From positions 1 to 64,000 of the forward strand of contig ADNK01000166.1 of NCBI GenBank assembly GCA_000320545.1: a stretch of DNA of 64,000 nucleotides, written 5' to 3'. Source of the DNA: Bigelowiella natans CCMP2755 (Eukaryota > Protista > Cercozoa). A program made the position numbers and the translations under genes. Shown here in pieces: positions 1 through 64,000 of this stretch (position 1 is the first letter of the stretch; each line of letters opens with the position of its first letter). The notes beneath the pieces are model-generated. The model was not told where the DNA came from. It made no database searches and saw nothing but the letters and a program-made list of their open reading frames with translations.

Positions 1-44
1 AGTATTAGTCCGGTTATATAATGAAGTATTATTTATGTATATTA

Positions 45-75
<31 letters not shown>

Positions 76-171
76 AAATATATATTATTCTGACGGCGAT
101 TGCTAGGATATCTTCCATCTCCCCCCCCTCCCTCCCCCTCCCCCACCTAAAACGTGCTTCTCCACGAACAG

Positions 172-356
172 GCACCCGCTCCGAAAAGGACTCGGCCATA
201 CAGCGTGCACAGCAAAGACAGAGGGGTACTGCCTTGAATCTCCCACCGCCAACATAAACAGCAAAACTACTCGTCAAGCACATGAAGAAGCCAAACTTAT
301 TTCAACATGAAGAATGGAAATTTTGCTGCATCGCGCAAGCACACACGCACACACAC

Positions 357-393
<37 letters not shown>

Positions 394-923
394 ACGCACA
401 ACGCACACGCACACAACACGCCCCTATGACTGTATCCCCATCCGGAAGAGAAATGGGCGCTCGCCAACCGCTTTGCGTTGCGTAGAGTTTGGTTCATAAT
501 TTCTCGTCACTCTTCATCGCTTCTTCATTCGCACACTGCAGCTGGGAAATGCTCCGCCTTGATCGTCTCGTACGGTACGCTGGCACGGGAAACTGGGCGC
601 TTCCTTCGCTTCAACTTCGTTTACATCGTTTTGAATGAAGGTTGGTGGTGGGGGGGGGGGGAGCTGCTTACATGAGTGACAACGACGACGATAACAACGA
701 GAAGGAAGGAGGAGCTATATGCTTGATTATATAATTCGATTGCAATTGATGCCATTGGTGATGGCCTTGCAGGACACGTAATCAAAAACCCGAAGTCGTC
801 AATATCAAAGCAACTAAAGACCCTTCGCTCTAAGCACAGACTTATCCTGTGAGTGGCGAGTAGTACGATATTGAGAGACGGGGAGGAGGGGGAGACTTTG
901 TCATTCTGAAAAAGACAAAGAGC

Positions 924-958
<35 letters not shown>

Positions 959-3147
959 AGCAGCAGTTGTTGTCGCTGCGGTAAACGAGTTCTTCAATTT
1001 CGATAAACATTGAGGATTCTCTTGCTTCCCGATCCGCATATTGCCCTTGTGAAACCTTTGTAAAGTGTCGTTCCGCTAAGGAAGGCGCTTGCGTCACGAG
1101 CATTCCTCCAATGAATCATCGCTATGATATAACGATGCACGCCCCTCTTCTTACCACACCGTTCAGCTCTGGAACGCCCATCCAAAACCGCGTGCTCGAC
1201 CTGTGGTCCTTGTTTGATTTCCTTATGCCGGGGTGAGTGAAGCGCCGCACCGAAAGATGATTGCAGTGGTGGTGGTGGTGAGAGCTGCTGAATAGATTCG
1301 AGGAGACAATGGCCATGCTCCTTCCCACACGATGAAGAGGCGGCGGCGCGATTTGCGCACAATGTACGGATTTCCTGCTTGCTGACTCGTTTCTTCTCCT
1401 TTCTTCTTTCCTCCTCCTCCTCCTCCTCCTTGGCGTGTTATCATTAAAGATACCTGGGCACCCAGAAGAGTTTTAACGCTCGATTTAGCAGGTAGCATGT
1501 AGTGGCAGGGGGGGGGGGGGTAACACGTGCTCTATTCCTGCATGACTCTGCACGTGCTCGGAGAGATCTTACTTTTGGAGACTCCTCCTTCATCATCATC
1601 ATCATCATCATCATTATCATCGTTATCATCTTTCCCTTTCACACAATGGGCCGGCTGCTGCCAGTTCCTCGATGCTTCTCCTCTTATTCAGATTCTTTTT
1701 TTCACACACACACACACACACACACACAGGCCAGTCCAGATGGCGGCGAAGATCGAAAGGAAAAGAAGGTAGTAGTAGTAATAGTAATCGTAGTCATAAG
1801 AGTAGCAATTTCAATCCAACACAAAAATCCAACAGCCGTGCTTCCAGCAGCAAAATAGGCTCGGCATCCTACCGAACAAACTAGCCGCACGCACTGATGC
1901 ATGCACGCATGCGCGCGGCGATGCGCTTCTCGCCGATCGGATATCTGCCCATATTTCTTGCCTCTTTTTCAACAGGGGAAAAGGAAAACTCAGCAAGCAA
2001 GAGCAGGAGACGATTAAGAAAGGTGCGTGTTATGTTCGTGTAGGCTATCATCGGCCTGCATTGCAGAGAGAAAAATACAAACATATAGACACATACCCAA
2101 CGCCTTCTCATACATAATGCACAACATATCCTGTCGCCGTGACTTCTGGCCATGGTTTGTCGACGGTACCGACGAATCCCCGCCCCCCTTGTTTAGGCTC
2201 GGAAGCGTTGATCGCGCTCAAGAGGCAGGTGGGGGGCTGGCTGGCTTGCTTGCTGCGCGGTGTTATTGGCGATGATGTTGATGCCGAGTTGGTGTGCAGT
2301 CGGAAGTTTACCCATAGTGTGTGTGTTACTACCGTTCTCCTTTCTCCTGGTGAAACCCCCCCTCCCACTTTCCCCTCTCTCTCTCTCTCCACCCTTTTTT
2401 CATGGAACCTCTGCCTTCTCCAGGTGTTGCCGTTCGTGTTGCGGCGAGTCAAAGAAGATGTCTTAAAGGTAAATCTTCTCACCAATTGTTTTTGACTGGA
2501 CCACTTACACACACAAGACGTATCAATCAATTGGTAGCGCGACGGTTTTCCTTCTCCTTCCTCCACGTTTTCTCATAGCATTGTTTCTCGATGGATTAGC
2601 TCGTGGTTCTTAACCCCCCCTTTCTCCCCCCCCCCCCCCTCTTCCCCTCTTCCTCTGTCCGTGCTCCCCTCGTAGGAGCTGCCTCCCAAGATCATACAGG
2701 ACATCTACGTCGACCCTTCTCAGCTCCAGGTACGCACGAGATGGTGATGATAATGATGACAATTCGCTGCTGCCGCCCTACGTGCGCGCGCGCAGATGGC
2801 CATTACACCAAAAATAGCTTGTCCATATATGCATTCCGAATCAATGCCTCGGCCCGCATCGCTTTGTTTGCTTCAACGAGAGAACTGAACCTCATCTCGT
2901 ATTCCATATCGGCGTTGGCCACTGCCGTATCTGTTGTCGGTATTGGCGGTGACGCTTCCTCGAAGATGGATCTGATTGAGAAGCGCAAGGTTGTTCTCGT
3001 AGTACTGAATGATTTAAATGGCGAGCATGTCTCTTGAGTCAGTCACACCACCATCACGACGTGTGTCATTGAATAATGATATCTATCAATGCTAGGCGGA
3101 ATGGGAAGAGGCCAAAGCGGCGGACGGCGATAGCGCGCAGGCAGATC

Positions 3148-3191
<44 letters not shown>

Positions 3192-4109
3192 CATAGTTGG
3201 ATATAAAGTAACACACGCGCGCGCTTCCGTCTCTCCCTCTCTGCGTTTTTTGATTGTAGGATTTACAGAAGAAGCCGCCACATGTGTTCCAATCCTTGCA
3301 ATATCTACGGTCTACTTCAGGCGGAGGGAGGGAGGGAGGGAGGGAGGGAGGGTAGGGAATCCTTTTTCTATGAACATGAGGGGTCGCAGGATGGTATTTC
3401 AAACTACAGGGGAGATTCGATATGAGAGAGAGAGTGTGTGTGTGTGTGTTTGTGTGTTTGTGTGCGGAACATTCCAGGACGCTTACAAAAGAGACACGCA
3501 CATCATCGCAGCACAGCATCTATCTACACAAGCGACGTTCCCCTTCCAACAAATGCACTTCCACTGGTTAGGCGCTTATGCACGGACCCGTCGCTTGTGC
3601 TCGGCCCTCAAGAAGAAGCAGCAGCAGGTCGTTCATACTCGTTAGTTTCGGGATCGTGCAGATGATGACGAGATGCGCGTTCCGCTCCGTTTGATTGGTT
3701 TTCTACGAACGCTGCTGAGGATGATTCTCCTTGCCACCCTGCTCTGTTAGATGCGAAGGACAGCATTGCTCATGCTCCAAAGCTTGCTGCTTTAAGGTCG
3801 CCAGGATGATAATCCCACTTGTCGCTTTAACCGCCGTGCTATCAGCTTCTACTTCTCCTCGTTCTTCTTCCTTTTTCTTCCTGATACTACTGCGACCTCA
3901 GATACTACTACTTAATGATAACTCACCACTTCGCTCTGTTTTCAGGCAGCTTTTGGTTAATTTCTGTGGAATGACGGAATCTAGCACCCAAGGTCGTCAC
4001 TCTTCCGCGAAATCAAATTTCTGATAGAAGCAATCATTTGCATCGCACGAAGAAAATCCTTCTAATTTAATTTGCAGCATGGAGGGTGTTTGTAAATTTC
4101 TTACTGAGC

Positions 4110-4142
<33 letters not shown>

Positions 4143-4882
4143 ACGCGCTTATGTGCAGAAACTGACAAATCCACAAGTATGAAAAGGAGCGGTAGTATTT
4201 CCAAGTGGGGGCAGCACAGCGGCGGGTGAGTGAAGAAGATAGAAGAATGGGGGGGGGGGGGGTAGAAGGGGATGCGTAATGATGTTGTTGGTGTCAGTTT
4301 TGTTGTTGAATTCAATTGTGGTTTTGTGGAAGAGCTGGCCTAAATCGAATTGCGCTGAGATGATAATAATCGATGACGTTATCCCGCAGCAGCAGAAGAA
4401 GCAAGCTCATTACTAGGGAGAGAGAGAACGATACACAGGCCACTGATCTTCGCACAGTTGAAAGAAACTCTCGATTTGATACAAGATAAGGTAATCATGC
4501 GTGATACATCGTCGTAACCCCCCTCATCCTCATTTGCTACCACTCAAAGGTGTTGAAACGGTACTTTCCAGAGGCCAGCTTTGTCCGAATCGATGGTTCC
4601 GTTGACCCCAGGGAGCGAGTAATTCGTGCAGCGCCATAGCAACCTGCTTTTACGACTGCTGCGGCGATGATGGCGAACCTAGTTGTCTGCTAGATGAAGG
4701 GCTATCATCCATGCCCTACGCACTCTAATATATACAGATGTGTAACACAACGTCTATTATTAAAGGTCAAGGTGGCGGAGCGCTTCAATCAGGATCCCTC
4801 TGTTGATCTGGTGTTGCTGACGACGTCTGTTGGGGGTCTTGGGCTGAATTTGCAAGGTTGTCATCATTACCACACGTAGATA

Positions 4883-4921
<39 letters not shown>

Positions 4922-5583
4922 GGAGTGCGCTGCTGCTGCTGCAACGATGGAACGTCGTCGGTGTCCATGGAAACTCCTTGTTCGTAGAATCATCCCAGGC
5001 TGAGGGGCCTTATTCTCCCTCCTCCTCATCCTCCCCCTCCTTGTTGTTCTTCTGCCCCCCCTTTATATAACCTTCTCAGGTGCTGACACAGTGATATTCA
5101 TTGAGCATGACTGGAATCCGACCAACGACCTGCAGGTAGTAGTAGTAGTAGTGGGTGGTAGTAGTAGTAGTAGTTGCATGTAGCATAAAGCAGGAGCGGC
5201 GAAGAAACAAACGTGAGGGACATTGATATTTTCACCACTGAAAGGCGATGATAATTAACAACAAGACGCAGAGATGTAGAATCTCTGTGGGGAGGAAGAA
5301 CCTGATTGTTTTCGCCCCACAGCTCATCCTCGCATGCACGATGTTGGGGTGTACTGTATCTTGAATCCCCGGCTCAGTATGTCTCCTGACTGCGGCGCAA
5401 AACTGATGTTGAGTTGTGCTTCTTTTGTGTGCCATATAACTACCGCGGAGGCTATGGATCGTGCTCATCGGATCGGGCAGAAAAAGGTAGATTAATGCTC
5501 CATCCTTGATTCATAAGGAGTGGTTCATAAGGCAGGGGGGAGGGGGGGGGGGATATTTTGGTAGTCGTGTGGAGATGAGAGGG

Positions 5584-5629
<46 letters not shown>

Positions 5630-5881
5630 ATGCCCATTTTGAGGACGCTGGCGGTGGTAATGTGCTCGTTGTTAGGTCGTCAACGTGTATAGGCTTTTGG
5701 TGCGAAATACCCTCGAAATGGACATCATGAGCTTGCAAAGGTGTGTGCAATGGCGAAGGCTTCGAATTATATGTTTATTGTGTTCTTCCGCGGATTCTTT
5801 GGGCAGTCCTGCGGCATCGTTGTTTCCGTGTCAACTCGTCTAGCGACAATGCCAAATAAAGTGTTTCATCGGAACAATCTT

Positions 5882-5919
<38 letters not shown>

Positions 5920-6550
5920 TATTTTCTGCGCGAAGTCCTCCGTCCAATAACTCGACGCATCTGCCGCAGCACAGTACTCAAGCGTGCTGCAACGAGGAGA
6001 CGAATTGTTGCAGGCGGTGTGATTGTACAATGATGTCGTCGTATCAGGTTCAAGACCTACGTCGCCAAGTCTGTGATATCGGCTAACAAGGGGGAGCTCG
6101 CAAAAGCTCAAACGGGAGAGGTAGTAGATGCCACTGCTACCCGACTACTACATCGATCACGCACCCATCTCAGGCGAACAAATAGCATGCATCGACTACT
6201 GAGAGCAGAGCCCAGCATGGCAGCTGGAACTGTAGTTGTCCGTGTGTTCAGTGGGGATCTGTCTACTAGTTTGATGGTGTTGCAGAGAAGCATTATTTTA
6301 CACGGACTCTCACCCTTAGGTGCTCGATTTGTTTCAAACCGCGGCCGACGGAGTTGAGAAGGACCATGCTAAGCAAGAGCGGAGCAAGAAAAAGGACAGC
6401 TCATCGTCATCAAAGGCGTCTTCTGGGCTTGGGAGCATGACGAACATGCTGAATAACCTGGACGAGCTTTGGGATGAAAGTCAATACGAAGACCAGTTCG
6501 ATCTGACAGCATTCTTGAAGCTCGGAGAACAAAAGAGAGGCGCTCGGTGA
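172..6550 (+). CDS. BTAF1: BTAF1/Mot1 TBP-associated Snf2-family ATPase, 3' portion (gene begins upstream of window), >20 short exons
   Basis: Phase-consistent GT-AG exons, e.g. 172-225, 542-640, 773-848, 1167-1232, 1450-1491, 2424-2468, 2676-2729, 3260-3309, 4439-4490, 4550-4618, 4766-4856, 5080-5135, 5451-5486, 5676-5740, 6048-6120, 6320-6550. They spell [105 protein letters not shown] and the Mot1-type C-terminus LDELWDESQYEDQFDL. Exons between 2730 and 3259 are not resolved. Confidence 0.92.
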
Positions 6551-7225
6551 AAAATGAGCACGAATTGTAGAATTCATTACACTTTGTCTAGTAATTCGCA
6601 CGTTAACAGGAGGGTGAACGAGCACAGAAGCTGTGAGAGAAGTATCACATGCATGTAAGTCACATGGCTATGATGACCTTGAGCGTACATACACAGCGTA
6701 TCAGGCTAATTTACAGGGACATATGTCCCTATAAATTGTATGACATGTCAATATGCACAAAAAGTTGAGTGTGCTGCTTTTGATTGCGGTGATCTGTATC
6801 CCATGTTAGCTGTTGAAATATCAAACTGTATACCTGCAGTTTTTAAGATTTCACGTAGCGATCACCCACCACCTACTATGCATGAGCTTCGCTGTGTGTA
6901 CTTATTCTGTGCATGTGACCACTGCATTAAAAAAGCAGCTAGTTGTTGAATATTATATTATATCGCATGGACTTCGCAGTCATTATGTGGTACATCACAT
7001 ATGAAGGTTGTTGTATTGCGCTATCATCACCGCCACCACATTGACCACATGTAGTCGCAACGGCATGTCGTTGTGCACTGTAGCTTCGTTCACGATTAGC
7101 TAAGTTTTATGTGCTTAGCATTTTTATGACAAAATTGGTTACATTACACGTGTTATAGCATATACGTTCATACATTAACGATGAGAGGCACATCACAACG
7201 CACCGTGTCACCAACATTGAAGTGA

Positions 7226-8201
7226 TCACAGTTCTTCATGAAGATGAAGGGTGCCATGACGGCGTCCATGTTTTCTCCGGCGCTTTCTTTTCTTACTCGT
7301 CGCTTTGGAATGACGGCAGGAAAGCTCACACAGCTGCTTCTCAGAGGAACTTCTCTCTTCCGAGTTCGACTTGTAACACCAAAGCATCATAATAAATTTC
7401 GTAAAAAATACACTCACGTTTTATAAATCAATAACATAACAATTACCCCCTTGAATTCTCGATAAAAGAATGTCGCGAACTAAATAAAAAGTGAGTATAG
7501 ACAATACTTCGTCAGAAGCATCGCATCGAAAAGGATGAAATTCTTCTCAATTGGAGGGCACATTTGGAGTGCATAAACGCTACGAGCCCACCTCCTTGTG
7601 GTGATTGTCCAGGATTGCATTGCACGCATCGGTCACAGTTTCAGTCTATAAAGCCAACATATTCAGCCAATTCTTCCCCAGGAATAAATATGGAATGTTA
7701 CCACAAATCCCGAAGGCATCCTCGTAAACCTTTCAATGTCGTAGCGACCGCTTGGGTCATCGGTGGTGTTGTTTTGAAGAATGTAATTGTGGTTTTCCTT
7801 ATCGTGAAGGAGAACAGCGTCCTTAAGCAAACTCCGTTCCAAGAAAGCTGTCGAGTGATCAATGGCACAAGCGCCATCGACAAGACTTCTGACTGCTGAC
7901 TCAGTCACTTTCAAAGGTCTCCAACCTTGCAGCTCCGTCTCTAGATGGGCTACTAGCTGCGTGCATACTGTGCACCTGCATACCGATGACAATTAGCATT
8001 CAGAATTAGGAGTTATGCTCTGCACGATGACCTAATGAGCATTGCTGCTCCATGAACGTCGTGCCCTGAAGCGTCGGACGTTTCCGCTGCTACTGCCGTG
8101 TTCAGTAAAAGGGACACCAGCATGGTGGCAAGTGCGCCCGCGCCCTTGAGCTTGAAGGTTGTAGTCTTCAATGTGATGGGACCAGCCATCATCGCGGTCA
8201 A
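7226..8201 (-). CDS. Possible multi-exon gene of unknown function (exons not resolved)
   Basis: Protein-like minus-strand segments: a hydrophobic signal-like MLVSLLLNTAVAA (8013-8201 ORF), LVAHLETELQGWRPL...RMPSGFV (7663-7992 ORF), and a plausible spliced continuation TETVTDACNAILDNHHKE bounded by AG/GT. No family recognised. Confidence 0.3.
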
Positions 8202-8569
8202 TACGCTGATAATTTCGTTGATACAAAATAATGGACTTTAACTTTCTCAAATGCTCTCTCATGCTATCTATATGCAATGTTGGGTGGACCGTCGCTCCCC
8301 CTCGTCCCTCCCTGTCGTCGCTCGGCTCTTCAGAATGTCCTCGGACGTCGGAGAAAGACTGTGGAAAATAGAGGCGGTTTTTCTCCTACGACGAGTTGAA
8401 TCGGATGGTTTCTGCCGACAAACAAGACAAATTTGTTTCGGCTGCGATGCCGTCCATCTTGGGCAGCGGCCACGCGAAAGGTCTGGATGCCGTGGCAAGG
8501 TTGGTCCTCATCGCAGTCCTTCCAGTTGCGTTGCTAGCAAAGACATGCAAGGTGGCTAATGGGTAGTGC

Positions 8570-9150
8570 TCACAAGAAGGGGCTGTCTTCAGAGTGTGAG
8601 GTGCCAAGTGTTCATGGACTGTTTTGTTTTCACGTTCCAAGAGCTAGCGTTGTTTGAACCAACGTGCGCTTGCCAAACGTGTTGAAATGCAGAGACTGTG
8701 ATGGAGACGGCATCCCAGACCCAACTTGCAAAGATGGCCAAGGTCGTTTTGGCGAAATCCAAAGCTCAAAGAATTGCGAGGATTCCTGGCCAAACGAGAA
8801 ATGCATTGCACGCACACTTGCACACTCCATGCACTGAACAGACGAGAGAAGGAACAAATCAAGTTCATGCGGCTTGTCATCACAGAGCCTGCAGCTGCAC
8901 ACTTGGATAACGATTTCGCTTGACAATCCAAATTTTCCACAGAAACAGAGGACCAGGGATTGAAGGAACACTGCAGCATGCACACTGCACACACTGCACA
9001 CTGTGCACACCGTCAGGTCACAGTGCTGTTCCACAACATGCTGCACATGCATCACATTCTTCATCTCAGCATCCCTAGATCATTTGTACGCAAAACAATG
9101 ATGTCACCAATGCATCGCATGCGCACACACACAGCTCATTTGCAATGAAA
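8570..9150. other. TpA-depleted relic sequence (probable hypermutated repeat debris)
   Basis: About 4 TpA in ~580 bp, CA/TG-rich decayed repeats (cacactgcacacactgcacactgtgcacac), and Tyr-free Cys/His-rich ORFs in several frames. Confidence 0.6.
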
Positions 9151-9428
9151 TGGAAATAGCGCTGAAGGTCAAAGAAGCGATGCATTGTTCGCTCTGGTCA
9201 AAATTTAAAGATCGAAGCTTCAATACTTCAGAAGTATCTAGGCATCGCACAGTGTGAAACGTCCATTGCAGACTGGTTTGTCTCTGTACTCATGCAAGGC
9301 ATGCTGAGTGGAGTGTGGACTAAGGCACAACGCGATTTGAGTGTAGAAAGCAACCTGACTTCCATGCGTGTATCTGCGCTAGCTAGCTAGATGCAACATG
9401 CTCATCACTGCGTCCTCTACTTGTCAGC

Positions 9429-11517
9429 CTATTTCTTGAGGCCAGGTGGTTGACACTTAAACTCCGTTTTCCCCGTCATCCAATTCTTCTTGAACCATGA
9501 GATAGTATCCTTCCAACCATCCTCAAATTTTATTAGAGGCTCATATCTGAGGGGTGTAGATAAATAAGTATACAAAACACAACCAAATGTCCAATATCTC
9601 TACCAGCACGGCATGTGACATATTTGGATACATATGCTCCCTTTCCCCAAGCCCCGTACTCTACTGTCTGTCGCTTTCTTTTTACTTTAGATCTTTCTTG
9701 GCATCAGAGATATCAAACCATCGGTGAATGGTTAGCATCTTGACCGCAAAACGATTAAGTTTCAGCTGTTTCTGGAAAGGGAAGGGGTCATGGAGTAGGG
9801 ACAAATATTAAATCAGCGAGCAGAGACGAGGGGGGAAATTGCTGAATACAATCAGTTTTGTTATGAAAGTGTGTTTTTGTGGCATTATATTGCTTATTGT
9901 CGAAGATATCGTTGCTTACTCCTGTGAAGTAGGTGATGCATTCGGATACATAGGCCGCAGTCATTAACAACCAGACCGGAAGGTGATACTATTTTTGGAC
10001 AAAGAAAAGGAAAGTGGGAGGGACATATTGTCAGAAAGGACAGAGAATAATGGGCCACCATTCAGATTTGCGGCTCTTTATCTGCTACCGAATTTCTCTC
10101 TGTTAGTCCTACCTTATCGTGTAACGACGGATAGCCTACACCAACTATCGCCTCATCGAGTCGGTCCCAGAACGACTGTGGCGCTGATGTAACAACCCCG
10201 TTCATCCATTGCATTTTTTTTGTTTTCATCGTTCATTAATTTTCAACACAGGGAATACTATCCCATCATGAATATATAGTTGTGTAAATAATGTGCACGG
10301 TCTTTCTTACGTCCATCGGTTGCGATGTAAAATCTTCCCAGAGCGGGGCTTCCCTTCTTGAGGGCCGCCTCGGCTAGAATCAATGCATGGCAGTAGTTGT
10401 CCACGTGTGTGAATGAGATCAGGTTCTTTCCCTCCCCAAATATCCTCAATCGGCCTGTTCCAGCAGCTTCAAGAAGATTGGGTAACATAAGCGGGTCTTT
10501 GGGACCGTAAACTTGATGAGGAGCGACTGCCACCTGAGAAAAGGGAAAACTCAGAAAACAATCAATTAAAAGAGAGGTTGATGAGCGAAGTTACCGTCAT
10601 AAGACGTGGAGGATCATTTGCCTTCATGCAGTATCGTTCTCCCATCGCTTTGGTGCGCGCGTATTCAGCTGTGAAGTTGCGCGGGGGTTCTCGTTCATCT
10701 GGAAACTTTAGTTCCGAGTCCCTGCCATAAGTTGGGGAGAGGAAGGTAATGTGAGTTGGATTTTGTCGCATATAGGGCAGTAAAATATACAGCGGGTAGG
10801 GGAAATAGGACTGATGGCCTTACTTCTTTCCCACAATGTCTAAATTAAGAGGATCAAAGCGCGTTGATGGAGAGGAACTCATCACGATCTTTGTAATTCC
10901 TGCAGGATTTTAATAATGATTCAGTCTCTGCACGCTGTCACTCTACATCATATCTATATGGTATGGTTTATGAGTCGAGAGAAACCGAGTTTCTTGCAGG
11001 CCTTGACTACGTTCACAGTGCCGAGATAGTTTACACGCTCGTACAGGGGATGCGGATAATAGGGCCTGAGTGAAGACGTACGCTATATTTATGATATGAA
11101 ATTTGGATGAACTACATTTCATACGACTCCATCATCTATTATCTCAGCCTAACCCGACAACTGCCGCAATGTGGAAAACCACATCGCAATCCCGAAACGC
11201 CTTTTCGACATCCTTAATTTCTGCCAGATCTCCCTATGATAGGTAGAACGCAATAAGACGCATGCTGTCTGAAATGTATGTGGCGGTAGACATCAAAGGG
11301 AAATACCTGGATGTACTCAACGGCTTTGTGCTCAATCCCATCCTTCGGCCTCGGGCGAATGTCAAACGATACCTTCGAAGAATGCACAAATCAGCATGGA
11401 TGTCAACAATCAATCACTGTTCGTCAGTCTCACCACTCGCTTTGCGCCTCGCTCGACAAGCATTTCCACCAGGCGCTGACCAACAAATCCAGTTCCTCCT
11501 GTGACGGCAGCCCTCAT
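9429..11517 (-). CDS. NSDHL: 3-beta-hydroxysteroid dehydrogenase / sterol-4-alpha-carboxylate 3-dehydrogenase (NSDHL/ERG26-like)
   Basis: Exons 11517-11434, 11372-11307, 11233-11154, 11065-10986, 10899-10824, 10721-10595, 10533-10311, 10183-10113, 9988-9920, 9765-9686, 9546-9429. Motifs: Rossmann VTGGTGFVG, VFHIAAVVG, catalytic YARTK, APHQVYGPKD, FTHVDNYCHA. An in-frame N-terminal extension (to 11616) is possible. Confidence 0.88.
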
Positions 11518-11974
11518 TTTCTGTCTCTCTTTATATTCGTCTTTCCAGGCAGGGACGAATGTATACGGGAGAGTGACGATCAACGTCGCCGACGTCGCGA
11601 TTCCACTCCCTGCCACTGCCGAGAAAGATCAGGCATTATCGGGGATTCCCTCCGGGATTCAGCTCTTGGAACAATCAGCAGGGCGATCTGATGAACAGCG
11701 AAGAGGTAAAGGACAAACTTCGTCTGATTTTGAAAGCTGAAGTGTCGATTTTCCGATGAATTAAATGCGCCTGACTTTAGAATATCGGGGTTTTAATACG
11801 AGTTTGGACGCTCCAGGAGGATCATTGAGTTGCCGTTTAATTACTTTAATTATGCCAAGATTTCGACTTTTTGGATGAAAAAGTATTGGGTTTGATATAC
11901 TTTGCCTGATTGCAAAGTTAGAGTAAATCTGATATCTGCCGCCCCACAGTCCGGTCCCCGCACTCAGCAAGAAG

Positions 11975-14900
11975 ATGCCCGCGGAGGAGACCAAGAAAGG
12001 GGTGAAGAGGCCCGCAAAAACAACTCCAAATAACAAAAGTAAACCTAAAAGATCAAAGACTAAAAAAGGCAAAGAGAAAAAGAGTGGTCCAGGGTCTCAA
12101 CCAACTGTGAAAGACATTCTGAATGATCGCCTCACCCCTCTCGCGAATGCGTATTGGGCACTCGGTCAAAAGTCACTGAGACCCTACGATGCGAAGGTTG
12201 TTGAACAGATTTATAAGACAGAGCTTTCAGGAAGTGATCTAAAGAAGATTAATTCTCGGGCCGTGTTGCTAGAATTTAGCTCCTATTTGGAGAATTACCT
12301 CTGGAAGAACCTAGACCCGAAGACTTCAACATTTAGCCATATCATGTCCATTGTCATGATGGTCAATGAGAAGTTCAGAGAGAACGTACCTATATGGGAT
12401 GTCTTCCATGCACGAAATGAAGAACACATTGTTCCCTTTTTTGCACGGGTCTTTGGGTTGGGCTCGGAAAAGGAGATGACCTTGGTGGAAAAGATATCGC
12501 AGGTACTTTTCCTTATCAACTGCTATTCAAGTTTGGAGGATCAAAAGGTGCGATCCTGCTGTATGAAATATATTAGCCTTCCGATGTGGAAGCATCTAAG
12601 CAAAACTCGCCTTCGTGAAAATTTTCATCGGACACCCAAACTGCAAGCAGTTTGGAAAGTTATCGAGTCCAAACACACCGCAGCAGAATCGGATTTCTTT
12701 CCTAACCTCATGAAGGACTTCTTTTCCTACCTTGAGAAACCAAAGTTGGTTCATCTCGAACTGAAATACGTCTTGAGATGCATGGAGTTCTTTGTGGACT
12801 TACTGTCACGATTACCAACCCGACGATTTTTTCGGCCTTTGGTTGTGGATTGCCACTTTGTCGTGCGCTGTAATTTAAGCAATGTTTTCAAATCCCCAAA
12901 AGGAAAGCTCCTTCGTCAGTTGCTCAATATGATCATTTTTTATGAGGCATTCAATATCGACGATTCCGAAGGTAAAGCTCTCACTGAGAAGGAGATTGAA
13001 GTGCGACGACACGAAAGAATCGAAAGGCTTCAGGGTATGGCATTTAAGTTTTTCCGCAAGGAAATGTCATCGTTAGTGTTAGGATCTGTCTCGTCAATGG
13101 ATACTCGAGAGAACATACTTAAGCATCTTGAGAAGCTTTCCCTCCCGCGTCTCCGTGAACTCTGCGAGCGAGTCGGAATTCTAAGCAGCAAGGATGACAC
13201 TTCATTCTTGGAGGTCAAGCCCTGATCATTGGAAAAAAACGCTGAGCTCGCATCAACATCTTAATTTTCTGAGATTTTTTCAAACGATGGAAAGAATAGA
13301 TGTTGTACATATTTCATTGTTATTCTTGTATCACATTTGTACTGGAAGTAACGTAAATGTGATTTTCGTTATTCGCAGGTTCCTGAAAACAAAAAGTTTC
13401 TGTCCGAAATATTCGTAACATCTTTCGAAAAACGGAGGTCCCAGCGTCAAGAAGTAAGTGCTCTACCTTTATATCCGTCGGAAGAGGTTTTGTGGGATAT
13501 GAATCTGGTCCCTGAGCTGAATTATCAAGGAGATGAAGTGTTGGCTCTTCCGAAACTGAATTTGCAATTTTTGACGATCTATGATTATCTCCTCCGAAAC
13601 TTCAATCTTTTTCGCCTCGAGAGCACGTATGAGATTCGCGAGGATCTAAAAAATGTAGTTCATCGACTCAAGCCACGTCTTGCCGGGAATGGCGAAACTG
13701 TATTCACTGGCTGGGCGAAGATGGCCGTGCCAATAAAGGAATTCAGTATTACGAAGGTTCAAAAGCCTAAGATTGGAGAAGTGAAGCCAGCACTAGTTCA
13801 AGCTGAGGTGACTGTTGATCTTGCGCCATTCCAAACATACGTGAGGCAGGACTGGGAGGCCATACGAGAACATGATGTTCTTTTCTTGTTGAGCATCGAG
13901 GCAAAATATGGTCTAGAAGAGAAAATAGCGAAAAAGAAATCGATGAAACAACGTTTGGACCCCAAAGAATTAGGAATCAAGTACGTCCGCGGTTGTGAGG
14001 TACGAATTGTACTCGATGAAGAAAAGAGCATGATTGGTGAGCGGAAAAAGGATGGCACCCTCCGAGAAGGAGTCGGGGATCTGCGCACCTACAAGGTTGA
14101 AATGGACACTGCCCAGTATCAGATGGATATGACCGCGGTGGTGGATGGGAAGGATGACGTTAACCAAACTTTTAATCTACTCGTCAAGCGAAAAGCGAAG
14201 GAAAACAACTTCAAAGCCGTTCTGGCGACCATCCGAAATCTGATGGCCGGTCAGTTTGTAATCCCGGAGTGGCTTCACGATGTCTTTCTGGGCTATGGAG
14301 ACCCTGGGTCGGCAACATACCGCTCGGTGGCATCGCCAACATGGGATCTTAAGTTTGCCGATTCTTTTCTCAGCTTTAAGCACCTGAAGTCCTGTTTTGA
14401 ACATGAATACGAAGTGAAAGTTGAAGGCGGGGCGTCTGGAAAGGATGTTGCTCTGCCGCCTTACAACTTGCAGTTCTTGGACCAGAAAGCACGCGTTGAA
14501 ACCGTTGATCAGGACGGGGATACCAAAATGGACGTGAACAGCACGAAAGGGAAGAAGAAGCCAGTCCTGAAAGTTATCCCATACAAGTTCCCGGAACCAG
14601 GACCATATCCCGAGGATCAGCCAAAAAGAAATAAGATTCAGTTCACCGGGAAGCAGGTAGACCCCATGAACTATCATATGCTATATGCCCATGGTTTTAA
14701 TTTCTTCATTTCTTGTTATTACCACATAGGTTGAGGCTGTTCGTTCTGGTTTAAATCATGGCCTGACAATGATAGTCGGCCCCCCCGGAACGGGCAAGAC
14801 CGACGTAGCGGTGCAGATTATGGCAGAACTCTTCCACAACAACCCTAATCAAAGAACTCTTCTGGTAACACATTCAAACCATGCATTGAATGATTTATTT

Positions 14901-17306
14901 GAGAAGATTATGCAGAGAGATATTGACGAAAGATATCTCCTGCGTATGGGACGAGGGGAGGAGGAGCTGCAAACTGAGAAGGACTTTTCCAAATTCGGTC
15001 GAGTTAACTACATGCTTGAACGACGGCTCCATTGTCTGGAAGAAGTGGGTCGATTCGCCAAAAGCCTCGGGCTCGGAGATGATGCTGGATACACATGCGA
15101 AACTGCAGCACACTTTTATCTGCAATATGTGTTGGCGAGATGGGAAGTGTTCATCTCGCAGTGGGAGAAGTTCAAGAAGGATGGAACGAAACCACCAAAG
15201 CCACAAATGCAACAAGTTGTCGAACCAGAAACAAAGAAAGCTGGGGAAAAGGCTGAGTCTATGGAAGAGGAAGAGGAAGAAGAGGTAGTAATACTAATTT
15301 TCAAAAAGAACACACGATGAATCAACCTTTAATTCATTATGAACGGGTCTTTCGTGAGGCGCCATCGTCGTTACTCTCGTCGTGATCTCATTTTTTTTTA
15401 CCAGGACGAGAAAGAGGAAGAAAAGCCCCCGGTCGCGGATGTTGTTACCCCTCCATCGAACGTCGTCCTCGGATTTGTTGAGGAGTATTTCCCCTTCAGT
15501 ATCTTCTTCTCGAACGCGCCCAAGAAGGTGTTCACTGGAAATGACGATGTCGATATCGAAAAGGCTTGGGGTTGCTGGAGACACCTAAAGAACTTGTTCC
15601 TTGAACTGGAGGAATGCAGGCCGTTTGAGATCCTTCGCAACTACAAGGACCGTGGCAACTATCTAATCTCAAAGCATGCGAAGGTCATTGCGATGACCTG
15701 TACCCACGCTGCGATTCGTCGAGGAGAATTTGTGAGATTGAATATGCAATACGACAACCTCATTATGGAGGAGTCAGCCCAGATTCTTGAGATCGAGACA
15801 TTCATACCAATGCTTCTCCAAGAACACGATAAGGAATTCGGCTGTAGATTAAAACGGGTGGTGCTACTAGGAGATCATAACCAGCTTCCTCCAATCATCA
15901 AGAATATGGCATTCCAGAAGTACTCTCACATGGACCAATCCCTATTCTCACGTTTTATTCGACTTGGGACTCCCCACATCCAACTTAACGCTCAAGGGCG
16001 TTCCAGGGGCTCCATCGCAAAATTGTGGAATTGGCGGTATAAAGAGTTGGGAGACCTTCCTCATGTTGCAGAGCGTAAGGAGTTCCTGAAGGCGAATTCC
16101 GGATTCTCTTATGAGTATCAATTTATTAACGTGGAAGATCTTCGTGGAAAAGGCTGCACGTCACCGATGCCGTACTTCTACCAGAATCTTGCGGAGGCTG
16201 AGTACATAGTGCAGGTGTACATGTACATGCGTCTGCTCGGATATCCCGCCAGCACGATATCTATCTTGACAACGTACAACGGCCAAAAGGCTCTTCTTGA
16301 AGACATAGTTAATCAGAGATGCCGCAACAACTCGTTCTATGGCGCCCCCGCTCGTATTTCGACTGTCGACAAGTACCAGGGTCAACAAAACGATTACATT
16401 CTTCTGTCGCTCGTCCGGACCAAAACTGCTGGTCACATCAGGGACGTTCGCCGTCTTGTAGTAGCAATGTCTCGTGCTAGATTGGGCCTTTACGTATTCG
16501 GAAAGGAGAAGCTTTATCGAAACTGTTTCGAGCTTGCGAACACGTTCAACTTATTCCAGAAAAGGCCAACGAAGTTGTGCTTGAACCTCTCAGAGCTTAC
16601 TTCGTTGACGGAACGTTCGGTCGAAAAGACTGGAAAACTGTTCAAGGTCACGGATGTGGCCCATATGGGAAGCATCGTTTCTCAGATGGCACAACGTGCG
16701 CATCAAAACATTGTTCAGCATCATTACATTCAACAACAGGAAGAGGCAAACCAAAAAATGATGGAAGAGCAAGAAGTGAAGAAAACGATTGAAGAGAAGA
16801 AAGCGGAATATGCAAAAATGGATGGTCAAACAAATGCCACCAATGAGGAAGCCACACATGAGGAAGAGAATCAGGAGACAGTGGTTGAAGCAGCTCCATC
16901 TGGGCAAGAAGAGGGATCATCCATGCCCGGATCAGATATCACACCGCCTGGAAAGGTTCCTGTGGAAAAGAAAAGAAATGACGAAACTACCAAGACAACT
17001 GCAACGGCTGCGGTTTCAGAAATGGAAAGTCCATCAGGAGAGGCTAAAAAAGCAGAAAAAGAAGCCCCTAAGCCTATGGAAGAGGATACTAGTACTGCGG
17101 AGGCTGAGTCAACGCAGCAGGAGACGAAGGAGGCTGAAATCCCTAAGGAAGAAGAGGAAAAAGAAGAAGATGAAGTAGCGGAAATTCCTGATTATAAATC
17201 TATGAAGTTTCGCGAGTTGCAGAAATTATGCAAAGAAAATGGTCTAAAAGCTTCAGGAAAAAAAACAGCACTAATTGAGAGATTACTTGGACTCCACTCA
17301 AAGTGA
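11975..17306 (+). CDS. AQR: Aquarius (IBP160) spliceosomal SF1 RNA helicase with appended C-terminal acidic linker + SAP domain
   Basis: Four phase-0-linked exons 11975-13213, 13379-14656, 14730-15284, 15405-17306. Motifs: [94 protein letters not shown]. Confidence 0.96.
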
Positions 17307-17689
17307 AAGGATGATTGCATCCGCTAGTGAATGAGAAGTGAGATAAGTCTTAAATAATTAAGCATGTCGCGTAGTTACCACAAAATCCAAGGAACGTTGT
17401 ACGATTTACGAACACTACGAATGCATTGTACAACTGCACACATATACACGTGAGCTTTCATGACTGCACATGTCAATCATGCAATGATTGTTAGTAGGCG
17501 TACCTTGAAACAGCACATTTTTGTGGCAACAGAGGAGGCAACTAGTGCGGGTATGGGAAAAGGTGAAATTGGTAGCAGAGCCTCCTACCTCATCCGAACT
17601 GTCGCAAGCTCGGTCCGTGCATTGCAATGTGACATGGGGCACGTGATGATCGCATCTGCAGCAAGGCATGAGGCGTGCAGAAACTGAAT

Positions 17690-18440
17690 GAAGACATTGC
17701 GCGTGCGCCAATGGAGCAGCATGGATGCCTGTTGTTTTGCTAGTTTTGCTGCACATGCATGTGAGCGCGTCACCCATCTAGCCATGCTGGCATGGCAAAG
17801 AAAGAAAGAAACGTGATGATCGACCACATTTCCAAAGTGTTCTAGCTAGCTAGCTAGCCAGAACAGCATGACATTCTGGCATTTGCAAAGCACGAAATGC
17901 AGTGCTAGCTGCCTAATGGCAGTGCCTCAAGCTGAAATTTGAACGAAGACTGAATGAGAATTGACACGTTGGCTGCTGAGAAGTCCTGGCGGCTGACTCA
18001 ACTGCTTCGACACTCCCTCAGGCCTTCGCTAGTTCGGTCACGTGACAAGCAAAGGACCTGAACTCTTGAGTCAACCCGAAGGCGTGCGTGGCAGTGACTT
18101 TGCGAATCACCTTCCTGTGGTTGCCCCGCGAGGGGCTCACACATTTGGAATTTTCCGTTTTTTCCCCCACCGACTTGCATTTGTCGAATCAGGGGAAGCC
18201 AAACTTCTTCATTGAGATCCAATTTGCCAAATTGTTTGTTTGTTCAAATCAAATCCTAGCATGATCACACACTCCACACTCAGAACATCGTTTTCAGCAA
18301 CTTTTGTTGCCAATGCCTCAGTGGATTTCAATGGCTTTTCAATCTGGAATGCAGGACTGAGATCCTCTCCAAACTACATTTCCTGCGCGATTGCACAGCC
18401 TCTTTGGATCGTGCGACATCGAATGAGATCGTGAAACGGT
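17690..18440. other. TpA-depleted intergenic tract
   Basis: About 11 TpA in 750 bp, 9 of them in TAGC/GCTA context. Confidence 0.7.
17811..17905 (-). mobile_element. Degenerate 3'-end fragment of the same LINE family as 43860-45923
   Basis: gatgatcgaccacatttccaaagtgt and atttgcaaagcacgaaatgcagtgc match the reverse complement of the LINE 3' UTR at 45790-45870, interrupted by a (CTAG)n run. Confidence 0.6.
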
Positions 18441-18688
18441 CAGGTAGTGGCCAATGGCCAAGTCGCATGACAAAGATCTCCTACATCATTGCATCATCAT
18501 GGCACTTTTCGAGTGATCTTGCTGTTTCGGAACATTCCTAGCAAATTCTTTCTCCTTCTGATGCTTGCCGAACTCCATGTGTGCTAGTACATGTAGTGGT
18601 GTCTCTGTCTTCCACAGACTCAAAACTCAATCGCCGGTGAAGGCGCTCAAAACACACTAAATGGGGAATGAAGACTCCCGCATGTTTC

Positions 18689-18933
18689 GATCTCCATTCG
18701 GTCAATGGGCCTGGTTCAGTAGCAGTAAGAGTTACTGAAACCAGGCTGTGCGGTTCGACTCCTCACGAGATCACGGGGAGGTAAACTCGATTGTCACCAC
18801 GGTGCACTTTCGATTCCCTGCCTCCCACAAGGCCTAAAGGAGACTCACTAGTTGGGTCTTATAAGGTTCCGACCGCTTCCTTTAGGTGGCTACTGGTGTG
18901 GGATGAGAGGCCAGTTGAAGCTAAGGGTTTTTT
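18689..18933 (+). ncRNA. Candidate structured ncRNA: tRNA-like cloverleaf head + further stems + T6 tract
   Basis: GATCTC/GAGATC closing stem; CATT/AATG D-like arm; 15-bp GCCTGGTT-CAGTAGC/GTTACTG-A-AACCAGGC arm with 7-nt loop; T-arm GTGCGG-TTCGACT-CCTCAC (B-box GGTTCGACTCC). Then GGGAGGT/GCCTCCC (18776-18826), CCTAAAGGA/TCCTTTAGG (18833-18886) enclosing AGACTCA/TGGGTCT, and TTTTTT at 18928-18933. Confidence 0.5.
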
Positions 18934-18945
18934 AAGCCCATACTC

Positions 18946-18955
18946 TCTATATATA
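18946..18955 (+). promoter_or_regulatory. Possible TATA-like element upstream of the 19038 ORF
   Basis: ctatatatat about 85 bp before the ATG; could also be a simple (TA)n run. Confidence 0.3.
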
Positions 18956-19037
18956 TGATTTTCGTCCGGCAAAGTTTACCTCCCTTTGCGCGGATTTTTT
19001 AACATGACGAGGGAATGAAACAAAAGTATCAAAAATT

Positions 19038-20447
19038 ATGAAGTCAGTCTGGACTAAAGCCAATGAAGTGGATTCTTACAATGAAGAAGAAGAAGTGACG
19101 ATGTTCGTGAAGAGAAAGCTGTTCATAGCCAGAGTTTCTTCAGTCTCAGCGAAACAAGCACTGGTGACATATGTGAATGAAGACACCGGGGAAGATGAAA
19201 TGATTCTCAGGAGACAATATGCACTTCGGCCTGCTGAATCACTCTCTCTGAGGAACTTTAGAGATGAATCATTTAGGATTCCACTACCTCGCAAAGCCAT
19301 AGATCTAGCTCGACACCTTGAGGAAGGGGATGTCATCCAAATTGTCCAAGCCACAGTAACCTATGCTGCAGATGGTACCTCTGAAGATGTTTTACTTCGG
19401 GCTCCCCTGATCTCTGGTAGATTAAATCGAGAAAAGGTCAAAACCTGCGAGGTGGTAGTTGAGGACAACCTCTCTGTGAAATTTGATGAAATATTGGAAA
19501 CTTGCGAAGCTTCTTCAGCAGATGCTACTTGTAAGGCTACTACTGCTGCTGCTGACGAGGTTGATGATGACGACACTGTCTCGACTGTCACCGAAACTGT
19601 TGATGGAGAACAGAATGACGTGATAGGCAACAGTGTTGATGAAATAGAACCTGAGGAGATGAAGGCACATGAGAGCTACGACTGCGACGACCTTGGGGAA
19701 AGGGTTTATGCTCAGATGGACTCAATCATTTGTAAATTGACAGGCATGTTTCTTGAAAATGAGAGGGAGCAAGTTGAAGCAGTCATATGTGATAAGTTTA
19801 CGCTTCGTGAGGAAATGATCAGAGCTTTACAGCATCTCAACGAAGCAGAGAAAGAAGAACAGCTGCCTACTTCAGAAGTGAAAACGCAACTGGATGCTCC
19901 TACTCGTGCTCCTGTGGTTCAGCCTCCAAAGACAAAGACTAAGCAAGATTGGAAGGATTTGAGAAGAAAATTAAGAGGAGAACCACAGTGTACTGAGAGA
20001 GCGAGCAATGTGAAGAGGGAGAAGGTTTCGAAGGCTCCAGAGGAATCTGAAAAGAAATCTGAGCTATTTAAATTGCATCGAGCAGATACCAGAACAATGA
20101 AGAGCCTTGAGATCCCTTCTCTGTTGAAGCCTATTCATGGTGGTGATGATGGCTGGAAGACTGTCACAAGCAAGAAACCCAAGAGAAGGTATCTGAAACT
20201 TCGGATCGAAGATCTTAGAGCTGGAGACGAGTACGTGGGAGAAGTTACGGACGCCTTCAACTTCGGTTGCTTCATAAACTTCGGATGTGAAAAGGAAGGA
20301 CTCATGCGCTATGCCCACCCACGGAGCAAATCTGTGGGGCCTAAGGACAGGTTCGGGGTGAAGCGGGGGCAGAAAATGAAGGTCAGGGTGTTCAAGGCTG
20401 ACAGCTGTCGTCGAAGGATTTATCTAGACTTTGTCCATTATGCCTGA
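19038..20447 (+). CDS. Intronless 469-aa putative RNA-binding protein: S1-like domain - acidic linker - MLLE(PABC)-like domain - basic region - S1 domain
   Basis: Uninterrupted ORF. C-terminal LRAGDEYVGEVTDAFNFGCFINFGCEKEGLM...VKRGQKMKVRVFKADSCRRRIYLDF fits the S1 pattern. LGERVYAQM...KLTGMFLE...LREEMIRALQHL fits MLLE (LGExLY...KITGMLLE). The N-terminal FIARVSSV...DLARHLEEGDVIQIV is S1/OB-like (weaker). Confidence 0.7.
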   Translation: MKSVWTKANEVDSYNEEEEVTMFVKRKLFIARVSSVSAKQALVTYVNEDTGEDEMILRRQYALRPAESLSLRNFRDESFRIPLPRKAIDLARHLEEGDVIQIVQATVTYAADGTSEDVLLRAPLISGRLNREKVKTCEVVVEDNLSVKFDEILETCEASSADATCKATTAAADEVDDDDTVSTVTETVDGEQNDVIGNSVDEIEPEEMKAHESYDCDDLGERVYAQMDSIICKLTGMFLENEREQVEAVICDKFTLREEMIRALQHLNEAEKEEQLPTSEVKTQLDAPTRAPVVQPPKTKTKQDWKDLRRKLRGEPQCTERASNVKREKVSKAPEESEKKSELFKLHRADTRTMKSLEIPSLLKPIHGGDDGWKTVTSKKPKRRYLKLRIEDLRAGDEYVGEVTDAFNFGCFINFGCEKEGLMRYAHPRSKSVGPKDRFGVKRGQKMKVRVFKADSCRRRIYLDFVHYA

Positions 20448-20714
20448 TGTGGTACAAAAGTCTAAAGGAACAAAAAGTAACAATCATTACGGGCTGCAAA
20501 TTGTCACAAGGGAATATCGGCGTAACCCTGAAATTACCGTCTGGAACGGTGCGTCTATTTTCGAATTTTCCTTCAAGACCGTTCCCATCTCAGCGCATGT
20601 GTTTGATTTGGATGCAAACGTTGTCATGAACATGGAACAATTTCACTACAGCATCAACACTGTCTAGCTGTGCATGTGCCTGTGCATTTGCATGCACGTG
20701 TGTGCGAATCTACA

Positions 20715-20748
<34 letters not shown>

Positions 20749-21454
20749 CGCGCGCGCTTGGTGCCATGTGTGCAAGTTGTTGCTGTCGCTTGCTAGCTTG
20801 CTGCCCACTGTGCGCCATTTGCAGGCTGAGCTCCCAATGAATGCCATGGAAATCAGTGAAAAAAAAAGCCACAAAAGGCAAGTGTGTTGCAATGCATGTC
20901 ACATCGGCACAGCGTTGTGGCCAGCAAGCCAGTTTCCATGTGAGATGCAGTCTGGCAAGCACTCGCTGCTGAGCATGGTCACGTGTCACGGCAGTTTGTT
21001 GTCAAATCCAGACGACAACTGCATGTGAAAGCAAGTCTGATGCTGTGTCGTGCAGCGTGTTGCACCGTCAGTGGGGCCAGCTGTTGCCACTGCACGCAGC
21101 ACACACAACTGCATGATAGACATGCAATGCACTATGTGTATGACACATATTATGATAGACATGCAACACACTATGTGCATAATGTACATTGTGCATTGCT
21201 GTGTCTGTCATCTGTGACACAACATGCAAACATGCACGATGCAATGAGCAGCACTCATCACGCAATGACAACGTCATGATGGTCTGCACCATGCACGCAA
21301 TGAGCAGCAATCATGACAACATTTTGATGACACTCCATGCGCACAATGAACAGCATGCATCACTGGTCACAACGCTTTCATGGTCTCCATGCACGTGGCA
21401 ATCCCTGCACCAGGACTGAGGTCCTCACCAAGCTTGTTTAGACAACGACAAAGA

Positions 21455-21505
21455 CAACGATGAAAAACAACGTTTCCAAGTGGGTGTTGCAAGACACTTG
21501 CAAGG
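21455..21505 (-). mobile_element. Degenerate LINE 3'-tail copy
   Basis: gatgaaaaacaacgtttccaagtgggtgttgcaagacacttgca resembles the reverse complement of 45835-45875. Confidence 0.55.
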
Positions 21506-21618
21506 AAAGCATGACTCATCAAAAACTGCGAGTGAAAATGGCTTCATGCAAATCTCAGGATGAAAGAGCTGGCAGGAAATGGGATGAGAAGGAACACATC
21601 GATGATGAATGGATGAGT

Positions 21619-21795
21619 GAACAATGAACAATGAACAATGAACAATGATGACGAACTACATTTCCAAAATGTTGCAAGACATTTGCAGTGTGCGAAATGC
21701 AGTGCCTCGAACTGGCTTCAGTGAGGACTGTGACTAGCAAATCAACTAGCTGGTTTTTCAAAATGGCATGATTCAGTCATTGTGAAGCAATGACA
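21619..21795 (-). mobile_element. 5'-truncated LINE 3' end (3' UTR + (CATTGTT)n tail)
   Basis: Aligns over ~175 bp to the reverse complement of 45721-45900, e.g. cagtgcctcgaactgg-ttcagtgaggactgtgact-gcaaatcaact-gctgg; heptamer tail (gaacaat)n. Confidence 0.85.
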
Positions 21796-22103
21796 CTAGG
21801 AACATGTCCTTTTTATCCTGTGTGCAAATGCAAGTTCACTGCTGACAATGTCTCTGTGGACAGAATTGACAAGATGAACAACTGAAGGGTAGAACTTAAC
21901 ATTTGTGGGAGCATAACATCGGAGGAATATCAGATATAATTTGGTCCAAAGAAATCGCATCTAACGACAACATCCACCTCACCTACATCCGGTTCAGCCA
22001 GCCCCCGGGCTGCTCTTCGACACATAACAAAGAGCGTGTTGGACGGGCGAAGGCCTCACAGCGAGCCTGCAACTAACACCCTGCAAGCGGGAAGGCGGGT
22101 TAG

Positions 22104-22607
22104 GTGGCATCTGGGCTATTGTTTGACTGGAAAGCGGCGGTGGTCATTGGGTTCCGAACTGCAAATATAACCGACACCGAAACGCTTCCTTCTTCCGGAT
22201 TGAAGGGGGAGGACACAATATCAACGACGAACGAGAAAGCTAAGAGGAAGGGAAAACAGCGGAGGAGGGGGGGGAAAGCAACCGCCTCTAACTTTCGAGC
22301 ACATGACTGGTCAAGTAAGAAGACTCTGAGAACGGCCGAGCTTGCGTCGTCACACTGAGCATGGGTAATAGAAGAAATGTATTCGACGGGGTTGAGCTCA
22401 TGAGGAAGTGAAGTCATGGTATCGTGGGTGCAACAACAGCTGAATAAAATTTGATATTGGTTTTTGCATGTTTGGGTTGTGTATGTGATACTTTCACAGA
22501 TCTAACGCCACTGCCATCAGCTCGGACGAAGGCGTCCGAGACCTCTGCCCTTAGTGGCATTGGAATTAGCGAGATAGATGAGCTCTTTAAGGACATGAGC
22601 AATGTGC

Positions 22608-22646
<39 letters not shown>

Positions 22647-24212
22647 TGTATGTGTTTGTGCGCGCGCGTTATTCTTCTTGTCATGATCATGCTGAGCAAT
22701 TTTATGGCTTGTCTTGTATTTCGGGTGATAGGAGGCGGACACCATCATAGAAACGAACATGAGCTTTGTCCGACCGACTGAAAATGCGAAAGATGATGAC
22801 GAGGACAAGAAGAAGAAGGAGGAGGGGGAAAGCAAAGGAGGGGAGGGAAATAAAACAAAGACAGAGCAGCCCCCTGTTTCGGCCCGTACCGAAAAAACAG
22901 ATCATACTACACTCACCGACGAATCGAACGACTCTGAATCAGGGTAATAGCTCTCCCCACTCAACTTGAAAATTTGTAACATGGCCTCCGGATGATGAAG
23001 ATCTATGACTTAGTAAATCGGCAATATAGTTTCAAGCGTTCTTGCAGGATACGAAAGTCATCAGTTGTGTGCTTTTCTACGCTATCACTTGCGCATGACT
23101 CGGGCGTAACCCCCAGATATCCCACCCAAAAAATATGAACAGTCTCATTCATTCAGTTGGTTTCACCGTAGTGTCGCAGATCAAAAGCTCTTTTAATAAA
23201 AATCGAGGAGTACTGAGCTCCCACTGTCCATTTTTTCTGTTGTTGTTTGGCCAGGAATAAGTTGAACAAGATGTTGCGCTTCGCATCTATGCTGAGCATA
23301 GATGGGGAAGACAAGAAGAAGCGGAAGAAGCAGCAGCAAGAGCAGCAAAAAAAGCCGCCACAACTTAAGCGCAAGTATACTGCGACGGGTATCTCATTGA
23401 AGACGATCGATTCAATGCCAACCATCTCAGGTGTGTATGCTTTCTCCTTCTTAGAACACCTTTCACAAGGACCCTGTTCTGCTCGCGCGTCACTGACCCT
23501 CCTCTCCTCATTTTCTTCGAGGAGCATGCACACGCGAAAACACACCCAAACGCACACACGCATATTGCTATTCATATCAGGTGCTACTGCGGGGGAAAAT
23601 GCGAAGATGGATAAAAACCGTGAACAACGACGTAATGTGGAGTCCCGCAACCTCGACGAATCAGCTTTTTCGCTCGGCTCATCATTCTCTCTCGGCGCGC
23701 TCTTAGACGACGTTCTTGAGGAGGAGAAGGCGGATGTGGCGGAAGAGAAGACTAATGGAGAGACGAAAGCAACAGGCCCCGGACACCACACTGATAAGAA
23801 TACAGCAAATACAGAGGAGGGAAAGGGGGTTAATACGACGAGTCATGGATCACAGAAAGATGATTCATTGGTGGCGAGGCGTACCGATGATAAGAGCGAC
23901 AAAGCAGGGAGCACAACAACTGGGGCGCTGTTAAAACAGGACGGTGACGAAAGCAATGACAACGGCGATGGAGGTGACGACGGCGACGCTGATGCATCGA
24001 CGGAGGGCCTCACAGCAAATGAATTACTTCTTCGTGGTCTCAGGAAGAAGCATTCCAAACAGCGTCCAAAGAAGAGCAACAGCAATGAGAATAATGACAA
24101 TGTGAAGAATAAAATGGACGAAGGCAAAGGCGACAACGACAACAACGATGACGACGATGACGACGGTGACGATGATAGCAAAGAACGGCCGGAGCAACAT
24201 ACGGGAGAGGTC

Positions 24213-24246
<34 letters not shown>

Positions 24247-24618
24247 CTGACGTTACCCCTGATGCCGAGAAAATAGTCAGTGGCAGCGACAACAACGACG
24301 AAAACAAAAGCAGTGCCAACAATGACGATGCGAAAGCAGCTGCGGATCGCAAGTCAAAGGCACTCAATGGGGAAGATGGTGAGCCCGTCCGTACACAAGC
24401 AGAGGTCACCGCAGCCGACGCTGATGCTGCTGCTGCTGCTACTGCTGCAAATGGCGATGATGATAGCAACGAAAAAGGGCTGGGCAAGAAAAAGAAAGAA
24501 ACCAAAAAGTCATCGATCAGTGAGACTGACAGGATCTTACTAGCAGATCTCGGTAGCCAACTATTAATTTTATGTGAGCGGAGGGTTTATATACAACATA
24601 CGTTTTAAGTTTTTTCGT

Positions 24619-24660
<42 letters not shown>

Positions 24661-27048
24661 CGTGTCTACATGTGGGGTGTGCGAATGCAGGTAGTGAGTT
24701 TTGGTGAAACCCTAAATGGTTGCTGGTTGACCGATTTCACACCAATAAATACGGCTGGAAGTCGTGGTATGAAACGAAATCTTACTTGGCTTCCTGAGTT
24801 TTGTGTCTCGGTTCCCGACTCCTACTTTCGAGCGATACCTTGAAATTCCTTCTTTTTTTTTTTTATCCCGCGTCCTTCTCCTCGCTTTCTCGCCCCCTCC
24901 CCTCTCACCTGCCCCTCTTTCTTCTTTTTGTCCAACCCCAAAAAAAGGGTTGGATCTCCCGTTAGACATGTCTCCGACTTTGACGGGCAAAGATAAAGCT
25001 AAAGACGAGGCGGTTGACGCGACGGGTCTAACAGAAAAAGGTGAAGGAAAAGGGAAGGGAGGAAGAGGAGAGGGGGAACCAGCAACAACAACAGCAGCAG
25101 ACGAAGGAAAAAAACAAAATCAGGAAGAGCCGCAAAAGATCGCGAAAGGCAGCAATAGCAAAAGCCCTGCTGGGAAAGACAAGATCGAGAAAGGGGGTCC
25201 AAACAGCGCCTCCGCAAACGAGACCAATGTCGGGGCTAACGATAAGATTGATAACAAACTGAAACTTCCAAACTCTAGAAAGCTAGCAGCAGCGACAGGA
25301 CCGAAAATGCCTGATTCAGGCCGCTCGCACAGTTCTACGCAAACCGGCAGATCAGAGGGGGCACAAAGCGTCAGCTTGAGGTCGCTCATAGATTTCGATT
25401 TAGATGAAGAAATGAAGCGCCGTGATGATATCGACGCTGAAGATAGTGGCCACCAGAATGGGGAGGGTGACGCTGCAGCGCCTGCAGCTGCTGCTGCCTC
25501 CGCAACAACAACAGGACTTTTCTTCAGGGACCCCAATGAAGGTGCGGATGATTCAGACGAAAAGGGCAACACGAAGAAAAACGGCCTCCTCATCAAATTA
25601 ACATCGCCATCGATGCATGAGGCGATTCTGTCCCACGATGGTGATGATAATGATGAGAGAAAGAATAGCGCAGGAGCTGATCTCGCTGAAGGACAGGTCG
25701 GCAGTAGATCGAAACCAGGTGGGAGGGAAGCAACGACGACCCAAAACGGCCACTCTGATGCAGGAGGCACTCCCAACGGCCCTGGTTATTATTACAACAA
25801 TGAACAGCACATTCCTGCTCGTTCTCATCTGCAACAACGATACCCTCCTCATCACCCAGCTTCAAGCATCTATGCGCAGCAGCAGCAGCAGCAGCAGCAT
25901 CAGCATCATTCCCAGAATTTAGGAGATGGTGGTGCTGATCGAGGATATCGCTCGTATCACACGGGCCAAATTCAACGCTACAAGAGGACTCATCCCTCTC
26001 CGTCTCCTCACCATTACCAGCAGCAGCATCCATTCGGTCAGCATGTTGCACAGGGGGGGGGACATCGTCCCGCTCACTATCATGCAGATGACGACGACGA
26101 CGATGATGACGATGATTTGGTGGCGCTCTTCCATCCTGGCTTTGCAAAGCGGCGTGGAGACCACCACCGTCGTCACGGCCGTCATCATCCGCAGCGCGGG
26201 GTAGAAAGTGTGCAGCCGGGGCAGAGCGGAGGGAGGGGCCGTCCTTCCACAGAGACAATCTCAACAACGGAAGCTGACAGTGCCTATGCGACGCGACTTT
26301 CGCGTGGTGGAGCCCGCGAAAGAAAGAGGGCCTCACGCGCTCGCTACCCTCCCCACGGAACGCAGAACAGCAGCCAAAGAGACAATAGCAGTGGCCGTGG
26401 GAGGGGTGGGAGGTTGCGCAGCAACAGCAGAGACGAAGAAGGTGACCACGCCAGACTGTCAATGTCCTCCTCCTCCTCCACGGACTCCGAGGACCTTCTC
26501 ATGGCACTCAACTCCCTCCCAGCGACGACGTATCCAGCAGCAGCGGCATCAGCAGCAGCTAGAAACCGCCTGACCACAGGCTTTGAGTCTAGTAGGACCG
26601 CGGAGGGCACGCGGAGCTCACGGTTGCATAAGCAGCCCACAGCAGCAGTCATCGCGCCGGATCAGTCGATGCTGCGGCGTGGGCGCCGCAACTTCTTCGG
26701 TGAGAGAAAACGTGATGATGATGCTTCCGAAACGCATCTTGACGGCAGCAGTCTTTGTCGGTACAACGTCGGCATCGTCGAAGCAGATCGTAGCGGTCCC
26801 CGGCACAGGTGCGCGCAGGTGACATGCCCCCTACCCACGCAGCACACCTCGTATGAGAAGGAGGCGGCCATTTTCCACCGATCCGGACCGCCGAAGGACA
26901 TCCGGCTGCATCATGTTTATGGCATGTCGTCGTTGTATCATCATGGCCCGGCGCAAAAGGCCTGGTACTGCGGGCCGAGAAGGGATGGAACTCCAGGCGG
27001 TTTTGTCTTTGCATCGGCAGCGCTTGGAGTTGTGCAACATGAATATAG

Positions 27049-27091
<43 letters not shown>

Positions 27092-27589
27092 ATTTTTCGC
27101 TTTTTTCTTCTCCTCTTCTTCTCTGTCGTACTATATATGTAAGCCTAGTGCCCGTGAATGTGTGTATATATGTTTAAAGCACTTTCTCCTCATCATTTTC
27201 CTTGTGCTGCTGCTGCTCCTTTTTCTTCTTCTTCTTCTTCTTCCTCTTCCTCGTCGTCCCCACCACCTTCCTTTTCGCGCCTAGGCCTCTACGCATCCGC
27301 TCGCACGAGACCACTACCGACCCGATCCAGCGTTTCTTCCGCGGCCACAAATCCGAGCGAATCGAATGCATGGCGCTCAATCGCTCCCGCACCGTGGCAG
27401 CCACCGCGTCCCGGACCCCATCATCGTCGCCATCGTCATCGTCCTTCACCGTTTTCGTCTGGCATCTACATGGTGGGATGCAGCGGGTGTGCTCGTTCCA
27501 GCTCGGATTCGACAACGTCTCGGCCCTGGCCTTCAGCACGGACGACAAGGAGAATGCTCTGTTCGTGGCAGGGAGCCGGTTAGTAGTAA

Positions 27590-27624
<35 letters not shown>

Positions 27625-27993
27625 AGATCGTAGGTGGTTGCGCATGCGGCACGGCCGCACTGAGGCAGAGCTTTATAGACTTTCAGCTGTGATCATGCGA
27701 CTTTATGTGCACGCAGTGTTGGGCTGTCCTTCTCCGCTCTGCTGCTGCTACTTTGTCGTTGAATTACATGTACATTCAGGTGCAACAGGCCGACGTTGAG
27801 CGGCTGGTACTGGCGAGAGCACAAGCACATGATGGACATTCGACTCCCTATTATTAGCTCCTACTCGCAAACGCAGGGGGGGGGCGGGGAAGGAGATGGC
27901 GGCTTTACAGCACCTGGTAGTTAGTAAACTGTGATTGTGTGTGTGTGAGAGAGAGAGAAAGAGAGGGAGAGAGAGAAAGAGAGGAAGAGAGAG

Positions 27994-28033
<40 letters not shown>

Positions 28034-29408
28034 CAACGACGATGAATGTTCCTTGCAGTTTAGCTTCTTTCTTCCCTTATACGCTACGTCTGAGAGCACT
28101 TAACATCATCTATGCTAGCCAATGATTGTGTTCTATGTACCACTACCTGTTTCCCCTTCCCCCCCCCCCCCACTTTCTCTTCTCCAATCATATCCCAACG
28201 TTGGCATCAGGCATTGTTGGAATGTCTGTGGAGTCTATCATCGCAGGAGGAGATCGGTACATTATTGCGTGCTTGTTATTAGCAGCCCTTCGACTGGATG
28301 GAGACCCTCTTCCCTTTTCTTCTATTTCTGGGAATCGTGTCATTTTAATTTGCTTCACCAATATACTGGTTACAACACTTTTAGTTTCTCTGATTTTACC
28401 TCCGTCCCTCCCCTTCCTATCTCTCTATCTCTCTCGCTCGTGATAAGGAGAACGGCAATGTTCCACGTGCTTGTCTGGGGCCGCTGTCACCTCTCCGTGT
28501 CGCTGGTAGGAGAGAACATCGCTTCTTCACAGGCTCTCAGCGTAGAGTCCCTGCCACCGTTACCGCAGCCAGCAGCGGGAGGGGGGGGGAGAAGTTCGGG
28601 GTCAAAACAGGACAAAAAGGCGGCGGCAGCACCGTCACGGCCACGTGGCGCGCATCCGAGCAACTACGGTGGCGGGCAGAAGGAGAAACTGAGCCAGCAC
28701 CTCATCGAGGCGGCGCTCCTCCTCCCTCCCCTCCCTCCTCCTGACCGTTCTTCGGCAGCTTCGAGCACCCAGCTGCTAATCAGCACAGATTGCGGGGCCC
28801 TATATCGGATCGGTGCTAGTGATCTCAACGCCATCGTCGTCAGCGGCGCTCGTCGCCGACTTCCCGCTTCATTCTCCTGGGCTTCCGTGCCGCGGAACGA
28901 CGTCGTTTGCGCCATGTGCGCCGCCAGCAGCGGCCCCAAGGGCGGCCGTGCGCAACACGACAGTATTTTCGCCGCAACGCGGGGCTGGATGCTTCTCGTC
29001 TACTCGGCAATGTCCTCAGCGCCGTTGCAGCCGCACTTCACCGTAAGCTTCAGGGAGTATCGATGCAGGCCGGAGATCTTCCGCTGCTCGCCCGCGCTTG
29101 AGTTTGGGTCGGACGAGGAGATTGTGGATACCCTTCTGGAGGGGGGAGGGCACCGTGCACCGGACGAGTCAGTTCTCCGCCAGCGTGGTAGTGGCGTCGG
29201 TAGGGTGAGGAGAGGGCGAGGGGGTGTTGTCGGAGTCGACGCTTGCTGTGGAAGAGCACTAGTCTCCATGTCCAACAATCAGGTCGACGTCAGAGTAGTA
29301 GTAGTAGTAGTCTTTTGCCATGTGGTGTGCACTCTTCACGTTGTGCTTTTAGTTGTGGTAGCAGTAGCAGTAGCAGCAGCATTATCAGTAGTGAGGCTCA
29401 CGACACAC

Positions 29409-29447
<39 letters not shown>

Positions 29448-29479
29448 CACAAGACACTCAGCCATAGACACCTCGTCTA

Positions 29480-29538
<59 letters not shown>

Positions 29539-32500
29539 CTGCCAGATTTATGAGGTCGATCTCGCCCGCCGAGAAGCGTCCGTGGTACTGTATGGCGCTT
29601 GTGAGAGGCCCACTGATCTGGCGGGGACAACATCGCTGAACCGCGTGGCGAAGTGGATGCCGGAAGGAGAAGGTGGGGGAGGAGGGGGGGGGCCATCCTC
29701 CATCTTCGCGCTCTCCGCTCAAGTATTTCCTACAAGAAGACGACGCCGACACAGCAACGACGCCAGAGCCGCTAATGGCGGGGATGAGGACGATGGCGAT
29801 GGTGGTGGCGACGACGACGATGAAGCAACAAGTCGAGGAGGGCGCGCATACGGCCTCGTTTATCTGTGGAATCTCAAGAAGAAGTTCCAGCTGCCGGTTA
29901 TTCTAGTCATGGATGCGCCTGTGAGCGCCGTCGCTTTAGGAGGCTGTGGGCCGTCATCGCGGAAATGGGGCGGGGGGAGGGAGGTGGGTAGAGACCGACC
30001 CGTCGGTCGTCCTCCTTCACTAATCCATCGTAGCTCTCTGCTGTCGCATGCCGCAAGTACTAGTGAGGAGACGTTGAGAGTAGCCATCGGCACACGGAGC
30101 GGCAAGATCGTAGTTGTTCAATACCCTTCCGTCGTTGTGGAGACGAGTATCAACCTGAGCGCCTACAGCAGCAGCAGCAGCAGCAGCTTTCGGGGTAGCC
30201 ATCAGGATGACACCAAGTGGGTTGGTAGAAAGAGAACCTCGGCCCCTGCTGCATCCTCGTCTTCTCCGTCGTCGGCGTCGTCATCAGCCCCGCCGCCATG
30301 TGCAATATCACTCCTAGAGCACATCTCCCTCCACACGTTAGCTGCTGCAACGAGGTGCGGGGAGCTCTTTCTCTACAATCTGAAGCAGAAATCGGTCAGT
30401 CCTGTCATCCTGAAGAAGACGTCCTCACCGCCGTCATCATCACCACAAGCGGCGGCGCCAGCCGCAGGGAACAGCGGCCGAGGTCATAGCACCAAAGCCC
30501 CCGCGCCGCTCAGGGACAGCAGCCAAGTGTTGAGCGTCGAGCTGGATGCATCGTCCAGCCTGCTTTCTACATGCCACAGCAACGGGACGATGCGCTTCTT
30601 CAGAATCCGCACCCTCCCCTCGCAGGAGCTCTCGATGACATCTCCGGAGGTCCGAAACGCGGTCTGGATCCCCAGGAGCGGGCCCTTCGGCTATTGTATC
30701 CGCGGGGTTCTACTCAGCGGAGAAGACTCCTCCAACCCCTTGGCCCAGCAAACGCTCACATCATCCTCCTCCTTGCGGATGCACCAGCGGCGACGGCAGG
30801 GAGGGGACGGGAAGGAAGAGGAGGAGGAGGAGGCGGAGGAGGAAGAGGGTCGGCCCTCCCCCCTAGCTGACATTGCTCTAGTTGTATCCGAGCGTCATAG
30901 GATCGTGGTAACGGCTGGTGGGTGGACGTCGATGTCGTCCGCGCCGTCGTCATCATCTTCGTCGTTAAGGCCAAGTAATACTGAGATAATCCGGGTAGCA
31001 CCATTCCCGTGTCTCTTCAGTAGCACAAGAACGTTTGTACACTCGGCGCATTCGGCGGCGCGCCGATCCTCCTCCTCCTCCTCCTCCGCATCATCATCAT
31101 CAGCAGCAGCAACACTACCAGCATCACCACCATCATTGCCCCGCCTTAAGCTGGCATTTACAGGGGCCGATCGTTTCTTGATGTCGACCTCACGAAGAGA
31201 CCGCATCGCCGTTGCTTGGTTGGTAGTGCCAGCAGCAGCAGGAGCAGCAGCAGCGGCGGCAGACAACACCGCTCCTTCCCCATTCCTCTCGCCTTCCGTA
31301 ATCGACGACACGCACCAGCAGAGCCGGGACGGGTACAGTCGCAATGGTTTCCAGCACCACCACAGCGATGGCGATGATGGGAGAGAGGATGCCATGTCGC
31401 GCGCTTTGGGACTCGCAGCGTTCCACCGCAGCTGGCAAAGAGTCAGAGACGGCGGCGGCGGCGGCGGCGAAAACAGCCTTACTAAGGGTGACTACAGCGA
31501 CGATTTGCAAGCTAGAAGAGGTAGGGGGGGGAGGGCAATTCATGAAGGTGGTAGGAGTAGTTATGGAGGACAGCTACGTGGCCACATCCCAGCGTTCGGA
31601 GATAGGGCCTGGGGCGGAGGAGGAGGAGGAGGGTGGGCCGGAGCTAAAGCCGCCGCCGCCAGCGGCGTCGGCGACATCGACCATGATGATGGCAGCTCTT
31701 GGGAGTATGGTGATGGTGAGGAAGACGACGCTGGTGGCGACTCATCCTACTACTACAGCGAAAGCGGCGGCGAGGAGGAGGACGACGAGTATGATGACAT
31801 AAGGAACACCGGAAACCATTGGGAATACACCGATCCCAAAACGGGTAAGTAATCAAGGCGCATAATTTCGTGCACGCTCTGTGACAACGCAGGTTTATAT
31901 CTGAACACCATGTCTGTTTCTCCCCTTCCCACCCCTCTCCCCTCGTCCTCCCCCCCCCGGTCGCTTCCAGGTCAGCCATGGCGTCACCAATCACACCCCT
32001 ACTTCAACAAGAAGCGGCGGCGGGGGGGGGGCGGGGGGGCGCAACAACGCCGACCGCGCGCTCTTCGGCGCGGCTACGAGAAAAGGAGGGCAGAGCTGTC
32101 AGTTCCACAGTTCCAAGCTCTGAGCAAGGCCCTGCAGAAGAAGCTCTCGGAGCAGACCGCTCGAGCGACGCTCCTGAAGACGGAGCATCAGCGCAGCAAT
32201 AAGAGCTGCCAGCACCTGGAAAAGTACAGCAACCTCCTGGCGCGACATGTCGCGAGGGACCGCGCCGGCCATGCGATCACGAAGGAACAGCGCAGGCAGA
32301 TACTCCGACACCACTCCAAGATATCGCAGCTGAGCCTGCGCTTCCAGATGCCTATCGCGAGCTCTCGCGACAAGTGCAGCAGTAGTCGAAGCAACGCTGG
32401 TGGGGCTGTGAGTGGCAGCTCCAGGAAAAGCACGCTTTTCCACGCTTATGAGGAGAACAAACGGCTCAGAGAGGAATGCCTTCGCCTCGAGGCGATGGTC

Positions 32501-32539
32501 TCCCGGCTTCAAAAAGTGAAGAGGCACACCAGGAGATGA
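22104..32539 (+). CDS. Very large EML/EMAP-like protein: long low-complexity N-terminus, HELP motif + WD40 repeats, WW-like segment, C-terminal coiled coil (5' start not identified)
   Basis: Phase-consistent exons 22104-22314, 22521-22603, 22732-22943, 23255-23430, 23581-24552, 24966-27048, 27285-27578, ... ~29546-31845, 31893-32539. HELP-like PPKDIRLHHVYG...FVFASAALGVVQ is followed by QRFFRGHKSERIECMAL...VFVWHL...VSALAFS. Exons between 27.6 and 29.5 kb are only partly resolved. Confidence 0.65.
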
Positions 32540-33244
32540 CGACTCAAATATGCAATGGCAAGATTGCGCTCTGTGATGTGTGCGCGTGCATCGCATGCAT
32601 ATGAGATCACAATTGCAAATACATGATTCAATCAGAATGTGAGGACTTGCGTACACATGCACGGACAATCAGGCACAAGTGACACAATATGGAAGACTCT
32701 ATGCCAATAATGCCTGACAGCACTTTGCGCATGAAATTGCAAGCAAAATGAAATGCCTATGCTAGAATGCTGCCCACTAGTTTGCCTGTCTAGCTGTGTG
32801 TGCGTGGTGTGCATTGCCATCTTTGTCACGGCACCGCAGCTACTTGCGTGCAATGCGCTCATATGTAAACATTGCAGCTGCGAGTGATGCGGACTAGCTA
32901 ACAAATAATGCACTTGAGTGCATCAAGTGCATGTAAAATGTAATGTTTGGCATGAATTAAAGGTCACTGTTGTGTGGTGAGACTCTCATGTTGCGAGCGT
33001 GCTAGCGTGGCTGCATGGGACATGCATGTTTCGATTGATGCGGGTAGCGTCAATTGCGCGCAGTTTTTGTTAAAGAAGGATCATGCAACTTGGCGGCGCA
33101 CCCACATTCACAGCGCCCGACTGTGCCATTATTTTTTGCTGTGCGGACGACTGACCATGATGTCACTAATGGTAGCAATGTGCCTAACCACAAGATCGGC
33201 TGAAAAATCATCATCTAAATGACGCTTGGAGGCACACAAAACGA

Positions 33245-33793
33245 TCAAAATTTGTCTGGAACCCAGAAAGTGTGATGCGAATCGCGTGCTGTAAGGCTTT
33301 CCAAATGACGTTGGGCATCATCGCCCCGCGTTCCATTGACTGAACGATACATGTAACCCCTGTCCACATACTCACAGCGCTCCCATCCTCTGGATTGCTG
33401 TTCATCGGAGGGGATCCGTGGACGGAAGAGTGCCTGGCCAACCACACAGAAAGAAGCAGGGCAAAATTAGGCTAAGATTCTCGCTTAATTGATCCATAAC
33501 AACCACTCGTAGGTGCAGGTATCTTTGACATGCTGGACGGAGGGAAAGAGGGGGGGGGGTGTACTACCGGTATTCCCTCAGGTACACGCAGCACCGCTCT
33601 TTTCCGAACGAAAATAGCCGTCGCCAGTGCCTCAAAGCAATCCTGTGGTTGGTGCCCATGAAGCAGTGGTATCTTGTATTTTTTACCCCCTTACTCCCAA
33701 TCTCACCACCATGGCGAAAGCATTTTATTTGAATCCTCTCGTGTGCTTTGTTGTTGGCGTTGGCGATGACCCATCTCTCGCGCTTATCCATTC

Positions 33794-33836
<43 letters not shown>

Positions 33837-34249
33837 GCACACACCTGAGCTCCATCATATTCCACCTCTTTAGCATCTGAATCAATGAGCGGCATGCAAG
33901 AAGAAGAACTGCTATTATTTCTCATACCGTTACTCCTTTATCTTCTCCTTCTTCTTCTTCTTCTTCTTCTTCTTCTTCTTCTTCTTCTTCCCCTACTCCT
34001 ACTAGCACACCAACAAAGCATTTGTTCATCACCTGCTCCAAACTCGGCGATAATAATGATATCTGTCTGCCGTGTCTCCCGAGGATGTGCAGCGGGGGCA
34101 GGAGGGGAAGGAGGAGGGGTCCCTTTCTTCCTCTTCATGGAGAAGAAGACGTATCCGCACGGTCGTTGATTCAGCTGCTCCTTCTTATCTCTGCAAATTA
34201 TGAAAGCACGTGCATGTCCTCATTGACGCTGGTACATACTTGTCATATA

Positions 34250-34282
<33 letters not shown>

Positions 34283-34447
34283 CTGAGATCAACTTGTTCT
34301 GTCACACGTAGCAGCTGCCCATGCCAGGAGCAAGCATTCACTTACCTACCCCCCTCCTATTACTATCAGAATTGATCCTTTTTTTAAAAAAACCTCATAC
34401 GATTTCCCCGCTCCCCCTCCCCCCCCTCCCCCTCTCTCGTTGGCACA

Positions 34448-34515
<68 letters not shown>

Positions 34516-34917
34516 ACACACACACACGGGTACACAGTCCCAAATACTACTACTACTTACTACCGATAGGCTAGCGCAACGGCTTCAGTGGCGTCATCAT
34601 CGCCAAGGCCCAAGCTACTGCCTAGCTGCGGCCAGAGCCATCGCCTCCAGTATTCACTGCCGAGAGGCCATGATATAGCAAACGTGCACGCATTGTACGA
34701 ACGGCATTTGCACTGGTGAGGATGGTGTTGGCCATCGAGATGACATAAACAAACGCGCCCATGGTCCTCCTCCTCCTCCTCCTCCTCCTCCCTCCGTCTC
34801 CCATGTATCTTGCGGACTCTATTTTATTTTTCCGCGCTCTCTATAGCACTCGAACAATCCCGCTACTGCACTTATACACCACCACCAACTACGACAACAA
34901 CTACCACCTACTACTGC

Positions 34918-34955
<38 letters not shown>

Positions 34956-35207
34956 TCTTGTACCCAGTTTTATACTACTACTACTACCACTACCACTACT
35001 GCGACTTAAATGTTTCAAGAAACAAAAGAACGTACTCCTTTCGTCTATGTGGTCCGATGAGTTGGCTGCTGTAGCTCCTGTGCATCTCTCTAATACATCA
35101 TAACGGGGCAAGAGCAACATAGCATCGAGACTCAGGAGAGAGCAAGATAACACACGTACACACACACACACATTCTCCAATGTGTGTGTGTAGGAGAATG
35201 TGTGTAT

Positions 35208-35264
<57 letters not shown>

Positions 35265-37050
35265 TTATGTTATTGTTAAGGGAAAATCACTTGATTGCGG
35301 ATTTCACTTCTTCTGGCAGCTCCCTGATTTTGAACAAGTGTGTGATCGGTGGTGTCCTACTTGTTGTGGCACCATCATAGGTTGTTGAATAGGAGGAGGA
35401 TTAGTGTGCTTCCAAGTCGAGGAGGCACTATTCTGCATGCTGCATGACATATTTCACGACGATATTGACGTAAAGCTGCTTTCAATTACATCCATCTATC
35501 CATCCATACAAAGACACGCAAACGATATGAGTTACACACACACACACACACATATCACCTGCTGTTCCTCGAATTTTTGGCATGACCATCATCCTCATCA
35601 TCATCATTATCACCACCAGCAGCAGCAGCACCAAGAGCAGCAGCTCTATTGCTTGCGTGAGTGTTTGGTGTGAAGAATAAGAATCTAGTTTCCGCACGCT
35701 TCCATCCAAGTTTCTCGTAGTATCCTGCGTATTTACTGTGAAGAATGGGAAGAAGTACGCAGTAGCCTCATCGACTGACTATTGTGCGGAACACTTGATA
35801 TGTGGCGGTACAGGACATAGCAACACACTACCGAGAGGTTCTTATACTCTTCTTCTTCTTCTTCTTCTTCTTCTTCTTCTTCTTCTCCTCCTCCTCCTCC
35901 ATTTTCTTACGAGGAATGAAGTGAGGATATTGTCATGCTCGCCCTCCCCATATCGGAGACGGATTTTTCCAGAAGTCTCCTCGCATATCCCTGCAGGAGC
36001 AGCAGGCGCGGTGGAATCGGGGGGGGAAAGCGATACATAAACAAATAGCAGTAACAGAGGTAGCAAAAGTGGAAATTGTAGGTTTAATGATAGGGTTGGC
36101 ATGGCGATGACTGCCGTTGTCAAGGATTCGGAAAAGGAGTCAAAGTCTGAATTAAGGGCGGTGGCTTAAACTTGTGCAGCAGCGTGTGGGGAAAAATGCA
36201 AACAAGGCCGTCTTATTTCTAGTTTATTGGTATCCCCTCCCCGTATTTGAATATTACCTTACCACGGTGGCCAGGAAGGGTGCTCACCTCCGCAATACCC
36301 CTGCGATAGGATATAATGCAGTTTTTTGTGGGACTATACAGAACAAGGAGCAGATTATGCGCTTATGGGTGTGTGCGTATGCGCGCACGCGCGCGTGTGT
36401 GGGTGTGTGCGTTCGAGAGAAGAACTCACAAAGTAACGTGTCGATGATACTTGCTTATTTTTGTGTTCGCCGTGAAGCAATCGTCCTACCCTGCGTTCGC
36501 GACTTGATTATCAGCGTCGCCCCTTCCTAGATATACCTCTCGCTGTAGTACACGCACAGTACTCACGATTCCTTCCCCCGGGACATCTGCATGGGGTGTG
36601 GCGGTGGCCACGATAAACAATGGGCGACAAAATATCTGTTTATGTATGCAAGCAGCCGAGCTTTTCAACAGTGCGGGCAGCTAAAAGTCGGGGATCAATC
36701 CCGAAATAACCCCATAAACGGAGATTTTCTTTCCTCATACCTGCAATGTGGATGCTGTCGAAGTCAACACCGTTCGGTTCGCACGACAAATGTGATGTAA
36801 AATAGTTTGCTGGAGTCGTTGGAAAGCAGTTGGTCACGTGCTGAACCCATGCTGCAAGCTCACACTCCTTCAAGTACCGCAGGCACACCGTCGGACCACA
36901 TCGCCGTCTCAGTATAGCATGGAGCACCCTACATGCACAGAGCAAGGTCGCTGCAGGCCCGACAACACGGCGAAGCATCATCGTCTCAACGAGGACGGAC
37001 CGGGTGAAGGATGCGTCAATGGCCAAATAGTTTTTTTTGTGTTGTCGTAC
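33245..37050 (-). CDS. Probable multi-exon gene of unknown function
   Basis: GC-rich open segments separated by microsatellite-filled introns with GT/AG borders (e.g. WIALRHWRRLFSFGKERCCVYLREYR; a long open exon at ~34565-34760; 36640-37050). No family recognised; boundaries approximate. Confidence 0.35.
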
Positions 37051-37112
37051 GGGTAAAACCCCATGTATTTTCTTCTTGGAATAGTTCACGCCGACCAGTG
37101 TGCTTGGACACG

Positions 37113-37175
37113 ACAACAATAAACAATGAACAATGATAAAGAACTACATTTCCAAAATGTAACAAGACATTAACA
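37113..37175 (-). mobile_element. Short, TpA-intact copy of the LINE 3' tail
   Basis: aataaacaatgaacaatgataaagaactacatttccaaaatgtaacaagacatt matches 21630-21683 and the reverse complement of 45836-45895, but keeps its TA dinucleotides. Confidence 0.8.
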
Positions 37176-38077
37176 TGTTTGTTCGAATGATATACGGCGA
37201 CAAATACATGCGACCGATGAAATGGAAACCAACTACATTCATGGAGCGTAATCGGTTAATCCAACTTGCACCGTTCCAAAAAAGCCAAAGAAATACATGC
37301 GAATAGCCGCGAACGCGAATAGCGACAACGAAACATAAGCCTTATAACGCAAAAAAAGGAGGGTGTCAATTCCATCGAAATCTGAAATAATAAATTGTCT
37401 CGATCTTCCAAGCCTTTACAGTAAGTTCGCTTGCAGATGAAAATTCTTATTTAGTCCATGAAGAGATCATGGAGATCTAAAGAGCACATCATTTGTTCAA
37501 CTATCCAAAAATAAACACATTGTTTGTTCAACCTTCATTTCCAATTAAAAGCACCAAGAATAATATATTAGGAATGAGGTCTATTTAGTGTAAGCGACTT
37601 TATTTTGATATGGATTCTGATGTCTTACGCGGCAAATAGCCGGGGCACGTGTTACATACAGTTTCTAAAGATATCGATTTGAAAATGAAGTCACTTTCAC
37701 TAAATAGAGGTCATTCTTAACATTTAATTCTTGATGCGTTTTAATGAGTCTTAAAACAATTGTAGTTGTAGCACAGAAATGCGCTGCTGGTGTGCTGGTG
37801 CGGCAATACGAGGCACATCGGGTAGGGAACATTTGTCTTAAATTTTTAGAAGGAATCATCTTGCATGTAATATTCATAAGCGACAATCTTATTTACAAAA
37901 AATCCTAAAATATATACGCCGTTTATTTTCCTCTCGAATCTAGAATTGTTCTGTTCAAGATTTAATTTTGGCTACCCCCCCCCACCATCTACGTAAAGAA
38001 GAGATATAGCCCGAAGATTTCGCGAATTCTCGCAGGTTCGGATATAATGATTTTATTATATCTCCGTTTTACGGTGC

Positions 38078-39466
38078 TTGCCCCCGTATAACCCAGACTG
38101 CCCTATTGATATGTTTCTATTGCAGCCACTCAGCCCGAGGTCCAGACAAGGAATCGAAATTGCCCGAAGATTGTTGATCGAAAGGAATGACAATATACAG
38201 GAAATTAATGGGAGGGATCAGAATCTGGTGGAGAGGCTGGTCTCATATTTCTACCCTGTTGCGCTCAACATGAGCAGAAATGCTCCTGTCACCGTCAGGG
38301 ATTTGTGCAGGCTTTGTCGTCTGAGAACATCATGGGTGATCCGAACACTTTGCCGCGAAACCCAACTCCGAGAAGATGGTCCTAATGAATTATATGAAGG
38401 GATAATCAGGCGCAGAAGGCAAAGGCCCTGCTCGCCTTTCATCAGAGAGAATGAGAACCTTCTTCTTACCTCTGCAGGCATCTGCTTCTTGATCCAGCAA
38501 CACCATGGTATCCGAGATATAGCGATTGGTCTCCTCGTTGAACTCGTGAGGCGTTTGGTTGAAATAATCATTCACCTCAGCCATAGTCATGCAGAATTTA
38601 GAGATCGAGATGCGACCGCCCACGTGGAATTTCGCGAACGGAGAGTTGAAAGGGCGAACACTGCAATTAATTTATTGGGAGAAGGTTCAACGAGGTTGCG
38701 CTCCCAAAACAGCACCATGAGAGACGCTTATAGATCGTTTGTCCAGGTGGTTGATCCAGAAGAGACATCGGCGAGGAATTATCTTTCGACTTTACAGGGC
38801 AGACGAGTCAATGGCTCTGTGATGAATCAACTCGCACCGCTCGGAAAATCCATGATGGCAATATTGGAGAATCAAGCTCTAGAATTTATCACAGGAAGAG
38901 ATGCCAGAGATGAGATGATCAGAATCCACAACGACAATCCCACCTTAACAAGGGAGAGAAAACAGGCAATGTGTAGGAGCAAAGTGGAAAACGCTTATTA
39001 CAGAGGAATTGCAGCAAGGGTGGGCAGATGTGTAAGAGAGATGCTAGCACGACCGGTACGCAGGAACAGACGCCTCATGAGAAATGCAGACGGATCGCTT
39101 GTATACCGAGATGCAACCGTTGATGAATACATTTCCAGAATCTTCATGTTAACTCCGCAAAGGCCAAATCCAACGATGGTTATCACTACGGGTCCCATTC
39201 CCATGAGGAGGAGGAGAAGGGGTCTTCCAAACCAGGAAAGGAACACTCCACAGAGGCCAAATCCAAGGATGGCTCTCACTCCGGGTCCCATTCCCAGGAG
39301 GAGGAGGAGGAGAAGGGATCTTCCAAACCAGGCCAGGAATACTAGGCGTAGGTACAGACTTGGACTCAATCATTATGAATTAGAATTGATTTTTCATGAA
39401 ATTCTAAATCAGAGATATGTTCATTTTCCTTTTAGGAGGACAATTAAAAAGATCATGTACATCTGA
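38078..39466 (+). CDS. Intronless 462-aa Arg-rich, Lys-poor orphan protein; N-terminal region loosely BRO-N-like; possibly of viral/mobile origin
   Basis: Long uninterrupted ORF in AT-rich flanks, whose annotated start is a non-ATG (TTG) codon; first ATG is at codon 12. VTVRDLCRLC...LLLTSAGICFLIQ resembles the BRO-N pattern (DVCxxL...FIxESGLYxLI). The family call is a by-eye inference. Confidence 0.6.
   Translation: MPPYNPDCPIDMFLLQPLSPRSRQGIEIARRLLIERNDNIQEINGRDQNLVERLVSYFYPVALNMSRNAPVTVRDLCRLCRLRTSWVIRTLCRETQLREDGPNELYEGIIRRRRQRPCSPFIRENENLLLTSAGICFLIQQHHGIRDIAIGLLVELVRRLVEIIIHLSHSHAEFRDRDATAHVEFRERRVERANTAINLLGEGSTRLRSQNSTMRDAYRSFVQVVDPEETSARNYLSTLQGRRVNGSVMNQLAPLGKSMMAILENQALEFITGRDARDEMIRIHNDNPTLTRERKQAMCRSKVENAYYRGIAARVGRCVREMLARPVRRNRRLMRNADGSLVYRDATVDEYISRIFMLTPQRPNPTMVITTGPIPMRRRRRGLPNQERNTPQRPNPRMALTPGPIPRRRRRRRDLPNQARNTRRRYRLGLNHYELELIFHEILNQRYVHFPFRRTIKKIMYI
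39152..39340 (+). repeat. In-frame tandem duplication (93 + 96 bp) encoding TPQRPNP...GPIPxRRRRR..LPNQ.RN
   Basis: Units 39152-39244 and 39245-39340 are directly alignable. Confidence 0.9.
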
Positions 39467-39605
39467 TTTGAAATCCTTATCTTTTTTTTTTTCCCACATC
39501 TAGATTGGAGTATTGACTAAGTACATCTAGGCATTAACTCAAGAAAATTAACGCTGATGTCGATGTGTGAGATGGGAGTTGTCTCACACAGGAACTGTTC
39601 ACAAT

Positions 39606-39676
39606 CATCTGAACTCCGCATAGAGAGTAGGAAATTTTTGTAATTGCTTCATCCGAACTCTGCGTAGAGAGTAGGA
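39606..39676 (+). repeat. 27-bp direct repeat pair downstream of the orphan ORF
   Basis: catctgaactccgcatagagagtagga (39606-39632) vs catccgaactctgcgtagagagtagga (39650-39676), 24/27 identical. Confidence 0.8.
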
Positions 39677-40150
39677 GATTGTTTTGAAATCGATTGACTC
39701 AATGTTGCTTTTTCATCATCGATTGTGTTTTGAGTTCCTAAACAGAATCATTCATTGTGCTGTTGCTGCGCTTCTGCTGTTCCTGTGCTTCTGCTTGACA
39801 ACAATGCAATTCCATAGTCTCATCGGTTGTTTCCGTTGCCATGCTCGGACAATTCCTTTCATTTTCACACATTCACTTCACCCCCATCTCAATCCATCAC
39901 ACAAGCGCGAACGCGCATCCTGAAAATTCTGTAGCCTTCATGGCTGCATAGCGTACGCACGTGCGAACACATGCAGTTCAGTGCACATGTTCTTTGCAAC
40001 ATGTGCTCCATTTGCAGCATTTTTTCACCTGCACATGTCCCAAAGTGAACATTGAATGGGATCAAAATTCATTTGGCACATGGACACAATGTCCATGTGC
40101 GTGTGCGCGTGAGGAACACACGTGCCCAGGCACACCACATGCACCCAAAA

Positions 40151-40542
40151 TGTCAGAAGTGCAAGGCGACGCGCTGCAGAATGCAGGCCAGCAGCACAGT
40201 CAGATGAAGGAAGGAAGGGTGGGAGGACAGCTGCACAAGCGGCTGCCTCGATTCTCTGTTGAGTTCTGACCTTTTCACATGCATGCACCAAGTCAACTGT
40301 CATCAGGCGAAATCACCTGAACCACGTGCATGACATCGTGCTGCAGAAGGAAGGAAGACGCGCCCACTTCCTTTGCTGGCACATGGCTGATGCAGCACTG
40401 TCCTGCCCTTGTCGCAGGCACAGAACCTGCCTGCATCAACAGCCCATTCTGCACTGCTTGTCGCAGCCTGCAAGTGCCCGCCAGCGTTGCTGCTGCTGCC
40501 ACAAGCATGCACTTCGCGCATTGAGTGCAAAGCACTCCAACA
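40151..40542 (-). repeat. 3' LTR
   Basis: 389/392 identical to 43370-43761 by eye. Confidence 0.9.
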
Positions 40543-43369
40543 CGCTGCCCTTTCCTTCAATTTGCTGTGCAGCAAATTGCGAAGTGCAACACACGGGCGA
40601 TGTGTTGTCACCGCATGCTCCAGGACAGAAAAGATGACCATGCGCATCATCAAAAACTGTCCTGGCCAGCATGCCAGAGCCAGAGCAGACAAAAACAACG
40701 GCTGGCACGCGTGCATGCGTGCATGCATGCATGCAGCCATCGTGAAAAACTGATCTGCTCAGTCTCACGAGCTGCCAGGATCATTGATCCTGCAGTGGCA
40801 CCGCTGGGACAACGTCCCACGACCACGCTGCCCTTTTCCTCTCTTCTGTTGATCAGCAAGAGAGGGGGGAAAAAGGCGATGCCCATTGGGGTGCATCGTT
40901 TCGGAAAAAATGTGAAAAGAAAAGGAAAGCACCACTTCGGTGTTCCTTCAAATGCCCGCACCAGAGTGAGAAAAGCAACAAGTGCTCAAACACTTGTTCG
41001 CTGACTCACAAATCCAAAGCCCGTGACAAGCACCCACGGCTGGGGTGCAAGGTGCACGGAGGGAGAGGGGGGGGGAGGGGAATGGAGACACTTGCATGGA
41101 GAGGCCATGCACCTGTGGGTGATGCAAACACCTGCAGCGTGTGTCAAAATGAAGTCACAGAAGCTGAAGGCAGAGAAGCTGCCTTGGCTTCAATTTCCTT
41201 TCCGGGGCCGTGTTGATCACGGCCCCATTGCAGGTGCAGACAAGACATCAAGATTTCGTTGAGGCCGTTCTTCGGAGCATCACTGACGGAGGTGCATGCT
41301 CTTCTCACAATTGAGCTCAAGAGTCATGTGTTCGTGTGTGTGCTTTCAACTGAACGCTTCGTTTGCAATTTTTGTGTTCATGGCAATCACTCAGAAGTCA
41401 CACGGGATCCACAATTCAGAAACACAGTCAGTCAATGAAGTGGAGGCAGAATGGACGTCTCCATTCTGTTGCCCACCCATTTCCTGACTGTCATCTTTTT
41501 GCATTGTCGTCCCACATGGTTGACCGTGCTCACAGACTGGTCGTGGAGGATGGCTGTGACACTTCATCACGTGTGACTGTGCCGAAATTCTGTTTTGTCA
41601 CAATCGCATGACGTTGATTGTGTTGACATCGTTCAATCTCGAGTCGCAATGTTCGTTGGTCGGTGATGTTGCTACGAGCATCGTCCTTCGATCATTCGAT
41701 GGCATTGCCTGCGGTGTTCGTTTGTTCAATGGCGCTGAACAATTGGTTTTTTTTTGTTTTCAGGATCCTTTTCATCTGCGCAAGCGATTGTTCTTCAGAG
41801 CTTGCGTGGTTCGTTTCCGACACCAGCCGGCACAGACCACAATTGTCGATTTCGGTGTCAATGTTGACCCTCACCGATTGACCTCTGACAGGTCGGAATT
41901 GACAGGAGGACTGTGAACATTGACATCGAACAACGGGGATGTCTCCAAGGCAATTGCTTTGATTTCATTCGATGCAACATTCTTCTTCCGCAAGAAGGCG
42001 CTTGCGTCGAACCCCCATTCCTTGGGTCAAGTCGTGAGTTCACCGTCGTTCAACATCCTCGTGTGGGTCACCCAGGACTTGCGAGCGGCAAAGAACGCTG
42101 CAACCCTGCAGGTGCACCGGATGTGTGATGATGCATGGAGATTTCGACACCGGAGGTGTTGTCAGCACCTCCGTGATTTCATTGCCCATTTTCGCATCGT
42201 GTGTTTGCGGTCGCATGCCCGCACATCACAATCATGATTGCGGCACTGTCCGGAAAAAAAAAAAATGCAAGCATGCGTTGTGAATCGGTGCATGATTCTT
42301 GATTGTGACCCCGTGATGCAAATCGCGCTCATCACAGTGTCGGCATGAGGCTGTCAATGATTGCTTTGTTCATCAGGTAGCCGCGATTTGCCACTCACGT
42401 TCCGGGCATTGCAGGCCGCAGCGAACGCAGGTTGGCATGCTTTTCCTTGGAATCAATTTCATTTTCGATTTGTTCACATCATCATGAAAAATTTGTGCAC
42501 TTGAATTTGGCATGGTGCAAGCAAGTGCGAGAGATTCACAAATCGTTTCACTGTCACACGGTGTGCGTTTCTTGGATTCACTCATGAGTGCACATCCTTG
42601 AATCGCATTTCTGCATGCTGGACTGTCACTTTGTCGCACGTGTCACTCATTCATTCCCTGCAATTGTCACAGCATGGGAGAGCATGGTGGTTCAGCCACT
42701 TGTCGTGATCCACCATTCTCCGATGTGGACAACACTCTGATGCCACGGTCGTGTTCTCAAGGTTCGCAAATCTTTCCTTGATCTGTCAAGATCCAGATGA
42801 GACCATTGTTTTTTTTCATCAGATCGTTGTGGCATTTGTCTCAGGGAAGAACAGTGTCCCGCTGTTTCGTTTCATGGCACATGCCTGGGATGGGAATCTT
42901 GCCAGGGAACAAGGGGCAATTTGATCATGACAACAACTTTTTGGTTGCAAGTGGTCATGATTTCATTTTCGAGTTTCAATTTGATCATGACAACTTTGTG
43001 GTTGTGATTCCATTTTCGTGTTTGATGGGGAACACTTTGATTTCGCTTTTTTTTTCTTGTTTGCTGTTTGTTCCTTGTTGCAGTTGGTCGATTTGACTTT
43101 TTTTTTGAGTTTTGCCCCTCTGTTGAGTCACTTTGCTTGGTTGCAAATTTTTGTTTTTGAGTCATGGGTGATCACATTTCGTTTTGTTCCAACACAGATT
43201 CATTCTTTCCAGACTGGTTGGATTTTCGGTGCACCAGCACCTAGCAATCCGACCATCACCGACCAAGTTCGTGTCGTGGCACCTTCAAACCAGTTCTGCC
43301 AGACTGAACTGTTTGAGCCAAGTTTTTTTGGGCGCAACTGGGCGGCGGAAGCCGCGTGGGCTCACAACC

Positions 43370-43761
43370 TGTTGGAAGTGCAAGGCGGCGCGCTGCAGAA
43401 TGCAGGCCAGCAGCACAGTCAGATGAAGGAAGGAAGGGTGGGAGGACAGCTGCACAAGCGGCTGCCTCGATTCTCTGTTGAGTTCTGACCTTTTCACATG
43501 CATGCACCAAGTCAACTGTCATCAGGCGAAATCACCTGAACCACGTGCATGACATCGTGCTGCAGAAGGAAGGAAGACGCGCCCACTTCCTTTGCTGGCA
43601 CATGGCTGATGCAGCACTGTCCTGCCCTTGTCGCAGGCACAGAACCTGCCTGCATCAACAGCCCATTCTGCACTGCTTGTCGCAGCCTGCAAGTGCCCGC
43701 CAGCGTTGCTGCTGCTGCCACAAGCATGCACTTCGCGCATTGAGTGCAAAGCACTCCAACA
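43370..43761 (-). repeat. 5' LTR
   Basis: Adjacent to the PBS at 43358-43369. Confidence 0.9.
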
Positions 43762-43859
43762 CAAAAAGCACACGTGCTCCATTCACATCCAGAGAGAGCC
43801 CTGATGGTGAGTGCAAGCACTTGTGTGATGGACATGGCAACAGCACGCACAACACGTGC

Positions 43860-45923
43860 ATGACATCACGTGTCCATCGTCTCAGTGCCCTCAGCAAGCT
43901 GGTGTCTGGAGCTGCAACGACGAGAGTCCATGAACACCTGGAAAACGACAACTGTCTTGCGGATGAACAAGGTGATTTTGGAAGGAATCGTGGCACTGAC
44001 TTCCACATCTTCAACCTGTGCCAAGTGTTGCATCTCCGCAAGGCCCAAAACCAAGGATCCACAGTTGCTTTCGTTGACCCACGCAAAGCCTGTGATGAAG
44101 TTTGGATCCAAGGTCCACGAGCTGAGCTGCTCAGGAGTGGTGTGACGGGCAGAGTGTGCAACCTCTTCAAGAACATGCTGGCCTCCCAATCCCGCAGGGT
44201 TGGGTCCCCGATTGATCAAGCTCTGAGCCAACCCTTCCACGTCAACCAAGGTCTCCCTCAAGGTGCCCCGGAATCACCAGTTCCACTTGCTCTGTTTGTT
44301 GACGACCTCACAGAACGGCTGAGACAGCGTGGTTGTGGCGTCCAGTTTGCCAACACTCGTGGACCAGGTCTCTTCTTTGCAGATGACAGCGCTCTGGTTG
44401 CTGCCACTCCTCTGGACATCAAGCTGGCTCTTGAAGTGACGACTCAATGGTGCAGAAAATGGAGACTCAAGGCAAACGGAGATGAGTCTGGCATCACGAT
44501 TGTCGGGTCTTCTGTTCTCAAACAGGAGTGTTCACGATGTGAGTTCAGGTGTTGTGGGGAATTGATGCGCGCAGTGAACCAATGTCGACACTTGGGAATT
44601 GCCTTCCAAAGCTCCTTGTCGTTCCACACACACATCGTGGACACTGTGAAAGCAGCGAAGCGAGCTTCCGGCAGGCTCAAGTGCAGCTTTGCTGGACACT
44701 CAGGCCTCCGACCCAGAACACGGATCCACCTTTGGAATGCTCTCGTGCGCCCCACTCTTGAACGTGGCATGGGTCCAATTTGTCCCATTCTGCCCCAAGC
44801 TGTCTCAAAAACCGGCTGCAGAGTGTCCAGACTCAGTTCCTCAAAGAGACTCTTCGTGCCCTGCACACAGCCCATGGCCAACCACTGTGCTTCCTGTTGT
44901 CTGAACGTGGCCAGGAAGGTTTGCAGGCCCGCTGGGACAAGTCTCTCGTGAGCCTCCTGAGCAGGATGCGTCAGCAACCTGATGAATCCATGACAAAGGA
45001 TCTTCCACTCCTGTCCCTGGATCAGGCTGATGCTCTGTGCTCAAGTTGGGGTCACAACGTTGGGTCTGTTCTTCACCGTGTCACTGGCTGTGACCAATCT
45101 GCCTGTGGCTTGGACCTGTTGGTCAACTTGGACCAGTCCCATCCAAAACTGGTTGATGTTGACCTCAATCGCAGAGTCAGGGCTCACCTGTCCACCAATG
45201 GCAACTTGTGTCGCAGCTTTTGCTCGTTCGTCAAACCCGACATCCCAACTTGCAAATCCAGAGCCTGGGCGAGGAGCCACATTGGAAGGCCAGCTTCCAG
45301 ATTGTTTGAGTGTCATCTTGATGATTGACAGCATGACAATTCAGGTGTGTTGCTCAAACTTCAGCTCCGCGCTGGGACTTGCGAAACTGAGGAGCACAGG
45401 GCCAAAGTTTGCAACTTGCCCCCCTCTTTCTCGGTGTGTCCTCTTTGCAATGCTGAAGTTGTTCAAAGTGTCAACCACCTCATCCATCATTGCACTCACT
45501 TGAATGCAGAGAGATGCAAGCTTCTCTCGCACATGAGATCAGCTCTGGGTTCAGCTTCTTCCCGCCACTCTTCATTCTTTGACGCTCCAGACTCCTCCAA
45601 AACCAAAACTCTGCTGGGGGCCCCCTCAGATGATCCAATCGCAGATCGTCATGTGGACATGGCCTTCAGGAAGTTTTTGCTCAGAGTGGAGGTCTTGCGC
45701 CGTCAGAATTTTGCTGCTGATGTCATTGCTTCTCAATGACCAAGTCATGCTGATTTTGGCAAACCAGCCAGTTGATTTGCCAGTCACAGTCCTCACTGAA
45801 ACCAGTTCGAGGCACTGCACTTTGCACGCTGCAAGTGTCTTGCAACACTTTGGAAGTGTGGTTTTTCATCATTGTTTCATTGTTTCATTGTTTGTCATCA
45901 TTGTTTCATTGTTTCATCATTGT
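43860..45923 (+). mobile_element. 5'-truncated non-LTR retrotransposon (LINE) ORF2 remnant: RT domain, C-terminal CCHC zinc knuckle, 3' UTR, (CATTGTTT)n tail; frameshifted and TpA-erased
   Basis: EQGDFGRNRGTDFHIF, AFVDPRKACDEVW, QGLPQGAPESP, LFFADD, WRLKAN, QCRHLGI (RT); CPLCNAEVVQSVNHLIHHC (zinc knuckle). Frameshift near 44770; in-frame TGA at about 45326; tail 45867-45923. Confidence 0.92.
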
Positions 45924-46272
45924 CTTCTCTCTTTCTTTCTCTTTTTCGTCTTCTCCCTTTCTGTCACCAGGCTTTTCCTTTTTTGAAACGCTTCGCATTG
46001 CTCGTTGTGACTGAAAAATGGCATCAATGTGCACGATTGCACAATTGATGTCACGTCGTTGTCTGCTGCGAAACACAACACACATCCACAATCATGCATG
46101 TTCGGCGCACGCTAGCCAGTTGGCACGCACGTGCGATGCACGTTTGTCTTGCTAGCTTGCAAGCATGTTGCATTTGACCTCTGCATGTGCAGCACTTCTG
46201 CCATCAATCGCTCCGTCGCAGCAATGAAGCGTGAAGTAAATGCATGCGCATGCACGTGCCGAACGTGTCTAG

Positions 46273-46310
<38 letters not shown>

Positions 46311-46872
46311 TGTTGTTGTGTGTGGCGTTGTTGTGTGTGATGTTGTTGTGTGTGTGTGTGTGTGTGCACCGCACAGCAGCTAGCAGAGCGCTACAGTTGT
46401 GCTGCGTGCGTGCACCTGCGTTCATTTCGTTTGCTAGTTTGCGTGCGCGGCATGCTAGCTAGCAGCATGCGGAACGACATGTTGCAAATGATCATCAAAT
46501 CAGCCGATGCACGGCATTGTCCCTGCTCGCTATCATTGCGGGGCGAATGTGATGAAGTGATCAAATCTTTTCTGCAAACATGCACACGTGCAGCCGTGGA
46601 ATGCTAATTGCTAAATGACACAAACGCACTTGCTGTGCCGCAAATTGCACACAAGTGTGTGTGTGCATTCATCTGAACTATAGAACATACTTTCTGCTCT
46701 TTTTTTTACCATTTGGTTTTATTATTTCGAAACCTTGTGCAGAACTACACAGCACATTTATTTCTTAATGATACGTATGTATCGAAATGAATGGAAGAGT
46801 TCGTGGGACAAATTTTGGGTGGCTTCTACTGCACTGATGAAAGGCGAATAATTAACAATTCATCTATTCCTC

Positions 46873-48359
46873 CTAATCCCTATCACTGATGATGGACAAA
46901 CGCTTGTCCACTTCTTCTTCAGTTAGAATTGTGAACCTGATATCGAGCCAATGTCGTTTAGAAAAACTGGCGGAAGGGGAAAAATTGTTCACAAAAAGAA
47001 ATATATGTTCCTGAAATATTGTACTTTATATGTGCACATATAATAATATTAAACTAGTAAGAAGACTCACTTTGGTACATCTACAGTAACGACTCCAACT
47101 TCAATGTCCTTTGGCTTAACATCCGATCCAAGGACTGTTTGTAGTGTAAGAATGGCAGCCTAGAGGAGGAACCAATTAGACGTAATTTAGAATTGAGCCG
47201 AACTTCGAGAAAATATTTAGGAACACTACTATCCAGTTGGCCACAACGCACCGCATCATTACCTCCATAGCTTGGTCAAATGTCATCTCAGAGTTAGCTT
47301 TAATTTTCTTTTCCAAGAGATTATTTGCTTCTTGTTCTTTGTGCCCTGCAGCAATAGCCTTGTAACCAACCTATGTTTAGCAAAGCAAATTAAGGAGGAC
47401 TCTCCACAGATGTACAACAATACATCTCTATGAACTAGTCGTCTATTTATTTTCTCCTTCGAACTTACGAAGAAGCCTGCGGGATCGACTTTGTACAACT
47501 CTGTTTTTTAACAACATTCTATCAGAAAAATAGAGGGAAAACATACTAATCAGTCAGATAGGCTATCGAAATGGTAACTACGTGGGATAGCCTCTTTGCC
47601 TTCCATATCTATTCCGCAGAAGATCGGTACTATATACAATGATATAAATGAGAACAATATCCAGTTGCGAAATGTGGGCGATATCTCTATAATGGCTGGG
47701 TTGTGTTAAGCATTCATACCTACGCCTAATGGACGCATAAAAGCGTGCTGCGTGTACACTTGGCAGATATCTGCAACACGCTTGGCAAGGTGTCCGACAG
47801 GAATATCGTATCCATTCTTGTATTTGAATTCTGCTGCCTCTTGACGAGCTCGTGTTACTTGATTCTTTGCATCGGCTGAACGTACAGAAAGGAGGCATGG
47901 GTGAGAATGGAATGGTCCTCTTTTCATTCCTATTTTTCTGGCGTTGTGAGAAGTGCGTACCAATAAGTCCAGTTGAAACGCAACCAATAGTGGGAGTTAT
48001 CTTAAAGAGATGAGATACTGAGGAAGGGACAATAAGCTTGTCCTACAAGGAAGAAGGAAAGAAGCACAGGAAACAAGATGTTACACGACTATGCATAAAA
48101 GTACTTATATGGAACATACCGCCACTTTCTTTTGCGTGACGACAATGACGCAATCTTTTCCACGAACTCCAATCGATGTCATGTTAGCATTCTTTACAGC
48201 CTTGAATGCGTATTCTGCGTAGATTGTCAAAGTGTTGTGGTTGACATATCCAAAATCTTGAGGAACACCAAAGAATCACTTACCAACTTGATACAGCTTT
48301 CCTTGTGGACTGAAAATAGTAATATGGCGGTCATAGCCAGCACTAGATCCTCTAGACAT
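46873..48359 (-). CDS. PSMA6: 20S proteasome subunit alpha type-6 (alpha1)
   Basis: Exons 48359-48284, 48214-48120, 48042-47961, 47875-47720, 47629-47582, 47500-47469, 47370-47263, 47159-47071, 46936-46873 give [32 protein letters not shown]...[17 protein letters not shown]...[11 protein letters not shown]...[15 protein letters not shown]. Confidence 0.96.
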
Positions 48360-49813
48360 GTTTTAAAATGGCTGGGGGGCGCGAGAGTGGAAGGAGGAAG
48401 GAAGCTCAGAGCTTTAGCTTGCAAATGGTGCTTCTGCAAAAGTTAAATACAACACATTTTGCCACTACGACAACAAGATTATCCTTCATTCTGGATTAGT
48501 TCACGCCATTCTTCACATGATGTAAGTTGCGTGTCACCAGACTTAGGTTGGAAAATTCGCGCAGAGATTCGACAGACATGCGGAATGGCTTGGGACAAAA
48601 AAACTACGATGTCTCCCGCACAGCTATGAGACAAACGTCTGATTCCCTTCAAATGTGTCATAGCGAAAGCGAATAGAGGGAAGATTTAATTTTGCGACAA
48701 TGCAACCCGACTCCAAAATTTGTGGTCGTATAGTTTTTCATAAAACAAGGCAAAAGCCACATCTTCGACAACATATAATGTGTACTTTTCCATCATTAAA
48801 ATAAAAAATTTCCGGCACCAAAAATATTTTATTATATATCTACGACACAATCAAATCGTTGTCGTTATTATGCAGAAATGATGAATCTAGCGATCATCCT
48901 CGCGAAGAATGATGTCATTAAAAATATTTAATCGGTCATTCTTCACCTGGGGTAGGGATGCGCCTTTTTGAGATGAAGGCCAGACAATCATATTGACGCA
49001 TGTACAAAAATATATATATTTAGGAATATACTATGAAAATCTCACAATTATCGGTAAAAACCCGATATTTAATTAAATCTGGCCAGAATGTGAATATCAG
49101 ATATGTATTCGTGCTAAAGGTAGAGTTTTCGAAGGATAATAATGACATTATACTTAGTTAAAATATATTTTCGATATCAAATGTATTATATTCTCTCCTC
49201 TCTCGAATAAATTTGCGACTTATCTGTGCTGCATATCCCTTTCTTCGACTAGGCCGACGTAACCAGCAATATTCCGAAGTGTCGCAGTAGCACATGAATA
49301 ATAAAAATTATGCCCTTAATTTGTACAAAAAATTAGTTAGATTAGCTCTCTTTTGCAATAATTTGCCTTCATACTGGTCGCTTAATTTATCGGGATTTTT
49401 AATCTGGAAAACCTGCGCAAGTACAGAAATGGCTCTCGTTTAATAAATAAAAGACAACGATATTATCATGACGGTAATAAGAAATATATGTCATCTTGCC
49501 AAATCCCTTCAAATATTTGCCTCCCTCTTGGGACTGATAATTGAAATTTCCAGCCAATCACAAACATTATGAATAGCAAAATGTCGTGTAAAATATTATT
49601 TGAGACAACGTTTTTGTGAATTCTGATTCTACATCATACTACATTTGTGAAGAAATTAAATCTAAAATGTAAAACTTAGATCTGGTTCCATTGGGCCAAT
49701 ACTGCGCTAAGAAGAAACTCTTGCACTCACATCTTAAATAGGCAAGAGGTGCGCCTGCCCTACCTTCTCTGCCAATTCCAAACAGAATCCATTCTTCAAT
49801 AGTCAGTTTGTAG

Positions 49814-50419
<606 letters not shown>

Positions 50420-50559
50420 ATTTTTAGTTTCACATGAGAATGATGATGAGACAATGCATCTTGTGAAATTAGACCTTGAAATCACACTGAGCTTTGAGCC
50501 TAAAACAATTGCTGTAAAAGCATCTGACTTGCGCACTTGAGGATGCAGTGTACACGCAC

Positions 50560-51550
50560 ATTTTCACCCACCTACGTACAGAGCTACCTGTATAGCTACT
50601 GCATGTGCAGCGACCGTGCAGCACTGCTAGACAAGCGCAGCTAGCGTAGCATCTTGTGTCTTGTGCGGCTTGTCATCCTGCTCCATGGTGCCACTGCACA
50701 TGCTCTAGTGCTGTACATTGTTACATTGTGCATTGCATTGACTGTCGCAGCATGCCAAGCGCAGGTAGAACATTCTGCAAAGAAATGAACTGCGCCTCGC
50801 AAATATGCAGTGTTGCTAGCAGCTGCGCGCGAGGCCAATGCTACGTGCGACTGCTACGACGCGTGCTAGACTAGCTAGCTGCTAGCTAGATGATGCACGC
50901 CGGGTGATGATTCGATGGACACAGCAATGTGATGTGTTTGTGTTATACATATGAAATATGCATGCAATAACATGTTGCATGTCGCATCATGAGCATATAA
51001 GCATGCATGACAGGGAATAATCAACCATGCAATACAGGCCCATCTCTACTAGTCTAGATCTAGCCATGACAATGATCTTGCTAGCATGTGTGTGAAGCAT
51101 GAAAGCTGAGTTACAGTTTCTCTACTACATACATGCACACTTACAGTTGTCGAGCTAGCATAGCTATGCTAGATGTTATTGGAAAAACAACAGCAGTACA
51201 TGCTAGCATGTAATGTTGACTATGGACACAGTACACTGTGGATATAACGATATAACACATATGCATGTCGTCTATTGTGTTCTAGTGTTGCATGTATGTA
51301 TGTCACACATGTCAAATTAAGTTGTCTGTAAAAATGTAGGGCTAGCTAGCTAGCCATCTGTGTGCATTGTAAGTATATGGACTTATAACTATGTAAGGCA
51401 TTGTAGCACATGCTAGCATGGCATGCAACTCGAACTGACACATCTAGACATGTGCATTCAGTGCGAAGTCGCAAGTAACCACGTGCCAGCAAAATGTCTT
51501 TGTGTGTGTTGTGTGTTGTGTGTGTGTATGTGTGTGCGTTTGTGTGCGTG
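50560..51550. other. GCTAGC/CATG/TGCA-rich tract between convergent ARF1 and SmD3 3' ends
   Basis: About ten GCTAGC hexamers in ~1 kb plus dense CATG/TGCA. Confidence 0.7.
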
Positions 51551-51717
51551 GAAGGCATACATTTTTTTAAAAATCTGTTAATTCGCTGATAATGTAGAAC
51601 TTCGCGTCAACAGGAAACTCTACTTTTACGAAAAAATCCGTTTCAAGAGGTGCTTAGCTACAGCTTGTGAGATGATCTCTGTGATCCACGAATGTTTCAA
51701 TCACAGTTATAGACTCA

Positions 51718-52237
51718 TTAATGCTTGATGTTTCGTTGCCTTGCCGGAGTACCTCTGCCCAAGCCGAGAACTGAAAAAATACATTTATAACATGAGCTTT
51801 TTCGTGCCGGAAATCTTCTCAGATTTTTCACAACCAACCTGCATTGGATTTGTGCTTAGGATCGAATCTTTTGAACATAGGAGCATTCTTGAGCATATCT
51901 GGGAGAATCAAAAAGCGGATCTTACTCCCGCGAAGGTAGACCTGTTCCACCTTCTTTTGCTGTACATCAAAAAAGAAAGAATGTACGTTTTTAAATGAAT
52001 CAATCTTGGCGAACGCATTTCACAAGCTATGATGCTGTATCATTCGGATACGTTGTGCACAAAAAGTACCTGGCCATCCCTCTCGGTTAACGTGACATTC
52101 TGCATTTTGCAGTTCATGTTGTCCTCGCAGTCCACCATTAGCCCACGGTAAACCTCGCCATTTTTTAACTCCACAGTGACGATGTGGCCTTCTGATTCGT
52201 GTAACAGCTTAATGGGAACTCCTATGGATGCTGGCAT
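51718..52237 (-). CDS. SNRPD3: Small nuclear ribonucleoprotein Sm D3
   Basis: Exons 52237-52070, 51959-51839, 51770-51718: [27 protein letters not shown]...[27 protein letters not shown]...LGLGRG. Confidence 0.95.
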
Positions 52238-52480
52238 CTTTGTTTTGATCTAGGTTGCAATCGATTAATTCCTATTGGAGGAGGGAGAAAACTGAGCTTT
52301 CTTCGGGGCCTGCAGTGCGCGGTTTGCAATTTTCAGATCGGAATATTTGGCCTCAATCTGTGATTATTGCCATATATTTCAATATTTTAATATATTATGT
52401 TGTCGTACAGGATTTATTACCTATAATATTACTATTACAGTATCAAGCTAGACTTCACTATTTCTTGTCGCGATCGGAGA

Positions 52481-52554
52481 ATGGCGGAGGAGGTTCCTGC
52501 CACGCATGTCTATGGAACTTAGAAAGATTTGATTGTGATAGTTTTGGAAAGTCT

Positions 52555-52622
<68 letters not shown>

Positions 52623-53126
52623 ATAGCTAATAAAATATTCTGAAATCGTTTTGGCTTAGTGGAGACAGCTTTGTGGATGGCGAGGGGAGTTATACACTGT
52701 GATAGTAGCCCGCAACATACACAAAACGTGGTTGGGATGCATTCGAGCTCATCCCTTGAGCAAATAGTATTTTCATTAGCATATTATTCTTATCTTGGAC
52801 AATCAAATAGGCTGAAAATGTAGAGGTGGAGGGGCAAGGGACACAGGATGACATGGTTGTTGAGGAAGCCGATGCACAGAAAAAGAACAAAGAAGTAGAA
52901 GCTGAGGAAGGGGAGAGTGATGATGATGAGGATGACGATGAGGACGAGGATGAGGACGAAGACGAAGATGAAGACGAGGATGAAGATGAAGAAAAACTTA
53001 TTATGTTTCGAAATTACAAACCGAGGGACAAAGATCTTGCAGAGAATACAGTGGAGACTTTCAAGTTCATAGCAGAAGGTTAGTTTTCAATATTTACCAA
53101 AATCAGTTTTAACCTTGGCAGCTATG

Positions 53127-53174
<48 letters not shown>

Positions 53175-53673
53175 ACGTAAAATATTTAGACATGAAGTGG
53201 CTGGATGAACAAATGAAGGAATTCGAAATAAGAGCAATGCCTAGCAAAGAGGAAGAATTTATAATCGCCCCGCAGACACCGAATTGGGATTTAAAACGAG
53301 ATATGAAGGTGAATTATTGAGACACCACGGAAAATATGTGCCGGTGGAATTATATGGAATAAAACTGAGTCGAAAATAAGAAAGAGGGGAGAAGAGGAAG
53401 AAAGATAGGAATACTTTAAAAAAAAATACGATTTGATTCAATTTGCTTGTGTGCAGAGAAGATATTCCAATGGAAAAATTATAAAATTTTAATGTGAATG
53501 TTGTGCTGTGGCAGAAACGGCAAGAGAGGCTTGATTTCCTCACCCAAAAAGCAATCGCGGACGTTCTAGCTAAGCGTAAGAAGGAAGAAGAAGATGAAGA
53601 CGAAGATGATTCCTCCGATGATGACGATGATGAAGACGATGATGATGAGGATGAGTCCGAATCAAGCAGTTAG
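52481..53673 (+). CDS. CCDC12: CCDC12/Cwf18-like splicing factor with long acidic tracts
   Basis: Exons 52481-52492 (inferred start), 52811-53078, 53190-53308, 53515-53673. Motifs LIMFRNYKPRD, IAPQTPNWDLKRDM, RLDFLTQKAIAD match Cwf18. Confidence 0.8.
52560..52620. repeat. Long perfect (AG)n microsatellite, representative of dozens of (CA)n, (AG)n, (TA)n, (GTA)n and (CTT)n runs in introns across the window
   Basis: Direct inspection; lies in the first CCDC12 intron. Confidence 0.95.
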
Positions 53674-54577
53674 ACACTAACAAACGTTTAGCTGTTTCGG
53701 TTACAGCGTAATCCGAGTTAACATGATAAATGCGATGCGTGTTGCGCACAAGTAATTCTAGAATTGAACATTGTCACACAGAATCTAGAAATCGAAACCA
53801 AAAAGAGGAGTATTCAATTGCGAGATGCGCCGGAGCATTGTATGTAGCAGCGCGCCATCATTGCACATTTGGCTCCGCAAGGTCAGCAGGGAACAGACAT
53901 ACGCGATACATGCGGCCGTAGCACTGTAGCGGCTGCATTGCACAGCTAGCTACATGAGTACATGAGGATGACCATTGAACAAATTTATAATTGATTCATT
54001 GCATCCGTCTTGCATGCGGCTGCATCGCCATCAGGCATCTGAGATTTGATGCAGCATCGTAACACATCGCACTGACTGTTACATCTTGATCGGTGCGCAT
54101 AGTAGTCACTACCTCTGTGCTTGCTTATTGCGCGCATCTGAGCAGAGCTAGAGAGCTAGGTCGTATCGATCGCTACATGCGTGCTACTGCTGCCGCTGCA
54201 TGCAAGCATACACTTCGTTAATTTTGAAACTCGCACTGAGTGATCACACATGACTACTCGTGGCGTGATTCGTGACTAATTGAAATGCATGAACACTGCC
54301 AGAATCGTTGTACTTGAGCTACCCCGAGTCGTGTTCATCTGACGCTTCGATCGTTTCGAACTTTGAGTGACGACACGTTTGTCCGGATGCTTGTGCTGCG
54401 GCAGTGTACTCTCTTACTTTTGTACGAATAGTAGCTGAAGCTTGGCAACCATGACCATGCGGACACGAGGCATTTACGACCATGCGGACGCGAGGCATGT
54501 CGTGATCGCGCGTTTACCACACCGTCAACTGTCTTTCCATTGCTACGTTCTGAGAGCTATTTCAATACAAGCGATTG

Positions 54578-55328
54578 CTAACCAGACAGCTTTTCTTCTT
54601 CGCCACGCACCTTACTTTCTCGCCCACCATTCTGCTGCCCGTCCTCACTGAGATGTCGGCGCAAGATGTCAACGATGCTCCCTATATAGTCAACGTTAAT
54701 TCCGTTGATCTGGTCGTCCCAAAATTTACTTCCTGCGTCCTCGTTTAGGCCTCGAAGCTTCTCCACCATGGCGCGCAAACGCTGTGATGAGAGGAGTAAG
54801 CATTTAAACGGAAAAGCTTGCGAAATAGAAAACTAGCGAAAGGAAGACGCATGAGTAGCAAGTTTTCCCTATTTTTGTAAAAGCTGCGTGAAACACATCA
54901 ACAGGTTTTTCATGTCTATGTGGGTGTGGCGTCCTACAAATATATGCCTCCACTGTACAGAATCGAGGGTTGTTTGCACAAGCGTGAACATGGAGTGCTA
55001 TGGAAGAGGAACCTTCTTTGAGAGCTCGGCTACGGCTCTGTCAGATGCGTTCTTGAAGCCGATCATCATCTCCTTTATAGCTTCCTTGGGAAGGTTTCCC
55101 ATACACCTGATTAGATGATGAATATTGTAAATATGATTTATGTATGAAAGTGCTATAAATGTACACACACACACACACACACACATAAACACTCATGTTT
55201 CCTCATTTATTACAAAATACATCACACTCATTGGTATGAAAATGAAAATGGGGAGGGGATGAGGGAGGGGTTGGGTTGTCTGCAGTACGTTCTTTTGGCC
55301 CAAAATGGAGCAAGATTCTCCCATTCCT

Positions 55329-55381
<53 letters not shown>

Positions 55382-57379
55382 GGAGGGAGAGAGGGAGAGA
55401 GATCATGATACTCACCTAAAATGTTTTTGCATTGGTTACTCGACGAACAAAACAACCAATCGCACATATGATGGACAAAGCGAAAAAACTACTCTACGTA
55501 TTTTTCACTACTGCACACCATGAAGGGAAAAAAAAACCTGCTCATCACATTCTCTTCGGTTAACCCCCCCCCCCCCCCCCCACACACACATCCTTTCCGC
55601 CACTCCTCGCTGTCTATACCTCTACTTTGGTGGCCTTGTCGTCTGCCATCTTCTCGCACAGCAGCTTGACCTTGCAGAGATGCCTCTCCCTATTCTGCTG
55701 TGAGGTCGGACATATGACGCGATTGTCCAGTGCATACATCACGCCCTCCGAAAACATGATGTTGTCCGGGTTACCCTGATCGTAGTAACGCAAGTGTGAA
55801 TTCACGTAAATAGGCTGGTGGGATGGTGTCTGTTTCTCGTCGTCGTCGTCGCCACCTCTCTAGAATCACCTAGTGCTACCACTACCACCACTACCACTAC
55901 TACTACTGCTGCTGCTGCTAATACTGCTGCTACTGCTACCATATTGCTCCAAATAAGAGGCAGGCGGTCGAAGTTGCTTATGATCACATCCAACAAGATG
56001 ATTCCTGATGTGAGATGGAGGAGGAAGTAGTAGTAAGACGACGACGACGACGACGACGACACTTTTGGCATCCATCCTCGACAAAGAAAAGAAAAATAGT
56101 CAGCAGCGGTGTATAGTGCAAGGATGATCTCTTCCGATCTTGACGAACAATGCCGACGAGACATTTGAGACCCGCGTCGGTTGTGTCACAATACTATCTT
56201 ATTCGGTGGCGTGTCCCCCTCCTCCCTTCTCATATTAATTTCCAGCGCCACATCATCACAAACACTCATCATACTATGGTAGCAGCAGCAGCAGGCAGTA
56301 GAAATTGTGTGCCAGCCCCCACACCTCCAATTTGCCGCAGAGCTGCTTTGCCGGGAATTTCTTTTAGCACCGCCAGCGGACGCCCTTTGATGAACTCCAT
56401 CACTCCGAGGCTCCGCCGTTGCAGGATGCGCGAAATTCCTATTCGCGTGCCCATGCTCGCGGTTCTCTTTAGTGCTGCCTGTATTTCCTGTGTACACACA
56501 CACACACGCACACACACACACACACAATGTATATACAATATTCAAATATTGTGTGCGCGCGCGCGCACGTGTGTGTGTACCCAAAATCTACGCTCCCAAA
56601 CAATGGTTCATAATCCGAAACATAAGCCTCTCTGAAACATGCATATCTTCTCTCCCGCGGGGCTCTCAGGCCTCAGGTCTCGCCAGAAAATCGTCAGTCA
56701 TCATCATCATCATCATAATATTCAGCGGTTTATCATCAGCACTGCCTTCTTACCTTATACTCGCTTGTTTTATGCTGCGCGAGTCGCATCTGAGGGGCAG
56801 CGACACCGATAGCTGCAGCCATCCACGAACCGAACATTTCCTCCGCCAAGGCACTGCCAGACTTGAGGCACAGCACCTTTTTTGATTTTTTTCCCATGAT
56901 ATTTGGAATGCTGGGGTGATGCATCGCGACGCCACGTACGTTTTTATTCACACGCACGCACACATATGTACTGCATTTGCATTATCATTAAAAAAAATAA
57001 ATTATAAAATACACATGCATATGCATATGCGTGTCTGTCTGTTTGTGTGTGTATGCGATTGAGTGCTTGTATCATCCTGGATTGTACCCCTTCAGGAAGG
57101 AGACAGAAGACAACGCCGCTACTTCCGCTCTCTGATTTCTTCGATACCACCAGCTTTCGCCATATTTCCGGCTTCACACACCCACCCACACACACACACA
57201 CATACACAAACACACACACACAGTTATAGAAGGACTTCACGTACGTCAGAGTTTTAGCATAGTCACCAACACCACCACCGTTCTAGTTCTGCTACTACCG
57301 TGAGAGCCTTTTCGTCAATTGGGTGGGGGGGATGTGAAGAGGGGGAAAATTCTTCTGTTCTGCTGCGAGCCTGCGTTAG

Positions 57380-57418
<39 letters not shown>

Positions 57419-57710
57419 TTTATAGATATCATCTTTATCATAGGTTTATTTTCCATCTTGTCACAGCAGTGATCCTCGTCTGCACTGTGTAATATAAACA
57501 CGAAATCTGCTCCTGGAAGCCTACGCGCACGCACACGTATACACAACTCACCATTTGTGGAAGCGTGGATGGAAGTTGCACGGACTGTTGAACTGCATTC
57601 GAATTGCTGGACTTCGACTCTATAGTTGGGGGGGGGGCAGCGCCAAAAAGACGCTGAATAGCCGATTTCGAGCAGCCTTCACTTTCCATTATCTGCCATA
57701 TACACAAGAG

Positions 57711-57765
<55 letters not shown>

Positions 57766-58750
57766 CCCACACACACACAAACATACACACAAATCTCTAT
57801 TCATCATGCGTCGACGCTGTATTATTACGTGGTAGAGGTTGAATTTGGGCATTTTACCCCGCTTGAGAAGCCTATTGTATCTGAATCGCGAAAAGGTCGA
57901 AAGGGAAGCAAGAGGGTAATAAGCAACGGGATAATCAAAGCATAGAAAGTTTGTACAATAATACATATATGAGAGGGGGGGGGGGGGGGGATTGAGAAAG
58001 GGAAGACTAAGAGATATCGTGTTCCGGTAAGACGTCAGATGTGTTCTTCTTGAAGTTACCTTTTGACTTCTGGATCTGTCTTCAGAGACGAATCTGTCAT
58101 CCAAGGCCGTGAAGTCGGTTGCGGTGCAGAGCCCGTTCCTCCCCCTAAATTAAGATTCAAAAAGCTGGTCAATTCTCGATATTTATACATTATTCCTAAT
58201 GCGCATTCTGAACCTTACTAGAGTACGATCATATAGTTGTGGTGAGTATAGGTCACGTATCCAATCCCTTACCCCTCCATATTCCCCCCCCTCCTCCCAA
58301 ACACAAGCTAATCAGTGCGTAAAGACGCAGGTACAGGACAAAAACAATACACACACTCTTGGGAACATCACATCTACCTGATCGGGATAGGACAGCCTCC
58401 ACGATTGCATCCTTGTTAGCTCCTAAGGGAATATGAATCCCCATTCCTTTTGCCTAGGTGTCATCAACAGAAACAAATACCAGTCGGGATCGGCGATGTT
58501 TTTTTGAAAACAGCTCCCTCACTCGTACCAACAACTTGAGGTCCTTATATTTCATCCCTTCCAGCTGTGCTCTCGTGTATACACCATTCCCCGTCGGTCC
58601 CGTGCTGACATTCATAGATTTGGGACGGGGATCGTCCGAAGAAGCGTTGCAGGCTCCCAGGATGGCAACGTGGAGGGGTTCTTGTTTGGCAAAATGGGGT
58701 CCGACTGTGGCAGATGCACTTTCGTCAAGGATAGGGGATATTATAGACAT
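54578..58750 (-). CDS. Actin-fragmin kinase (AFK)-family atypical kinase with N-terminal SAP/Rho-N-like helix-extension-helix; ends approximate
   Basis: Exonic segments SESGSSGVVFCLLPEG, VLCLKSGSALAEEMFGSWMAAAIGVAAPQMRL, VMEFIKGRPL, IILLDVIISNFDRLPLIWSNM|GNPDNIMFSEGVMYALDN parallel the AFK catalytic motifs (NNSDRLP.W..EGNxDNIM...D). Upstream exons give LEGMKYKDLKLL|AKGMGIHIPLGANKDAIVEAVL. Confidence 0.72.
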
Positions 58751-59689
58751 AAAAATATCGTAAAAACTACCAACTTCGTAATCATTTTTTTTTCCGACAT
58801 AAGCTTCGTTTTTCCCCCAAGGAAGACAAGTATTTTCTAACGCTTGGATGTAGCTCCGAGCTTCTTCGGCTTCTCAGGCGAAATTTCCTGTGAAGGAAAT
58901 TGTGGAGAGACGCTAAAAGCATAAATTCATTGCGGATTTTATCCTGCGACTTGACTTCCGATGATTGAAGAAATCGAAACAGATTCCCGCCATATTGGAT
59001 AGGAATGGGATGGACGATTCGGTGAAGGAGATCGTTGATGCGACCTTCGAAACGATTCGGAGGCGCGGCGCAGGTGATAATTCAGTCCTGTTAAAATAGC
59101 TAAGGAGTATAGGAATGACTACACGAGGAAAGTCTGGAATAGAATGCAATGCATCGCAATTATCACCTGAATCATACCAAAAGCTAATTACTGTGCACTG
59201 GGTTACACCTGTGCTCTAAATGAAAAAAACCATGGCATTTGTGTCTTTTTGATCGTGGCTACTATTAACAAGTCGAACCTGAGGACCTCAAGACGCTTTA
59301 TTTCTTCTTCGGAAGCACATTAGAGAAAGCTCTGGGTAAAAAAAAATATACTTTCGATCGAACACTCGGTTCAAATTGACTTTGTGTTAGATATTTACGA
59401 CGCGGAACTGGTATCGAAACGAGTAGCAATGCCAAGCCAGCGGACATTTTACACCGTCGAAGGAACACTAGCTTTTCCGTATGTTGTCATGGAGAATTGG
59501 TGCTCTTGCCCCGGTACTATTGATGAATGAAAAGGAAGTCAAGGCAAAAGGATCACATATTTTTTGTTATAAATCAGCGTTCTCAAAGTCCATAGCCAAA
59601 GGATGTCGTGAAATGGTTTGAATATCGATTGTATGTGACGCTATGACCCTACCCTAAGATTGAAATTCATTTGCAGTGTAAACATCAAT

Positions 59690-59994
59690 TGGCCGTCAAA
59701 TTGGCTGATGCCTCCGGCCAAGCTAGAGTCCAGGAAATAAATGACAAGTCGTTTTTAATTCACAAATATTATACCAATCACATCTCAATCACTATTACAA
59801 TGAGGATACTGCTTTTGCTCGATTCCTCAGGGACTTTTCGAGAGAGGTTTGCGAAGACAAGAATAACGGTCTAAACGAGTTGTCAAGGCAGTATAAAACA
59901 AGGATGGTTGAAGCAGCAAAGATGAGCTAGCTAGAACAGCAAATTATGTGTTGGATGACGTACTCATAATATACGTATGTGTGTATGTACTTGT

Positions 59995-60043
<49 letters not shown>

Positions 60044-61434
60044 CACACAGCCTTGTGTGTTGAACGTCGCAGCTTATTGCATTTTCACATATGGCTGCGT
60101 GTGCGTTGCTACTTCTCTACCCATGCGTTACGTGTTATACTCGACGTCGCCGCCAGAGAGCAAGGAAGAAGCTTTGCTCACCAAGCAATGTTCACGCTGC
60201 AGAAGAGCTAGCGCTAGAGCGAATAAATAACTGATGTACATCTTAGCGTTATGTATGTACGTATACGCACATCCTCTGCGGACGCTGCTGGCATGCAAGT
60301 GCATTATTCCTCATTCCTGGTATCGACTAGTCGAACCTATCACGATGCCTGGGCAGCAACGCTTGAACAATCTTCGCTAGGATCGCATGAACAAAGATAC
60401 ATGTGTACGTACGTACATACATGCGAGTTCTTCCTACTCTAGTACTCGCTGCACATCTAGACATGTTTCAAGCCAATCACTCTCAAATTTCTGGAGCCTA
60501 TTAGTGTCTAAATTGTGCGCATCACCTTCATGCGTCAGCAGATCATGTAAACGCGCAACATTGGCCCACTATACCATATTCTAACATAGCGTGAGGCAAG
60601 AAGGAGACAGAAGGAGCATATGATAGAAAGATGTCAAGAAGCCGTAACATTGTGTGGTCATTTGAATGACAAATTAAGAACTGCTATTTTTCACATTATT
60701 AAATATTGATTCAGAGGTCGCAACGTTCGAGGATTAATTGTGTAATAATGGATTCTGCAATACTAACTATGAAAGTTATCTAAATAGAAAAATAATTTGT
60801 TCATTCGGGGTTCAAGTTCTTCATTGACATGTACAGATTCAAAAGATGAATTCCAATTTTTAGCCCCATTTCTTGAATCAGCTGCGCCGTGACATTGTCC
60901 TTATTGACATCTGAACCAGTGCTCATAGCTTCATTCACCTTGCTTTGAACGGTTGACTCCACAACTTGGTTCCAACCCTTTTCATGGCCCACTTGCTTTC
61001 TCTCCTGAGTCTCGGAACAGTTGGACTCCTTGTCCGTTTTTTGTTTTTGATCATCAGTATTTATCTGCTGAGCTGTACTATTTTCATTTTTCTTGCCAGA
61101 ACGCTTCTCAGAACTCAGGGAGGTAGCTGACTTATCAACATTTTGGGTGACAATGATGGTTTCATCTAATACATGCAAGGGGGGCAATTCCTCAGGTAAA
61201 ACTTCTGCAGTAGAAAGATCGAAGATGAATCTCTTTCCCTGCGTGATGAACAGATGGGTCAGCGCAACTTCTAAAAACAGTTTGAGTCGCTAATTTACCT
61301 CACTGGTAAGCATTCGAAGCTCATAGAAATTGCTGGAGAATTCTATTTTAGTTGCGCTTTTTAATTCGTTACCCAGTTTTAAACTCATCAGTAACTTCCT
61401 TTCCTGTGTCACAAACAGATACTGGTATGCCTTG
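59690..61434 (-). CDS. Probable multi-exon gene of unknown function (may or may not be continuous with the kinase gene)
   Basis: Open minus-strand segments AYQYLFVTQ...RMLTSE|GKRFIFDLSTAEVLPEEL...NLNPE (60-nt intron 61239-61298), plus further protein-like segments at ~60560-60680, 60435-60550, 59790-59870. Confidence 0.4.
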
Positions 61435-61888
61435 ACGAAATGCGACCATCAATTAGAAAACATGCCTTGTTATTCTCCGTGAATGTCAGCCATGGAGAAT
61501 AGAAAGACTGTCATGATTTATAACACACATCTCTTTATTGGTTAATATGGGGAATTCGTGACCCACTGAAGATCACACCGTGTCCAACTTTGCGCGCAGT
61601 GTTTTGTCTGGGGACTCGCACTCAAGTAATGGACAGGCCTCCTTGCTGGAGCACTCCACTCCCTGCACATACCATAGTGTACAGTCAGCATGTACCCATC
61701 AAAAGAGAATGTGCATGGCGATGAACCTGCACTCCATGCAGCATGATAACCCCAGTCCAGAAGAGCCAGACCAGGTTTCCCGACGACGTCAAAGTGACGG
61801 ATGCCTCACAGCCCAATGATCGCCAGGTCCCCTCCCTTTTATACTGCGACAAGTATTTAACCCAAATTTAGACATAAAATAGCCCCAA

Positions 61889-63322
61889 ATGAGCCGGGAG
61901 TTGATGCTTCCTCGACTTAATGCCCCGAGGAACAAAAACCAAAAACAAAAGAAGCAACCAAGGCCAAAGATTCAACCGGAATTTGCGGGTCTCGGGTCTA
62001 ACAGAGGGGGGTTTGGGTGGGAATACAGGAATACGCAAGTCGCACTCCAGAAATCCTATTCTGCTGCTCGGTAGCGTATAACGTTGTGCACTTTTTGAAC
62101 AACAAAATATCATTGACGTGTGTGCGCAACCTTCTCCCCCCTTATCCTCTCATGCTCTCGCCCCCTCCCCTCTCGTTTAGATAGGGTCGCTTTGTTTTCG
62201 CACTAGCATGCCCTCCCTCACACCGAACAATGATATCCCCAACCCCTCGTGTGAACTAGATTTTTGGAAGGAACGCAGAAGAAGAGCACTGATGTCGACT
62301 ACCGGAACCAAGCGAAAGGCCGAAAGCCAGGCTTCTGGAGGAGAGCCGAAGAAACCGAAAATGAAGAAGAAGTTACTTGATTTGGCCAAATCGTTGGTCG
62401 AGGGTGACGACAAAAAGCGAATCCTTGTAAAGGGCGCCAAGGAGCTTTGGCAGTCCGCCCTTGATGGCCACGGGGTCACGCCACAGGAGTTCGCAACGCT
62501 TCGTCACATCCTGGATGTGTACAAGTTTACGAAAGCTGCACGAATTTACTTGGATTCCCTAGTTACGAAGCATCGGTATGTTGCCCTTTCGTAACGCTGC
62601 TTAAGTTATGGAGTGTGTTCGCGTGTGATCTAGTCGTGGTGAGTCCGCACTGTCCTGTCCTGTATGTTGCAGTTCCGGGACATCTATGTACCAGCAGATC
62701 GATGGAAAACGCTACGATCGCTCATGCCTCGATCTTGCCGCGCATCTTGCCAAGGTAAGGCGCCGACATCGTGTTCGTATTGCGAGCTACGCCATCGTTT
62801 AAACACTGCTAGAGATCAGTCATCGTCATCGCCGTACGTGTCCCAAGTAGCGGTGAGAGCCCAGACCAATAACCCCTTTTTCTTCGATAAAATTATCAAC
62901 AGGATGAGCTAATCAGCAAGCCCGACGCAGAAGAGCTGTGGAAAGACGTGTTGGATGGCCCCGGTGTCACACAGTGCGAGGCAGATACGATCGCGTTTGT
63001 CATGGAGAAGTACAAGTGCTCTCAAGGGGTATGTGTGGTGTTATTTATTATTTGAAAATACTTTTGCTGACCTCCCCGAAAATTGTAAGATAAAAGCATG
63101 ATCCAAACATTCTTCGTTCAGGCGAAGAGCTATTTGAAGGGCAAGCTCAAGGAATGGAGAGGGGGTCATTCGCATAAGCAGAAAATTGTTTTCGAAACGC
63201 CTCTTAGACCCCAACTCATTGTTCGCCATGCATTTCGACACAAATCACAAATACTCACAGAATCTTCGGGGATGGATGTTAAGACCTCAGCCAGCTCTAC
63301 ATCTGCCGCGGCTACTGCAATG
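61889..63322 (+). CDS. Multi-exon gene with repeated helical module (IDGxxYDR...ISxxDAxxLW...DGxGVT.xE..T); continues past 63322 and may start near 61700
   Basis: Phase-consistent exons ~61883-62070, 62207-62575, 62673-62754, 62903-63028, 63122-63322. Two modules: LLDLAKSL...KELWQSALDGHGVTPQEFATLRHILDVYKFT and YQQIDGKRYDRSCLDLA...EELWKDVLDGPGVTQCEADTIAFVMEKYK. Confidence 0.6.
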
Positions 63323-64000
63323 GTATGTTGATGTCATTCGTGCGAACGGTTTGGCGGAAATAACCAAGAACGAACGAGCGTATGCAATATAAATCAATGT
63401 CGTCTTTCATATTTAGGCGGTCGACAGTGCTGCTACGGCAACAACCGGTATTATTACACAGGGAGGACAGAATGCAAAGCAGCCGCTCCCTCTGCGATAT
63501 TCCTGCCTGATGATACTCGTGCGTGCGCGCGTACGTGTTGTGCGTGTTGTGCGTGTTGTGTGCTGTGATGTCGTAGGAGGTTGGCACCATGCGGCGTCTA
63601 CCTTCACCCTTGCAGGGAGAGATCCGCTGGCGCCATTGGTGAGTTATCGTGCACGAAGATGATGAAGCCAACAACGATAGGGCAAATGATGAGCCTGCTG
63701 AGCAAGAAATGCTCTGCCTTCGCATATCATAGTAGTATCGATCGTGATAGTCCTCGTAGTTTTTATGATGTGCTGCTAAGATGGAGAAGGCGCAAAGAAT
63801 GAATGATGTTAGAAATGATGATAAATACGACGATGATGATGATGGACAGCATACCCCCCCCTCCTATTAGAGCTGGACTCTACGATTGGAAGAAATCGAA
63901 CCCCTATCTGTCGCACTTGCGTTGTTGTGTTGTGTTGCGTCAAAACATCGTAGACGTTTGAGATGGATGTCGGAGCTAAGGCCTACGGCCTCTTTGTCGA

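What the first reader, a model, noticed from the sequence alone, without database searches (positions are those of the whole stretch)
39956..46112. 6.1-kb transposon block with TpA almost completely erased: a 'reverse-RIP' A:T>G:C hypermutation
Reading the block line by line I find only 3 TpA (41673, 42378, 43242) in ~6150 bp, where base composition predicts a few hundred. CpG remains common, so this is not CpG decay. Direction is shown by conserved motifs. RT KAYD reads KACD (TAC>TGC). YxYLGI reads CRHLGI (TAC>TGC and TAC>CAC). VDL reads VDP (CTA>CCA). GFR reads (D)FG. The copia PBS GGTTATGAGCCC reads GGTTGTGAGCCC. Both outcomes (TG and CA) occur on one strand, so the process is strand-symmetric and most likely acts on DNA. 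Fungal RIP makes C>T and creates TpA; this is the opposite polarity. I know no characterised enzyme for it. A DNA adenine deaminase with a 5'-T preference, or error-prone repair in silenced chromatin, is inference. This is the best candidate for an undescribed genome-defence system here.
Basis: partly seen in the sequence, partly recalled or inferred. Interest (0 to 1): 0.93.

Follow-up and report, generated by a model that had tools for sequence, protein, structure and literature searches.

The report
TpA-erased retrotransposon nest in Bigelowiella
A 6.2-kb nest of two dead retrotransposons in the alga Bigelowiella natans has lost almost every TpA dinucleotide to TpG or CpA; this is a real host-driven hypermutation of foreign DNA, but a 2026 preprint already reported it in this species and its enzyme is still unknown.

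Summary
Window 39955-46112 holds 3 TpA where about 365 are expected, and CpA and TpG are enriched.

The direction is now shown directly. Two environmental relatives with normal TpA content (L002, L009) carry 146 alignable TpA sites. In the window these read CA 67, TG 61, CG 6 and other 12; none is retained. The change needs a 5' T, is equal on both strands, and mildly disfavours a 3' G.

The block is one insertion bounded by a 12-bp target-site duplication. It is a 5'-truncated LINE-like element (RVT_1, FADD) carrying a nested, non-coding LTR element.

Paralogues and a host gene place the window in Bigelowiella natans. Mettrop et al. (bioRxiv 2026) saw TpA>TpG/CpA mutations arise de novo in that species and found TpA-depleted RT genes. 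The process is therefore already described, though without a known enzyme.

Increments found here:
- The erased zone coincides with the insertion.
- Most of the erasure was inherited from progenitor copies.
- CTAG sites go last.
- A diverged environmental relative keeps TpA only in two conserved Tyr codons.

The parts
39955..39966 (+). Left copy of the 12-bp target-site duplication ACGCACGTGCGA that bounds the whole insertion
   Evidence: this 12-mer occurs only twice in 64 kb, at 39955 and 46125 (0.01 expected by chance).
39967..40150 (+). 5' part of the outer insertion, TpA-free. Presumed to be the truncated LINE upstream of the LTR insertion, but with no detectable homology
   Evidence: 0 TpA, CA O/E 2.31, TG O/E 2.37; no RT relative aligns across the junction, so assignment to the LINE is inferred only from the enclosing TSD.
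40146..40150 (+). Left copy of the 5-bp TSD (CAAAA) of the nested LTR element
   Evidence: CAAAA lies immediately outside both LTR ends (40146-40150 and 43762-43766).
40151..40542 (-). 3' LTR of the nested LTR element (392 bp, TG..CA termini), with 0 TpA
   Evidence: it differs from the other LTR at 3 nucleotides. One difference is the terminal CA (40154-55) against TG (43373-74). CA is 50 against 28 expected and TG 41 against 20.
40543..43369 (-). Internal region of the LTR element. It has no recognisable gag or pol, a PPT-like purine run next to the 3' LTR, a PBS-like GGTTGTGAGCCC (reverse complement of 43358-43369) next to the 5' LTR, and the 3 surviving TpA
   Evidence: no Pfam family reaches its threshold in any ORF piece; the one hit under E 0.1 (D8C_UMOD, 14.6 bits against a cutoff of 27) lies in the LINE part (44762-45325), not here; the sequence itself; the survivors at 41673, 42378 and 43242 all have GCTA on one strand.
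43370..43761 (-). 5' LTR of the nested LTR element
43767..45925 (+). LINE-like non-LTR retrotransposon fragment. It holds the RVT_1 reverse transcriptase (FADD motif), a C-terminal domain and a 3' UTR ending in a (CATTGTT)n tail. It is frameshifted and encodes no Tyr codon
   Evidence: RVT_1, E 1.3e-13. RT relatives align from 43782 to 45890; 79-81% nucleotide identity to the TpA-normal relatives L002 and L009; three copies diverge after the (CATTGTT)n tail.
45926..46124 (+). TpA-poor tail between the LINE 3' repeat and the right TSD, possibly 3'-transduced sequence. It contains the one further TpA (46113, GCTAGC)
   Evidence: It lies inside the 12-bp TSD.
46125..46136 (+). Right copy of the 12-bp TSD
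21602..21795 (-). Second, short copy of the same LINE 3' end. It is only partly erased and keeps TpA at 3 CTAG and 1 GTAG

Best explanation
The block is a single old insertion in a Bigelowiella natans nuclear genome. It is a 5'-truncated LINE-like retrotransposon into which a non-autonomous LTR element later inserted. Both have been stripped of TpA by the host's locus-targeted TpA>TpG/CpA hypermutation of foreign DNA, the process seen arising de novo in B. natans mutation-accumulation lines.

Shown here:
- Direction. Relatives with normal TpA carry TA where the block has CA or TG.
- An absolute 5'-T requirement.
- Equal hits on both strands, which implies action on chromosomal DNA rather than on RNA or first-strand cDNA.
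- A mild 3'-neighbour hierarchy (C > A = T > G) that makes CTAG the last context to go.
- Coincidence of the erased zone with the TSD-bounded insertion.
- Inheritance of most of the erasure from already-erased progenitor copies, with the remaining sites hit independently after copying. Those late sites are the LTR terminus, probably the PBS, CTAG sites and some Tyr codons.

Inferred:
- The chemistry is deamination of adenine to hypoxanthine, read as G, by a TadA/ADAT2-family enzyme.
- Targeting follows a silencing mark or small RNA on foreign DNA.
For: Organism:
- RT paralogues at 80-91% identity are JGI Bigna1 models.
- A host ORF is 98% identical to Bigna1/85363.

Signature:
-.

Direction and specificity:
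- L002 (TpA O/E 0.89) and L009 (0.91) against the window give 146 comparator TpA sites: CA 67, TG 61, CG 6, other 12, retained 0.
- A>G frequency per A is 0.49 after T, against 0.10-0.14 after A, C or G.
- Y>C/H, L>P and R>G changes occur at conserved RT positions.
- Three Bigna1 paralogues have 0 Tyr in 768, 473 and 360 aa, against a median of 2.5% Tyr among 154 relatives.

Strand symmetry:
-.

3' neighbour:
- Edited fraction is 0.62 for C, 0.49 for A, 0.49 for T and 0.37 for G (G against the rest, p = 0.025).
- 35% of TpA that survive in TpA-poor surroundings are CTAG, against 4.7% elsewhere (p = 2e-13, or 6e-8 without tandem GCTA repeats).
- My hand tally of the preprint's Table S2 gives a 3' G at only 20 of 206 de novo TpA hits.

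Inheritance:
- The two LTRs share the outcome at all former TpA sites but one.
- The block and the 21.6-kb copy share 15 of 16 doubly erased sites, while CTAG and GTAG sites are copy-specific.

De novo occurrence of the process in this species:
- bioRxiv 10.64898/2026.01.13.699255.

TadA precedent:
- TadA's natural motif is U(-1)A(0)C(+1)G(+2) (PMC10586758; PMC11472039).
Against: - No enzyme is identified here or in the preprint, and none is encoded in the block.
- A>G at the A cannot be separated from T>C at the T.
- The 3'-neighbour effect is modest, and target availability in the preprint's viral region is unknown to me.
- The host gene is 98%, not 100%, identical to the JGI model, so the window may be another strain or haplotype than the one used for mutation accumulation.
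- Because most erasure predates the last copying event, little of it can be shown to have happened at this locus.
- The polarity of non-coding differences rests on the environmental relatives being ancestral-like.
Confidence: 0.85

Rival explanations
1. Adaptive TpA avoidance. The element lineages stayed mobile under a TpA-targeted host attack and were selected to purge every dispensable TpA, much as phages purge restriction sites. On this reading most of the TpA-free state is an evolved trait of the family, not damage done at this locus.
For: - LTR outcomes are concordant, and the two LINE 3' ends share 15 of 16 outcomes. The copies were therefore made from already TpA-free templates.
- L001, a 53%-identical environmental relative, has only 2 TpA in 1106 bp, and both are in the Tyr codons of the conserved YRYLG motif.
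- The RT uses FADD, so its catalytic motif needs no Tyr.
- The only LTR discordance is at the integrase-recognised terminus, and the PBS-like site reads TG where a tRNA match would need TA.
Against: - The window copy and all three Bigna1 paralogues have lost conserved Tyr and Leu (KACD, DP, C/HRHLG) and are frameshifted or Tyr-free, so they are dead.
- Close relatives with normal TpA exist (L002, L009), so the family does not need to be TpA-free.
- This is a complement to the host mutator, not a replacement, because it still presupposes one.
Confidence: 0.25
2. The chemistry acts on the T rather than the A. Thymine in TpA would be modified enzymatically (for example TET/JBP-type oxidation to 5hmU or a further derivative) and then mis-repaired or miscopied to C.
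For: - TpA is self-complementary, so every count fits T>C at T-before-A as well as A>G at A-after-T.
- From my own knowledge, unchecked here: dinoflagellate 5hmU is reported to favour TpA and TpC.
Against: - 5hmU pairs with A and is not known to give efficient T>C changes.
- There is no sign of TpC involvement. Non-TpA A/T sites change at the background rate of 10-14%.
- The U-A-C preference of TadA-type deaminases matches the observed hierarchy.
Confidence: 0.12
3. Editing occurs during retrotransposition: ADAR-like A>I on element RNA, or deamination of first-strand cDNA, fixed when the copy integrates.
For: Identical outcomes in both LTRs and the TSD-precise edges are what editing before integration would produce.
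Against: - Outcomes are strand-symmetric within each element. RNA editing or single-strand cDNA editing would give only one of CA or TG in sense orientation.
- ADAR also tolerates a 5' A and favours a 3' G (established knowledge). Here a 5' A is at background and a 3' G is disfavoured.
- The same signature arises de novo in a single-copy integrated DNA virus with no RT step.
- Copy-specific late hits at CTAG sites are seen.
Confidence: 0.04
4. Sequencing, base-calling or assembly artefact at modified DNA.
For: None found. The possibility is raised only because systematic miscalls at modified motifs exist on some platforms.
Against: - The same Tyr-free state is seen in independent JGI Bigna1 gene models.
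- It is also seen in an independently assembled environmental metagenome contig (L001).
- The changes are fixed differences inside an alignable family.
- De novo events were called from Illumina reads in the preprint.
Confidence: 0.01

Closest known systems
TpA>TpG/CpA hypermutation of integrated viral and other foreign DNA in Bigelowiella natans (Mettrop et al., bioRxiv 10.64898/2026.01.13.699255, 2026)
   Same: Same species. The dinucleotide target, transition outcomes on both strands and restriction to foreign DNA all match. The block meets the preprint's own cluster criteria, and that study found RT domains enriched among TpA-depleted CDS.
   Different: - The preprint's hypermutable viral regions are only partly depleted (rho 0.45, or not depleted), whereas this block is about 99% erased.
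- The preprint's main text has no match for 'context', 'CTAG' or 'retrotransposon'. It therefore does not discuss 3'-neighbour effects, element boundaries, LTR or copy concordance, or environmental relatives.
Repeat-induced point mutation (RIP) of ascomycete fungi
   Same: A dinucleotide-specific, strand-symmetric, DNA-level transition hypermutation that is confined to invasive DNA and destroys coding capacity.
   Different: - Polarity is opposite: RIP turns CpA into TpA and creates TpA, whereas this process destroys TpA.
- RIP needs duplication and a premeiotic stage and depends on the DNMT-like RID/DIM-2. The B. natans process hits a single-copy viral insert in vegetative lines.
TadA/ADAT2 tRNA adenosine deaminases and their DNA-acting derivatives (ABE TadA variants)
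   Same: A>I chemistry gives A>G. The natural target has an obligatory 5' U and a 3' C (U-A-C-G), which matches the obligatory 5' T and the C-favoured, G-disfavoured 3' neighbour found here.
   Different: - No natural eukaryotic enzyme is known to erase TpA across kilobases of chromosomal DNA.
- No +2 G requirement is evident.
- The candidate Bn78255 named in the preprint is untested.
ADAR hyper-editing and APOBEC3 editing of retroelements
   Same: Deaminase-based restriction that leaves hypermutated retroelement copies in genomes.
   Different: Those systems act on RNA or first-strand cDNA and leave strand-asymmetric spectra (A>G or G>A in sense orientation). Here the spectrum is symmetric and also arises in integrated DNA.

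Membership tests
B. natans TpA hypermutation (Mettrop et al. 2026) | Host is Bigelowiella natans | tested here: met
   the nearest RT relatives are Bigna1 models at 80-91% identity; a host ORF is 98% identical to Bigna1/85363, with scattered differences, so the window may be another strain or haplotype.
B. natans TpA hypermutation (Mettrop et al. 2026) | [quoted passage not shown] | tested here: met
   six consecutive windows (40001-46000) pass, with rho TpA 0.00-0.02 and rho CpA+TpG 1.54-1.81.
B. natans TpA hypermutation (Mettrop et al. 2026) | Changes are A>G/T>C, confined to TpA, and occur on both strands | tested here: met
   134 of 146 comparator TpA became CA, TG or CG (67:61:6). A>G per A is 0.49 after T, against 0.10-0.14 after the other bases.
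B. natans TpA hypermutation (Mettrop et al. 2026) | Target is foreign DNA (virus or transposon) | tested here: met
   RVT_1 domain. LTR pair and TSDs.
B. natans TpA hypermutation (Mettrop et al. 2026) | Mutations arise de novo at the locus in vegetative lines | not testable with these tools
   This needs the mutation-accumulation reads. Only 4 TpA targets remain in the insertion.
Fungal RIP | C>T at CpA, creating TpA; a high TpA/ApT index | tested here: not met
   TpA/ApT = 3/328, and (CpA+TpG)/(ApC+GpT) = 1280/751 = 1.70. This is the inverse of RIP.
ADAR-type RNA hyper-editing fixed by retrotransposition | A>G on the sense strand only; 5' U or A tolerated; 3' G favoured | tested here: not met
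   CA and TG are equal within each element, a 5' A is at background, and a 3' G is disfavoured.
TadA/ADAT2-family deaminase as the agent | Target context U/T(-1)-A-C(+1) | tested here: inconclusive
   The 5' T requirement is absolute. A 3' C is favoured (0.62) and a 3' G disfavoured (0.37), p = 0.025. The preprint's Table S2 tally has a 3' G at about 10%. The effect is modest and the enzyme itself was not examined.
TadA/ADAT2-family deaminase as the agent | A CDA-fold HxE/PCxxC deaminase that acts on this DNA | not testable with these tools
   No deaminase is encoded in the block. The candidate Bn78255 is named only in the preprint.
LTR retrotransposon | Two near-identical LTRs with TG..CA ends, a 5-bp TSD, and a PBS and PPT next to the LTRs | tested here: met
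   392-bp LTRs differ at 3 nucleotides; the TSD is CAAAA; PBS-like and purine-rich tracts lie on the minus strand.
Ty1/copia superfamily | Copia-type gag, protease, integrase and RT (RVT_2) domains | tested here: not met
   no Pfam family in any internal ORF piece. The only copia-like trait is a PBS resembling the complement of a tRNA-Met anticodon arm, which was not verified against a B. natans tRNA.
Non-LTR (LINE-like) retrotransposon | RVT_1 reverse transcriptase, 5' truncation, simple-repeat 3' tail, variable-length TSD | tested here: met
   No endonuclease domain is present because the copy is truncated.

The most novel reading that the evidence does not exclude
Retrotransposon lineages of chlorarachniophytes are in an arms race with a TadA-like, TpA-specific DNA mutator.

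Elements kept being copied while the mutator eroded them, which produced families that are nearly TpA-free. TpA persists only where it is functionally indispensable (Tyr codons of YRYLG, LTR termini, PBS) or kinetically protected (CTAG). Those last sites are erased only after a copy dies.

This would make TpA content a clock and an activity marker for these elements. It would also show that the mutator operates in wild populations beyond the cultured strain.
Probability: 0.3. Interest if true: 0.7.

Novelty: already known. Interest (0 to 1): 0.5.

Why it matters
A eukaryotic genome defence that rewrites A:T to G:C at one dinucleotide would be the mirror image of fungal RIP. It would also be a natural DNA adenine editor. 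Both would interest genome-defence research and base-editing research.

The phenomenon was reported in 2026, so this block is a rediscovery. It is still a clean end-state example, with about 99% erasure exactly within TSD boundaries. It adds constraints that any enzyme candidate must meet:
- an absolute 5' T requirement;
- a 3' neighbour order of C > A = T > G, with CTAG the last context to go;
- action on both strands of chromosomal DNA;
- no visible spill-over past the insertion on the left side.

It also shows that erased elements went on being copied. That bears on whether the system actually stops transposons.

Tried and rejected
- Pfam on 20 ORF pieces across the block (the LTR element's interior, parts of both LTRs and parts of the LINE) found nothing above threshold. 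The copia assignment could therefore not be confirmed.
- Pfam on ORFs of the smaller TpA-poor patches at 8.6-9.1, 18.0-18.5 and 20.6-21.7 kb found nothing meaningful. Sensitive blastn among those patches found no shared repeat. Whether they are old erased elements or native low-TpA intergenic DNA is open.
- tRNA and Rfam scans of the window were empty, so the PBS could not be matched to a host tRNA.
- DNA for the Bigna1 paralogues could not be fetched, so the comparison among genomic copies is at protein level only.
- The metagenome scan returned only distant RTs (22-32% identity), all with ordinary TpA.
- Inferring 3'-context preference from tetranucleotide excess in the block against the window background was too noisy to use. 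The polarised alignments replaced it.
- A deterministic context rule as the explanation for LTR concordance was rejected. The same hexamer ccTAcg gave CA, TG and CA, and palindromic contexts were also concordant between copies.
- tblastn across the reconstructed empty site found no RT homology left of the LTR insertion.
Full report
**1. Observation**

Window 39956-46112 contains 3 TpA (41673, 42378, 43242) against 365 expected from base composition. CpA O/E is 1.78, TpG 1.56 and CpG 0.64. The neighbouring TpA are at 39954 and 46113. The four longest TpA-free gaps of the window (705-2871 bp) all lie in this block; the next longest is 323 bp. Six consecutive 1-kb windows have rho(TpA) of 0.02 or less and rho(CpA+TpG) of 1.54 or more. 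This is far beyond chance.

**2. Anatomy**

The block is a nest of two retroelements.

- **Outer boundary.** A 12-mer, ACGCACGTGCGA, occurs only twice in the 64 kb, at 39955-39966 and 46125-46136 (0.01 expected). I read it as the target-site duplication of one 6158-bp insertion, 39967-46124.
- **LINE-like element.** On the + strand, 43767-45925 is a non-LTR retrotransposon fragment.
  - It has an RVT_1 domain (E 1.3e-13) with a FADD motif.
  - Relatives align from 43782 to 45890.
  - It carries a C-terminal domain and a 3' UTR that ends in a (CATTGTT)n tail. Three independent copies stop being alignable after that tail.
  - The copy is 5'-truncated and frameshifted.
- **Nested LTR element.** It sits on the minus strand at 40151-43761.
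  - The two 392-bp LTRs (40151-40542 and 43370-43761) have TG..CA ends and differ at 3 nucleotides.
  - The TSD is the 5-bp CAAAA.
  - A PBS-like GGTTGTGAGCCC directly abuts the 5' LTR, and a purine-rich tract abuts the 3' LTR.
  - No gag or pol domain is detectable in the interior. It is therefore a non-autonomous or fully decayed LTR element.
Calling the LTR element copia rests only on the PBS.
- **Unassigned stretches.** 39967-40150 and 45926-46124 lie inside the outer TSD but have no detectable homology. They may be a poorly conserved LINE 5' part and a 3' transduction; this is inference.

**3. Organism**

- The closest proteins to the RT ORF are JGI Bigna1 models, that is Bigelowiella natans CCMP2755, at 80-91% identity.
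- A host ORF (19038-20447) is 98% identical to Bigna1/85363, with nine scattered substitutions and a 2-aa indel.
- The window is therefore B. natans nuclear DNA, but perhaps not the identical strain or haplotype as the JGI reference.

**4. Direction and spectrum**

An exhaustive protein search and contig look-ups found two environmental relatives with normal TpA content.

| Locus | Source | Length | TpA O/E | Aligns to window | Nucleotide identity |
|---|---|---|---|---|---|
| L002 | Tara Oceans scaffold | 682 bp | 0.89 | 43893-44536 | 81% |
| L009 | ENA metagenome | 1598 bp | 0.91 | 44423-45892 | 79% |

Both retain the tyrosines that the window copy lacks: VYEY, KAYD, HYRYLGI, RYFEYY, AGTYETEEYRAKIYN.

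- Across both alignments there are 146 comparator TpA sites. In the window they read CA 67, TG 61, CG 6 and other 12; none remains TA.
- A>G, counted on both strands, affects 49% of A that follow T. It affects 10-14% of A that follow A, C or G, which is simply the background divergence of the pair.
- The three Bigna1 paralogues have no Tyr at all in 768, 473 and 360 residues. The median among 154 RT relatives is 2.5% Tyr.
TA>TG/CA is far above other transitions, and TpA-normal family members exist.

**5. Level of action**

- CA and TG are equal within each element: 238:238 in the LINE part and 379:370 in the LTR element.
- RNA editing or first-strand cDNA editing would give only one of the two outcomes in sense orientation. 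The agent therefore acts on both strands of DNA.
- Because TpA is self-complementary, A>G at the A and T>C at the T cannot be told apart.

**6. Context beyond the dinucleotide**

- At each erased TpA, the strand that was hit depends mildly on the 3' neighbour of the edited A. The fractions are C 0.62, A 0.49, T 0.49 and G 0.37 (G against the rest, p = 0.025).
- From the per-context table, the TAC-bearing strand was edited 29 times against 14. The non-TAG strand was edited 31 times against 16. This is my arithmetic, and the two tallies overlap.
- CTAG is the only tetranucleotide in which both adenines have a 3' G. In TpA-poor surroundings of the window, 22 of 63 surviving TpA are CTAG, against 128 of 2727 elsewhere (odds ratio 10.9, p = 2e-13). 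Without tandem GCTA repeats the figure is 15 of 56, p = 6e-8.
- The four TpA left inside the insertion all have GCTA on one strand.
- The three-way alignment of LINE 3' ends points the same way. The partly erased 21.6-kb copy retains TpA at only 4 of 21 ancestral sites, and these are 3 CTAG and 1 GTAG.
- CTAG is slow rather than immune. All 11 comparator CTAG sites are erased in the block.
- The preprint's Table S2 gives trinucleotide contexts of the 211 de novo mutations on scaffold 10. My hand tally is below.

| Change | Context counts |
|---|---|
| A>G | TAA 32, TAC 22, TAG 3, TAT 34 |
| T>C | ATA 33, CTA 17, GTA 30, TTA 35 |
| Other | 5 |

- Collapsed by the 3' neighbour of the edited A, this gives A 67, C 52, G 20 and T 67. 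A 3' G thus accounts for about 10% of hits, whereas about 21% of TpA in this window's background have one. Target availability in that viral region is unknown to me, so this is supportive but not conclusive.
- The main text of the preprint has no match for 'CTAG', 'context' or 'trinucleotide'.

**7. Timing**

- **Rate.** From the preprint's numbers there were 211 hits on about 6000 callable TpA over 3132 generations. That is about 1.1e-5 per TpA per generation.
- **Time to erase.** At that rate, 99% erasure needs roughly 4e5 generations. The background rate of 3.5e-10 would add only about 1 substitution per 7 kb in the same time. This is my rough calculation. Near-identical LTRs are therefore compatible with complete erasure in place.
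- **LTR test.** Erasure in place should make the two LTRs differ (CA against TG) at about half of their former TpA sites. A 392-bp LTR should have had 10-25 such sites. Only one discordance exists, at the terminal TGT[CA/TG]G. The probability is 0.01 or less for 10 or more sites.
- **LINE test.** The block and the 21.6-kb LINE 3' end share the same outcome at 15 of 16 sites erased in both.
- **Context cannot explain this.** The same hexamer gave both outcomes, and palindromic contexts were also concordant.
- **Conclusion.** Most erasure was inherited from already-erased progenitors, and erased elements went on being copied.
- **Late, copy-specific hits.** These are the LTR terminus, probably the PBS (TG where a tRNA match needs TA), CTAG sites, and some Tyr codons (CRHLGI in the window against HRHLGI in P0001).
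- **L001.** This environmental relative at 53% amino-acid identity has 2 TpA in 1106 bp (O/E 0.04). Both lie in the two Tyr codons of YRYLG. That is the pattern expected of a lineage under both the mutator and purifying selection.

**8. Comparison with what is known**

- bioRxiv 10.64898/2026.01.13.699255 (Mettrop et al., April 2026) reports the following in B. natans mutation-accumulation lines:
  - 230 of 231 mutations in two integrated viral regions are A>G or T>C, and the authors place them on TpA.
  - The rate there is about 1000-fold higher than in the rest of the genome.
  - 324 TpA-depleted CDS are enriched for RT, endonuclease-RT and DDE domains.
  - There are 124 TpA-depleted, CpA+TpG-enriched clusters in the genome.
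  - An ADAT2-like candidate deaminase is proposed.
- Full-text searches found no other description of the process.
- The block meets the preprint's cluster definition. The process is therefore already described, although it is unpublished in a journal and its mechanism is unsolved.
- It is not RIP. The polarity is opposite, and neither duplication nor meiosis is required.
- It is not ADAR- or APOBEC-like restriction of retrotransposition, because the spectrum is symmetric and the neighbour preferences are wrong.
- The obligatory 5' T with a favoured 3' C resembles the U-A-C-G recognition of TadA (PMC10586758; PMC11472039). That modestly favours a TadA/ADAT2-family enzyme.

**9. Verdict**

It is wrong on element identity and on novelty.
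- The increments from this work are:
  - the TSD-exact extent of the erased zone;
  - inheritance of erasure through copying;
  - the 3'-neighbour hierarchy and slow CTAG;
  - TpA-normal and TpA-erased relatives in ocean metagenomes.

Noticed in passing
L001 (ENA ERZ27286678, k119_682628), whole 1106 bp: An environmental LINE RT only 53% identical to the window copy is also TpA-erased (2 TpA, O/E 0.04; CA 1.49, TG 1.41). Both surviving TpA are the Tyr codons of the conserved YRYLG motif. This suggests that the mutator acts in wild populations and that selection holds essential TpA.
   Followed up: partly
window 8551-9200, 18101-18550, 20601-21900, 46137-46450: Smaller intergenic patches have TpA O/E below 0.3 and CA+TG O/E above 1.5. 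They are rich in TGCATG, ACGTG and (TG)n, and their surviving TpA are mostly (G)CTAG(C). They have no Pfam hits and no mutual similarity. They may be old erased elements or native low-TpA intergenic DNA.
   Followed up: partly
window 21117-21185: A 70-bp island carries 9 TpA inside an otherwise TpA-free kilobase. It is made of two copies of an approximately 39-bp unit (atgatagacatgcaa...cactatgtg...). Why it escaped erasure is unexplained; it may be a recent insertion or a protected site.
   Followed up: no
window 17843-17858 and 9380-9391: Short (GCTA)n tandem repeats, that is runs of CTAG, sit at the edges of TpA-poor patches. The motif cttgctagcttgc recurs at 20789 and 46148.
   Followed up: no
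window 11975-17306 (+): The host gene for the intron-binding helicase Aquarius lies in four long ORF segments (Aquarius_N domains, AAA_11/AAA_12, C-terminal SAP). The segment 16601-17000 inside it also scores as TpA-poor and CA+TG-rich.
   Followed up: no
window 24800-33000: An approximately 8-kb stretch has raised GC (56-59% against about 46%). It holds long + strand ORFs (779, 505 and 756 aa) with no Pfam family at E <= 0.01, and its TpA is not depleted.
   Followed up: no
window 19038-20447 compared with P0155 and P0156 (L010, L011): The host ORF differs from the JGI Bigna1/85363 model at 9 scattered residues plus a 2-aa indel. An 83%-identical homologue occurs in two JGI environmental data sets, which points to related Bigelowiella-like lineages in nature.
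   Followed up: partly
preprint Table S2, scaffold_10: De novo hits are listed as TAG 3 times but as its reverse complement CTA 17 times. Four T>C hits have contexts (ATG three times, ATT once) that are not TpA as printed. I did not explain either point; possible causes are gene-strand bias of targets or neighbouring hits.
   Followed up: no

What the first reader, a model, noticed from the sequence alone, without database searches (positions are those of the whole stretch)
40151..43761. LTR paradox: both LTRs are TpA-free yet near-identical, and their one dinucleotide discordance is TG vs CA at the integrase end
The LTRs differ at only 3 of 392 positions. Two of those are tgtCAgaagt (40151) vs tgtTGgaagt (43370), the two alternative resolutions of an ancestral TGTTAGAAGT. 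If every TA had mutated independently after insertion, about half of the ancestral TA sites should show such discordance, not one. Inference: an already hypermutated element was still retrotransposed in trans, keeping TA only at cis-essential sites (att end, PBS), and those were erased after this insertion. That would mean the process is ongoing, fast and repeated across transposition cycles. Alternatives are LTR-LTR gene conversion, context-determined outcome, or assembly homogenisation.
Basis: partly seen in the sequence, partly recalled or inferred. Interest (0 to 1): 0.8.

Follow-up and report, generated by a model that had tools for sequence, protein, structure and literature searches.

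The report
TpA-erased retrotransposon nest in Bigelowiella
A small retrotransposon nested in a LINE of the alga Bigelowiella natans has lost nearly every TpA to a recently reported host mutator. Its two matching repeats, and matching TG/CA patterns in LINE copies elsewhere, suggest that already-mutated elements were still being copied.

Summary
Two 392-nt direct repeats (40151-40542, 43370-43761) have TG..CA ends and a 5-bp target duplication. Neither holds a TpA, and they differ only at repeat positions 4-5 (CA vs TG) and 19.

The TpA-free block is larger than reported: 39955-46112, with 3 TpA in 6.2 kb. It matches a LINE insertion flanked by a 12-nt direct repeat, into which the LTR element is nested.

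The organism is Bigelowiella natans. TpA-to-TpG/CpA hypermutation of foreign DNA in this alga was reported in a 2026 preprint, so the basic phenomenon is known. The preprint's lists of TpA-depleted genes include this LINE family.

- Outcomes are not fixed by context. The preprint's own mutation table shows single TpA sites hit on either strand.
- At 68 sites polarised with un-mutated environmental relatives, the window LINE shares its TG/CA state with two copies on other scaffolds (13-16% discordant). A third copy is 45% discordant, as independent resolution predicts.

So hypermutated templates were copied again. For the LTR pair itself, LTR-LTR gene conversion remains a live rival, because all three differences sit in the first 19 nt. 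No sibling LTR copies could be retrieved.

The parts
39955..39966 (.). Left copy of a 12-nt direct repeat (ACGCACGTGCGA); candidate target-site duplication of the outer LINE insertion
   Evidence: this is the only shared k-mer of 9 nt or more between the two borders. 1.7% of random stretch pairs in the window share a 12-mer. The last TpA before the block (39954) ends on its first base.
39967..40145 (+). TpA-free left arm of the outer insertion, inferred to be the 5' part of the truncated LINE
   Evidence: 0 TpA, TpG o/e 2.35, CpA o/e 2.23. No comparator covers this part, so LINE identity is inferred from the flanking repeat and the composition.
40146..40150 (.). Left copy of the 5-bp target-site duplication CAAAA of the LTR element
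40151..40542 (-). Left LTR (the 3' LTR if the sense strand is minus), 392 nt, TG..CA, 0 TpA; CA at positions 4-5 and A at position 19
40543..40558 (-). Polypurine tract, read on the minus strand, abutting the left LTR
   Evidence: Sequence. The reverse complement is a purine run directly upstream of the LTR. The internal part is T-rich on the plus strand (AT skew -0.12). Together these argue for a minus-strand sense.
40543..43369 (-). Internal region of the LTR element, 2827 nt, no recognisable gag or pol, 3 surviving TpA
   Evidence: no Pfam hit at or near the gathering score; longest open frame 165 aa; no homologues; the survivors are in CTAC, GTAG and CTAG contexts.
43370..43761 (-). Right LTR (the 5' LTR if the sense strand is minus), 392 nt, 0 TpA; TG at positions 4-5 and G at position 19. 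Its start and end form a perfect 6-nt terminal inverted repeat
43762..43766 (.). Right copy of the 5-bp target-site duplication CAAAA
43767..45739 (+). Reverse-transcriptase ORF remnant of a non-LTR (LINE) retrotransposon. It is broken by a 5' truncation, one nested insertion, at least one frameshift and at least one in-frame stop, and it has no Tyr codon left
   Evidence: RVT_1, E 1.3e-13; 80-91% identical to B. natans models P0001, P0003 and P0004; two frames are used; 77-79% DNA identity to the un-mutated contigs L009 and L010.
45740..45925 (+). LINE 3' UTR ending in short tandem (CATTGTTT)-like tail repeats
   Evidence: matches 21795-21602 on the minus strand at 83%, and shorter 3'-end fragments at 21454-21502, 37115-37169 and 17796-17841.
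45926..46124 (.). About 200 nt of TpA-free sequence (one CTAG) between the LINE tail and the right 12-nt repeat; origin unexplained
   Evidence: no homology to the sequence beyond the tail of the second LINE copy.
46125..46136 (.). Right copy of the 12-nt direct repeat

Best explanation
The block is a 5'-truncated LINE of Bigelowiella natans with a 3.6-kb non-autonomous LTR retrotransposon nested in it. Both carry the end-state signature of this alga's TpA-directed mutator, which turns TpA into TpG or CpA depending on which strand's adenine is hit. That mutator is known to act on integrated double-stranded DNA.

Most of the erasure happened in ancestral genomic copies, before the RNA that gave rise to these insertions was made. 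The two LTRs were therefore born identical and already almost TpA-free. After integration the mutator removed what was left: one TpA inside the LTR's terminal inverted repeat was hit on opposite strands in the two LTRs.

Shown:
- the anatomy of the block;
- the direction and symmetry of the mutation;
- that outcomes are not set by context;
- that dispersed LINE copies share TG/CA haplotypes.

Inferred:
- that the LTR element itself was copied from a hypermutated template with machinery supplied in trans;
- that the CA/TG pair descends from a single TpA.
For: Organism and known process:
- Bigna1 gene models are 80-91% identical to the window's RT remnant.
- preprint 10.64898/2026.01.13.699255 reports TpA-only A>G/T>C hypermutation in mutation-accumulation lines.
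- the three sibling LINE models are in its TpA-depleted CDS lists.

Direction of change: of 79 TpA sites in the un-mutated relatives L009 and L010, the window reads TG at 37, CA at 31, CG at 5 and something else at 6. This near-symmetry fits a process on double-stranded DNA.

Same enzyme specificity: surviving TpA in the window's TpA-poor patches have a 3' G in 26 of 34 strand contexts, against 22% elsewhere (Fisher 1.6e-11). In my tally of Table S2, a 3' G follows the target A in only 20 of 206 hits.

Outcomes are not determined by context:
- four sites were hit on both strands.
- context effect has P = 0.15.
- the P0004 control is 45% discordant.

LTR concordance: P(at most 1 discordant) is 6e-3 to 4e-9.

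Hypermutated templates were copied: window vs P0001 gives 39 same and 6 other state; vs P0003, 26 and 5. These copies lie on other scaffolds.

Boundary: the TpA-free block starts at the base where the 12-nt flanking repeat starts, with three TpA within 35 nt outside it.

Timing: at the published rate, 98% of TpA are lost in about 3.5e5 generations. Only about 0.1 ordinary LTR differences would accrue in that time.
Against: - No second copy or solo LTR of this LTR family was found, so inheritance of its haplotype is not shown directly.
- All three LTR differences lie within the first 19 of 392 nt. The chance that the one ordinary difference falls there is about 5-10%. Gene conversion would predict that clustering.
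- The right LTR's TG state makes a perfect 6-nt inverted repeat with the LTR end, so TG rather than TpA could be the older state.
- No primer binding site was recognised.
- A TpA-free LTR cannot hold a canonical TATA box or the canonical polyadenylation hexamer. Whether it can still be transcribed is unknown.
- The sharing among LINE copies could in principle reflect segmental duplication rather than retrotransposition, because their flanks were not available.
Confidence: 0.6

Rival explanations
1. The LTR element arrived with normal TpA content and was hypermutated in place, independently in each LTR. LTR-LTR gene conversion then homogenised the two repeats except for their extreme edge.
For: - All three differences lie at LTR positions 4, 5 and 19, where a conversion tract bounded by the end of homology would not reach.
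- Intra-element LTR conversion is common in other genomes: predicted in 25% of plant LTR pairs (PMC7251063).
- In-place hypermutation is the mode actually observed in the mutation-accumulation lines.
Against: - It needs one or more tracts covering about 370 of 392 nt without leaving mosaic discordances, and no discordance at the other LTR edge.
- Three TpA in favourable or half-favourable contexts survive about 200 nt from the element, just outside the outer repeat. In-place erasure would therefore have to be sharply confined.
- In the same genome, dispersed LINE copies share TG/CA states. Local conversion cannot explain that, so inheritance is already needed.
Confidence: 0.18
2. The adenines were deaminated on the RNA or on single-stranded cDNA during the very retrotransposition event that made this copy, before the LTRs were duplicated. 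This would resemble APOBEC3 editing of retroviral cDNA.
For: - It would also give identical LTRs and a block that ends exactly at the insertion boundary.
- The preprint's candidate enzyme is an ADAT2-like deaminase of single-stranded substrates.
Against: - Erasure is about 98-100% complete, and TG and CA outcomes are nearly equal (37:31; LTR excess about 17 each). That would need about half of the sites edited on the RNA and all the rest on the cDNA in a single pass.
- The published events occurred in integrated single-copy DNA, on both strands.
- LINE copies show stepwise, partly shared and partly independent resolution.
Confidence: 0.1
3. The near-identity is an assembly or polishing artefact: reads from the two LTRs were pooled, so the consensus was homogenised.
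For: It cannot be excluded from the window alone. Differences survive only next to a unique flank.
Against: - Reads anchored in unique sequence would protect roughly the outer 100 nt at each LTR border, about half of the LTR. With about 26 former TpA at about 45% discordance, around 6 discordances would be expected there, and 1 is seen.
- The LTRs are short (392 nt) and 2.8 kb apart.
Confidence: 0.05
4. Each TpA has a context-determined outcome, so two LTRs mutated independently would end up alike.
For: A 3' G is a poor context (20 of 206 hits in my tally), so some bias exists.
Against: - Four TpA sites were hit on opposite strands in different lines.
- One-sided G contexts shift outcomes only about 2:1, P = 0.15.
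- The independently resolved LINE copy P0004 is 45% discordant with the window at the same sites.
Confidence: 0.02

Closest known systems
TpA-to-TpG/CpA hypermutation of integrated viral DNA in Bigelowiella natans (Mettrop et al., bioRxiv 10.64898/2026.01.13.699255, 2026)
   Same: - Same organism, same dinucleotide target and products, and same 3'-G avoidance.
- The block meets their cluster criteria.
- Its LINE relatives are in their TpA-depleted CDS lists.
   Different: - Their direct evidence concerns a giant-virus insert and a virophage insert that are only partly depleted. Retroelements appear only as enriched Pfam domains.
- They do not analyse LTRs, copies of one family, the timing relative to transposition, or gene conversion.
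- Here erasure is essentially complete, and LTRs and sibling copies provide a clock.
[quoted passage not shown]
   Same: A host process that riddles mobile DNA with transitions in one dinucleotide context. It acts on chromosomal DNA, hits both strands and runs to saturation.
   Different: - RIP is C-to-T at CpA and creates TpA; here TpA is destroyed.
- RIP needs duplicated sequence and a sexual phase. The B. natans process hits a single-copy viral insert in vegetative lines.
- The RIP description rests on my own knowledge.
APOBEC3 editing of retroviruses and endogenous retroviruses
   Same: A deaminase-based defence whose scars are inherited by later copies. Edits made before LTR duplication appear in both LTRs.
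   Different: - APOBEC3 deaminates cytosine on minus-strand cDNA, so it is one-sided (G-to-A), partial and limited to one cycle.
- Here adenine is the target, both strands are hit equally, and the changes are cumulative on integrated DNA.
- The APOBEC3 description rests on my own knowledge.
Methyl-CpG decay of silenced transposons
   Same: It gives the same two products, TpG and CpA, through either-strand deamination of a self-complementary dinucleotide.
   Different: The substrate is CpG, not TpA. CpG here is only mildly depleted (o/e 0.5-0.8).
Non-autonomous LTR retrotransposons (LARD/TRIM-type)
   Same: LTRs, TG..CA ends, a 5-bp target duplication, a polypurine tract and a non-coding interior.
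   Different: No primer binding site was recognised, no partner element was identified, and no other family members were seen.

Membership tests
B. natans TpA hypermutation cluster (Mettrop et al. 2026) | [quoted passage not shown] | tested here: met
   six windows (40001-46000) have Rho TpA 0.00-0.02 and Rho CpA+TpG 1.54-1.81.
B. natans TpA hypermutation cluster (Mettrop et al. 2026) | The changes are TpA to TpG or CpA relative to un-mutated relatives | tested here: met
   68 of 79 TpA sites in L009 and L010 read TG (37) or CA (31) in the window.
B. natans TpA hypermutation cluster (Mettrop et al. 2026) | The sequence comes from B. natans and is of foreign or mobile origin | tested here: met
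   an RVT_1 ORF, 80-91% identical to Bigna1 models that are listed as TpA-depleted.
B. natans TpA hypermutation cluster (Mettrop et al. 2026) | Elevated de novo mutation rate at this locus | not testable with these tools
   This needs read data from the mutation-accumulation lines. With 3 TpA left, almost no target remains.
LTR retrotransposon | Two long direct terminal repeats with TG..CA ends and short terminal inverted repeats | tested here: met
   392 nt, 389 of 392 identical, with a 6-nt inverted repeat in the right copy.
LTR retrotransposon | Target-site duplication of 4-6 bp | tested here: met
   CAAAA on both sides.
LTR retrotransposon | Polypurine tract next to the 3' LTR | tested here: met
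   a purine run at 40543-40558, read on the minus strand.
LTR retrotransposon | Primer binding site next to the 5' LTR | tested here: inconclusive
   No tRNA gene in the window and no B. natans tRNA set at hand. Neither orientation shows an obvious site.
LTR retrotransposon (autonomous) | gag and pol coding capacity | tested here: not met
   no domain hits and no long open frame. The element is therefore filed as non-autonomous.
Non-LTR (LINE) retrotransposon | Reverse transcriptase of the LINE type and a 3' tail of short tandem repeats | tested here: met
Non-LTR (LINE) retrotransposon | Target-site duplication flanking a 5'-truncated copy | tested here: inconclusive
   a 12-nt repeat with chance about 2%, but it lies 200 nt beyond the recognisable tail.

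The most novel reading that the evidence does not exclude
Retroelement lineages in B. natans and its wild relatives survive the TpA-directed mutator by running out of targets. Lineages stay mobile while purged of TpA, keeping it only where it cannot be replaced, and each new insertion then loses those last sites. Two observations point this way. An environmental LINE contig (L001) is intact over 324 codons and holds only two TpA, both in favourable contexts and both in the two Tyr codons of the conserved Y-x-Y-L-G reverse-transcriptase motif. The LTR pair's only discordance lies in its terminal inverted repeat.
Probability: 0.3. Interest if true: 0.75.

Novelty: new member of a known kind. Interest (0 to 1): 0.5.

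Why it matters
The preprint established that B. natans mutates TpA in integrated viral DNA. It left open whether the process stops mobile elements. LTR pairs and dispersed copies of one family act as built-in clocks for that question: sites resolved before copying agree, and sites resolved afterwards disagree about half the time.

Here that logic indicates that LINE templates were about 70% resolved when they were copied again. The LTR element was probably more than 90% resolved. If this holds genome-wide, the mutator damages coding elements but does not immediately stop their sequences from being propagated.

The approach also gives a simple, purely descriptive way to date and order hypermutation against transposition across the genome. 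Un-mutated relatives in TARA and ENA ocean metagenomes make it possible to polarise the changes.

Tried and rejected
- Sibling DNA: exact-protein look-ups for a window ORF and for the sibling models P0001 and P0003 found nothing, so DNA of sibling B. natans copies could not be fetched.
- LTR relatives: a degenerate LTR pattern had no match in metagenome contigs. A protein search with the longest ATG ORF across the LTR found no homologue. A self-BLAST of the window found no other LTR copy.
- LINE relatives in JGI metagenomes: the search for related loci returned only distant LINEs (23-31% identity) with normal TpA content, which was not informative.
- Coding capacity of the LTR interior: Pfam scans of 20 ORFs on both strands gave nothing near the cut-offs.
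- Left arm 39967-40145: tblastn with all available relatives found no match, because none covers that part of the protein.
- Sequence beyond the LINE tail: no homology with the second copy.
- Trinucleotide excesses in the block were too confounded by composition to read enzyme specificity. The contexts of surviving TpA gave a clean answer instead.
- Rfam and tRNA scans of the window were empty.
- Context determinism was considered and rejected.
- A one-cycle scheme in which the two LTRs are edited on different strands during reverse transcription predicts the opposite assignment of TG and CA to the 5' and 3' LTR in either orientation. This is reasoning only and was not tested.
Full report
**What is there.** The two direct repeats exist as described: 40151-40542 and 43370-43761, 392 nt each, starting TG and ending CA. 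They are flanked by the 5-bp duplication CAAAA. They differ only at repeat positions 4-5 (CA vs TG) and 19 (A vs G). Neither holds a TpA, and TpG and CpA are each about twice as frequent as expected.

The TpA-free state is not a property of the LTR pair alone. The block 39955-46112 holds three TpA in 6.2 kb where about 300 are expected. No other dinucleotide shows anything comparable in the window.

**Anatomy.** Directly right of the right repeat lies an open frame with an RVT_1 reverse-transcriptase domain. It continues in a second frame to 45739 and is followed by a 3' UTR ending in short tandem repeats. Fragments of the same 3' end recur at four other places in the window. This is a non-LTR (LINE) retrotransposon. 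It is 5'-truncated, split by the nested insertion, and has at least one frameshift and at least one in-frame stop.

A 12-nt direct repeat (39955-39966 and 46125-46136) brackets the whole block. It is the only shared word of 9 nt or more between the two borders, and the chance of such a match is about 2%. The left edge of TpA loss coincides with it to the base, while TpA persist 1, 6 and 23 nt outside it. About 200 nt between the LINE tail and the right repeat are also TpA-free and remain unexplained.

The element between the LTRs has no detectable coding capacity. A polypurine tract abuts the left LTR when read on the minus strand, and the interior is T-rich on the plus strand. The sense strand is therefore probably minus, and the discordant dinucleotide then lies at the U5 end. 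I could not recognise a primer binding site.

**Organism and prior knowledge.** The RT frame is 80-91% identical to three JGI gene models of Bigelowiella natans. A 2026 preprint (10.64898/2026.01.13.699255) reports a mutation-accumulation experiment in this alga. Two integrated viral regions mutate about 1000-fold faster than the rest of the genome, and 230 of the 231 mutations there are A-to-G or T-to-C, which the authors place on TpA.

The preprint also reports 124 TpA-depleted, CpA+TpG-enriched clusters genome-wide and an enrichment of RT, endonuclease-RT and DDE domains among TpA-depleted genes. It proposes an ADAT2-like deaminase as the enzyme. The block here meets the cluster criteria in six consecutive 1-kb windows. 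All three sibling LINE models are in the preprint's TpA-depleted lists. The basic phenomenon is therefore already known. The preprint does not mention LTRs, retrotransposition timing, sequence context beyond the dinucleotide, or gene conversion.

**Direction and specificity, tested here.** A full-library protein search turned up two short environmental contigs: L009 from a TARA Oceans metagenome and L010 from an ENA assembly. They encode members of the same LINE family with normal Tyr content and normal TpA content (Rho 0.89 and 0.99). They align to window 43893-45185 at 77-79% DNA identity. Of their 79 aligned TpA sites, the window reads TG at 37, CA at 31, CG at 5 and something else at 6. 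That polarises the change. It also shows the near-symmetry expected of a process acting on either strand of double-stranded DNA.

Surviving TpA in this block and in four smaller TpA-poor patches of the window are overwhelmingly followed by G on one or both strands. CTAG accounts for 10 of 17 survivors, and 26 of 34 strand contexts have a 3' G, against 22% elsewhere (Fisher 1.6e-11). In my tally of the preprint's Table S2, a 3' G follows the target A in only 20 of 206 TpA hits. The same enzyme specificity is thus visible in the end state.

**The 'paradox'.** Time is not the problem. From the preprint's numbers the per-TpA rate in a targeted region is about 1.1e-5 per generation. At that rate 98% of TpA vanish in about 3.5e5 generations, during which only about 0.1 ordinary differences would accrue between two 392-nt LTRs. 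What needs explaining is concordance.

- Outcomes are not context-determined. Table S2 contains four TpA sites hit on opposite strands in different lines. At the polarised LINE sites, a one-sided 3' G shifts the outcome only about 2:1 (P = 0.15).
- The genome supplies an internal control. The sibling copy P0004 differs in state from the window at 10 of 22 scorable sites (45%), as independent resolution predicts.
- With 16-33 former TpA per LTR, at most one discordance has P between 6e-3 and 4e-9. The TpA density of the un-mutated relatives, 6.8%, gives about 26 sites.

**Are hypermutated templates copied?** I could not retrieve any sibling of the LTR element. At the 68 polarised sites, the window shares its TG/CA state with P0001 (scaffold 60) at 39 of 45 scorable sites. 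It shares it with P0003 (scaffold 80) at 26 of 31. These are 13% and 16% discordance (P = 2e-6 and 3e-4 against 47%), compared with 45% for P0004.

Scaled by the control, roughly 70% of sites were already resolved in the common template of these three copies, and the rest were resolved independently afterwards. This supports 'hypermutation, copying, further hypermutation' for this family. One caveat applies: without flanks I cannot exclude segmental duplication for the siblings. The window copy itself has a candidate target-site duplication and a base-sharp composition boundary.

**Retention at indispensable sites.** A more distant environmental relative (L001/P0002, 53% identical) has two TpA in 1106 nt. 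Both lie in favourable contexts, and both are in the two Tyr codons of the conserved Y-x-Y-L-G motif, which is also Tyr-x-Tyr in an un-mutated distant relative. In the B. natans copies no Tyr codon is left at all.

This is suggestive of selection acting on a lineage under the mutator, but it is a single contig. For the LTR, the surviving site sits in the 6-nt terminal inverted repeat, but its T-TA-G context is half-refractory. In addition, the TG state of the right LTR completes a perfect inverted repeat with the LTR end. 'Cis-essential' is therefore not shown, and even the TpA ancestry of that pair is an inference.

**Rivals.**
- LTR-LTR gene conversion after in-place hypermutation fits the fact that all three differences lie within 19 nt of one LTR edge. 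It is a common process elsewhere (PMC7251063). I give it about 0.18.
- Editing during the retrotransposition cycle itself would also give identical LTRs. It is hard to square with near-complete, strand-symmetric erasure (about 0.1).
- Assembly homogenisation is unlikely, because reads anchored in unique sequence should preserve several discordances in the outer 100 nt of each LTR border (about 0.05).
- Context determinism is refuted.

**Verdict.** The underlying mutator is already described. The locus is a new, unusually clean retrotransposon example of it.

While reasoning about primer binding sites and promoter or polyadenylation signals, I recalled a few short generic motifs from memory in my private notes. 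None was entered into a tool, used as a comparator or relied on for a conclusion.

The per-site state test classified single codons in memory and printed counts only. Consensus lines printed by the alignment tools were not used.

Noticed in passing
window 8601-9050, 17951-18400, 20701-21100, 21201-21700: Four further small TpA-poor, TpG/CpA-rich patches in intergenic DNA. Their few surviving TpA are mostly in CTAG. Two of them adjoin LINE 3'-end fragments.
   Followed up: partly
window 21117-21185: A roughly 70-nt island dense in TpA (about ten), containing a short tandem duplication, sits between two TpA-purged stretches. It could be a later insertion or a protected segment.
   Followed up: no
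window 21602-21795 (minus strand): A second copy of the LINE 3' end keeps four TpA, all followed by G (three CTAG, one GTAG). The 45721-45920 copy has resolved the three sites that align cleanly to CA or TG. This looks like an earlier stage of the same erasure.
   Followed up: partly
window 45926-46124: About 200 nt beyond the LINE tail but inside the 12-nt flanking repeat are also TpA-free. This may be sequence carried along from the source locus, or an unrecognised fragment.
   Followed up: partly
L001 (ENA ERZ27286678 contig, 1106 nt): An environmental LINE fragment 53% identical to the window's RT has only two TpA. Both are in the Tyr codons of the conserved Y-x-Y-L-G motif and both are in favourable contexts. 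TpA purging therefore occurs outside the reference strain.
   Followed up: partly
L009 (TARA_SAMEA2620396 scaffold, 682 nt) and L010 (ENA ERZ27286897 contig, 635 nt): Un-hypermutated members of the same LINE family exist in ocean metagenomes, with normal TpA and Tyr content. They are useful as polarising outgroups.
   Followed up: yes
window 11975-17306 (plus strand): Exons of an Aquarius-type intron-binding helicase with a C-terminal SAP domain; an ordinary host gene.
   Followed up: partly
window 24803-31852 (plus strand): A G+C-rich stretch (52-61%) with three long open frames (779, 505 and 756 aa) that have no Pfam match. Whether they are of host or foreign origin was not examined.
   Followed up: no
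window 38078-39466 (plus strand): A 462-aa open frame with 93-96-nt tandem repeats encoding a Glu/Ser/Gly-rich protein, with no Pfam match, immediately left of the block.
   Followed up: no
window 46274-46370 and many other sites: (TG)n microsatellites are very frequent across the window. One lies just right of the TpA-free block, about 140 nt beyond the right 12-nt repeat.
   Followed up: no
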